From the NCBI GenBank assembly GCA_023213395.1, contig CM041465.1, positions 73,601,741 through 73,665,740 of the forward strand: a DNA stretch of 64,000 bases, in the 5' to 3' direction. The notes under the pieces are model-generated. The model saw only the letters and a program-made list of their open reading frames with translations, was not told where the DNA came from and made no database searches. A program made the translations under genes and the position numbers. Positions within the stretch are counted from its first letter, which is position 1. Every line of letters begins with the position of its first letter. Source of the stretch: Cycas panzhihuaensis. Taxonomy: Eukaryota; Plantae; Cycadophyta. Shown here piece after piece: positions 1 through 64,000 of the stretch.

Positions 1-239
1 AAGCCTTACATTGAGTAGCCCAACTTACCAGCAGGATCAGCTGGTTGTACCATAGCGTATTGCATGATGTTGAGGCAATCAACTGCCTTGATACCGAGCC
101 ATGATCCAGTTCGGTATGGATATAAAAATAGAAAAAAAATTGAGAAAAATAAAAACTAACCGTAACTCATTACTGATATAAGTAACAACAGCATAATCTG
201 AGAAAAATCAGAGGAAAATTCATCAGCATACAAGCAAAT

Positions 240-712
240 TACGATTATGCGTCAAAAAAGGTATGTTACCAGGTACGTACAGTTGAAACAGTGATAAAAG
301 TGGAAAATGCACTATACGTACCAAAGGAATTCACTAAAGTACGCATAGTTTAAAAAAAGTGATTCGGAATTACACTATACGCATTCGAAAAGCACGCAGT
401 GCACGCATAGTATAAATAACTTTAAGTGGCTCAATTACATTATACGTACCTGAAAAGTATGCCGACAGGTACGCACAGTGGAAAGGAACGTAAGTTAAAA
501 TCTTGCATTATACGTACCAACGAAGTACGTAATCTGCACGACCGTGTAAAAGATACTTAAGTGTGTTTATATTATACGTACCAAAGAAAGTACGTAATCG
601 AGTACGCATAATGGAAATCTTCAACATTATACATACCAAGGGCACGTATAAGACAAAATACGCAAAACGACAAATCATTACGTACCTGCGAACATTCCCG
701 TGCGGTACGCAG
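240..712. repeat. Degenerate ~60-68 bp tandem array (~8 units), each unit an inverted repeat (AYTATACGTACC...GTACGCAYAGT)
   Basis: Left arms at about 244, 311, 374, 439, 507, 571, 626 and 677. Right arms pair with the left arms. Confidence 0.85.
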
Positions 713-860
713 AGCGGAACAGACTACGACACGCAAGGATTTGCTCGGGTACACATCACAGTGCGCAAAACAGTGAAACGGCAAGCGTTCTACAGAGGTA
801 CGTACGTACGGTTCTACTGGTACGCTTTGGTTTCTTTCTTACCTCTGGAAATCCACAGCC

Positions 861-1810
861 ATGATGAGGACAGCAGGGTGCCAAGAGGCCTACATTCCCA
901 AACTCAAACAGGACCTCCAAGCTCTACCAGCTGCATTTCAGGCTAAGGTGAAGCAGGCAGGCTGGAAAGACTATATTTATTGTAACCCTATGTATTATGA
1001 CCTGGAATTAATGGACCAAATCCTCATGGCCCTAAAAACAGACAGCAGTAAGGTCAAAATGGACACAGACATAGTCCATACCATCACTGGACTTCCCAAG
1101 GACGGAGAAGTTCCATTGGGAGCAAAAAGGTCAGAGGTAGACAGGGAAATGTGGCTGAGGGAATTATGCCAGCCTAACACCCAAATTATGTCAGGTGGAA
1201 TCAGGGTAGCTGACATTATGGACGACAGACTTGATGGGTGGCCAAAGTTATTAACCTGTGTTTTTGTCAAAGAGGAAGTATACGTACATCCAGGGAGGCA
1301 TGATGCAGGTCTTATTAAAAATCAGGGATGGAGAAAGAATGAATTGGTCAGAATTTTTGGCAGAGAATATGAAGCAACAGTTACAGGAAATCCGGACACA
1401 TCCATTCCGCCAACCTTCATTGCTTTTGGCAATGTTATTTTATCAGTGTCCGGAAGTTCAGTTGACCAGAACTACCATCTCTCCTTGGGAACCAATCATC
1501 AAACAGTGGGTAGCAGAGTTCCCGGATACAACAACGAGTATGGAAGCCAAACGGCGAGTTCAAAAGCAGATGCAGAAGGTGCTTACCTGGTTACAAAAAA
1601 CACCAGGAACACCTATCCCTCATCGGACGAAGCAAGTTGTTCATCTTCGTGGGAAGAGGAAGAAAGGGGAGGAGGAAACATAAGAAGAAGAGGAGGAAGA
1701 GGCAGAAGCATCCTGGGAAGAATGGGAGGACTTCCCAAGCCAGCAGAGGCCTGGAGAGCCCTCAAGACCTCCTACACCGCAGGATAAAGCGGACCGATCA
1801 TTCAGATGAT
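861..1810 (+). pseudogene. Extra 3' ORF of the gypsy element; PMD/putative plant transposon protein-like; one frameshift (~1250) and one internal stop (1681-1683)
   Basis: MDTDIVHTITGLPKDGE resembles the ITxxDVxxITGLPxxG motif. The ORF continues in the 1258-1683 frame with GERMNWSEFLAENM, then an acidic/proline-rich tail after the TAA. Confidence 0.55.
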
Positions 1811-2351
1811 TCGTGACTTGGAGGTGGTACAAAGCGTAGATTGCCCTTCAGAAAAATAAAAGAGAAGGATGCCATTATTGCCACCCCGACATGCATCAAC
1901 GAGGAAATTTTGAGGACCAAGGCGCAGGAGCCGCCTTTGAGACAGAGTGGGGAGGGATACCCCAAAATTTTGATTTTTGAGTTTTGTTGAGCAAGGATGC
2001 TCAAACCCATAACGCTGACCCGGATAGATGTTGGAGTCAAAAGTGACCCAATGGTCGTGTGAGGACCAGAGGTAGGTCGATAACTCGAGTTGTGCGGTAT
2101 GGACCAGACGAGGTACGCACAAGGCAAAAGCGTAAAAACAAGCATTCTGGTACGTGACAAAAGGCACTGAACGCACGCATGACGTAAACGCATCAGCGGA
2201 ACGGAACCAAGTGGCGGCAGACGCACGACCTGAGGGACCGGTGAAGACCGTGGAGGTGCTGACGATGTACTGGACGCACGGACCCAAAGGATTAATTAAT
2301 TAAGGCCAAACAAAGTGATTAAGTGAAGAGGCACGCATGATCGAGGGGTAC

Positions 2352-2766
2352 TGCTATGACAGTATCATAACCCTTCACCAAAAAAAGGTACCAAAGATGA
2401 GTACTTAAGGAGGTACGCATGATTCACTGGTTAGGGGGAGAGCCGGATATCACGGGTACGCAAGGGTGCGTAAGACAAGACGCATGATGTACCGATTGGA
2501 GCATCACCGTATGATAAGTACCATCCGGTACGCATTGTAACAGAAAGATCAGATGTCTTTGGAATGCTCAGAATGCATTCCACCTCTATGTAAATGAATT
2601 GTTGACTTAATAAAAGGAAGAGTTACGTGGAAATTGGTGTATGCTTGGTGTTGTGATGATGATGTGCTGAGTGTGTATTGATTGCATCTTCGTGTACCAT
2701 TCTCGTGAATTATATGTGGAATGTATGTGAATGACCATGTTGATGATCCGAAACTAGACTATAGCG
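2352..2766 (+). repeat. Putative 3' LTR of the Tat-like element
   Basis: Follows a PPT-like tract. Imperfect terminal inverted repeat TGCTAT/ATAGCG. GT-rich U5-like end. Confidence 0.5.
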
Positions 2767-2979
2767 CTGTGTAAACCTTGACAAGTGCAGCAAAGGGTAT
2801 CTTGTAAGTGTAATAAGGCACCCCCAGCAGAAGTCAACAGTTGTGGGATGCCTATTGTCACCAAACATTTCAAGCCAATCATTGAAAAGTCACCATCTTG
2901 CACATAGAACAATGTTGCTTCAAACACCATTACCCTTGCAATCAAACATATGTTAATGTTAGTATAATTACAATTTTTC

Positions 2980-3528
2980 TATAGCGGAAACTTTTATCTT
3001 ATCTCAAAAATAGCACAAAACATTCACAGAAATTGATCTAACACATGTTCATACAGATCTTATCAACCTCAAATAAAGATGAATATTGGAAATACACCTT
3101 AAACACTAGCGTAAAGTAATGGAAATAGTACAAATAAGAGGTAAATATATTGTCCAAAATAATACTGGAAAGTACAAAGATATACAATAGAATATCCTTA
3201 CTGAGTGCTTTTCCCTTTGAAGTGGGAATCCTCCAAGTATCTCAAGCCAAAGGGCCAAGCCAACTGTAGTGCTCGAGCCGAAAATATGGAAGAGATCCAA
3301 CCGAAATGATGATGTAAAATGAGGGCTTTGATCCCTATTTATAATGGTCAATTATTATCCAACTTGAAGTCAACCAGAACTTGGATAGTTCATTGGGAGT
3401 GAACCATGAATGAAGTCGACCAGAAGACAGGTTTACAGGTTGGCCAATACTCCCATTCTTACGCTCATTTCTGGTGGTTTAAGTCAGCTGACAGGCCCCT
3501 AAAGAGAGGGGTTATCTGGAATGCAACA
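2980..3528 (-). mobile_element. Solo LTR
   Basis: Termini TATAGC (probably decayed TG)...GCAACA, flanked by TTTTC at 2975-2979 and 3529-3533. TATAAATAGGG on the minus strand at ~3333-3343. Confidence 0.55.
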
Positions 3529-3849
3529 TTTTCTCTACTACTACAATACACATCCCACTATAGTCACTTTAACAAATATTTATGTGCAGCCATGTGTGTT
3601 TCATGCATACTCCTACTACAATATTCAACATTCATCGCAAATATTTCTTATGGTCATAATGCAAAGTGTCAAATACATAGTCACATGAGGCTTTGAGACA
3701 TTCTTTCATACATGTTTTATTCCCTATATGTCTTGGCATTTTCCACCCAAAAATAGTTTTCAATATGTGCAGAACATACCAAAAATAAAAGTGATCATTT
3801 CAAAAATCTATGTCCTTTGAATGTTTTGACAAATAGTTGGTGTGCAATG

Positions 3850-5637
3850 TTTTTTAAAAGGAATTTGAGGTGCTGCTAGTGTTTGTGGGCATATTAATTG
3901 CCCAACTTCATCTTGAAGGAGCCTTTAGAAAAAAAAAACTGATGCTAAAATTTTCAATTATCATAAATTGGCACTCATTTAGACATTTTGTCAAACATAT
4001 GTCATGCATTAGTTTGATACCCATGAAAACAAAAAAAATCATCAAACCCAAAATACTTTAGAGGGATTTACCTAGATCTACTACTGTCACTCCCATCTCA
4101 TATATAGCTACCTAGATTGAAGCACACTATTCTATGTACAACATTTGATCCTTAGTTGTAACAAATGCTTTTTTCCTCACAATCCAACCTTCCCTAACTT
4201 TTCTAATGTTAATTTCTAAAATCTTGGAACTATTTGGCCCCTTGTTGTAATTGCAATCAATTCTAGCTCCAATCCCCCACCCTATCACACTACCAACAAG
4301 TTACGGTCCATTAACAAATGATTGGCCTTGCCATTAAAGCCCCATTGACAATTCAACATCATTCAAAAATCTATTTTAATTGGTGTGCAAAAATTAGGGT
4401 TACGGGTTTGCAAACCTAGCTAGTAGGGTTTTGGACCTTATTAGAACTTGAACAAGGTGCCAAAATCTAGGTTCGGGTTTAAGTTTGTTTGCACAATAAA
4501 CTACATTCATTTTTTGTCATTTTTGGGTCATTTCTAGTCATTTTGTACTATTTGTTAAGAATTTAACATGGAGAACACTCATCAACAACAAGATCAATAA
4601 CATCAACAGAGATTAACACAATATAATCAGAATGTATTACCATACCAAAAGCACCAAGGACCCAACATGAGCCTTGATGTTGTGATGATCTTTACATACT
4701 ACCTCAACCACCATTATATACCAAAGAGGTGGGAGACTATACATCCCAAGTAATGCATGTAGGACAAACACCTTTGTCCTGACCAATAGCATTACACCAC
4801 TAACTTGACCAATAAACTTATATCCTTTTAGATAGTATTATAATGACCTTTTGACCCTAAGACTTAGGACTATCACTTATTATCCTAGGACCCACACACA
4901 TTAAACATTATTTCTAACACTATTTTGGGTAGTCTTTTTTTTTCTTCTTTGAAAAATTGTTTTAATATATTTTACTATTTTTGTATGCACACATACACAA
5001 TCATTTTTATTTTTATTTACAGAATTGTTCAATGTATCATTGTGTGTGTGTTTAATCATTATTCTCAATATTTATGATTTTTTTAGTTTTTTTTTTACTT
5101 TTTCAAAAAGCCAAAGCCAAACCCAGGAACCATATTTTCAAAGGGAGAATGGGGTTAGTAGAAACCAAGAACCCCTAAACTCAAGAACGTAACAACCTTG
5201 GAATTTTTTTTTAAAGGAATTTTAGGTGATATTGGTGTTTTCGGGCATACTTATTGCCTGACTTCATCTTGAACGAATCTTAAAAAAAACTAATGTTAAA
5301 ATTTTCAATTATTGCAAACAAGCACTCATTTAAACATTTCCTCAAGCATATACCATGCATCAATTTGATACCCAAGAGAAAAAAAAAAAAAAAACACTTC
5401 ATCAAACCCAAAAAATTTTAAAGGGATTTACCCAGATCTACTGTTGTCACTTTCATCTCGTGTATAACTAGCAAGATTGAAGCACCCTATTCTATGTACA
5501 ACATTCAATCTTTAATTATGCCAAATGCCTTTTTTCCTCACAAGTCCAATCTTCCCTAGCTTTTCTAGTGTTAATTTCTAAAATCTTGGAACTATTGTCC
5601 CTGTGCTGCAATTGCAACCAATTTCAACTCTGCTCCC
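3850..5637. repeat. Direct ~430 bp duplication (3850-4277 and 5205-5637)
   Basis: Collinear diverged copies, e.g. ACTTCATCTTGAA, AGATTGAAGCAC, TATTCTATGTACAACATT, TTTCTAAAATCTTGGAACTATT. Confidence 0.85.
4553..4919 (-). mobile_element. Solo LTR related to the LTRs of elements B and E
   Basis: TGTTAAGAA...TTCTAACA with a perfect 5-bp TSD CTATT (4548-4552, 4920-4924). Its reverse complement resembles 44115-44475. Confidence 0.9.
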
Positions 5638-5639
5638 GT

Positions 5640-6552
5640 TTGAAGTATTAGAGCATTGTTCTGGAGTGTTTGAAGGGGTGTAAATCTTCGAAAAGTAATT
5701 GAAACTCATGTCTCAAGGCATCATGAAGACATTCAAGATTTGTATTGTGTGGCATGCAAAATTAGCCATTACTAGGCAACATTTGTGAAATGCCAAGAGA
5801 AAGCGCTAAACCCATCTACAGGGACAGAGCTTTTGGCAGAGGTGTGACATGGAGAGAAACCACAAGAGAAGAGGATTCAGGGTGCCTACCAAAATTGGCC
5901 ATATTAGTTGTTGAAAGGAGTGATCTGAAGGAAGCTTGAATAGAAAAAGTTTACAACTACAGGCTGATGAAGCTGTAGCACTCATTCACAACCTAAACAT
6001 GATACATCGGATAGTTGTATAAGTATGTTTGTTATCTCTTATTACTATGATTCCCTTTATAGTCAGATGTGAAGATTGAAGTGAAGATGGACTGAGTGAT
6101 GGTGATAATGGAGGACATGACAAGTTCATGTCAATTTGGAAACTTAGCGAAATTACCCTTGGAGGAGATATGTTAGATGCAGGCAAGACAACAAGGGCAA
6201 ATCTAGCCCTTGTCAAACATTTCAAACTATGGATCGAATCCCCACTTTTGCATTAAGGGGGATGTTAAAGTGTCAGTTTAGGTTAATCACTTATGGTTAG
6301 TGCTAAGTGGTGATTGATTAATGTTAAGTCAAAAGACACAAATGCCAAGAGTTGCAACCATTGGGCTAATGCACTGTTTGGGATATAATCCCTAGGTGGC
6401 ATTTGTAATATGTATCAATCGAGATTGCAAGAAATGTAGTTGCCCATTATTCCTATGTGGGTTTCTCTTATATATTATGATTTCCGTGTCAGGTATTTGC
6501 ATGGATAGGGGTATGGCTATTAGAAATATATCATCGCTTGGCTCTGGCAACA
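5640..6552 (+). mobile_element. 3' remnant of a pol-less copia-derived element related to A and B
   Basis: VFEGV*I at 5666-5686 matches A (VFEGVQV) and B (IFERIQI). PPT CATTAAGGGGGA is followed by TG at 6263. LTR-like sequence runs to about ..CAACA 6552. Confidence 0.5.
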
Positions 6553-6559
6553 TATCAAA

Positions 6560-7720
6560 AAATTTCCTAATGATATAATTGTCCCAATGTGCACCTTTAT
6601 TTCATGCTTTCTTGTGCTCTTAGAAGTTGTTGTTCTTTCCCTATGAAGGCCCACTTCCTTTTATTATTGTTGATGCCTCTCCTAATCTAATAAATGGACT
6701 TCTTATGTTACTAGAGTTGCTTCCAGTGCTAGTGTACTAAGTCTACTATTTATTATAAGGGGTGTCCAACTTTGATCGTTCTCTAATCTATTAGCGGACC
6801 TATTCCTAGTCTCAATTAACAATAACATTTTTCTTTTTATCTTTTGCAACTTAAGCTCCTTGGGTGATCCTATCACCCTTTGCTAACTTGACTCTAGTAT
6901 TCCTGTCTTTAGAAGTTGCTTTGGTGGAATTGGAAGGTCCCTTGGTTGTTGAGGTCTCAATTAGAACTTGCCAATACAATAGTAGACAGGGTCCTTGTTT
7001 TTTGGGTTATACACTCTCCCCTGATGAGATTCAAGCTTGTTTCTTCAAATGAGAAATTTGAAAACATAACCAATGTTGACACTAATTATCCCAAGGCTAC
7101 CCATTTCCTCCACTGTCACATGACTTCTTCAATTTGATGCTGACTTTTTCATGACTTTGTGTCTCGTAACATTTGATATCTTACTACTTCATGTTAGTTC
7201 TCATATACACATGTTGCAATAGGAAACAATCATACAATCATACTCATAACATATAACATTGTATACCATTTTCGTCGTAACCCATGAATTCAATAAGCAA
7301 TGCCAAGTACAATGCTTTGGGATGCTTACATCTTTGGGAATGTTTGAATTTATAGGGTCTCTAACTAAATAGTGGGTGAGAATGACCTATTCACACCCAA
7401 ATATTTTATCTATTTAACCAAAAGGTACAACCATTGATACACGTCCGTTGACTTTTCATAACAAAATACCAATTATTGTTAATGACTTGTATCAGTTTTG
7501 TACAACTGTATTACCTTTGTTGTAGTAGTACAAATTTTGAGCAACCATTTCATGTTAATCATTCTTGTTCCTGTCCAACTATTTCCATTCCCTTCTAGGC
7601 ATTCCTGTTCTATTGTAGACTAGCAAGTGCTCCCAAAGAGTTGTTTTACTAACTTGCAATTGCTCCAACCTTTCCAACAATCATTCAAACCATTCCTACA
7701 TGGGATTTTCACAGTTGCTT
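6560..7720 (-). repeat. Diverged third copy of the gag-only gypsy-like unit seen at 13547-16114
   Basis: Shared blocks: AATTAGAACTTGCCA (6958 vs 15736), TATCCCAAGGCTACCCATTT (7087 vs 13838/15877), AGTGTACTA. Confidence 0.6.
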
Positions 7721-8475
7721 CATTGATTTTAGTTGTTTTGCTTATTGGAACCATTTTTAAGGTTGTTCTTTACCCTTCCAAGTGCCCATGTGCCAGCTCT
7801 TTTGCATAAAAAACCCTAAACATGGCTAAATTAATGAAATCAAAACATTAGTTTGTAGCAATTGTAGTGTGATGGTTTCAAAGTAATCTTCCACTAGAAT
7901 CCATTAGGCTATGAGAAGACCAAACCTTAATCAACAATTGCAGAATATGTGCTTTGTTGGTGTAGTACTAATAAAGATTTTATATCTATATGTCCAAGGA
8001 CCATGACTCAATATTTACATGTTTGACAATGGAAAATTAAGAAGTGTTTCCAAAAATACAACATCCTTATTCTTGTTATATTTCTTTGCTCTAATAAAAA
8101 ACACCATTATTTATAAGAATTTCAAAAAAATAACATTGAATGAAATAAAGTACCTTGAATTGATTGAAATAATAAGCAAATCATCAGGTCTCCACACCTG
8201 TAATATGAAATATTTTCTTAGGAACTTTCAAAATCAAAAGAAACATCATTAAATTAATATTGTCATATGAGGTTTTATGAAAAATCCGCTATAATTTATT
8301 GCAAAGTTCTATCGATACAGATTTTGTAAGTGGGGGGTTGATAATCCAAGATGATGCTCATAAAATTATTTACAATTGCGAGCCATTAAACAAAATAGGA
8401 AGTTAATCTATTGTAACAAGATATCTTTGTGAAAAGAAATTGATGTCTTTAAAGGTAAATGTGATTTGATCATAT

Positions 8476-9767
8476 TATTGGAAGATAATGTTTAATGCGT
8501 AAGTGTCCTAAGTATTTAGGTGAGTGTCATATCTAGGGATCAATATTATAATGCACATTTGTGCTAGTAAGTGGTCACTAGGTTATTGGTCAATAAGTAG
8601 ATTATATGTCATTGGTTGTATTGGAGGTTATTTGTCATTATTTGTCACACATATAACATAAGTCTTACTACTCACTCTTACTTATGATCTATAAATAAGT
8701 GGTTGAGGTAGAGTAGAATACATAGAGTCATAATGGAGTCCATTATGATATTATTGTTGTGTAGACATTGTGATGTAATCTCTTTCGTTATGAGTTAATG
8801 CTATCATATTATGTTCCTTGTTCTATTGATCTTGAATATTGAATGATCTTGAATGATTTCCATTGCATATTCCAACATGGTATCAAAGCGGGTTGCTTGT
8901 TAAGCTTATCATTGTGCAAGTTCACCAAGTTATTGATATGTGTGGAGATGGCTCCATAGAACTGTGTGGCAGATCGAGGATCTTATCTTGGAAGGTGAAA
9001 CCTATCTTTGTTCCAAATTGTGCCAAGCATTGATACAAGATAGTTTCATTTCTGGACAATACCGTTCACTCATCTTGATTGAGAAGGAAGCTATGTGCCA
9101 GGGTTCATTCCGTGAAAAAAAAATTAGTTGATATGAATTTATAAAATTTGAAATTGGTGATGCTATGAAATTATTTTCATAAACCTGAATTACTGGTTGA
9201 AGTGTTAAATTTGTATCTTCAGAAAGTTTGTGTTGGAAATATTGAGAACTTGGTTGGCAGAAATTGAGTTTATGCAAAATCTGTCTCTTCAAAAATCCTG
9301 TTCTAAAGTGAAACCATAGCCACTGCATGGTAGTACCTGGTAGCACTTGCCACAAAGAAAGAAAAATCATCAGAATAAAGATTTTTGTCACTACTATTAC
9401 CTGTCTATAGAAAGAGAGCTTGTTAGTGAAGAAATACTCATAGTTGAAGGAATGGCCAATCGTGAAAATATTATGTGTGAGAGATAGCAAGGAAAGAACC
9501 CTAGATTCACTCAAGATATGTAAAGTGAATTAATGATGGCACAACAGAAGCTCAGGCTACCTAGCGAAATAGCAAAAATTGTTGTTAGTACAAGAGTAAT
9601 ATCAAAATTAGGGCTGAAATATGAGGATGTATACTATGCCTCTGCTATAATCTTGTCTGCGTAATTTCAAATGACAAAACAATGAACTACACTTCGTGGA
9701 AAGATGATTCATCGACAAATCTGTGGAGATAAATTGAAAACCATTGGACTAGATGCACTTTACTTTA
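8476..9767 (+). mobile_element. Element E: 5' LTR (8476-8877), tRNA-Met primer-binding site (PBS, 8878-8889) and leader of a B-related element; 3'-truncated
   Basis: TATTGGA...TCCAACA then TGGTATCAAAGC. Post-PBS blocks are shared with B (TGTGGAGRTGGCTCC, GAAGGTGAAACC, AATACYGTTCAC). Confidence 0.8.
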
Positions 9768-11550
9768 CTACCACTTTCCAATGTCGCTTTCCAATTCTTT
9801 AAATTTGTCAAGCGCTTTTAATTTGCTATAAAGAAAATACACCCACTCTCTTCTAGAAATATCATCAATAAATGTGAGAAAATATCTAGCTTCATTAAGC
9901 GAGCTTGGAGTAATGGGTCCATAGAGATCTAAATGCACTAGCTCTAATTTATTTTGTGCCCACCACACACTTTTTTTTAATTGGAATTTGTGTTGTTTCC
10001 CAATAGACAACTTTTATAAACAAAAGGATAAAATGATATATTTGGAAGGCCATCAACTATGTTAGAATTTTTTAATAATTTTAATCTATCAGTTGAGATA
10101 TGTCCATACTTCAAATGCCAAAGTTTGTTATTATTAGTACTAGAAACAACAAAGGACTTTACATCAATATTTGGAGTGACAGAGATAGGCACAGAAACCA
10201 ATTTGTAAAGATCATTGCTTCTATGCCTTTTGCTAATACTATTCCTCCTTTCTTCATATCTAAAACATTACAAAATTTGTTATCATCAAAAGCAATTCTC
10301 AACTTTTTCTTCCCAAGTTGAGAGGCAGATAGCATTTTTTTTTTAAGCTTGGAACAAAGAGAACATTACCAATTTTTAATATTTTTCCTTTGATTTCAAC
10401 TGCTATTACCCCAATACCTTGAATGTGAAGAGGTTATTTATTGACTAGTTCCACTAATTTATTAAGAGAATATGGTTTAAAGGATTCAAACAACTCTCTT
10501 TGTCCTGGCATATGGTTGGAGGCTTCAAAGTCGATGTACTAGACATTTTCATCGCTAGTGCTTGCAGCAAGTGCAACTATGAAGGCTATTTTCTCTTCTT
10601 CTTCTTCTTCTTCTTCTTTGAAATTGCTCTATTCTTTGTTGTAGTTTCCAACAAGCCGCTTCCCTCTATGGATCTCCACTTGCTTTTAAGAGCATTGGTA
10701 AGGATAGTGTCCTCCCTGACCACAATGGTAGCATACATCAAAAGCTCGATAGTTGCTAGAAAAATATCTAGGTCTTCCACGATTAAAGCAGACCCTGGAA
10801 TCCTTTGGAGGGACTAGTCTTCTTCTACCTCTCCTTTCTTGCCATCTTCCTCTCATCTGCTCTCTAGTGTCAGGAGCTCGGCTACGACCTCTAAAGGAAA
10901 ATTGTCCTCATCCTCTATTTCCTAGACTAAGTCTAGATAAAAAAGCTTCCTCAATTTTAGATTCTTCCTTATACATTTTGTTTCTTTGTTCTTGTCCAAT
11001 AGAAGACCAATCAAAGTCTCAAGAGTCATTATTGTTGTTTGATTATTATTGGTTATTATATTCACCATATTATCAAATAACTTTGGAAATTTGTTGACAA
11101 TCATTTGTGCAAGTTCCAAGTCTAAAATGTTTGCTCTAGCACTAACCAAGTCATTTTTTTATGGATGTAACCTTGTGAATAAATTCAAAAACACTTTCTT
11201 TTTCTTTCATATGAAGTTTATACAATTCTTCTTTTAATGCTACTATTTTGGCTTCATTTTCTTTACTGTAAAGATTTGCATACACCTTCTGGAATTTTTC
11301 AGAGGAGTTCACTCCTTCAATATATAATAACAAAGAATTAGAAATTGACAATTTTAGTGTTATTACACTAGAATTATTCGTTTCATCCCAACTAAGTTGA
11401 TCAACAATATTGGTTGGCCTTTTCTTTTTTCTAGTAGCAATGTCCCAAGCATTTTTGGCCCTCAAAAGAGTCAATTTTTATCTCCCAAACATGATAATTT
11501 AATGCAGTGAGTTTGTCTTGTTCGCTTAAAGCCAAAATAGAAAGGGCCAT
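9768..11550 (-). pseudogene. gag-pol: Disrupted copia gag-pol (gag to integrase N-terminus) of F
   Basis: ORF fragments 11151-11474, 10922-11149, 9977-10201 and 9768-10010, homologous to C and D. Confidence 0.9.
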
Positions 11551-12438
11551 CTTCAAAATTGAGGAATACAGATATTAGCAATGAATGCAACAAGGTCTGA
11601 GACTAAATGACTGTATGGTTGTACAAAAATCTGTACAAAAGTACAAGTGTACGGAATGGGAACCAAGTGCAAAAGGAAGCTCTTAAGTCGTAGATTCTGA
11701 ATATATACAAATTTGTAAGAGATCTTAGCTAATTTTTTCAGAATCTCCCCCGAAAACAAAATTGTGCGACTAGGGTTTTCTGAGAAATATGCTTGTAACT
11801 CATTGAATCTGCTGCTAAATTTTGTGAAATTGTATCAAAAAAACTTGTTACAAACAGAGGAAGATTTTTGGATATGTGTTACCTAAATTTATTGACAGAT
11901 TTGAGTGAAAGTTCCAGATTTTCCTCTAAACCCACATGGCACAAAAATAGGCAAAATGCCTTGAAAATGGACAAATCTCAAAACAAGCCTTTAGAGAAAA
12001 GTGATGTACTCCTCCACATGAGTCTGCTAGCCAAATCTCAGCAAATTTTGAGTAACTTGAAATTTACAGATCCATACAAGTCCATACGATTCTGTATTGC
12101 AATCCGTACGCATTCGTGGAATTTCTACTATAATAAAAATGCCTTCTTTAATGTCTCCTTCGAAATTCAACGAATGACAATGATCACCAAAGTTCTACTG
12201 GTCTTTTCTCAGAAACCCTCTCAAGACTCCTACTCTAATATCATGATAAGTTTGGAGAATGAGAATTCATTGATTAGTTGAGAGACAGAGTCTCAATAAA
12301 TACAAAGAGATTAAGTAATCGCTTACCACATGTAAGCCACTTGTTAGTTTTACATGAAGGAGGGCTTGCTACATAACCCTCATTAATGACCCTAGAGATA
12401 CACAACATCAATATCCTAGATAAAACATTATTTTAACA
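9768..12438 (-). mobile_element. Element F: Ty1/copia, 5' LTR 12244-12438, degenerate PBS; truncated within integrase
   Basis: LTR TGATAAG...TTAACA. PBS remnant at 12232-12243. Gag, protease, GAG-pre-integrase (LWHLKYGH) and integrase (LELVHLDLYGP, YFLTFIDD) pieces. Confidence 0.88.
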
Positions 12439-13546
12439 TTCTCAAGTATTTTTCTTTCTCAAAGATTGATCTTCCAACACAGTAACAGGTCCACACACCT
12501 TCAGATTTCAACCAGCAATAGTGTATGAAGAGAAATGAGGGTTTTTGTGCCAAAAAAAAAACTAAAAAATGTGAGAAATCCACCCTATCGAGTGTGCATG
12601 TACGTGTAGGTCAACTTTTGACTGAGTGAAATAAATCTAGACTGATTTCCAGCCAACAGAGAGGATCCTGTAATGATTAGAGAACAGATTATGCAAAAAT
12701 ATATTTTTTATTATATAAAAAATATAGAAAACTAGTGAAATTCTTATATTTTCCCTACTACATACAATAAATAAGCCCTAGAAAATTTCTAGAAATTAAA
12801 TTTGGTAAATTTTCAACATGCAAATGCTTTAAAATGATTTAAAAAAAGCTGAAAAAAAAACCATAATGCACTTGGATCGCCTTCGAAGAGTGAAGGTCAT
12901 CACCAAGGATTTAAACTCTCTCCTTCAAACCTAAGAACAACAAAAGACTCCTCTCCAACTTGGCTTTAATACCAAATGAAGAGAACAACATTTAGCTCTC
13001 ACACCAATAGATTATGAACACAACGCTAGAATCACTTAGAGAGGAAGTATGCTAGTACAATAAGATGATTAGCATCAATAACAAGACTATGAAGATAAGC
13101 ACCTAAGCAATGAAGCAAGCATATGAATCAAGCACAAGAAAGAACACAAGATATAGAGGAGTAGGAATTGTTTCTCGCTCCAAATGAATAAAATTTAACT
13201 TGGATTCAAAATAGCAGCATAATAGAACAATACTAACTCTCTTGTGTGTTACATGAGACTTGGCCTCAAATATATAGAGATGGATGAGAGACCTTAGGGG
13301 GCTTGATGTTTGACAAGTGTCAAACATCCAATCTATGCCCTTTGCATGTGGGACAAGTGTTCCTTGGGCTCTCTTGTGAGCAAAAGCGCATGAGGGCTAC
13401 ATTAACCCTCAAGTCATAGCATTGTGCTACTAGAAAGAATGTGAGTGTGTACTTTATCACATTAGGTGATAAGACACCCTTACATAAAGTACTCTAACAT
13501 TGCAACATAAAGTACATTACTTAACATTAAACATAAAGGTTTAACA
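12439..13546 (-). mobile_element. Element G: copia-type 5' LTR (12977-13546), PBS, leader and decayed gag start; interrupted by F
   Basis: GCTTTAATACCA (reverse-complement tRNA-Met PBS, 12963-12974) next to TGAAGAG...TTTAACA. Confidence 0.7.
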
Positions 13547-16114
13547 AGACTGCCAATAAAGTGATTATCAAGAATAAGTTGTCTTTACCTGATGACTTTC
13601 TTGTTTGCAAGTTATACAACTATCATGCGAAGTAATTTCCCCAATGTGTTGTATGACCTTTCGATGCCTTTTCTTCGTTATTAACCAAGACCCCAAAACA
13701 TTCTTCTGGCATTGTTTTCCAACCAAGGTCTATGCTAACTCGATCATAAACTTGGCTTTCATGAGGCTCACATTCGTTTTTTTTCTTAAACAATTTTGGT
13801 GACAAAACACATGTTAGCTACAAAATGGCACATCAACTATCCCAAGGTTACCCATTTATTTCCTAGCCACATGGCAATATCAACTTGTCATGGCTGGCCT
13901 CTCAACATCAACTTGATAACTTGGTAGCTCTGTTCCTGCAAGTTAGGTTTCCATCTACTATGCAACACTAATAATCTGTGAGTAATGTAACATTTTCATT
14001 CATATACTTCATGCATACATTTCCACATAACTCATTATTGTATTAAATGATAATTGGAAAGTAATATAATAGAGGTTACCTACCTTGGGGATTGCTAGAC
14101 CCAACTCTCACACAAAATTAGGTGTGGAAATGCCCTAATTAAACCCTAGGTAGGTGCCTTTTCAGCCAAAAGACGTTGCTTTGCAATGGAGGTTTTGAAC
14201 TTACAATAATCACATGGTTAATCCATACAAAATCAATTGCTAGTGATGATTCATATCTCAGAACATTCATACTAATTTAGTGACCCAACTCCATTGTAGT
14301 AGTACCAAATTTCCCTAGGATGTTCCATAACTATCAAAGTTGTTTTGTTGTGTTGTTCCCTCTATGCTTGCCATTCCAAACCTATTAGAAGCATTCCATT
14401 CTTTCATATCATTCTCTATTGGCTATCAAAGTTGTTCTGATTAATAATGTCATTTTGCAAGTCATTTGCCAATTGTTACTGCCATTTCCCATATGCATGA
14501 CATTCCCTATTGCCATTCCCTACCATGAGACCCATCCTTAGTACTCAATTAGGTAGTTTCTCAATCGGTCATAACTTCTAGGTGTCATCTCATCTACATA
14601 CACAAACAAATGGCCAATATTATTTCAAGCTTATAACTTATATCCATTGCTTCATGGATGTCCCTGCATGTACAATTCTAGAAATTTTCTATTCAATAAC
14701 TTTGTAGACAACCTTTCCATGAAGAAACTTTGCATCTAATAATTTAGCACAGTTGCATTGCCTATCATGATGGTAGCGATGATTCTTATTTTACTTTCAT
14801 AGTTTAATACTTACTCTCTGGGATGTTGCATGATTTCTTTCGGTGCATAAATCATATATTGGTTATTACGCAATTGTTGAAACCTTGCCAAGAACTTTTC
14901 TCTCATATTTTCCCATGTCAGGTTATTAGTATCTAGATTTTGACACCATATGAGAGCAACACCATGTAATGTGCACAAGAGTTGACACTTAATGTACTCT
15001 TCTTTGTTGATCCCATAGATCACAATCATATTCTTAAAAGGAAAGAGGTGTTCACTTTGATCCCCTATTCCATTGAAGATTAGGTGACTCAAGACATTAT
15101 CATTTTGTTATGTCATAGTTGGCAAAATATTCACCTTCCTAGATGTCAAACCCGCTTTCAAATTACACTTTAATTCTCTTCAAGTTTTGAACAATGGGTT
15201 TGTATACAATGTTCTTGGGTAAATAAGCATACACCTTTTGGGTACTTGAACTACCAATGTAGTGACTATTAAGAATGAGTTATCTTCACCTGACAACTAT
15301 CTTGTTGGCAACTTATACAACTATCATGCGAACTAATTTTCCCAATTTATCATGTGACCTTGTGTTGCCTTTTCTTAGTTATTTCCCAAGCCCCAAGAAC
15401 CTTCTTCTAGCATTGTTTGCCAACCAGGTATTTTCTCCTCTTCTACTAGTGGCTCCTTGGAGTTTTATAGATGGGCTTCTTTTGCTTTAAGGGCGACTTC
15501 TAATGTCAGTGTACTATAGCCACTATTTGTTGGTGTGGCTTCCTTTTCTTCAATATTTTTAGGATTGTTGGTTAGCATTTCCATGGCTTCCCGTAATGAT
15601 GGCGTGATTCTCTTCAAGCAATGTTCCCTTCACTCTCTACCCCATGACATCACCCTCTCATGGCTAGTTGTTATTCTTCCCTTGTTTGGAGGCTTCTTCA
15701 GCATCATTAGAAGGTCCTCCAGCTACCTAGGGTCTAATTAGAACTTGCCATGGTGTCAACAACCAAGGTCTGTGCTAACTTGATCATAAACTTGGATTTC
15801 ATGAGACTTAGGTTCATTTTTTACTTCAGCAACTTTGGCAACAAAACCCATGTTAGCTATGAAATGGCACACTGACTATCCCAAGACTACCTATTTATTT
15901 CCTAGCCATGTGACAACATCAACTTGTCATGGTTGGCCTCTCAACAATAGCTTCAAGACTTGGTAGCTTGGTTCCTACAAGTTAGTTTTCCACCTACTAT
16001 GCAACACTAATAATCTTTCCACCTACTATGCAGCACTAATAATCTAAGAGTAATGTAACATTATTGTTCATGCATCTCATGCATACATTTCCAAATAACT
16101 TATTATTATATTAA
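13547..16114 (-). repeat. Tandem ~2 kb gag-only gypsy-like units: copy 1 ~13547-15255, copy 2 ~15256-16114 continuing at 30787-31400
   Basis: 13561.. aligns with 15262..; 14090.. aligns with 30804..; 14590-14690 aligns with 31310-31405. Copy 1 lacks ~340 bp between CAACCA(A)GG microhomologies. Confidence 0.85.
14150..15092 (-). pseudogene. gag: Ty3/gypsy-type gag (Retrotrans_gag-like capsid plus decayed zinc knuckle), no pol following
   Basis: FNGIGDQSEHL..TLHGVALIW..LTWENMREKFLARF, and a CDYCKFKTSIAKQR knuckle remnant at ~14170-14210. Confidence 0.8.
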
Positions 16115-16417
16115 TGTTAAAACATGGGTATCAAATCTTATGTATTAATTATCATTGAAAGGAGACAAAGACATATTTATATACTTAGATCTACCTCTAA
16201 CTCTTCCAACCAAAATTGACAACCGCTTCACCTACTAATTAGGCGTTACACATAAATATGTGCTTAAGCGCACTTAATAACTTGACACAACACTTCTATT
16301 GAACCTTTAATATTAACATTAATACTAACCTATAGACCATGACACAATACCCCTTAAGAACTACACATTAATGGCCCTTAGACATAATATTCTCCTAGAC
16401 ATATTAAACATTAACTC

Positions 16418-18483
16418 TTAGCACCCCCCCTTAATGTTTAATGTCAAGACAACAAAAAGACTGAATATTAAAGACATCATGACACTAAGTATTAAGGATT
16501 GATAAGCACTGACATATGACTTGACACAAGACATTGCTTTGAACGTGCAACACTTGAATTTTAGTATCTTCCTGAAGACAATGTCATGAGCTTTATCTTC
16601 GTCTTTAGGTGATTCTTGAATGCGACATTGATTCCTGATATGCTCTTTATTCCTGTGTAACATCTTCATTGAATCACTTGTTCCATCATCTCTCATTCTT
16701 TGGACTTTGAGTTGCCTCCAGTTAGTGGATGCAACTGTATCTGAGAGATCATATTTAATGTGCGATCCCTTTTGATGATTATTATCTCCAAGACATGATT
16801 TGAACTTCAAAATTTCCTTGAAGAAGAATAAAAAGGATTTCTCCGTATTTACTTCCAAATCAGCAAGTATGAGTTTTGTCACTATGATCATCTTCTTTAG
16901 GTATACTGCAGCTTTGAAAATAAACCAATAAAAGGTCTTTTGAAGAAGAAGGATGAATGATGATTTCTTCTCTGTTATCATGAGTACTAGTATTGATCCT
17001 GATTCAACCAAATTTTTGATTAACCATTTTATTTCCTTCTCACCATCCAAGGAAGCTATTGATACAGTGAACACAGAGGATTTCTGTCACAGTCACAAAT
17101 ACAAGTTTTCCAATAACTGTTATGGTCACATAAAGACAACATGCCACCATAACATGATTCAACTTCATAATTAAACAACCTATCAAAATCATATAACAAT
17201 TTGTGTAAACATATTATATTACAAGATTTTGGCCAAACAACATTCCAATTTCTACCAAAGTATCCTTCCTTTCTTCGAAAGAATTTTCTAATGTCTTTGC
17301 TGGATATGTCAACACAACCTGAACTCCTTCAAAGACAAGAATAGAAAATGTTGCACTATCAAATGAAACCATAAAGAATTCTGTGTACAGACGCATTACT
17401 GTGTGACCTGATATCAGTTGAAATTTAGCAACAATTCTGTCAACAAAAATTATGATAATATTACCCAAATTTTCCATTAAGACAATTGTGTCTCCATATT
17501 GTATTATTTGTGAAAAAGGTTGCCTGAAATCAACTTCAAATTTTTAATGCTTATAAGTTATTTCAAAGTTAAGATCCATCTTCTTTGTAACCTGTAATAC
17601 AGTCTTTTCTGTCAAAGCATTGTAACTCAAGATGTTAGAAGAAAATATAGGTGAGATAATTCTCTTCTTAGTCTTTAGTTTTTCATTTTCTTCTTCTTTC
17701 TCAGATTCTGAACAATGATCTACAGTCAAATTATTAGACTCATCTGTTACTTTATTAAATTCATCTGCAGGAATATGCAATAAGGATTCTTGAATTACTT
17801 TGTCACAATCACCATTATGTTTTTTTTCAATAGAGGACCTATTCTCAGAAATAGGTTTATATGCCTTTTCTCCTTTCTTATCACAAAAGACATTAGATGA
17901 ATCTATGTGAGATTTATTCTTACTAGAATCAACCTAGTTATTTGCATTCGCCTTTTCAGCTTTCCTCTTCAACCTTTTTTTTTTCTAATTCTTGGTTAGG
18001 TTGTTGTACATAATCTGCTCTAAGAGGAACTCTTCCTTCTACATCTTTTGTAAATTGTTCATCCTTTTTACCTGTATCACAAAAATTATTTGCCTTTTTA
18101 ACAATCTCTTGCACCTCTTCAAGGATATTTTCATACACATCCTTCAAGAGGTTCTAAGCTTCTTTAGCAGTTCCAACATCACGAATTGTAAGGATGAGAA
18201 AATGGTAGGGAGGCTGAAGCTCATCTTTATTTAATGTAGCAAGCATAACATCAATTATTATTTTATTCTTCTTCCTAAAGTTTTCTTCCCCTTCTACATC
18301 AATTAAAGCATTATAACCATTAGTGACGATTTTCCATAGCTTCTTGTACACAAATATACTTTCCATTTTAATTGTCCAATATTTGTGATTTGTTCCTATG
18401 TACTTAGGTAAAGGAAAAGGAAGGTTTGTTAAGTAGTATTCATTCTCTTCAAGTACAAAAACTATGATGCCACTTAACTCCAT
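16418..18483 (-). pseudogene. Disrupted Gag-N-terminus fusion protein of unknown function (element A)
   Basis: PKYIGTNHKYWTIKMESIFVYKKLWKIV is the copia Gag N-terminal motif. Downstream ORF pieces 17956-18147, 17544-17780, 17214-17477 and 16418-17074; the last two are homologous to B 47060-48097. Confidence 0.75.
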
Positions 18484-20214
18484 GATGTAAGAGCAAGTTG
18501 ATTAAGAGTGCATTGCACAAAATTCATGCATCCACTTCAAACTAAAATAACTCTATCAAATCAACAGCAAAATACTTCAAATTATATACCAAAATGACTG
18601 CCTCTGAAATACGGTTCAGTTGGTTTGCCAAACGGACTCCTAGATGCAAAGATATGAAGAAAAATGTACAAACACCCTTTTATGAAAAACAAATTGATGT
18701 CGTTAAAAGATTAGGCCCTTTAGCATATTAGCAAGAGGTCATATTGAAGCTGCATAAAACTAGGGGCTTAACTACTAAGGGGCTAGCAAACTTCAAACTA
18801 GATTTCAATTTTATTTATTCTAAATTTGACTTTGCCAAAAATATTAAATCTACCATATCCACATTGGCATCTGTGGATTTCAAGATACTATGCAATTGAA
18901 TTAAATCATGTTTATAACTTTGAAAAATATTTACCCTATTTCAAAATCAACCTGCAAAAACTTTTCTGACTGGCGATGAAAATTTACCAGATCAAAATTC
19001 TTTTGGGTTGATCGAAATCTCTCCTCTTGCATGAATCCGAGTGACTGTTCCTCGTCAAAAACTAGATTGAATCGATATAAATTGATTGAAATTGCTTATG
19101 AAATCATCTGCGTCATCATATCTAGCTTCATCTCTTATAGATTTTGCTAGGCTTCGATCAAATGCTCCTTCGCCATGGCTGCACACACTACAATTAAACG
19201 TCTGATTGGTGGGCCTTCTATTTCCTTCTTTGTAGTCAAATTTTAATAGATGTTATGCAGGCTTCTCATGATAGCCACAACATCTATTCTCCATTCATAT
19301 AGGATGCCTCAACACAAGGTTATTTCAAACTTATTACTGCTGCCATCCTTCAATCTTCTAAAACTGTGGGCTACTCTACGTTCAATGCGATCAATAGTAG
19401 GCTTGAAGTAAGGAGCAAACAACAGTCTCCAACAGCTTTAATTAGAAAAAATATTCAATTGTCAATCTATAGATTATTCTCATGATTGTCGTTGTAAGTG
19501 TTGTTGTCTTTGGTCAACCCGTCGATCAAAATTTTTTACTTCAACTGGATTCGAGCTTGTCATTTATCTACCGTCTTCCGTGGGGATTGACTATGATATG
19601 CAAACCCCTGGTCGTTCTTCACCCAAAAGCTCTACATCTGCATCTATATTTGCCTCTAATTACCCTACTTAGGCCTACTAGCTCGGGTCACCTCTCACAA
19701 CCAAACTTCACCTACATTTGAAAGCAATTTGCCCTCTCAATGGGCTTTGTACCATGGGTTGCCTCGTTGTCGTTTGACCTTAGTCTACTAGGGATTTGCA
19801 CTAACTTGATGACACAAGAGCTCAACTAGTAAAAGATTATTGCCAGGGGATTGACCCTAGTACTCTCGTCACAATTGCAACGATTTTGGCTAGCAAGAAA
19901 TTATTTGCTTGGATGTCTCTGTGATCTGCTCAACAATCGGTCTCATCTCACGTGTTTGCTAAGCCATTTGGCCTTTCATTTTTTTCTATGCCATGTCAAA
20001 AGAATTATCTCCAATGCTTTATTGATCATTTGCAGGTCTATAAATACAATTCAAAGTGTATAGGACAAATGGCAACCACTTAATGAGATTGTGCCACTTG
20101 TCACTCTGAAGGCGAAAGGGGGCAATGATACATGACCCTTACAAGGTACCTTAGATATCCTAGATAAAACATTGCCCTAAACAAAGCATTACCTTTTACA
20201 CCCCCTCTTAATGT

Positions 20215-23200
20215 TTTATCTGTTTTAGTCCTAAATCATTTCTAAAGCTAACAAACTTTTCCTTGCTAAGAGGTTTGGTAAGGACATCAACGATTTGATT
20301 TTCTAATGTACAATACAGAAACTCAACTTCTTTGTTCTATACTTTTTCCCTGATGAAATGGTGATGCACTTCTATATGCTCGGTTCTTGCATGCAGCACT
20401 AGATTCTTGGTCATTTTGATTGTACTTTATCATAGAATAACTGAGTAGGCATTGTTTGTTCTTGTCCAAGGTCCTTAAGGAGTTGTCTCATCCAAACTCC
20501 TTCACATGCTGCGTTGGCTGCTGACTTGTACTCTTCTTCTGTTGAAGACAAAGCAACTATATGTTGCTTTTTGTTGCTCTAGGAAATTAAGGTTGTTCCT
20601 AGAAAGAAACAATATCTCGATGTTGATTTTTTTTATGTTCTATCTCCAGCCTAGTCGAAATCATAAAAACTTGTTAGTTGCATATTGTTATCCTTTCTGT
20701 ATTCTAATCCAAGATACATGGTTCCTTTTAGATACCACAAAATTCTTCTTACAACATTCTAGTGAGGTACTTTGGGATCTTCCATAAACCTGGAAACTAC
20801 ACCAACTGCATAGGAAATATCTGGTCGTGTGGCTATGAGGTAAATTAGACTTCCGATTAGTTGTCTGTATAAAGTTGCATCAACCGGTTGTGCTTCTTAT
20901 TCAGTGTTTAACACACGTCCAGTTTCGATTGGAGTGGTAACACTATTGCAGCTTTCCATATTGAACTTGTTCAACAAGTTTTTGACATATTTTGATTGTG
21001 ATAAGATAACAAAGTCATTGTTTTGTCTTATTTCTATTCCCAGATAATAGTGCAACATTCTAAGATCTTTCATTTCAAATAGCATTTCGAATTGCTTCTT
21101 GATGAATGCAATCGGGTCTTCGTCATCTCCTATGATTAGCATGTCATCTACATATACCACTATGATGGAAGTTAGCCCTTGATTAAACTTCACATACAAA
21201 CTATGATTTGACTCACACTTGTGAAAGCCATTTTGAGTTAGATATGTGTCCAGTTTGGTATACCAAGCTCTTGGAGCTTGTTTGAGTCCATATAAAGCCT
21301 TACCAAATTTTCTTGTCCTTCAGGCTGATACATATATACTTCTTCTTGTAGATCTCCATTTAGAAAGGCACTTTTATCATCCATCTGATAAATCTTTTAT
21401 CCTTTCTGAGCAACAATTGCAATTACCATTCTTACAGTGTTCAACTTGGCTACTGGCGAGAACGTTTCTTCATAGTCAATTCTAGCAATTTGTATGTAGC
21501 CTTTTGCTACCAATCTTGCTTTGTAGTTCTCGATTTCACCATTTGGTTTTTCATTCACTTTATATACCCACTTGCAGTTTACAGTGGGTTTATCTTTAGG
21601 AGGAGTTACCAAATCCCATGTTTCGTTTTTATAAATGACTTTCATTTCCACATCCATTGCTGCTCTCCAAGCTTGAAAATTGCTTGCTTCTTTGGAAGTG
21701 TTTGGTTCAACAGAACACATTAAGGCTTGCGACTTCTAAGACCTCGTTCAATGCTCAAACACTTCTCCTCTTGTTTCTTCAATAGTTTTGAGATACCACT
21801 TTGGTACCCTTTTGGATATTTGTTCTTATGATGGTCTTCTTTCTTCACCTTCTAGATGGATGCTTGAATCACTGGCTCGTTGAGTATAAGACAGATGAGT
21901 ACTGAAATCACTTGCTTGTTGAGTATTAGATGATTTTTCATCTGAAATATTGTTTTCTGTTTCAATACTATCAGAAGTAATATCTGATTTATCTTATGGC
22001 TGAACTATTTCTGGGCTTTGATCACTGACATTTATTTCTTGATGAACAACTTCGGTGAGTCTTTTTCTTTCATCAAATATTATATTTCTGCTTACATAAA
22101 GTTTATTTGTCTTTGGATCAAGATAGCAGTATGCTTTTGAACAACTGCAATATCCAACCATTATACATTCTATGCTTTTGTTATCTAACTTGGTTCTTTT
22201 CTTATCAGGAATATGTACATACGCTTTGTAGCAAAAAATCCTAAGATGACTTACATTTGGCTTATGGCCTGTCCATGCCTCTTCAGGTGTTACTTCACCT
22301 AATGGTTGAGTTGGACTCCTGTTAATCAAGCACACAACTGTGTTTATAGCCTCTGCCCAGTGTTTCCTTGTGACTTCACTATCATTTAACATACATCGAG
22401 CCATTTCTACAATTGTTCTATTCATTCTCTCCGCTACCTCGTTTGATTGAGGTGTGTACAGAGTTGTGACTTGTCTGTGGATTCCATGCATTTTACAAAA
22501 ATAAAGAAATTCATTGGATACAAACTTACTGCCTCCATCTGAACAAACACATTTGATTTTCTTGCTGCTTTCCAGTTCCACTTCAGCTTTAAATTCTTTG
22601 AAATAACCGAATGTCTCTAATTTGCTAAACAAAAAATACACCCATGTTTTTCTGGAGAAATCATCAATGAAAGTTAAAAAATACCTTGCTCCATTTGTTG
22701 AAATTGGTGTAAATGGACCACACAAATCAATATGAACTAGATCTAGCTTACCTTGTACATGCCATGTGCTTTTTGAAAATGGAATCCTGTGTTGTTTCCC
22801 CATCATACAACTTTTGCATACAAATGAATTAAATGAAATATCAGGAAGACCATTCAGCATCTTTGATTTTTTTAGTTTTTCTAATCTATCATGGGAGATA
22901 TGACCATACTTCAAATGCCACATTTCATTAGTGTCATTGCTGGTCGTAGCAATTGAATTTACATCAGAAGGAGATTTCATGGGTCCTTTATCAGGCAGAA
23001 CATGGGTGGGAGAAGCTTATGAAGCCTATTACATTTTTCTTCTTTAGCTATTACAGCACCATTCTTTTCATGTCAAGAATGTAACAATGGTCGTTTTCAT
23101 CAAATATTGTTCGCAGTTTTTTTTCACTCAACTGAGACACTAACAGAAGATTTTTCTTCATTCCTAGTACAAAGAAAACATTGCATATTTGCTGAATTTT

Positions 23201-24348
23201 TCCATCAATTTTTATGGCAATTTGGCCTATTCCTTTTATATGCAAAGGAAAATTGTCTCCTAATTCCACAGATTTGTGAAGATCATATGGTTTGATGATT
23301 TCAAACCATTTTTTAATTCCTGTCATGTGATGCGAGGCTCCTAAATCAACATACCAATTTTTTGATGCACTAGTGCTTGCTGCTAACGTTACTATGAAGG
23401 CCGTTTCAACCTCTTCTTCTGTTGAATCTCATTCTCTGTTGTAATTTTCGGCCACTTGCTTCGCCTTTTGAATTTAGCTCGTCTCTGGTGACAATGGTAT
23501 GGATAGTGACATGTTTGTTTGCAATGGTAGTAGACGTCGAAAGACCTGCAACTACTCGAAAAATGGCCTGGTTTACCACAATTAAAACAAACTCTAGCAT
23601 CACGTGGTGGATTAGCAGTTGTTCTTCCTCGTCCTCTTCCTTCAATCTAGCGACCTCTGTAGCCAGCTGTTGCTCTTCCTCGCATTCTGAGATTATATTG
23701 ACCTCATCCTTGACCTCCCAAGTGAAGTTTGGTGACAAGTGCTTCTTCAACTTCTGCGTCTTCTTCATATCTCTGATTCCTTTGCTCTTGACTGAGCATG
23801 TGACCTGTAAGAACATCAAAGGTCATCATAGCAGTTTGCCCTCCTCCTGTCAACATATTTACCATTTTATCAAATGATTTTGGTAATTTGTTGAGCACAA
23901 GATGTATTAATTCAGTGTCAGTTATTTTGTCACTAGCTGTGAGAAGAGCAGTTTTGACGTTGGTCAACTTGGCTATGAAGTCAGATACAGTTTGGCCTTC
24001 TTTCATTCTAAGCTTATAGAGTTCCTCTTTGAGGGCAACAAGTTTGGCTTCGTTTTTCTGACTAAACATGGAAGACATTGTTTTCCAAATTTCATGAGCA
24101 CTCTCAACACCATCCACATAAACTAGCAAGGGATCAGAAATTGAATGTTTGAGCATAGATATAACAGTGTTATTCCTTTCTTCCTAATTCAACAAATCAA
24201 CTATATCGGAGGGTTGTTTTTCATCACCAGTGTTGATTTTACAGGCATGCTTTGCTCTTAAGAGACCCTCTATCTTAATTTTCCAAATAGTGAAATTCAT
24301 TTCAGTCAATTTGTCACCCTCAAGCAATGATCCAACAGAGGAGGCCAT
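20215..24348 (-). pseudogene. gag-pol: Copia gag-pol of C (Gag, zinc knuckles, protease, integrase, RT, RNase H), with multiple stops and frameshifts
   Basis: HIDLCGP..FIDDFSRKTW..YTPQSNEVAERMNRT, YKARLVAKGY, VYVDDMLI. The integrase-before-RT order is copia. Confidence 0.96.
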
Positions 24349-24912
24349 GACTAATCACAAGATTTGATTTCTAAGAGGAGAAACATGGTTGTACGGCTGT
24401 ACAGATGGTACTACGGATTTTCGTACGGAGCTCAAAGTGTATGTATGGAGAAAATAAGGGTGTCAATTGATAGATCTCAAAAATGGGTATTCGAATCTGG
24501 TGTTGTTTTTTTGAAACTCTCTCTAATCTGAGAGAAATGACACAAAGAATGTCTAAATCTACGCCCCTAGTTTTTTTGAAAAAATGATGAAAAAAACCCT
24601 TAAAACTAAAGAAAATCTCAGTAAGATGGGACTCAATCTCTTCGATTTACAGTGAGAGAGGGTTTAGATACTTAATACTCAGGATTCAAGCCAAATTTTT
24701 GAGAGATTTTGAAGAGGAAGACCTCTAAACCCGCGTGCCTAGAAAACTGGCCAAAAGTCCTTCGAGATGGCTTCAAATCCGTCGGTTCTTGAAGGAAAAA
24801 ATGTCGAGGAGACTCAGATCTATAATCTGGGTAAGTTTCATAAGATTTTGACAACTTTGATTTTTTGACGTCCGTACAATTCCATATTTTGCACATATTC
24901 TAATCCGTACAC

Positions 24913-27900
24913 TATTAAGATATAATGTTTTATCTAGGTATGAAAGGGGGTCATGTTAAGACCACCCTCAATATAGTCATAGTGTAAGATGATGCCACTT
25001 GGCAGTATCAGAGTGATTGGTTACATTAGAGATTGTAACCATCACATTGTTGATGTATACTTAAGAAGGTTGAATCTCAATGTAAAATACACTTCTTCTC
25101 TATTTAATTCAGACCAGTCTTTGCTCTGTTTTTTCATCATGGTATCAGAGCAGGTCAGCCCAAACTGATCTTTTTTGAAAACTTTCTCCTGTCTAGAAGT
25201 TCCATCAAGGATAGAAGAAGCAGACAAGGCAGTTAGGATATCTGCTTCATCATTGCTCTAACGTCCGGAATCGTACGGACCTGTACGGATGAGTTTTTTT
25301 CAAAAGTTTCAGATCGCAACGAAATTTGGTGGGGAGGTAGATCGAAGCACGCTGAGTACATTTCTCTTCTGGAGTCGAGTCATCTAAGGTCATTTTCAAG
25401 GCCAAATTGAGCCCAAACTAGTCCGCGCGTTTTTGGAGGATTCATCTCAAAAATCTTCACGATTTTCTCAGAATATCCGGTATTTCCAGTCAAAAACCCT
25501 TCTTAGTATCAATACATTGAATTTGCATCCATATTCGAAGATTTATTTCGAGTTTTTCCCAGTGATTTTTCAAAAAATCGATTTTCTGCCCTACCCGCCG
25601 TTTTTCCTTCCAGAGCAGTTTTCTCTCTTTTGAGAAACGTTTTTTGAAAAACCGACTTCAGATCCACATAGGCGACTGAAAAACCTCGATTTTGAGGTAT
25701 TTTCTTGTTTAGGCCGTACACCTAGGGTTCCAGACGGAAACTGCAGACAAATTGCATTTTGTGCTCTAAACTCTGTCTTTTGACTTGAAGAAAATGTCTT
25801 CATCCCTCATTTCTCTGCCTGATCCAGAAAAATTAACTGGTTCCAACTATCATGTGTGGAAAATCAAGTTAGACACCATTTTGAGGGTGAAAAATGCCCG
25901 AAATTCTCAAGGGATGTAAAAACATCCTCCAGTTGGTGATGACAAGCTAGGAAGTTGGATTGAAAGAAATAATATGGCCAGTCTCACATTGAAAATGTCA
26001 ATTTCAGATTTAGTTTTAGTCTATGTGGAAAAATTGAATCTGGCATCTGAAATATGGAAATGCTTGGAAAACTTATATGGACAAAAGAATAAGGTAAGGA
26101 TAATTGCACTCAAAGAAGAACTGTACAAGCTTCACATGAAAGAAAATGAAGAGGTAGAGGATTTTATGCATAAAATTATTATTGTCAGAAATAATCTCTT
26201 AAGTGCTGGAGGTTTAATTTCTGAACAAGACCTGGTAGAAATTGTAACTGCAAGGTTACCAAAGTCATTTGACACAATTGTCAATACTATCACGCATGTG
26301 ATAGGTTAGACAAGTTAACTCTTGATGAATTGATAGGATTGTTGCTTAGACAAGAACAGAGAAACAAAAGGTATGAAAATACGACAGAATTGGAGGATGC
26401 ATTTGCGTCCAGACTGAATCTCGGGCCAAGAGGGAGACAACAATTTCGAGGACAAAGCAGAACAGTAGACTTCCGGGGACGAGGACGCTGGCAAAGTTCC
26501 AGAGGGCGAGGACGGAGCAGAGAAAATAGGGTCTGTTACAACTGTGGAAGAACCGGACACTTCGCCAGCAGTTGCAGAATCTTTGATATTTGCTACTATT
26601 GCGGACAAAGTGGACACTATCCATATCAATGTCCACAAAGACGAAGTGAAATTCAGAAAGGAAAGCGACCCATTGGAGGCTACAGCAAAGAGAAGGACGA
26701 AGAGGAGGAGGAAGAAGAGACAGCTTTCATCACAGCATTAGTTATCGGTATGAAAGACAAAGACATATGGTACATAGACTCAGGAGCTTCCAAACATATG
26801 ACAAGTCGGGAAGAATGGTTTGAAACCATGAAACCCTATAGTATGGACAAATCAGTAGAACTGGGCGACAAGTATTCCCTTAATATAAAAGGGATTGGAA
26901 CTATCTCAGTAAATCTGGATGGGAATCAAAAACGAATTGGAAATGTTCTATTTGTACCAGATCTAAAAATGAATCTCCTCTCTGTTTCTCAATTAAGCAA
27001 AAAAGGGTTGAGAACCGTTTTCGATGAAGAAGGGAATTGTCATATTCTAGACATGAAGAGAGGTGGGAAAATTGTTGCAAAAGGAATCAGATGTAATGAT
27101 CTTTACAAACTCTTGTCAGATCCTGTACTTCCTTATCTGGAAGAAAAAGCTTGTACTGCTTCTAAATCTAATAATAAAGCTTGGCATTTGAGGTATAGGC
27201 ATCTCTCAATTGATACACTTAAACAAATGGAAAAATCAGGAATGGTTAATGGTCTACCTAATATTTCATTAGATAAATTTGTTTGTAAAGGTTGTCAACT
27301 CAGAAAACAGCATAGACTTCCTTTTAAAGAAAGCGTTTGGAGAGCTCTGCACAAATTTAGAATTGATACATACAGATATTTGTGGTCCAATTACACCTCT
27401 CACAATTAATGGATGCAGATATTTTTTAACTTTCATTGATGATTTCACTCGGAAAGTATGGGTATATTTTCTGCATAATAAATCAGAAGTTTTTGAAACA
27501 TTTAAAGAATTCAAAGCGGAAGCAGAGCTAGAATCAGGAATGAAAATCAAATGCATCAGATCAGATGGAGGAGGGGAATATATATCAAAGGAGTTTTTAA
27601 ATTACTGCAATGATCGAGGGATTCGTAGACAGATTACAACTCCTTATACCCCTCAGTCAAATGTAGTGGCCGAAAGAAAGAATAGAACTCTGATGGAAAT
27701 GGCTCGAAACATGATGTATGGACCCAAAATATCAAAAACATATTGAGCAGAAGCAGTCAGTACAACATGCTACCTGATAAACAGAAGTCCAACAAAAGTA
27801 TTAAAGGATATCACTCCAGAAGAAGCTTGGACAGGATAAAAACCTGATGTAAGTCTTCTCAAAATTTTTGGCAGCCAAGCATTTGTACATATTCCTGATA

Positions 27901-30125
27901 AAAGAAGGTTCAAATTGGATGCAAAAAGCATAGAATGCATTTTAATAGGCTACAGTAAAAATTCAAAGGCCTACAAATGCATAGATCCAAAAACTAATAA
28001 AATTTATGTAAGTAGAGATGTTGTTTTTAACGAAGAAAATTCTGTTGAATCCTCACAAATTAGAATAATAGAAGATGAGAAGGAAAATGAATAGGAAGCT
28101 GTCAGACACGAAGGGATGCAAGAAGATGAGCAAGAAAATAAGTCAGAAATTACCTCAGAAAATCAAGAAGCTGAAGAAAGAAGTGATTCGAAAATCACTT
28201 TAGAAGAAGGACAAGCAGATCCATCATCAACCAATTAAGTACCAGAAGACGTGATCGAGAAAGAAGACCCACGAAAACAGAAAAAGCTACCAAAATGGTA
28301 CATTAAAACAGTTGAAGAAGGAAGTGTAATAGAACAGAAAACACGGGGACAAAGGTCAAGAGCCCTTCTAAGCAAAGTCGAACCACAGAACTTTCAAGAA
28401 GCAAAAGATCATCAAGAATGGAAAGCAGCAATGGACAATGAAATGAACTCAATCAAGAAGAATCAAACGTGGGAGTTAGTAGAACTACCTGCCAATAAAT
28501 CCAATCAGAACCGCAAATGGGTTTACAAAACAAAAAGGGGAATGGATGACAAAATAGAAAAATACAAGGCAAGGTTAGTTGCAAAAGGGTACACTCAAAT
28601 AGCAAGAGTAGATTTTGATGAGACTTTCTCTCCAGTAGCAAAAATGAATACAATAAGAACAGTAATTGCCTTGGCTGTAGCACAAGACTAGAAAATCTCA
28701 CAGCTAGATGTAAAAAGCGCCTTCTTGAACGGTGAGCTGGAAGAAGTAGTCTATATGCAACAACCAGAAGGATCTCACGAGCAGGTGAGAATCTGGTTTG
28801 CAAGTTAAAAAAGGCTCTGTATGGTCTAAAACAAGCTCCACGCGCCTGGTATGCCAAATTAGATCATTTTCTTGAAGAAAATAAGTTTGCTCGGTGCAAC
28901 TCCGACTCCAGTCTCTACATAAGAAAAACAAACAAGAAGATAACAATAATTGTTGTCTATGTAGATGATATGCTCCTCACTAGAGATGATGAAGAAGGAA
29001 TTAAGTGGATCAAAAGTCAACTGCAGCAAATATTTGAAATGACAGACTTGGGGATTCTAAATTACTACTTGGGACTGGAGGTAGGTCAGCATCAAAACTA
29101 CATAACCTTGTCCCAAAGTAACTACATCAAAAGTCTGCTTGTTCGATTTCAAATGGAGAATTGCAATCCATGCACAACACCCATGAAAACAAACTGTGAC
29201 TTAACAGCAGATAGTATAGAAAAGGATGTAGATGTCACACTGTACAGACAAATGATTGGAAGTCCAATTTATTTAACAACCACCAGGCCCGACATATTCT
29301 ACTCAGTAGGACTAATATACATGCAAAATCCAAAGTTGAGACATTGGCAAGCTGCAAAAAGAGTCTTAAGGTACCTCAAAGGAACAACAGATTTCAAGTT
29401 AGTATACTTGAAAGGGTATCCAAATGAAATATCCGGCATCATGACTGATCAAGGTGTGACAAAGAATAAAGGAAATCCACTAGTGGATATTGTTTCTTCT
29501 TAGGAGCCTCAGTAATCTCATGGTGTAGTAAGAAATGCACTACGAGCTCTCTCTCTCTGAGCGGAATACAAAGCAGCTACGTTAGCAACCTGTGAAGTTG
29601 TATGGTTAAGGCAACTTCTGTTCGACTTGGATCAATAGCAAAAAGGAGCAACCTCCTTGAAATGTGACAATCAAAGTGCCATCAAGCTGACCAAAAATCC
29701 AGTTCTACATGTAAGGACAAAGCACATTGAAGTTCATCATCATTTCATAAGAGAAAAAGTACGTAATAAAGAGAGACTTGGAATATTGCCCCTCAGCGGA
29801 ACAAGTTGCAGATCGTCTGACAAAACCTCTTGGAAGAGAAAGACTCAAATATTTAAGAGACAAAATTAGATTATTAGAGATAAAACATTAAGAGGGGGTG
29901 TTAAGATATAATGTTTTATCTAGGTATGAAAGGGGGTCATGTTAAGACCACCCTCAATATAGTCATAGTGTAAGATGATGCCACTTGGCAGTATCAGATT
30001 GATTGGTTACATTAAAGGTTGTAACCATCACATTGTTGATGTATACTTAAGAAGGTTGAATCTCAATGTAAAATACACTTCTTCTCTGTTTAATTCAGAC
30101 CAGTCTTTGCTCTGTTTTTTCATCA
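24913..30125 (+). mobile_element. Element D: full-length decayed Ty1/copia, 227-bp LTRs (24913-25139, 29899-30125), TSD TACAC; inserted in the leader of C
   Basis: LTRs differ at ~5 positions. PBS TGGTATCAGAGC at 25140-25151, PPT AAGAGGGGG at 29890-29898. TSD at 24908-24912 and 30126-30130. Confidence 0.98.
25794..29880 (+). pseudogene. gag-pol: Copia gag-pol of D
   Basis: CYNCGRTGHFASSC and CYYCGQSGHYPYQC knuckles, WYIDSGASKHM protease, HTDICGP integrase, YKARLVAKGY and [15 protein letters not shown] RNase H. Confidence 0.97.
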
Positions 30126-33100
30126 TACACAAATGACAAAGCTTTGTCTGAGACTTGTGCTTGATGAATATCTTGATTCTCTTCAACTGGCTTGACCCCA
30201 TGCTTCTCTTGGTTTCTAGAAACCTAATTCTTTCACAGGCAGGGGGACTCAACAGCCTGCTCTGATACCATGTCAAAAGAATTCTTTCCAATGATTTATT
30301 GATCATTTGCAAGTCTATAAATACAATTCAAAGTGTACGGGATAAATGGCAACCGCTTAATGAGATTGTGCCACTTGTCACTCTGAAGGTAAAAGGGGGC
30401 AATGATTCATGACCCTTACAAGGTACCTTAGATATCCTAGATAAAACATTACCCTAGACAAAGCATCACCTTTTACATGCCACTCTCGATGTTTGGTCCG
30501 TGAGGCACCAAAAATTAGTGCATCAAAAATGTTGTTGCTCTTCTTCTTGTTGACCCCAATTGCAAGTTCCCTTCTATTCTTGGTCTACGCCTTCGTCCTT
30601 ACTAGTCTCATCCTTTCTCCCTTTTATTTCTGTGTTCTTTCTTTCACACTACATCCTACTTAGGAACCTGCTCAGATACCATGTTAAAACATGGGTATCA
30701 AATCTTTCGTATTAATTATCATTGAAAGGAGACAAGTGCATATTTATACTTAGATCTACCTCTAACTCCTCCAACCAAAATTGACATCCATAATTTTCTT
30801 AGTGATTGCTAGACTCAACTCTCACACAAAATTAAGTGTGGGAATGCCCTAATTAAACCCAAAGTAGGTGCCTTTTCATCCAAAAGACACTACTTTATAG
30901 TGGGACTTTTGACCTTATAATAATCACATGATTAATCCATACAAAATCAACTACTAGTGATGTTTCATATCTCAGCATATTCATATGAATTTAGTGACTC
31001 AAGTCCATTGTAGTTGTGTCGAATTTCCCTGTGGTGTTCCATAATTGTTGAAGTCATTCCATTATGGTGTTCCATCCATGCATGATGGTCCTAACCTATA
31101 AGAACCATCCCATTCTTCCATATTGTTCTCTACTAATTGTCAGAGTTGTTCCAATTGGTAACATCATTTTGCATGTCATTTCTTGATTGTTGCTACCATT
31201 CCCATTGTGTATGACATTCCCTACTACCATTCCCCACTATTAGATCCATTTCTAGTACTAAATTGTGTGGTTTCTCCATTGTTCATGGCTTCTAAGTGTC
31301 ATCTTGGTTGTATACATAAACAAATGGCCAATATTATTTCAATCTTATAACTTACATCTATTGCTTCATGGATGTCCCTATATGTACAATTTTAGAAATT
31401 TTATATTTGACCTAAATTTTGGAAAATATAATTCATTGCTTAGTACTGAAAGAATCTCTCATTATGTACCCTTGTTTTTCCAAACTTGTTAACATGTTCA
31501 TTGTAGCCTATCACTAAGTATTCATCATTCATATCCTTTTACCCTTTAAGCATTATATCTTAACAACTTATGACAATATATTCAACATTCATACATTCCT
31601 ACTCTTAAATAGTAAATCTTTGACACCATAAGAAATAAATAGCAACTTTGGTTTCCATTTTTTCTAGACCAAGATTATTACAAAAAATCCATATAGGAAG
31701 GAATAAGCAAACACATGATTTAATTGATAGGGAGCATGCACCACAAGATATAAGATTAAGATATGGCACTTACAAGTGAAACCTCAGTGCCTTTATGTAA
31801 CATCTTTTCTTCATTGAAACAACGTGTAAAGTCACGTAACTGCAACATAAACATTTTCAAATTAGTCCTCTCAATTATTACATTGAATAGAACAACCTTT
31901 GCAACAACAATATGGACTCGATATTGATAGGAGAATGCAAGTGCAACATTTCATGAGTATAAATTACTTTTATAAGTGCATTTGTGAGTCTTTTGTAATA
32001 ATTCTTACAGCATCTTTGCCTGGACCACTCTTTAGCCCGCCTTGAGCCTTACGGACACGCGGCAACAATGATCGATCAAAGCCCTACTTTCAAAACACTA
32101 GTCAATTAAAAAAGAAATGATATATATTTAATACAATGATAAGAATGAAAGGGCTTAGTTAAGCATTCCAAGAGTCACTTTTTGTTCAAATAATCCATTG
32201 AAATTAATTCCATACTACTTCAAATAATGAGGGTAATTTACACACAGAGTGAATATCTCATTACAACAATCCAATGAATCAAAAACAAGCCCAAACAACT
32301 TACAAATTGAAAGGGGGCTATAGGAGGAAAATAGATGGATATCATTGTAGACTCAAGAAGAGCCCTTGCAATATGCTCTTTTCTCACTAGTTTAAGGAAA
32401 AGGGAGCAATTAACAAACTTTAGTCAAATCCAAAGAGGAAAACATCAATAATAGTAATAATCTAAAAATAATAAAAATGAGTTTCATTATATGCAGATAT
32501 TATGGCATGGAAAGCAAGAATAGTTGAGACAACCCACAAGAATGGTCTCAGTGTAGACAAGAATGGCCATAGAATGACCAAGACAACATAGAGGAATGAC
32601 CTCAACATAGATAAAACAACCATGGATTAGCCTACATAGGAACTATTGAGTAGACCAGACCAACCCATAGTGGAATAGCCTACATAGGAATAACACACAC
32701 AAAGAGAAGAACGATTGAAGATGAAGGGATCAAATAGGCATCATACACTCCAGTATGACTAACAAACAATGAGTACATTGATTGTAAGCATGGCTAACTA
32801 CATTAAAATGTATGACTAATGATTGGTCATGAAGAGTCAAATGTGAATGGTGTTGGCCGTTGTGTAAAACCAAATTTTTAATACATTAAATATGGCATTA
32901 TCGCATCAAGTTTGATGTGAGAGCCAAGTAACCTGAAATAGTTATAGCATAATTAAAGTATAATATTCTAGGCAAAATCTAATGAAACAATGAGTTATGC
33001 GGAATATGTGACTATGAACAGGCGATTATATGAATGTTTATTATACTTGAAAGCATGCTAGAAAAGGGCTTACATAAAGAAATGGTCATTGTCACACCTC

Positions 33101-33894
33101 TCTAATCCACTTAAGGAGCATCTAGAATAAGAAGACTTGACGCTACCACATGACTAACAAAGAACATATAGCTTGGGGAAGCGAAAGTACCATTTATCAA
33201 TCAACATTGGTTCCATTGTTAAAAATAACCTAAATCTATTGCCACGTCAAAGAATCATGTATGCTCTGGTTATTGTAGACCCTCTATCTAAACCTAGGGT
33301 AGCCAAGGGAGCCTATAATGCCACCTAAGAAGCTTCTAAACAAAGAGAAGAAGGAATCCAATTGGAAGCATGTACTATAATGAGCAAAGAAGTAAGATGG
33401 GCATCGTAAACAAAAAGTGATACTTAAAATAGATGATGTCCATAATTTGTCTGTTAGATCATCCTCCTAGCTACCTTAGGTATGGTGGCTTTGATGAAAA
33501 ACATCCAATCGGCCAAGAAAGGGTGAGGTTTTCTTTATGATCAGTTGTTGATTGTGCCTTGTCCTTTCAAGCATACCTACAAGATTTGACATTATTGCTA
33601 AGTAGTGGGGGATTTGTTTCCTATAAGGGGAGACTTATGGTCACCCCAAGTGGCATATTGATAAGTAAGAAAATTACTCATCCATGTATCAAAACATTGT
33701 GTAGTATATTCTATAACATATTGTACTTTTATGCAGAGTGCACTCAGGTTTAGTTAGGTTTAGCCAAGAATCAGTTAGTTGAATTTATTAAAATAACTAG
33801 GCTAGTTAGTTGGTTAGAAAGTTTTAGGTCGTTTAGTGGCTACTGTGTGACAATTTTTACAAGGAAAAATCAAGTATAGGAGTGCATTAATAGC

Positions 33895-34170
33895 TACAAT
33901 CAGCAATGAGATTGCAATCAAAAGATGCAATCACAACCAACATTGCAATCAAAAGGTGCAATCACAAACGAGATTGCAATTAGAAGGTGCAATTGTGGTC
34001 GGGATTGCAATCAATAAGTGCACTCTAGAACTGGATTGCAATCTGGAAGTGCAATCACAGACGTGATTGCAATCAATAGGCATAATCGCGGACCAAATTG
34101 CAATAAAAAAATGCAATCCACACAAAAATTATACTATCGAATTACAATCAATTAATGGATTGTAATCAGA
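33895..34170. repeat. ~31-bp minisatellite (~7-8 copies) built on the palindrome GATTGCAATC
   Basis: Units such as GATTGCAATCAAAAGRTGCAATCACAACCRA from ~33910, decaying to the right. Confidence 0.85.
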
Positions 34171-36556
34171 ATCATGATTAATAGAAGATTATGGCTAAAT
34201 TGATGTACTAATTAGTTAGTTGCAGATTTTTGCAATTTCATGTCCACTACTTCTCTTATTCAATTCGAATTTGAATTGATTTATGTTCTTCTTCTTCAAC
34301 TAACATCTCTATGCTTGGAATTCCAATTGATTTGTCTCTTTCAATTAAGCAACTCTTCGACATTTGTCTCTAGATTGTCTAAACCCAAGCTTTGATCTTT
34401 GCCTTTTAACACTACTAAGGGTGTCTTTGGAGTTCGCCTTCGACCCCAGTAATCAGTGGGTGGTGTCTTATGTCAAGCTTGCATCTAACATCTAAATCCC
34501 TGCTATGTCCATTTACGTTTTGACTTTGTGTCAGGCATTTGATCTCAACCTCCTACTATTTTATATCAACAAGCTCACAGTGTATGGCGTATAGTACCAA
34601 GAAAGGCATCCAAGAAGTACTAGAGAAAATATTATGTTACTTAGAGCCAAATGCATTGTTGAGGTAATTCATAGTGAGAGACCATCAAAGGCACTTTTGT
34701 CTGCTACAACATCTCCTTTTTAAACTTTGGTAGCAATGCACATTACATTACATTATCATGGAGACTATCCTTATAATTTGTGCCAACAACTTAGCACAAA
34801 GATTCACGGAGAAGAAATTTCCTCAAAGATTGCTACCCACGAAGTACACACTTGAGCCTCAAGGTGAAAACAAACATTTTTCATGTCAACTATTGGCGCA
34901 CCTAAGCATGAACTTGAGCATGATTTAACAATTTTTATCCCTACAAACTCTAGCCATAGATTTGAAATTTTCCCACTATATTATTCATAGAACTATTTCT
35001 TCTGTGGCCTACACAGTTCATTGAACCCACAAAGATTTGAAACCCCAAAACCTACTACATGGTATTTTTGCATTGCGCCCTAGATATAAAATTCATTAAA
35101 TTTTCCCCACAAATATTATTATAATTTTTGTTCATGAATAATGAACGAATGCCCCACTAATATCATTGAATAAATCCACTACAAATGATCTCCAACACTT
35201 TGAACTTCTCCACAAAAAGCTCTTTCTTGGTTTTTGTTTTCGTTTTTGGTTTTTGTTGTTCACAATAGCATAAAATCCTACCTTCAATTCAAGTTGATTC
35301 TCGAACTTGAACTTGAGCTTGCACCTTCTCAAATATTAATAGAACTAATGATTTATTCATTAAATCATCTTGGCATACTTTCTAATTGTAATGTAAATGT
35401 GATTCACTTTAGTAACATAATGTTATAAAGTGCAAATGTACCTTAAGTTATAATTTGAGGTTGTGAATTCTAGTTGAGGGGCTAAAAGCCCACTTTCACC
35501 AATGTGAGCATAAGTGACACTTGGTCAACATGCAAATAGTCTCTCATGCATGTACACCACTTGTCCATGATGCATGACCATTGCACTTTCTATATATTGA
35601 GCACCTCTCTTGGCAATTGTACACACTGGATTATTGAGAGGCTTTATGCTATGTAAGCTTTGTTTATGCTAATGAAAGGTTGTTTTGGGGTTTGAACATA
35701 ATTTCTACCCTTCTAAGTTATCATGGTTTGATCATGCTAATGTGATTGTGGTTATCTATTTTTAATGATTTAAATCCTAGTAATGAAAATAGCTAATCTA
35801 TTGTCTCTCATTTGGCATCAGAACAGGTTGTTTTCTCACTATTTTTAGTGATTTTTCACTATTTTCTACTAACCCTCCTCATAAAACAATTGTTGGACTG
35901 TACAAGGCATCTACTAGTTGATCCTGCTCCAAATCTAGGGTCTTTCTGCACTGCAATCTCCATCCTATGTGTACGCCTATCACAACTACCATACTTTGGC
36001 CGTGCACCCAAAAAAACTCATTTTAGCTCATTTTCCCATCAAAATATTTCCAGATCAATTTTGTTAGTCTCTAAGCATCATCACAACCCTCTTTTACTAC
36101 TGTCTGCAGCTTCAATCGATCAAAACGTGTTAGTTTGAGTCGTACTTGCTTCACGTTAGCTGTGTGCCCTTTTTTTTCCCTTCCATTTGACCACCCTTTG
36201 CCTACAACTAACAAAACCCTGTGACATGATCACTTGAAATGATCTCCTTGTTGTGCTCTTCTTAGATCTAGGGTCAGATTTGCATTCCATTCTTCAACAA
36301 AGAGAAATTGTCTCTCAAAGGTCAAAAAAATTGCCTATGTTCAAACAAATGAATCAGATTTTTTAATTTTTTGATATTTCTATAGTTTTATAACTTTAGG
36401 TTATACACTTTGAAATATTCTTTTTTGAATATTCACTTTTTACTAAAGTTAAGTTATATTATCATTTTTAATCATTTTTTAACTCATTTTTAATACTTTT
36501 TCAATCTTTTTTTATTGTTTTTTTAAAAACCCTAGCTTTTTATTTTTGTCTTTTTA

Positions 36557-36560
<4 letters not shown>

Positions 36561-36596
<36 letters not shown>

Positions 36597-36600
36597 TTTT
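36561..36600. repeat. (AT)n microsatellite plus T run in the leader of H
   Basis: Seen directly. Confidence 0.9.
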
Positions 36601-37224
36601 CAAGCTAAAAAACCACAAAAAAATTCTTTTAAGTTATTTTTAAATTTATTTAATTTTTTTTTAAATAAATAAAAAAAGGAAAAATAATTAACAAAAAGAC
36701 ATTATTAACTTGAAATATTAAAAAAGATAACTCCCAAATTAATTTCGAGACCATTCGAATCCTGCAAGAGGAATGATTAAGACCCCTGAAATTAATCACT
36801 CCCGCACACATGACTTGTATGCACTTGGACAACCAAACTAGGGGACAACTCACTACCAGGTGTATTGAGTAATGAGTTGAGGTGTAAATCCTCAAACTTG
36901 GAGTTTGGAGACAGGCTAGACCCAGAGAGGATGAGCGCCTTGGCTGTTAAGTGTGCCCTTAGACGAGGACCTGATCATTAGGGTCGTAAATCCAATGCAG
37001 GTGGATCCATAGTGTCAATGGAGTGGTAGAGCTTTCTAGTTCTCATGTACCTTTGGGTATATAAAGCCCCTAAACTACCATCTGTGAGTAGGTACACCAT
37101 CAGACATGACTGTCTCAACTACCAGGGGCTATTAGGCAAGGAGACACTGAGACTTTTGATACTAGATTAGTAAACCTCTCTAGGTAGATAGGACATTACC
37201 GATACCTACACTCATTCAGTCATC

Positions 37225-40200
37225 ATGGCTCTACAGATGGTTGCAGCTAATACCATCAAATTGTTTGGTAGTAACAACTTGTTGGCTTGGAAGAAACAAG
37301 TCAAGAATATACTTGTAATGAACAAATTGTGGACTTATGTTTCTAGTACTACACATAAACCAGTACCCACTCAAGATTTTAATGATCCCACCGTCATTAT
37401 ACCAGTTGATCCTATTGCCCTTGTCACATTTAATGAATATGATGAAGTCGCACTTTCCTTCTTACATCTCTCTTGTGAAGAAAATGTTGACCAAAACATT
37501 GAAACAACTTTCACCTCTACTAAAGCATGGAACATAATTTGCTCCTTGTATAAGAGAAGGCAATGCACAAGTTGTCATGCTTAAGGCCCAATTGTATTCC
37601 ATTCCTTATGCCGGATATGTTGAAGCCCATTTGACCCAAGTTAAAGCATTAAGGAACCAATTAGCCACTCTTGGTCAATCACTTGCAAACAGTGATCTGG
37701 TGTCATCCATTGTCAATGTATTGCCTGCTGGCTTTAACTTCCTTATTTTAACCTATCCCATTCCAATCATCTTGCCACATTGGACTTCAATACCTTTGAG
37801 GGACTTCTGCTGTAAAAGGAGTGTATCTTAAACAGACTTGGAAATCCTAGTTCTTCCTCATTGACCCCTACTTTAGCTACACGTCACAAAGGAAAACAAC
37901 AGAGACCAAATCTAAACCGACAGTTCGGGTCAATGAATTTAAACCAACAACAACCACATCAACAACATACAAATCAAATAGTTTATCATTGTTGTGGTAA
38001 ACTTGGCCACACAACACCAAAATGAAAGAAAAAGAGGGCCAACTAGCAACAACAACAACAATAGAAGAATTGCCATGCAAATCGAGGCAATCCTAACCAT
38101 GGCCACAACAACTTCCAAGGAAATAGAAGACCGAACCAGAATGCCCAAAACACCAATCAAGGCTATGTACAAAATCATAACCGCAACTACAGAAGGAATC
38201 AGAATTAAGGAGGCCACATGGATGATTCCCAGAATTTGTTCTATGTTGCTTCTGCAACACACACCATTGATAAATCCTAGTTGATAGATTCTAGAGCCTC
38301 TTGACACATGATCGGTTCTAAAGATTTGCTCACAAACATCGTCCTAGTGAAGAATCAAATAGTGACATTCAACGATGATGCAGTACTTAAGATTGCCAAG
38401 ATGGGAATGCTCCCATTTCATTGACAAATTTAGACATCAAACATCATCTAAACAATGTCCTCTATGTATCTAGGGTGACAAGAAATTTGTTATCTGTCAA
38501 TCAGATTAATAAGCAAAAGTTCGATATTCTCTTTAGCCACCTTGGTAAATGCCTTATCGGTGATGTCAATGGCAATGTGATTGCAATCGGCTATAAGGAT
38601 CATGGACTTTACAAGCTAGATGCCACATCAACACCTATATTTTTGTAGGAGGATACTGGCACTTGTAGTAATTATGCTTCAGCTGCTGAAAAACAACCTG
38701 CACCTATTAGTCAGTCACTTCCCAAAGATCAGTTATGGCATCGACGCCTCTGTCATCTGAATATGAGTAGCCTTGAATTGCTATTCAAACTAAACATGGT
38801 GCATAGTCTACTAAAAATTAATTAGACTAAATGTTTTTGTGAATCTTGCATTGTGGGAAAGCATCATAGAGCACCCATCAAATCCAATGGCAAAGTTTGC
38901 TGTGCTCATGAACCATTAGGCCTTGTTCATTCAGACATTTGTGGACCCATATCACAAGAATCAATTAATGGTTACTGTTTTTTCATTACCTTTATTGATG
39001 ATTTTTCCCGCAAGGTCTAGGTCTACTTCCCAAATTAGAAATCAGAAGCTTTTGAAAAATTTAAAGAATTTAAAACTAGAGCTGAACTAGAATCTGACAT
39101 GCCACTCAAAATCCTTCATTGTGACAATGGCAGTAAATATACCTCGAAAGAATTCACCAAATTTTACAAGGATAATGGCATCAAATGGCAGTTCACTGCC
39201 CCCTATACTCCTCAACAAAATGGAGTTGCTCAGAGGATGAACTGGACCTTGGTCAGTAAAGGCAAGGCCATGTTTTCCACCAAAAATCTTGGACTTCGTT
39301 TCTAGGCCAAAGCAATCAACACTGCTGCATATCTCACCAACATGAGTCCAACCAAGGTAGTTAAGGATATCACACCAAGGGGGCTTGGTTAGGTCAAAAG
39401 CCTGCAGTCTCACATTTATGGGCTTTTGGATGCACAATATATATACACATTCCAAAAGAACAAAGGAAGAAATTGGATGACAATGCCTGGATGCAAAGCT
39501 TATAAACTATATGATCCTGCTACATGGCAAATGCACACATCTCAGGATGTCATTTTTTCTAAATAGAATTAGGACTTGGATACACAACAAATTTCATTCC
39601 CTACTGATGATTCTGCAACAACTATTGGTCCTCCTCCAACCATTGAAAATGTTCCTGCAGTAACTGTGGTCTAATCAACTCCATCCACATCATATTCACC
39701 CAGTGCTTCATCTGCACTAAGTCCATCTACTTCTCAATTCCTCCATAAGAGTTTCAAGTAGAGGTCACCTCCAAACAATTACCAAAATGGTATTTGCAAA
39801 TAATTGCTTCTGCTCCATCGCCTCCTCAAGCATCGAATAGGCAATCAAAATATAGACAATCCACCAATTTTGCTCTAATGGCACAGGTGTTATCTGCTCT
39901 AGAATCTTCCACTTTTGAGTAGCAAGTCATAGACCAAAAGTGGCAGGTTGCAATGAATGAGGAAATAGACTCTATTATTCAAAATGATACTTGGGAGTTT
40001 GTTGAGTTGTTGGAAGGAAAGAAGGCAATCGATTGTTGTTGGCTCTATAAGACTAAATTTCATGCAGACGGCTCTATTCAGCGCCACAAAGCTCGCTTGG
40101 TAGCCAAAGGTTTCAAATAGATTAAGAGCATTGACTATGATAAAACATTTGCCCCAGTTGCCCACATGACATCTGTACATCTTGTTTTGGCACTCATAGC

Positions 40201-41400
40201 TCAACAGCAATGGCATGTTTACTAGATGGATGTTAGAAGCGCCTTCTTGAATGGTGATTTACAAGAAGTGTATTTGAGGCAACCTCTTAACTATGTTATT
40301 GAAGAAGGCTCTATATGGCCTCAAGCAATCACTTTGAGCATGGTATGCAAAGATCAATAAATATTTTTTGAAGCATAGACTCATTTGCTCATCTTTAGAT
40401 CCCAACTTATACATCAAGATCCAAGACAACTTGATTACTCTGGTCGTCCTTTATGCTGATGATTTGTTGATTACAAGCAACAACACAGAGTGGATTGCAT
40501 ATCTCCAAGGGGAATTCAATAGCATCGTTGAGATGACTGACCTTAGGTTGCTATATTATTTTCTTGGCATGGAGGTCTAGCAACAACTAGGCTACATCAT
40601 CCTTTCACAATCCAAATATACAAAGGAGATATTACAGAGATTTAGGATGGAGGATTGTAAGCCTTCACCAACCCCTATGGAGAGTGGACTCAAGTTGGAC
40701 ATTGATGAGCATGGTAAACCTATCGATCCCACCTTGTACAGACAACTTGTGGGGAGTCTGATCTACTTGACTCATACTCACCTAGACATATCGTATGCAA
40801 TTGGGATTTGCTCCAAGTTTATGACACATCCCAAGGTTTCACATTGGAATGCAGCCAAGCGAATTTTGAGGTACCTTTGTAGATCATTGCAATTTGGCAT
40901 TGACTACTGTCAGGTGGATAGTCCTTCTTTGGCAAGCTACACAGATGCAAATTGGGTTGGATGTTGAGATAGCAGAAGATCAACTTTAGGATATTCTTTC
41001 AACATGGGTTTAATAATTGTTTCTTGGAGTTGTAAGAAGCAACTGAATGTTACCTTGTCATCCATGGAAACAGGGTATAAAGCTACGGTCAGTGAAACTG
41101 TAGAAGCTATCTTGTTCAAAAGGATTCTTGCCGAGTTGGGCTTGAACAGATACAAGCCACTCCACTCCTCTGTGACAACCAAAGTGTCTTGAAGATGATA
41201 AAGAACCTACTTTTCCATGCAAGGACAAAGCATATCAAGGTGCACCATCACTTTATCAGAGAGCATGTTTAAGATGGTGAGATAGACCTTGTTTACATAC
41301 CAACCTACAAACAAGTTGCAAACATCTTCATCAAAGCACTTAGCAGAGACTAACTTGAGCACTTTTGGCATCATCTCAATGTTTGAATTAATGAACTCGC
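37225..41400 (+). pseudogene. gag-pol: Copia gag-pol of H, heavily disrupted, with an N/Q-rich Gag C-terminus
   Basis: KLFGSNNLLAWKK, HSDICGP, YTPQQNGVAQRMN, LYADDLL, YRQLVGSLIYL, YTDANWVG. Confidence 0.95.
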
Positions 41401-41886
41401 CATTAAGGGAAGGTGATAGAATTAATGATTTATTCATTAATTCATCTTGATGCACTTTCTAATTGTAATGTAAATGTAAGTCACTCTAGTAACATAAAGT
41501 TATAAAGTAAAAATGTACCTTAAGTTGTAACTTGAAGTTGTGAATTCTAGTTGAGGGGCTAAAAGCCCACTTTCACCAATGTGAGCATGAGTGACACTTG
41601 GTCACCATGCAAACAATCTCTTATGCATGTGCAACACTTGTCCACGATGCATGACCTTGTACTTTCTATATATTGAGCAACTCTCTTGGCAATTGTACAC
41701 ACTGGATTATTGAGAGGGTTTATGCTGTGTCAGCTTTGTTTATGCTAATGAAAGGTTGTTTTGGGATTTGAACATAATTTCTACCCCTCCAAGTTTTCAT
41801 GCTTTGATCATGCTAACATGATTGTGGCTATCTGCTTTTAATGATATAGATCCTAGTAGTGAAAATAGCTAATATGTTTTCTCTCA

Positions 41887-42200
41887 AATGCCTCCTTGAA
41901 ATTGGATCCTTGCAATTTGGCTCTAATACCAAATGTCAGTAACTCATCACAATTGAAATGCAAAAAATGATAGAAATGTCAAGTAAAATTGGTTTGCTTT
42001 CAAAAAATAATTTCATTCATTAAGAATGCTCCATGCTATGCATAGGCCATTATACTCATACATACAGAATGGGATCGGTAACAGTCCATAATTGACCTGT
42101 AACCATCGTGACACTTGTCATCATATTTAATGAAAACCCTACAAGTCACTAAATTTTCTATTGACTCATCGCTAAACTATTAGAACCCACAATGTAGACA
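41887..42200 (-). mobile_element. Element I: 5' LTR (41934-42200) and PBS of a minus-strand element whose leader was interrupted by H and presumably continues left of 35336
   Basis: GCTCTAATACCA at 41920-41931 next to TGTCAG...TAGACA. Confidence 0.65.
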
Positions 42201-42715
42201 TTAATTTTGGCAAATATGCCATACGTTATTGAACTATTATTTTTGTTGTTGTTGATCATTATATGATGTTGTATCACCATCTATTGTAGAGTTATTATTG
42301 GATATTTGTTATTATGTATTGTTTACCTACTAATATTCTATCAAACTGGATCTTGGATTTGTTGCATTTGTCTTCATGGTGCTCTATCATGGCAGGACAA
42401 TCGATGTTCTCCCTTATTTGAATTTATGAAACATCAACTCTATTTTCTTCTAGCTTTGTTTAGGCTTCAACATGCAAGTTTTCAAACTTTGTGGGTTGGG
42501 CTTTGTTGGGGCTTCGACTCTTCTCGATGAACTGCATTTAGTAGTTTCATAGCTAGGGCATCATCAAAACAGGTCTGATACTAGTTGATATGAATTTCCA
42601 ATGAGTACAATGGGAAAAATCAGAAGATGCAGAAGCTCGAAGGAGGAATTCACACCAAACAAATGATATACATCAAAGTTTCTTCAAGAGGGCTCATACG
42701 AATGAATACCTTAAA

Positions 42716-42753
42716 ATATATCTATCTATCTATCTATCTATCTATATATATAT
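42716..42753. repeat. (TCTA)n(TA)n microsatellite
   Basis: Seen directly. Confidence 0.9.
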
Positions 42754-44114
42754 AAAATCTCATGACAATGAAAAAGAAGAAGAGCGCACTAATTTGAATG
42801 TACAAGTAGAGGAAGGAGTACACTTATTTGCAAAAGGCTCCTCAAAAAAACGCTAATGCTAAATATAGCCTTAATGAATAATTAGATAGACCTATAGTCA
42901 TTAACTTAGGTGGGGAAATTCTAAAGGGAATTTGCACCTCAAAATATAGATAATATCAAAAAACTAATCTATTTTATAGATAATTACACTAATAACCATG
43001 CAATTGAAAGTAATAAAAGCTAATATTGAAGTGAAAAGTATAATATCCATGTTAAAGTTAATGTTTTATCGTAGGATCTTCTTAACTAAGTCTCTCAACC
43101 TTCTCCTTCCTTAAGAGTTGTGTATCACAGCCTTGTCCTATAAGGTGTTGACATGTGGCATTCTTTCTTGGGCCACTTTTGTTCTCATGATGTATAAATA
43201 CGTAAGAGGATTCACCCAAGAACATATTGCTCATTTGGATTTATGTTCTGTTGTTTATCAAGTTATTCACTGTTCTTGAACAATTCTTCATGGTATCAGA
43301 GCAAGCTTAAAGGGACCAAGTTTTGGAGGCTTCAACGTGCTATGCTCTTGGAATTGAAAGAGACTGGATGGACCGCTCAGTGGAGGCTTCATAAGACTAT
43401 TATCGAAGTGTATGGATAATCATACTAAATGGTACAACAATGTACAGAAATCCAAAGTCAAAGTTCTCAAATTGAAGTGAAATTTTCATAGATTAGGCAC
43501 CTCAGCCCAAGGATAATTTTTCTTCAAAGAAGTGATAGTAGACTCAGACTTCTTTGTAGGAAATTGCAAAAACTCTTAGGCACGAGTGTAGAGATTATTC
43601 TGCTCTTTTCTCTACAATGGCTCAATCATTCTTTGTAGAACTAATTTCATTCTCTTCTTTTCTGTCTAAGCTTTCCATCAAGTATAAGCTTGTTGCATTT
43701 TGTTTTGTTTTTTGAAAGATATTTGTGTGTTTCAATTTCAAACCCTAGCCGCCCACTGGAAATTTTGAGACAATTTTCTCCTTGTTCACACCTTAAATTG
43801 AAAAGCCATCTGCAGAATCAAATAGGTGATCTAAAATCTTCATTTTGAGACATTTTTCATTTTTCTTCTACTTGTTGGGTTTATCGTATAGTTGTACGAT
43901 CGTATAGATCCGTGCAATTTTTTGTAGACCAAAGTTTTTCTTAATTGTTTAAAATGGCCTCCAATTATTTTCTAGCAAAATTTGATAAGTTAATGGGGCC
44001 AAGCTACTCTACTAGGAAGATTGAAATGAAAAGTATTCTAATTGCCAAGAATGCTTGGAAGATCACTGAAGGAACAAAAATAAATCCTGGAGGGCCTGAT
44101 GTAGTGAAGTAGGC

Positions 44115-47100
44115 TGTTAGAATATAATATTTAATGTTGTGTGAGTCTTAGGGTCAATAGTCTCAAGTATTAGAGGGTAAGAGTCATTTGTCATTATAAC
44201 ATTATTGGTTAAGGTAGTAGTGTAATGTCATTAGTTAGAGTAAAGGTAATAGTCCCACATGCATTAGATCTATAGTGTGGTCTCCCACCTACTTAGTATA
44301 TACAAGTGGTTGAGGTGGTACATGACATACAAGTTATCATGGAGATTCATATAGAGTCCCTGGTATAGTTGGTGTTCTGATGTAATCTGTTGATGCTAAG
44401 TTAATTCATTGTGGTCCTTGTCCATTGATATTGATGGGTGTTTGTTGATGAATGCTTTCCATGTTATTCTTAACATGGTATCAAAGCAGATTGGTTGTTG
44501 AAGCTATTGTTATGCAGGTCCGCCATCTCTTTGATAAGAGAGGAACACAACTCCGTTAGATTGGCTGCCAGATTGAAGAGTTGAATTAAGGAAGTGAAGT
44601 TCCAGCCCTTCCTGCTAAAGAAGAAGGTCAAGTGTGGAGGTGGCTCCGTCTGGCGCCAGTTGTGATTACACTTGAAGAAGGTGAAACCCTAACAACATCA
44701 GAATATTATCGGGTAATACTGTTCACCTTTTGGCTTTATCTTATAAAGAAGTTGGTATACAGTTAAACTTACTGAGGTGAATTTATTGGAAGCTGAGGTC
44801 TGCATGCATGGAGAAGTAATGACCTTGATTGATGATGATAGTATCCATGAAAACACCTGATTATGGTTTGTATTTAGAACAGTTGAAAGGACTTTGTTAA
44901 ATACCTTGAGTTTTTTGGAGAAAACCTACCTTAAATAGAGTTTGCATGTAGTTACCGAACTCTGGAAATCTGTGTGTGAGCCACCAATTAAGAAATCATC
45001 AGTCAGACCAGCCAGGTGTGAGTAATCTACAGGATATCCACCCAAGTGGCCACGAAGAAATGCCCACTAGTGTGATGACAGTGAACATGGAAATGTGAAG
45101 ACAGGGATGTGTAGGTACATAGCGATCAAGGAAATCAAGAATACCAAGTGCTGATCATTCAGGGCCAACACTGTAATCTGCTTGGAGTCACAATAATTGG
45201 CAATGGTATCTGTGTTCTTCATTCTCCCTCTATTTCCGCCTCTTCCGAAAAAAAAATGATGGTATTATTACTTGTGGGCGTTGGTTTGGACTAATAAGAG
45301 GTCAGAGGCAATGTGTAGTTCCATTCCCAAGCGTGTCGAATCAAGCCAAAACTGAATTTGTTTTGGAATTAACATAGCTGACTACCTGAGTACTCATGGA
45401 ATGAATGACAGCCCTGACAGAATTACAAACAACAGTCTGATTCAACTGTTCTAAGCCACTGTACACTTTCGTTTACAGGCAGAGGGGCAAATATCAGAGC
45501 TAAGAACACATAATGTGAAGGATTCTCCCCTTGACAAAGATTTCTTGCCAGAACTATTGCTGTGCCTTTGTTGTTATTGTATGTGACATTTTGACTTGCA
45601 CAGTACCTGTCTGACTTTGATATGGTTGAGAGGCAACACAGTAGTATTGATCAATAATAATGGAAATGATATGCTTTGCATAAGCAGACACACCCTGCCT
45701 TGTCTTGATTTTGACTCTGTTACTTGTGTTATAAATATCCACATCGTCATCAAGGCTCATGCTGAGTCTTTGGTATCCTTGTTAATATTTGTGTACTCTT
45801 CACGATGACGCAGACAGTGCATGATCTCCAGTAATGCTAATATTTCTTAAGGGCAGATTCAAGTGGAGATACCAATCTGTTCGGAGTGCATAGATTTGAA
45901 TAGGCGGACAAGCGTAATAGCAAAGTTGATCTGTGAGCAGCGGGAGAGAATGGAATGCAGTGACCAGCTTTTGTTGAGGAGAAAGACCATTCCCTGGTAT
46001 TACTAGAGTTACTCTTAGACAACTTCCTCCTTCTGGAAGGGGTGTAGTTTCATAAATGATGGAATAAGAAGATGCAGGGCCTCTGATCTTCACGGTTTAG
46101 CTCTGTGCAATTTTAAACCTTTTTAATGTGGTGGTTGTTGGTTGATGAGAGAAATAGATCCCCTTGGACTAGTGTATGACTGCTATATTTGAAACGAGAT
46201 CTCTCCATATGGAACAGCTGGAGGTAATCTTGGAGGTCTAGGTGAAATACCAGTGAGTAGAACAACTGGTAGTGTTCTGTCTTGTTTTCGATGATTCTAT
46301 AGGCCAAACGTTGGGAATTAGAAGTTTGTTGATAGTCTTCCAACAGACTGTATACAGAGAAACTCTCGTTGCAGCAGAATAGATCCAAGCAAGGTGTAAT
46401 ACTTTTAGTAAGACAGGACCAAAGCGTCATTAGTCTTGGAAGGAGGCACTCACTCAACAAAAAAAAAGGGGGACCATCGAGAAGGTAAGTGCCATGCAAT
46501 ACCAATTCAGAGTGAAGGAAAAATAACATGTTTTTTCTGTGTTATTTGTAATCTATGAACAGTGGTAAAGAACAAATGAATGAGCAGGTTGCTGCTAACT
46601 GACAAGGTACTTGAATTGCTGTTGTTAAATGCTCCAAAAGTTGCTGAAACACTATCCATAAATTCTGAGAGTTATAGTTGTGATTGATTTATTCACACAT
46701 CATGGAGTTAAGTGACGTCATAGTTTTTATACCTGAAAAAAAAGAATATTGGCTATCAGATCTCCCTTTTCCTCTGCCCAAATATATTGGAACTAATTTT
46801 CGTTTTTGGAGAATCAAGATGGAGAGCATATTCGTGCTAAAGAAACTTTGGAAAACAGTTATGGGTACTGAAATGGCTCATGAATAAGGGGAGGAAACCT
46901 TCAAAACGAAAACCAGAATTGTCATTGACGTAATACTTGCAGCCTTTGATGAGGGTAACCTTCCTTCTTCCTATCACTTCATTGTCCAGGTTCTACAAAA
47001 TACCGACTTAGGCGGGACGCCTTGAAACCGGCGAAGTGCATGAAAAAGGACCTGAATAAGTGCAGCGGAGTATCAAAAGGGCAAAGAATCAAAGGAAGAA

Positions 47101-48484
47101 GTTGAAGAGGAAAGAAAAAAGGGAAAAGCAGAATGACAAAGTCTTAACTCCATCAAATACCCCAAGTCTTATCAAAGAACCGGCTTTGGAGGTTGAAAAT
47201 TCCAAATATCAATCTTTACCGGCAATAGTCCATGGAAACACAAGTAGCTTAACAAAAGGTATGGACAATATCATCCTGGTTTGTATCAACAAATTTACGA
47301 CTAGGATTCAAATGGCGTCAGGATACACATTGATATGCATGTGGTGGAGACTTTCCATAATATCTCTCAATTCAACCTCTATGTTCATCTTTGAGAGAAT
47401 CCAAATTATGACAGCATATCTTACAAGGTCACTAGAAGGTTCTTCCAAAGAAAGAAGAAACATAGGAAGAATATCATATAATCGAAACCTTGTGCATCAA
47501 GATCATTGCAAGTTTTTGATAGGCTTCTTGACCTTGAAGCCCAATCATATCAAAGTAATGTTTCACATTTGTGTAGCAGTAACAGGGAAATACATGCATA
47601 TGACCATAATGAAGGCTCTCATCATTCTTGGCATAACGGATTCCCTGGATAACATAAGAGGAACAAAGTATCTTGTTTTTGAACAAGGGAAATTCAGAAA
47701 TGGATCCTTATTGCTCATTCCCTTTCAAGGTAGTGATCAATGGATTGTAAAGTCAGTCATTTTAGTAGGTTTGGAAATAGACAAGGAGAAGTCAATTTAC
47801 TTCATATTCATTCCAGGACATCCATACCTCTCCCAGAAGTACACAGGAAGATTCATCAAACAGGAAACAGAACATAGCATAGCAAACAAGACATACACGT
47901 TTTGCAGTACATTAGATGAAGACAAAGCTCAAGACATCATCATCAGAAAGATTCCAAGACTCAAGAGATGGAAGTTCAAGCATCACTTCAAAGACAAGCC
48001 AAGTCAAGTCCTATGTCAGTTTTGTCATGTTTCTATAGTTTCAAACTCAAGTCAAGTCCTATGTCAATGTGTGTCAGTCATGTCAAATTGTTCTTAGTTC
48101 AAACATTAAACATTAAGGGGAGGTGTTATAATATAATATTTAATGTTGTGTGAGTCTTAGGGTCAATAGTATCAAGTATTAGAGGGTAAGAGTCATTTGT
48201 CATTATAACATTATTGGTTAAGTTAGTAATGTAATGTCACTAGTTAGAGTAAAGGTAATAGTCCCACATGCATTAGATCTATAGTGTGATCTCCCACCTA
48301 CTTAGCATATAAAAGTGGTTGAGGTGGTATATGACATACAAGTTATCATGGAGACTCATATAGAGTCCCTGATATAGTTGGTGTTCTGATGTAATCTATT
48401 GATGTTAAGTTAATTCATTGTGGTCCTTGTCCATTGATATTGATGGGTGTTTGTTGATGAATGCTTTCCATGTTATTCTTAACA
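44115..48484 (+). mobile_element. Element B: complete pol-less copia-derived LTR element, 361-bp LTRs (44115-44475, 48124-48484), TSD TAGGC
   Basis: LTRs differ at ~13 positions. PBS at 44476-44487, PPT AAGGGGAGG at 48115-48123. TSD at 44110-44114 and 48485-48489. Confidence 0.97.
46702..48120 (+). pseudogene. Gag-N-terminus fusion protein of unknown function (element B), lightly disrupted
   Basis: MELSDVIVF..LPFPLPKYIGTNFRFWRIKMESIF, followed by the 345-aa ORF 47060-48097 homologous to A. Confidence 0.78.
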
Positions 48485-49711
48485 TAGGCAAGTTGGGAGG
48501 ACATAGATAAGCATGCCTTAGCATGCATCACCCTTTTTGTTGCAGATTCCTTGTTGACACACATCAGTGAAGCTTCCACTACTACAAAAGCTTGGATAAC
48601 TTTAGCTTCTATTTATCATCAAAGGAATGAGGCTAGAATAATTTCCTTAAGAGAACAATTGTATCATATATAGATGAAAGAAGGAGAGCCAATTTCTCAA
48701 TTCATCACGAAGATAGTGGACATCAAAGAAAGCCTTAGTTCTACTAGAGAGCCTATTTCAAACACTAAATTAGTGTGGATAGTCCTCAATAAATTTCCAA
48801 AGTCTTTGGACAATTTAGTCAATACCTTCACCACTAGATAACGAGTTGCAAACATGATTTTGGTACGTTGTGAGGACATCTGCTTCAACAAAAACAGAGA
48901 ATTAAGAGATATGAAGATGAAGATGAAGATGAACTTGGAGAAGCCTTCATGTCCAAATTAAGGATCAGGGGCAAAGGACAAATCAGAAGTTGCTCAAGAG
49001 GAAGGTGAAGGCCTACAAAAGGCAAATTTGAAGATTCTAGATCTTGTCACTATTGTGGGAGACTAGGACATTTTACTAAAGAATGTAGTTAGAGGAGATC
49101 TGACAATTCTTGAGGTAAACAAGTGGCAAAGAATTACAACGAGCAACAAATAGAAAAAGAAGAAGAAGGAATAGCCTTTATTATTGCCCTTGCTTCTAGT
49201 ATTTGATTTAGAACCTCACATCATATGAGAGCTAGAAAAAATTGGTTTGAGACTCTTGGATCTCATCTCCTCAGCGATTCAGTTGAGATAGAGGATGATT
49301 CTGCTCTTAGCATTGAAGGAGAAGGTAACATTACAGTTAAAATAAAGAAGATTGGCAATGTTCTACTTATACCAGGGCTGAAGAAGAACCTCCTATCTAT
49401 ATCCCAATTGACAAAAAATAAGAAGTTGCATATAATCTTTGATGATGACAAATGTTACATTTGTGACAAACATCAAAATAATCTCGTAATTGCAGAAGGT
49501 GTAGAGTTCAACAAGTTGTATAAGTTAGTCTCTACTCCGATGACTCAGTCCCTTATTGTAAATAACATTCAATCTCTTGTTGTCAACCATATTAATAATA
49601 AAATGTAGCATTCTCGATATGGACACATTGAAATGATAGATTAGAAAAATTTTAAAAATTGAATATGGTCATTGGGTTGCCTAATATCCCACTAGAAACA
49701 GAGGTTTGTGA

Positions 49712-50514
49712 AGGATGCATTGTTCATGTTAATATTTATTTATGGATCATAACTTAGGTTATGAGTCTCCCCTTAAAGTTTTGTATATTATTAGATTTTA
49801 GGATTATTAAATTGTAATGTGAGGGATGAGTCATCAGGAGGTTACAACTCTCACATCACGTGTCACATAAGTAGGAATTAGATTCCATTTGAAATTTGTA
49901 TATATGCACATGTTGTGCATTGTTGAATTTTGATGAGAGATAATTTTACTTTGAGAGTTCATCAATAATGTGAATTTAATGTTCATGTTAGTTCAATAGT
50001 TAATCCTATGAAATTAGATCTTCATTCCTGTTAGATGTTACATTTAATAGATAACATGGTATCAAAATTAGTTTGTTAGTGTTGTTTAAATGTTGTAGTA
50101 CTGTATAGGGGGGAGGATGCATTGTTCATGTTAATGTTTATTTATAGCTCATAACTTAGGTTATGAGCCTCCCCTTAAAGTTTTGTATATTATTAGATTT
50201 TAGGATTATTAAATTATAATATGAGCGATGAGTCATCAAGAGGTTACAACTTTCACATCATATGTCACATAGGTAGGAATTAGATTCTATTTGAAATTTG
50301 TATATATGCACATGTTGTGCATTGTTGAATTTTGATGAGAAATGATTTTACTTTGAGATTTCATCAATAATGTGAATTTAAAGTTCATGTTAGTTTGATA
50401 GTTAATCCTATGAAATTAGGTCTTCATTCCTGTTAGATGTTACATTTAATAGATAACATGGTATCAAAGTTAGTTTCTTAGTGTTGTTTAAATGTTGTAC
50501 TACTGTATAGGGGG
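49712..50514 (+). repeat. 402-bp tandem duplication covering the 5' LTR and PBS of element K (LTR copies 49721-50056 and 50123-50458)
   Basis: Both copies are preceded by AGGATGCAT and followed by TGGTATCAAA..CTGTATAGGGGG. Confidence 0.93.
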
Positions 50515-52756
50515 TTGAGAAAATCAACCTTTTAGTAGTTTACAAAATGATGTTGGATATTGCAGATTGTTGGTGTTTGTACAAATGCACTCCCATCTCA
50601 TGATTGTTTTCAAACATAGTCATATGAATACTACGGAGCAGACAAAACTAGTTATAATCTTCAAGGGGGAGTAGTCATTCACAAGCTACAGATGCTTGTT
50701 CATTAATTTAATGGTATAAATTGATACACATATTGTAGATACCTATTTGACATATTTCATTTACATGTTTTTCATTTTCTACACTAAACTACAATATTCT
50801 TTTCTTTTTAACAATTTTATATATTACATGTATTTCTTTAATGTTGACATGTTTATATATTAAAGTGTTCCTTGTAAGGCTTGATTTGACTGCTCTATTT
50901 ATTGGGCATATTTCATTGTTCTAACAATGACATGCAGGTATATGTAGATGACATGCAGACCTTAAAAAAGTGACAGGCAAGCTCAAAAATCAACATGCAA
51001 ACCCAAAAAGCAAGTGTATACAGGCAAATGAAAGATGGAAAACAGTGAAGAAAATTTTGTTTCAAGACAATAGACTGCTAAAAAACCTTTGCTGAAGAAT
51101 CCTCTGATACCTTTGTTAAAGCTTAGAAACAATAATTAAAAAGAGCAAAAAAATTGCTAAAGGACCACCACTGAAATGAAATGTTGAAGAAAACTTTGTT
51201 ACAGTGTTAAACATGAGCAAATAATACTTCAAAGAAAGACTCTACTACACAAGAAATATTGTGGAAAAACACAGTGTAAAAACTAGACAAGAACCAAAGG
51301 ATAAATCTCAGTGCCAAAGCCAGACGAAAAGCATTGAAGTCATGATGAAAAAGCTAGGCAACATATATGAAAGAGGTTGAAAAAAATGAATTAGCGGAGT
51401 TTATTTTCAAACTTTAGAAAGGCAATACAAATTAAAAAAGATATATTCTATTGAATATACTTAATGATATATTATAAAGTTCGAAACTTTATTAAAAAAA
51501 TCAATTTTTTTCATTATTGAAGTGTTGCACGACCTGCACATTTTCACAGATGACCTACGAAGGTTCAATCACTTCAATCTCATTCAATCTGTAACAGAAT
51601 TTTGTTTTGAGAGTTGTGTTGGGTTTGTATAAGTCCACAGAAGTTATCTAAAGCTACAGTCCAAAGAAAAATCTGTTAATTAAGTTGTTTCATTAAGAGG
51701 ATGTCGCATGGCCAAACGGAGATGCCCAAGCATTTTTTCATCATTTTAAGCCAAACAAAGGACGGATTAGGGTCATAATCACTTACAGAGTATAGATAAA
51801 ACCTTTGTGTTGAGATATGGCATTGACAGAAAGTGAAACAAAGCAAAACAGGGGAGAAAAAGCAGTGAAACATAAAGGAAAATTGGCCCAGGCTGTGCCC
51901 AATTGACCTATGAACAAAATAATTCACATTCAGATGATTTGTAGGATAAAAACAAGTGCATGCATGCCAAGGCCATTTCTGCTCTCAAAAGTGAAAATTT
52001 TGGAAAAACGAGTTCGTAGGAGGGAGACGACCATTTTTGCATGCCCAATAATGAAAGATGCAACAAAACCCCTAAATATGACCTGTCATTTTGATCCTTG
52101 ATAATCTAACAGTCTAGTGGCAGGGTTATTTTGGGAAAAAACACATTCGTTTATCAAAAAAAGTGTTTTTTGTGGAGGAATCCAACATCATTTGTGCCAA
52201 AAAAGTGGAATATTCTGTCAAGAATATTCTCAATAAAACTTTAGACAAGAAATATTTAATATTTTCTAAAATGTAAGTGAAATTAAACTGAATTGGGTTT
52301 TCATTTGGAGTGCGGTGCGAAGCTCCCTGCTTGCTAGCCCCCAGTCATGTGGTGTTTTGGGTGCCAAAGGCATTTCTGGGCCACACGAAGTCAATTTTTG
52401 AAAAGTAAATATACCACGACGCGCAATTTTTCAAGATCTATGATCTGGCAGTGATCATATGGGGCAATTCAGAACAAAATATTAGTGAAAAAATAATTCC
52501 TTGTGTTGGTTTGGCATATTCCAACTACCTGCGAGTAGACTAAGGCAACAAAAGCAATCATATCAACTGCCTACGTGTCGACTGACATTATTTACAGCTT
52601 TCTTTTTCCATTTTTATGCTTGTTTAGTTGTTTTTTAATCATTTTTATCTATTTTTTGCTTAAAATTGGCTTCTAGAGGAAGCATAATGGGAACTATCAG
52701 AAAAAAGCTTACAAGTCCTAAAAATTACACAATCCAAAAACATTAGATGCATAGTT

Positions 52757-55700
52757 TGTAGCAACAAGATTCATTTGGATCCGATTTATCACCTGGAAAG
52801 GACTCTGAATAAAAATAATACACAGTAAGAGATGACAAAATATGATAACAATGTAGTAATAAATGAAAGAGAAAGAGGGCTGCCCAAGTGTCAAAGTAAA
52901 TGAAGAATACATGAGTAAAATATCACCAAATATAGGGTAATGAAATATCAATAAAACACAATATTGGAGCCAAAATGGTGCTCCCTTTTTGAGGTAAGAT
53001 AGCCTCCAAATACTACTACCCAAAGGGCCAAAGTACTACTACCTTAAAGGCCAAAAATATCTTGCCAAATCAGTGCTAGCTTCGTTGGGAATGGAGCCCC
53101 TGGGTCCCTTATATAGTTGGATTTTGCCTCCATGTAGAAGTCGGCCAAGACAAGGTGAAATATTGGCTTGAATAACACATGTAAGTTAGCTAGTACAATG
53201 CTTCTAAGTCGGCCAAGACTGAGTAATTTGATTTACTACATGTCCCACCCCTTCAAAACATGCTTTGCCCTCAAAGCATGGGTAAATTGGAATGTTGTTG
53301 CATCCATGCTTCAGAATCCCAAGTGGCATCCTCTATATCTAGAGTCTTCCATTTTATGAGGAACTCCTGGATTCTTCTAGAGCGTAATTCTCTCATCCTT
53401 GTCCATAAAATCCCTTCGAGTTTAATAGTCATCTTTCCCTCTTCGTCTAAATCTGGAATTGTTGTCTGAGGAGCTATCTTCTCACCTATCTTCTTTTGAA
53501 ACAGGGCATGTGGAAGACGTGAATTTTGCTTTCTAGGGTTAGAAGTAGGCAATATGCTACTTACTCGATCTTTTCTTTGACTTGGTATGGTTCGTAAAAC
53601 TGCAATGCTAATTTTTGTTTGTTCATTTGCTGCATTGATATTTGTTTATAGGGCTGAAGTTTGAGAAAGACCCAATCCCCTACTTCAAAACTCCTCTCCA
53701 TTCTTTTTGCATCTGCTTGTTGTTTCATCCTATTCATTGTGGTATTTAGATTATCTTTTATTATTTGTATTGTTCGGTCTATCTGCTCCTGTTGTTCATG
53801 GACTGATTGAACCTATGATACTTTTGTCCAAGTAAGTATAGATGGGGGTTTGTATCCATATATTGCTTGGAATGGAAACATTTTAGCTAATGTATGGTAT
53901 ATGGTGTTAGACCACCATTCTGCTAAGTAGATCCACTTGTGCCATTGGTTTTGTTTGTCTAAGGAGAAGTTTCACAAGCATCCTTCCAGACATTTGTTTA
54001 CCGCCTCAGTTTGCTCATTCCTTTGTGGGTGATAAGTAGTACTCATATGTAATTTTGTTCCTACCAACTTGAACAAATCTTGCCGAAAATGGCTTGTAAA
54101 TTAGGGTTTCTATCACTAACTATGACCTTGGGAAACCCGTGCAATCAATGTATTTCTTTCATGTATACTTTCGCAATCTGACTTGCCTTTGCCATAGTTT
54201 GTGTGCCCCTAAAGTGCGCATATTTCGTACGTCTATCCATTGCTACAAAAATAGCATCCTTTCCTTCTGGTCGTGGGAGCCCCATAATGAAATCCATAGA
54301 AATTTCTTCCCATTTTTGGGTTGGGATATGTAGAGGTTATAACAGTCCCAGGCTTTTCACACATTCGCCTTTGTTACATTGACAAATGTCACATTATGAT
54401 ACCCTTTTTAGGATATCTACTTTCATCCCCTTCCAATAGAAAGAATTCCTTATTTTTTGGTAGGTTTTATCAATTCCTATGTATCCTCCTATAGGCGTTG
54501 AGTTTGCCTCATCTATTAAGACCTCCTTTACTTTGGACTTTGTTGGGACAAATATCTTTCCTTCTTGTAGAATCAAATCTTCATGCAGATCAAACTTCGA
54601 CATCTTTTGGGTTTGTATATCTTCTAACACTTTATATGAGAATGGATAGCCCTTGTATTCTATAATTAATTCCCAAGTCCAATTAGGAGTTGCTATTGTT
54701 ACTGCCTTGACAGTTATTTCCCCATTGTTCTCCTCTGGTAGCCTTGACAGAGCATCTGTTATGACATTCTCTTTCCCTTTTTTGTATTCGATAATGAAAT
54801 TGAATGTTTGTAGCTTACTTACCCATTTTTGTTTTTTGTCTGGTAACGCTCTCTAATGCAAGAAGTAATTTAGGCTGTCGTGATTTGTTCGAACTATGAA
54901 TTTATTTCCAAGCAAATATTGCCTCCACTGTTGAATTGCTTGCATAATTGCCAACATCTCTTTGTCATATATTGGTTTTAACTTCTCTCTGTTGTTCAGC
55001 TTCCTACTTTCATACGCTATCGGTCAACTCTCTTGTATTAGAACGGCTCCAATCCCAAATCTGAAAGCATCGCATTCTAAGATAAATGGTTTAGAAAAGT
55101 CTGGTATTGCTAGAACCGATGCAGTAACCATTGCTCTTTTGAGGTCTTTGAAGGCTTTCTCTACTAATGGGTTCTATCTGAACACATCTTTCTTCTTAAG
55201 ATCTGTCAAAGGTGCTACAATATGGGTGCATCCCTTAATAAACCTTTGGAGGAACCCTGCTACTCCTAAAGAGCTTCTTATCCCTGTCACATTCTTTGGC
55301 ATTGGCTAATTGACAATAGCTTGTGTCTTCTTCGGATCTATCTTGATCAATTCCCTAGTAATGACATGCCCTAAATATTCCAACTCTTCCTTTTCAAATG
55401 TGCATTTTCCCATGTTCACATATAATTGGTGTTTTCCCAAGATCATTAAGACTGCCCTGATATGGTCTAGGTGTTTTTCCCAAGTTTTGTTATACATCAA
55501 GATATCATCAAAAAAGACTAGTACAAATTTCTGTGATAGCGGTTTGAGTATTGCAGTCATGGTACTTTGGAATGTAGCTGAGGCATTCGTCAATCCAAAC
55601 AGCATAACTTTGAACTCAAACAACCCCTCATGGGTGCAAAAAGCTATTTCATAAACGTCATCTTCTTTGACACGGATCTGATAGTACCTAGATCTGAGAT

Positions 55701-58254
55701 TGATTTTTGTGAAATATCTCACTCCATGAATTTTGTCAAGCAAATTGTCTGTCCTACGAATGGGATAACGATTATTTACTGTCAATTTGTTTAATCCTAT
55801 ATAGTCTACATGCATCCTATAAGATCTGTCTTTTTTGGGGTTCACCACCAATGGTGACGCAAATGGACTTGTATTATTCATTATCTGTCCCTATGCTAGG
55901 AATTTCCTTGTGATATTTTCAATCTCCTTTCTCAAGTGATATGTGTCTATATGGGCATATGTTTATCGATGTTGCTCCTGGTACCAGTTCAATAGTGTGC
56001 TGATGTTCGCATTGGGGAGGGAGCCCTTGAGGTTCATTAAATACCGAGTTGTGTTCATTTAGGATTTCTTGTACTTTAGGCGGCACATCTTCTACCACTA
56101 TTTTATAGCATGTTAATATATATGCCAAAGGATTTTTCTTCAGTATTTTCTCCATTCGGTGTGAGGATACCAATTGTGTCGGTGGTGTAGTGGGTGCTTG
56201 AAGCTTGTACTTTTGTCCCTTCTGTTAGAAGCACATGAATCACGTCATATAGTTTGTAACTATATTCCCCAGCATTTGTAACCACTAAATGCCTAAGACT
56301 GCATCCATGCCTCCAATCGACATCGCGCACATGCATGTGATTACTGAATAACCCCTATTTTGTAAATTTACAGACTTGCAATACCCTCCACATGGTGTAG
56401 TTTTTCTGTTTGCAATGGACACCTGGAATGTGTTTAATGATTGGATTACTAATCCCAACTTCTTCATTGTGGCTCGATTGATAAAATTATGGGTGTTGCC
56501 ACTATCTACTAGAATTGCCTCCGAAGCTCCTTTAATCATCCCTTGGAACCTAAGGGTTTGAGGGGTGACTTGTTGTCTTGTAATGGCTTGTAAAGAAATT
56601 TACACATTCTCGATATCCACTTCCAAAAGTTGGTCTACTTTAGCTTCTTCTTCTGGAGCTTGCTCAATCTCTTCTTCTTCTAGGATTTCCCCATCTTCAT
56701 TGTTAATCATGAACACCTTTTTCGTTAAGCACTAGTGTTCTCGGTTCTATTTTCCCCCGCACTTGAAGCATGTCCCCTTTTTGAGATGTTCATCTCTTGA
56801 TATTCTCTTTGTATCATTTGAATTTCTTACTACTAATGGTGGGCCCACCTTTGTACCTGACTTTATCCAATGTGGATTTGACCCCTAGTGTTGATATGTA
56901 TTTGGCTCAAATCTACATGTAGATGTTGGTCAACTCTCCTTGAATTCTGCTTCGATGATTTTGGCTAATTTAATCATGTGTTGAATATTTATTGGACTCA
57001 TGGAGTTGATGTGGAACCTAATTGGTCCCTTTAAGCCACTGATGTACATTTCCATGAGACATTTTGACGGTATTCTCTCTAAAACAAGATATTCAAGTCC
57101 CTGAAATTGCTCTGTGTATTCCTATATCGATCCCATTTGCTCTAGTCATGTTAGTTGGGCGAAGTAGTCAGTGTTCCATGAATCTTCGCATTGATTAATC
57201 AAGTGCCTTTTCAAATAGTCCCAAGATCCTTGGACCCCTCTGTTGATCTTCTTCCACCAATAGAACCATTGTAATTCCCTTCCATATAAGTGAAGTGTTG
57301 TTGTTCAGATTTTATCCTTGTCGTCTAATCCATAAACCTCGAAATATGTCTCCATCTATAGTAACCAACTTCTGATGTCCCTCGATCTATCTGCATCGAA
57401 CTTTTCTAATGAAAGTTTGGTTCCTTTGAGTCCATGATCTGTTTGTGTGTTTTTCGGTCCTCTTCTCTCAAATGTTAACCCTTTGTATTTGTTGGGATTT
57501 TCTTGGTTGATGGGTTCATCCTAGGTGTCATATTCCCCTATCTTCTCTATGCCCAATGAATCTCCTTCTTCCATGGTTATCTCGGATCTACGAAACTGAG
57601 GAGGCTCTTTGAAAGTTTTTGCCCATCCTCTTATTTGCTCTGTAAGACTTTTTATGTTGTTCAATTCATCTAGCTTCTTGTTTGTCCCTTTAGTCTAATT
57701 TGGGGCCTGATTCACCATCTTATTGGTGGGGATTTTTTCTGACCTAGGTTCCATCTCGTTGTGGGGGGAAGCAAATTTGATTGCTGATTTTTTCCACTTC
57801 CCTTTGAATTCCTGCTTCAAAATAAAGCTCTGATATCACTTGTAGTGACAAGATGCGCTTGGATCCGATTTATCTGGTGGAAATGACTCTAAAAAAAAAT
57901 AATACACAACAAGAGATAATATAATATGGTAACAATGTAGTAATAAATGAATGAGAGAGGGTTGCTCAAGTCTCAAAGTAAATGAAGAATAAATGAGTAA
58001 AATATCACCAAATATAGGGTAATGAAATATTAGCAAAACATAGTATTGGAGCCGAAATAATGCTCCCTCTTTCAGGTGAGGTAGCGTCCAAATACTGCTG
58101 CCCAAAGGGCCAAAGTACTGTTGTCTTAAAGGCCAAAAGTATCATGCCAAATCAACACTAGCTTGGTTGGGAATGGAGCACCTGGGCCCTTTATATAGTT
58201 GGATTCTGCCTCCATATAGAAGTCGGCCAAGACTGAGTAATTTGGTTTACTACA
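52757..58254 (-). mobile_element. Element L: full-length decayed Ty3/gypsy chromovirus (Reina-like size), LTRs 52757-53240 and 57841-58254
   Basis: TGTAG..CTACA LTRs. PBS at 57827-57838, PPT at 53241-53257. TSD TAGTT/GAGTT. Confidence 0.95.
53271..57754 (-). pseudogene. gag-pol: Gypsy gag-pol of L (protease, RT, RNase H, integrase, chromodomain)
   Basis: LVDSGNTHNF, SPFASP..FGLTNA..VFFDDIL, and chromodomain EFLIKWKTLDIEDATW. Confidence 0.95.
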
Positions 58255-58844
58255 GAGTTTCTTTCATCTAAATGATCTGTGGAAGTATGTCAACAATTCT
58301 ATAATGGGAAAGGACACTAACGAAATCATTGATTTCCAAAATAGATTGAAGATAGATGTTGACTTCAACATTGAGTATCAATCAAAGATGAGGATTACAT
58401 TTCAATTTCTCAACTTATCAATCATTGGCAACATCATTTTGAACATCAAGGACACTACTACACCAAATCAGATGTGGAACACAATCGTGAACCTGTTTGA
58501 GCACAAGGATGATGTGAGAGCTCTCAACTTGCAGAGTATATTATATACATTGAAGATGACAAGAAATGATGTGGAAACCAAGAGGCAAGTGAGGGAGAAA
58601 GAGCGCCAAAAAAAGAATGGAGAAAACTCTAGAATGTCCTTTCTCATTGAATCCTTCAAGTATAAATACATGCATGAGAGATCTGCATGATGGACACTTA
58701 TCATCCATGCATTTCTTACTATTTGTACAGAGTATTAAAAATAGGAAGAAAGAATAAGGAAAGAAATAAAGAATAAGGAAAGAAATAAAGAATAAAGGAT
58801 AAGGAATAAAGAATGATGACAACTCATTAGTTCCTCCCTATTGA

Positions 58845-61800
58845 GAAGAAATTGTCCCCAATTTCTGTTGAAGATGGGGAAAATTGTGGAGGAAGTTTGT
58901 TTCATAGATTCACTTGGCTTGTGTGGATCGAGTGCCTTTCTTGACAACGAGGTGAGTGTTGGTGAGTCATTGTTGAGTGCATTGTTGTCTGGTGTCCAGC
59001 AAAGTATCTTCTTGTAGTGGTGGTTGAAAATCAGGATTTGTATCTGATGGATGTATGAGATGGGGTTCAACTTCTAATTGTGGGGGGCTCATATAATTTT
59101 AATCGGTTGATGTTTACGACATTGTGAATTCTTAAATGTATAGGTAAGTCGAGCCAATAAGCATTGGGGCCAACTTGTTGAAGAATGGTATAAGGTCCAA
59201 ATCTTATAGGTTTAAGTTTATAATGATGTTTGAATCTTCGTCTATCCAAGTGAAGCCAAACTCTGTTGTTGACGTTGAAGCTGGTTGCGACTCTATGTTG
59301 ATCATGTTGAGTCTTGTAGTTTTCCTGAGTTTGGTATAGTATCTGTTGGATTGATGTGTGTAGACGTGACAGATGCTCAATGAAGGTGGTGGACTTTTGT
59401 TGTTCCTTGTATTCATGCTTGGTAGCTCAGGATGGTAATGCTAAAGGAAGTTTGTACGGAGCTAGTAATTGGTAGTCGTGGCAAACTATGAATGGAGAGT
59501 GTCTAGTTAATCGATGGATTGCTTGATTGTAGCTATGTTAAACATTGTGGAGGTGCACATCCCATTGCTTATTGTGATGCTAAGAGATTCTAAGGGCTTG
59601 AACTAGCATCCTATTAACCACTTTGGTCTAGCCATCTGTTTATGGATGGAATGATGTAGAAAACTTAAGTTGACATCCGAGCATCTTCCATAAGAATTGC
59701 CAGAAGTGGCTCAGAAAATGGCTATCCTTATCTAAACTGATAGAAAGTGGTAATCCAAAGTGGGTCTAGACATGTTAGAAAAATAATGCGGTAGCTTGTG
59801 AGGTGAAGATCTCCTTTTTGCATGATATGAATATGGCCATTTGGGAGAATCAACATACAATGACAAAGATGCAGTCATTGCCATGTTGTGTGGTGGCCAG
59901 TGCACTAAGGAAGTCCATTGAAATTAATTCTCATGGTCAGGTTGGGACTGGTAATGGCTAATAAAGTCCGAGCTTCCTATTGGCTAGCTTAGATTGACTG
60001 CATAGGGAGCACTGTCGAATGTATGCTTCAACCATTTTCTGCATGGATGGCAAGTAAAAGTATCACTGCAAATGTTGAAGAGTCTTTTGAGTCCCAAAAT
60101 GACCATTGTAAGAGGATGAGTGAGCTTCTTTAAGAAGTTGTTGCCATGTTGCGCCAACAAGTACACAAAGCTTGTTAAATTTGTACAACAAATCATCCTT
60201 AATATGGTAGCCCAAGTATGGTTCCTGATTGGTAGTTGTTGGTTGTGCCAGTGCCTCCATAATAGGTTGAAATTGAGGATTTGTATGATAGAGACACAAA
60301 ATTTTATGGGAATGTCCGTACAAGTGTCCTCTATCTAATGGAAGAAAGAAAACGAAGGTTTTAAGTAATTTTAATCAGTTTTTAACCGATCAAAAAGAGG
60401 GCTAGAAAATGGAAAAGAAAAAAAATGAAAAAACGAATTTAGAAGTTGAACAAACTTTGGAAAAATAGAAAAACTGCCCAGATCTATCTGGGAGACATGG
60501 AGAAGTGCCCAACAATCTTAGACACAACAAGAGGAGTGAGAAATTTAGAGAAATAACTTAGAATAGCAGCCCAAACGTAAAATTGCTCCAAAAACTAAGA
60601 CTGCACAAGGAATGGACAAAAACGGAGGGACAGGAAGGAGCAGAGAAGAAGTGCCTGGATCTGTTCATGAGACATAGGAGGAGTCTAAGAAGGTTTAGAC
60701 ACTGCCAGAAAAAGAAAAAGATGGCCAAAGCATCTTGGGAAGATGCCAAGTTCGGAAGATATCCCATAAGTGGTTTTGCAGCTAAACTGAGGGCAAAACC
60801 TCACATCAGAGTCTCTGAAAAACATACCAAAGAGTACAAAGTAGCCAATATTGGGCCCAACATTCATTTATCCAATCCCAAATTGTTGTAGCAGTGAAGA
60901 AAGTGCTCAGTAGGGCACTATAAAACAGAATTTTGTAAGAAAAACTAAAATATTTCTAAATGCAATGTATTTTATTGCATATTGAATTTGAAATTATTTC
61001 GATTGGAATAAGTTTTCACTTTCCCATTCAATTCTGGATCACTGTCAGTGTTTAAGAGCTTGGATGAGGGCATTAAACTCCTTGTCATACGTGTTGTAAT
61101 TAAGCTTGGCTTGTGAGAAGCCCTCAAAGTGATAAGCAATGGGGTACCCTCCCTGCTTAAGTACTACTCCTAGAGCGAATTGAGAGGCATCTATTTCTAG
61201 TTAGAAGGGTTACTCCTCATTGGATAGCTGGAGAATTGGAGTTTACAAAGGGCAACCTTTAGTTTCTCGAATGTTGATTTAGCTTGAGGATTCCATGTGA
61301 ATTCTTTTGTGTTGTCGGTGAAAGCATTCAATGGGTGTGTAATGCTGAAAAAATGCTTGATGAATTTCTGATAGAAGTTGACATTACCCAGGATACTTTT
61401 GAGCTCTGTAAGGATTTTAGGAGTTGGCCAATCCCTAGTAATTTGGATCTTGGCTAGATAGACTTGAATTCCTTGGTCGTTAATGACAAAACCCAAATAG
61501 GGAATGGAGGTTTGGCCAAAAGAGCACTTCTTAAGTTTGGCCTTTAGTTGATGTCAGCGTAAAACTAACAAAACTGTGTCAAAATATTTTTCATGCTTCT
61601 ACAAGGTCTTGTTGAAGATTAATATGTTGTCAAGATAAGCAATAACAAATTTGCCAAGATGCGGGCGAAAAATATCAGTGATGAGGCGCATGAAGGTGGT
61701 AGGGACATTGGTTAGCCCAAAGAGCATCACAAACGATTCATATAAGCTGTGTTGTGTTTTGAATGTTATCTTCCATGTATCCTCAGTGTCCAATTAGACT

Positions 61801-63708
61801 TGATGGTAGCCAGAGGCCAATCAATTTTGGAGAAGTATTTAGCTCCTTGAAGCTAATTGAGCAAGTCGTCTATGAGTGGCAGCAGGTACCTATTTTTCAC
61901 TGTTACTTTATTGAGAGCCCTATAGTCAATACATAGTCGCCAGCGATTGTCTTTCTTGGGTATTAGAATTGTTGTAGATATGCAAGGAGAGAAGCTAGGC
62001 TAGATTTTTCCTTCATCTATTAATTGTGCCAGTTGTCTTTTGAGCCATGCTTTAGTAAGAGTGGCTCGATATGGAGCTTGGTTGGGTAATGATGCACCAA
62101 GTAAGAAATCGATGGTGTGTTGAATTGCTCTTAGGGGAAACAATCCATTTGGCTCATTAAACACATCGACATACATAAAATAGTCTTTATTATTACTAGT
62201 AGAATTTTATTACAATTGCCCATTTTTGCTTGACGAATGACATAAAGGGCCATGGATTTGGAAGTGTTGACCAACTTGGATACTCGATTGCCTAATAGTA
62301 ATGTCACAATGGTCAGTGGTAGTGTTGTTGTGGTCAATTTGTATGCCTTGTTGTCCTTATGGATTGCATAAGTATTAAGATACCCATCATAGAGCACCCA
62401 ACAATCATGTTGATAAGTTCGACCAAGGAGTAAGTCATTGTAGTCCATTGGAGTTACATTGTAGTCTATAGTATCTATGAGTGCTCAAATGGCAAAGGTG
62501 ACTATGCAAACGCAGTCGATGACTATGGGTTGTCCACTAGCAGTAACCCAACCAAGGGTATATGGCCATGGATGTGGCTTGGTGGGTAGTTGTAGAGTAT
62601 CTACAATTGCTTTAGAAATTTAATTTTTTAGGTTATCATTATCTATGATGCAGAGTGCTATTCTATCTTTAATTTGGCAGTTGTAAGTAAATAGCTTTTC
62701 CCACCCTTGTGCCGAGTACTCTTTGGCCATCAGTACTAAGTTTGTGGATTAGGTATTTATGGATTAGCAAAGGGGAATGACTTTCGGTTGTGTTGGTTCA
62801 CTTTGAGGCTCTATCATGAGTTTCCTTGTTTTCTATTGGGCCCTACATTCTGCATCTATGTGTCCCCAGCACTTGTGGAAAGAACAATACTTTATGTTTG
62901 TTGGTCATAGTGTGAGTGGTTGTGTCTTAGAGGAAGACGTTGTGGTGGCAAGATTTATGAATGACTTGGGCCGTTTTTGCATTTTAGCTTCTATTTTGAG
63001 AGTAAATTGAAAAGTTGCTTCTAATGTTGGTATTTGAAGTTATTCCATCTCTTGTTATACATGTGAGTACAATCCTCCAATAAATTTAAGTTTCAAGAGA
63101 TGGTCAGGGTCATTCACTTCCAACCTGATGTAGAGCTTCAAGAATTCATCAATGCATTGTTGCACAAATTGTCTTGATACTTGTCTGATGTGTAACCATC
63201 ATTTCATGAGATTATCAAGATACCCAAGTAGGTAGAAACACCCCTTACTACCTAATTTGAAGTCACCCCATGTAAAAATTGGTTGTTGCTCACTATATGC
63301 TTGCCACCATGTCAAGGCTTGTTTGGCCATATGCACCTCAACTACCAAGAGTTTCTACTGCTCTGATAGTTATTGAGTTTTGAAGTAAGCTTCCAAGCTT
63401 TGAAGCCAATCATCTAGTTTATCTGCATTTAGTGTACCATCAAATAGTGGAACAGATATTTTGACATCTAGTTTGAATTGTGGTTGCTATAGCGGGACTA
63501 GCATAGGAACTTGTTGGTGCAACAACTATTGGAACATGGTCATCATGTTGTTTAGGTTCTGTTGAAAGGTTTGCGAGTCTTGCTTTTGTTCCCACAACTC
63601 TTGTGTAAGAAGCTCTAAGAAGTCTAGGTGTGATCGTTCTTCTTGGTCACAAGACATAGTTGGTAGTGTATGCCCACCTAAGGAAGGCTTATGGCAATAA
63701 GCGTACAT
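58845..63708 (-). pseudogene. gag-pol: Gypsy gag-pol of M
   Basis: ORF pieces 63526-63708, 62131-62448, 61599-61793, 61197-61496, 60063-60323 and 59067-59249. Confidence 0.9.
60325..61041 (+). mobile_element. Element N: solo-LTR-like insertion in the RNase H/integrase junction of M
   Basis: TGTCCTC...GGATCA, TATA-like CTATAAAA at ~60918. M coding sequence stops at both ends. The flanks ACAAG/CTGTC are not a TSD. Confidence 0.65.
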
Positions 63709-64000
63709 ACTGATGCTAAAGGGGTATATTCTTGTTTGGGTGATTTGAGATACGCCTGCCTATAAAGGATTTATGCTCGTATACTCATAACCACACCCCC
63801 CCCCCCCCCCCACCTTTTTTAACATAAAATAGGATAGGCCACAACTGTGAGTGATTGACACTTAGTGCCTGCAAGGTTGTATACAAGAGAGAAGGGGCAA
63901 TTTTTTTTTTTTAAACCCTTAAAAAAACTTAAATCTTATTAAATTACGTATACAAAGTAAACTAAAGTTATAAAGGGTTGATTTACTTTGGAATATACTA

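What the first reader, a model, noticed from the sequence alone, without database searches (positions are those of the whole stretch)
16418..18483. Pol-less copia-derived family encoding a conserved, unrecognised Gag-fusion protein (copy A)
Seen: A and B have different LTRs, yet both encode a copia Gag N-terminus, a charged linker and several hundred residues unlike normal Gag or Pol, ending at the PPT. Homology shows conservative substitutions: GNIIIIFVDRIVAKFQLISGHTV vs DNIILVCINKFTTRIQMASGYTL; FEGVQVVLTYPAKTLENSFEERK vs FERIQIMTAYLTRSLEGSSKERR; IVTKLILADLEVNTEKSFLFFF vs IVKSVILVGLEIDKEKSIYFIF; DEDKAHDIVFRKI vs DEDKAQDIIIRKI. A third copy is suggested at 5666. Known: gag-only non-autonomous elements (TR-GAG) exist. 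Inference: the replacement domain is under protein-level selection and might act as a capsid parasite or a dominant-negative factor. Weak echoes of gypsy integrase (VVVDR) and RT-thumb (GLxINxEKS) motifs may be coincidental.
Basis: partly seen in the sequence, partly recalled or inferred. Interest (0 to 1): 0.78.

Follow-up and report, generated by a model that had tools for sequence, protein, structure and literature searches.

The report
Pol-less retrotransposon with eroded Gag fusion
Two broken copies of a multi-copy plant jumping gene that has no recognisable copying enzymes share one long reading frame, a capsid-protein start joined to an unrecognised fast-changing tail that is likely a worn-down piece of the lost enzymes, which makes this a new variant of a known kind of hitch-hiking element.

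Summary
The homology is real. A and B are 4.4-kb LTR elements with unrelated LTRs, tRNA-Met-type primer sites and the same purine tract. Both carry a copia Gag N-terminus (about the first third of Gag), a lysine-rich linker and a hydrophobic tail of about 300 residues. Four further relatives turned up in the same frame, and hundreds of diverged contigs per run cover the tail in four organisms. Selection is strong on the Gag part (omega about 0.15). On the tail the frame is clearly maintained (345 stop-free codons in B; 7 of 8 indels in threes), but amino-acid constraint is weak (omega about 0.4-0.45, borderline against neutral simulations). No family, structure or fold matches the tail. The best lead is a colinear echo of copia integrase (z about 2, not significant after five comparisons); gypsy integrase and RT echoes fail. 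Corrections: copy A is a pseudogene whose 5' end lies at 30682-30789, beyond a nested 10.5-kb insertion, and no third copy at 5666 is detectable. Pol-less Gag-plus-unknown-domain elements are already described (TR-GAG, RLG_Quinta). Verdict: new variant of a known kind; interest 0.4.

The parts
16115..16423 (-). Copy A 3' LTR (309 bp, TG...CA)
   Evidence: 92% identical over 110 bases to 30682-30789
16424..16440 (-). Copy A polypurine tract, near-identical to that of B and of two full-length copia neighbours
16418..17543 (-). Copy A hydrophobic tail, broken (stops at 17214 and 17040, at least one frameshift between 17040 and 16900)
17544..18153 (-). Copy A charged, lysine-rich linker, broken (frameshift near 17980, stops at 17934 and 17544)
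18154..18483 (-). Copy A copia Gag N-terminal part (about 110 codons, ends in a stop)
   Evidence: omega 0.14-0.16 against B
18484..19993 (-). Copy A leader, 3' part; no similarity to B's leader
19994..30476 (.). Nested insertion into A's leader: a full-length copia (minus strand, target-site duplication TGCCA) that itself holds a second full-length copia (about 24915-30126, plus strand)
30482..30681 (-). Copy A primer-binding site (tRNA-Met type, recalled label) and start of leader
30682..30789 (-). Copy A 5' LTR remnant (outer part missing)
   Evidence: both flanks of A match the element-free paralogue at 13861-14586
44115..44475 (+). Copy B 5' LTR (361 bp), preceded by target-site duplication TAGGC
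44476..46701 (+). Copy B primer-binding site and 2.2-kb leader without codon periodicity
46702..47059 (+). Copy B Gag N-terminal part, broken (three stops, one frameshift near 47030)
47060..48097 (+). Copy B linker and tail: 345 codons without a stop
48124..48484 (+). Copy B 3' LTR, 96% identical to the 5' LTR, followed by TAGGC

Best explanation
A and B are dead copies of a multi-copy, Pol-less copia-type element that is likely copied and inserted by the enzymes of full-length copia elements, and whose one reading frame likely makes a shortened Gag protein with a weakly constrained tail that is probably an eroded remnant of the lost enzyme gene. Shown: LTRs, primer site and purine tract nearly identical to those of two full-length neighbours; no recognisable protease, integrase, RT or RNase H; strong purifying selection on the first 100 codons; a frame kept open over about one substitution per site. 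Inferred: the Gag N-terminal part, lacking a recognisable C-terminal capsid half and zinc knuckle, cannot build a particle alone and co-assembles with helper Gag, while the basic linker holds the element's own RNA and so favours its packaging. Weakly inferred: the tail descends from the integrase region, has no enzyme activity, and is held only to stay in frame and roughly hydrophobic.
For: Shared cis signals. omega 0.14-0.16 for the Gag start and 0.37-0.46 for the tail. No 345-codon open stretch in 2000 composition-matched sequences; neutral drift of 0.25-0.5 per site gives 9-14 stops, none stop-free in 600 runs each. 7 of 8 frame-blind indels in the tail core are multiples of three (p 0.003), 12 of 19 over the whole frame (p 0.007). 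Codon periodicity in both tails, none in B's leader. Four relatives open for 170-289 codons in the same frame. Of five retroelement domains tried, only copia integrase scores above shuffles (z 2.1, 8 of 200; A alone 2.7), and the profile alignment is colinear over 129-160 columns from the first catalytic-Asp motif past the ERK motif (motif roles recalled).
Against: The integrase link is not significant: 15 of 150 shuffles, z 1.1-1.6, z about 0 with composition correction, absent for B (z -0.4); seven of the ten integrases were fetched by a pattern that holds the ERK motif, which favours the match. No expression, protein or particle data. Tail constraint is borderline. Lack of the C-terminal capsid half rests on a four-sequence profile. 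The protein relatives come from a library that holds only open frames.
Confidence: 0.5

Rival explanations
1. The tail is an acquired or newly shaped folded domain with its own job, for example standing in for the missing capsid half or steering the fusion protein into helper particles.
For: No match in Pfam, solved structures or 1.84 billion representatives beyond four relatives. omega below 1; second codon positions are best kept (0.61 against 0.53); B-private changes 1 silent to 9 replacing against 14 to 16 among shared variants (p 0.04). Precedent: RLG_Quinta GAG plus DUF1 and the Sabrina variants.
Against: Constraint is about three times weaker than on Gag; large in-frame indels are tolerated; replacement changes are no more conservative than neutral (p 0.32); the faint integrase echo offers a simpler origin.
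Confidence: 0.25
2. Only the Gag start matters as protein. The tail is kept free of stops and frameshifts because an early stop would harm the RNA or its packaging, and its amino acids drift almost freely.
For: The frame evidence is strong while the amino-acid evidence is borderline; first and third codon positions diverge equally (0.53 and 0.53); neutral simulations with the same method give a median omega of 0.73-0.79.
Against: Three separate signals lean towards constraint; T at second positions is enriched (0.35-0.45); a 3' deletion would remove the need for a long frame (inference).
Confidence: 0.17
3. The protein is a dominant-negative restriction factor that poisons helper particles, like Ty1 p22.
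For: A truncated Gag under purifying selection; Ty1 precedent (search listing).
Against: [quoted passage not shown]
Confidence: 0.05
4. Neutral debris of a deleted copia with no selection anywhere.
For: Both copies are broken; divergence is transition-rich.
Against: omega 0.15 on Gag, frame-keeping indels and the 345-codon open stretch.
Confidence: 0.03

Closest known systems
TR-GAG elements (Chaparro et al. 2015, PMC4350172; abstract and passages read)
   Same: LTR, PBS and PPT; one ORF with copia-type Gag; no Pol domains; TR-GAG1's 433-aa ORF also ends in a part with only faint Pol (protease) similarity.
   Different: Here 4.4 kb (their limit is 4 kb); no UBN2 or zinc-knuckle hit; only the first third of Gag is recognisable; a 1.7-2.2-kb leader and a tail of about 300 residues.
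RLG_Quinta of einkorn wheat (PMC11302176; passages read)
   Same: Non-autonomous element whose ORF holds GAG plus a domain of unknown function, sharing PBS and termini with an autonomous partner; two diverged lineages.
   Different: Quinta is gypsy, centromeric, with clear GAG homology and LTRs shared with its partner; here copia-type, truncated Gag, A and B LTRs unrelated, partner not identified.
RLG_Sabrina variants and Pol-less Athila (PMC9744471, PMC2410132; passages read)
   Same: High-copy Pol-less elements with gag or replacement ORFs; purifying selection on gag shown for Athila (omega about 0.2-0.4).
   Different: Both gypsy; Sabrina replacements take the place of gag rather than being fused to its start.
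Non-autonomous families with decayed Pol fragments in sugar beet (PMC13570524; passages read)
   Same: Gag with partly decayed Pol remnants in non-autonomous families.
   Different: Those remnants are still detectable by profile; here the putative remnant is below significance yet kept in frame.

Membership tests
TR-GAG | LTRs with PBS and PPT | tested here: met
TR-GAG | Length under 4 kb | tested here: not met
   B is 4370 bp; A's internal part is about 3.77 kb plus 309-bp LTRs
TR-GAG | Single ORF with a Gag capsid domain (UBN2 or Retrotrans_gag) | tested here: inconclusive
   No UBN2 hit; DUF4219 below cut-off; local copia Gag profile matched over positions 7-91 of 255 only
TR-GAG | No similarity to protease, integrase, RT or RNase H | tested here: met
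   No Pfam hit; six-frame profile searches, best E 0.075; only a sub-threshold integrase echo
TR-GAG | At least two copies | tested here: met
   396-567 contigs per run laid on 481 bases of B in 4 of 4 runs, most under 95% alike
Ty1/copia superfamily | RT phylogeny and integrase-before-RT order | not testable with these tools
   The element has no recognisable RT
Ty1/copia superfamily | Copia-type Gag N-terminus and 5-bp target-site duplication | tested here: met
   (TSD seen for B; lost in A with the outer 5' LTR)
Quinta-like semi-autonomous partner | PBS and LTR termini shared with an autonomous partner | tested here: inconclusive
   PBS differs from two full-length neighbours by one base in 14-15 and the purine tract is near-identical, but such signals are common among copia elements (recalled); LTR bodies do not match
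Quinta-like semi-autonomous partner | Intact, expressed Gag supplied to particles | not testable with these tools
   Both window copies are broken; no RNA or protein data

The most novel reading that the evidence does not exclude
A widespread satellite-like retroelement has replaced the C-terminal half of its capsid protein and all of Pol with a folded domain reshaped beyond recognition from dead integrase, and uses this fusion to board helper particles and bias them towards its own RNA.
Probability: 0.2. Interest if true: 0.7.

Novelty: new variant of a known kind. Interest (0 to 1): 0.4.

Why it matters
Elements like this escape domain-based annotation yet can be abundant. If the tail is eroded integrase kept in frame, the family is a natural record of an enzyme turning into unrecognisable protein, and it suggests where the unknown domains of Pol-less elements such as Quinta DUF1 may come from. 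If the tail has its own function, it is a new way for a non-autonomous element to enter helper particles. If only the frame is selected, it shows that a long conserved ORF in a transposon need not mean a conserved protein.

Tried and rejected
No whole genome is held, so copies could not be collected. Word-index protein searches found no relative of B's frame (0 of 1254 candidates) or of A's Gag start (0 of 67 longer proteins); both metagenome scans were blank, as were two viral-contig scans for copia integrase. P0005, the fifth hit, is a repetitive insect protein and was dropped. My first idea, tail = protease plus pre-integrase plus RNase H end, failed (86 and 43 of 200 shuffles). Gypsy integrase, copia RT, copia Gag and shifted or antisense frames failed. 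Transition-tolerant DNA alignment to 13 Pol-bearing sequences gave no consistent hit (best tail z 3.1 in a different register, 1 of 78 comparisons). Two AlphaFold2 models had mean pLDDT 36 and 32; the fold search on the second gave nothing at E 0.001 and is uninformative. Atlas hits were all under 0.8. No RNA holder listed; one run guessed to be RNA covers the frame but shows nothing about expression. No Rfam or tRNA hit in the window. No Pfam family in 31 leader frames. The K2P value for B's LTRs included flank bases and is not used.

Full report
Setting. The window is about 36% GC and consists mostly of nested LTR retrotransposons. No assembly is held. An earlier AI note calls the host a gymnosperm; I did not test this.

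Anatomy of copy B. B spans 44115-48484, with 361-bp LTRs 96% identical, a TAGGC target-site duplication, a primer site at 44476, a 2.2-kb leader, a Gag-like start at 46702 and a purine tract before the 3' LTR. Its first 120 codons hold three stops and a frameshift; then 345 codons run without a stop (47060-48097).

Anatomy of copy A. The finding's coordinates cover only the coding part. The 3' LTR is 16115-16423 (minus strand). The primer site and a 108-base remnant of the 5' LTR lie at 30668-30789, because a full-length copia (19994-30476, duplication TGCCA), itself holding a second one, has inserted into A's leader. Both flanks of A match an element-free paralogue at 13861-14586 (85% and 79%), which confirms the bounds. 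Without the insertion A's internal part is about 3.77 kb, against 3.65 kb in B. A's frame has five stops and at least two frameshifts. A's and B's LTRs and leaders do not match by blastn, but their primer sites and purine tracts are nearly those of the two nested full-length elements.

Is the homology real? Yes. The four quoted peptide pairs are colinear, DNA identity over the tail is 53-61% by codon position, and the score is five times that of codon shuffles. A search of 1.84 billion representatives gave 5 hits; 4 are relatives of 170-289 residues at 35-68% identity in the same frame, each a single unnamed sequence, and 1 is spurious. P0004 is 72% identical to A and runs on where A has two stops. 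Twenty of 21 listed runs, from 12 studies, hold part of B's coding stretch; in the four runs laid on 481 bases of the tail, from four organism labels, 396-567 contigs fit, most under 95% alike. The family is therefore multi-copy and diverged. The third copy at 5666 is not detectable by protein profile or DNA; that stretch is the 3' end of some element, with a purine tract at about 6250.

What is recognisable. The first 110 codons are a copia Gag start, matching positions 7-91 of a 255-position profile of four neighbouring Gags; nothing matches the rest, including the zinc knuckle. A lysine-rich linker of variable length follows, then a tail 33-43% I, L, V, F, M, C with only moderate hydrophobic peaks. 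Pfam, solved structures, the Atlas and two low-confidence folds give nothing.

Selection. Pairwise GY94 fits give omega 0.14-0.16 for 100 Gag codons (p < 1e-7) and 0.38-0.46 for 212 tail codons (p 0.0005-0.004 against 1). The alignment was protein-guided, which lowers omega: neutral simulations of the 147-codon core gave medians of 0.79 and 0.73, reaching the observed 0.45 in 3 of 60 and 5 of 60 runs. In a frame-blind alignment identity is 0.53, 0.61 and 0.53 at the three codon positions (p 0.09). Among 40 of 50 variant sites shown for the family, the 30 shared ones are 14 silent and 16 replacing against 10 silent expected (p 0.08), the 10 near-private to B are 1 and 9, none makes a stop (1.6 expected), and replacements are not unusually conservative (contrast p 0.04; the 0.8 split was my choice). 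The frame evidence is stronger: no 345-codon open stretch in 2000 matched sequences; 9-14 stops expected after neutral drift of 0.25-0.5 per site, against about one from B's own age; 7 of 8 gaps in the tail core and 12 of 19 overall are multiples of three (the core bounds were chosen after seeing the alignment); no indel reaches 20% among relatives. So the frame is maintained and the tail's residues are at most weakly held.

Origin of the tail. Protease, RNase H, RT, gypsy integrase and shifted or antisense frames all sit at chance. Copia integrase is the only lead: A scored z 3.9 and P0004 z 3.2-3.5 against window integrases (3 of 30 pairs, and the two queries are close kin), profile alignments are colinear over 129-160 columns, and the family sum is z 2.1 (8 of 200). 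Against this, profile tests give p 0.08-0.14 or nothing after composition correction, B shows no signal, only 12 of 50 pairs fall in the same register, and 7 of 10 integrases were selected by the motif in question. I put an integrase origin at about even odds; it is not shown.

Mechanism. Shown: cis signals of a copia element, no detectable enzymes, many copies, a constrained Gag start, a kept frame. It follows from the known life cycle that RT and integrase must come in trans. Inferred: the partial Gag joins helper particles and the basic linker carries the element's RNA with it; the tail is a passenger under loose structural constraint. Rivals are a tail with its own function (0.25), selection on the frame alone (0.17), a p22-like inhibitor (0.05) and neutral debris (0.03).

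What is known. TR-GAG (PMC4350172; abstract and passages), RLG_Quinta with GAG plus DUF1 (PMC11302176; passages), Sabrina variants (PMC9744471; passages), Pol-less Athila with gag under purifying selection (PMC2410132; passages) and beet families with decayed Pol (PMC13570524; passages) cover the general design; REXdb notes many heterogeneous extra ORFs (PMC6317226; passages). Ty1 p22 was seen in a search listing only (PMC4599808). Seven paper searches listed no description of this family; I read no supplements, and repeat libraries in them could hold it. The element works like a TR-GAG or Quinta but fails TR-GAG's size limit and lacks its Gag domain hits, so I do not file it as a member.

Verdict. 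A real, apparently undescribed family; the distinctive points are the truncated copia Gag and a long tail kept in frame while its sequence erodes. New variant of a known kind, interest 0.4.

Noticed in passing
window 45962-46221: In B's leader, contigs of one run guessed to be RNA match short stretches and then run on as unrelated sequence for 190-255 letters, as expected if the leader holds captured host-gene scraps. A's and B's leaders share nothing.
   Followed up: partly
window 19994-30476: Three-layer nest: copia inside copia inside copy A; LTR pairs differ by about 1.8% (inner) and 7.5% (outer). These neighbours have two tandem zinc-knuckle-like motifs in Gag.
   Followed up: partly
window 13549-14586, 15250-16114 and 30798-31300: A local duplication, 79-87% identical; copy A sits in the second unit and has lost its outer 5' LTR with about 30 flank bases.
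   Followed up: yes
window 4553-4919 and about 8480-8877: Two further LTR-like stretches 66-69% similar to B's LTR; the second is followed by a primer site and a start similar to B's leader, but no family ORF was found behind it.
   Followed up: partly
window 43966-44109 and 48490-49700: B sits inside the gag gene of another copia element; runs X1 and X4 hold the joined, element-free form, possibly from other copies of that host element.
   Followed up: partly
window 33911-34127: Tandem array of a 31-base unit, about seven copies, starting ATTGCAAT.
   Followed up: no
window 777-1787: A 336-codon open frame in a more GC-rich stretch, ending in an acidic and Arg/Gly-rich run; not examined.
   Followed up: no
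L001-L007: Seven short contigs filed in bacterial genome records carry copia integrase frames and look like eukaryote contamination.
   Followed up: no
window 47198-47700 against 17000-17543: The fitted transition/transversion ratio in the tail core is about 9, against 4 in the Gag part; unexplained.
   Followed up: no
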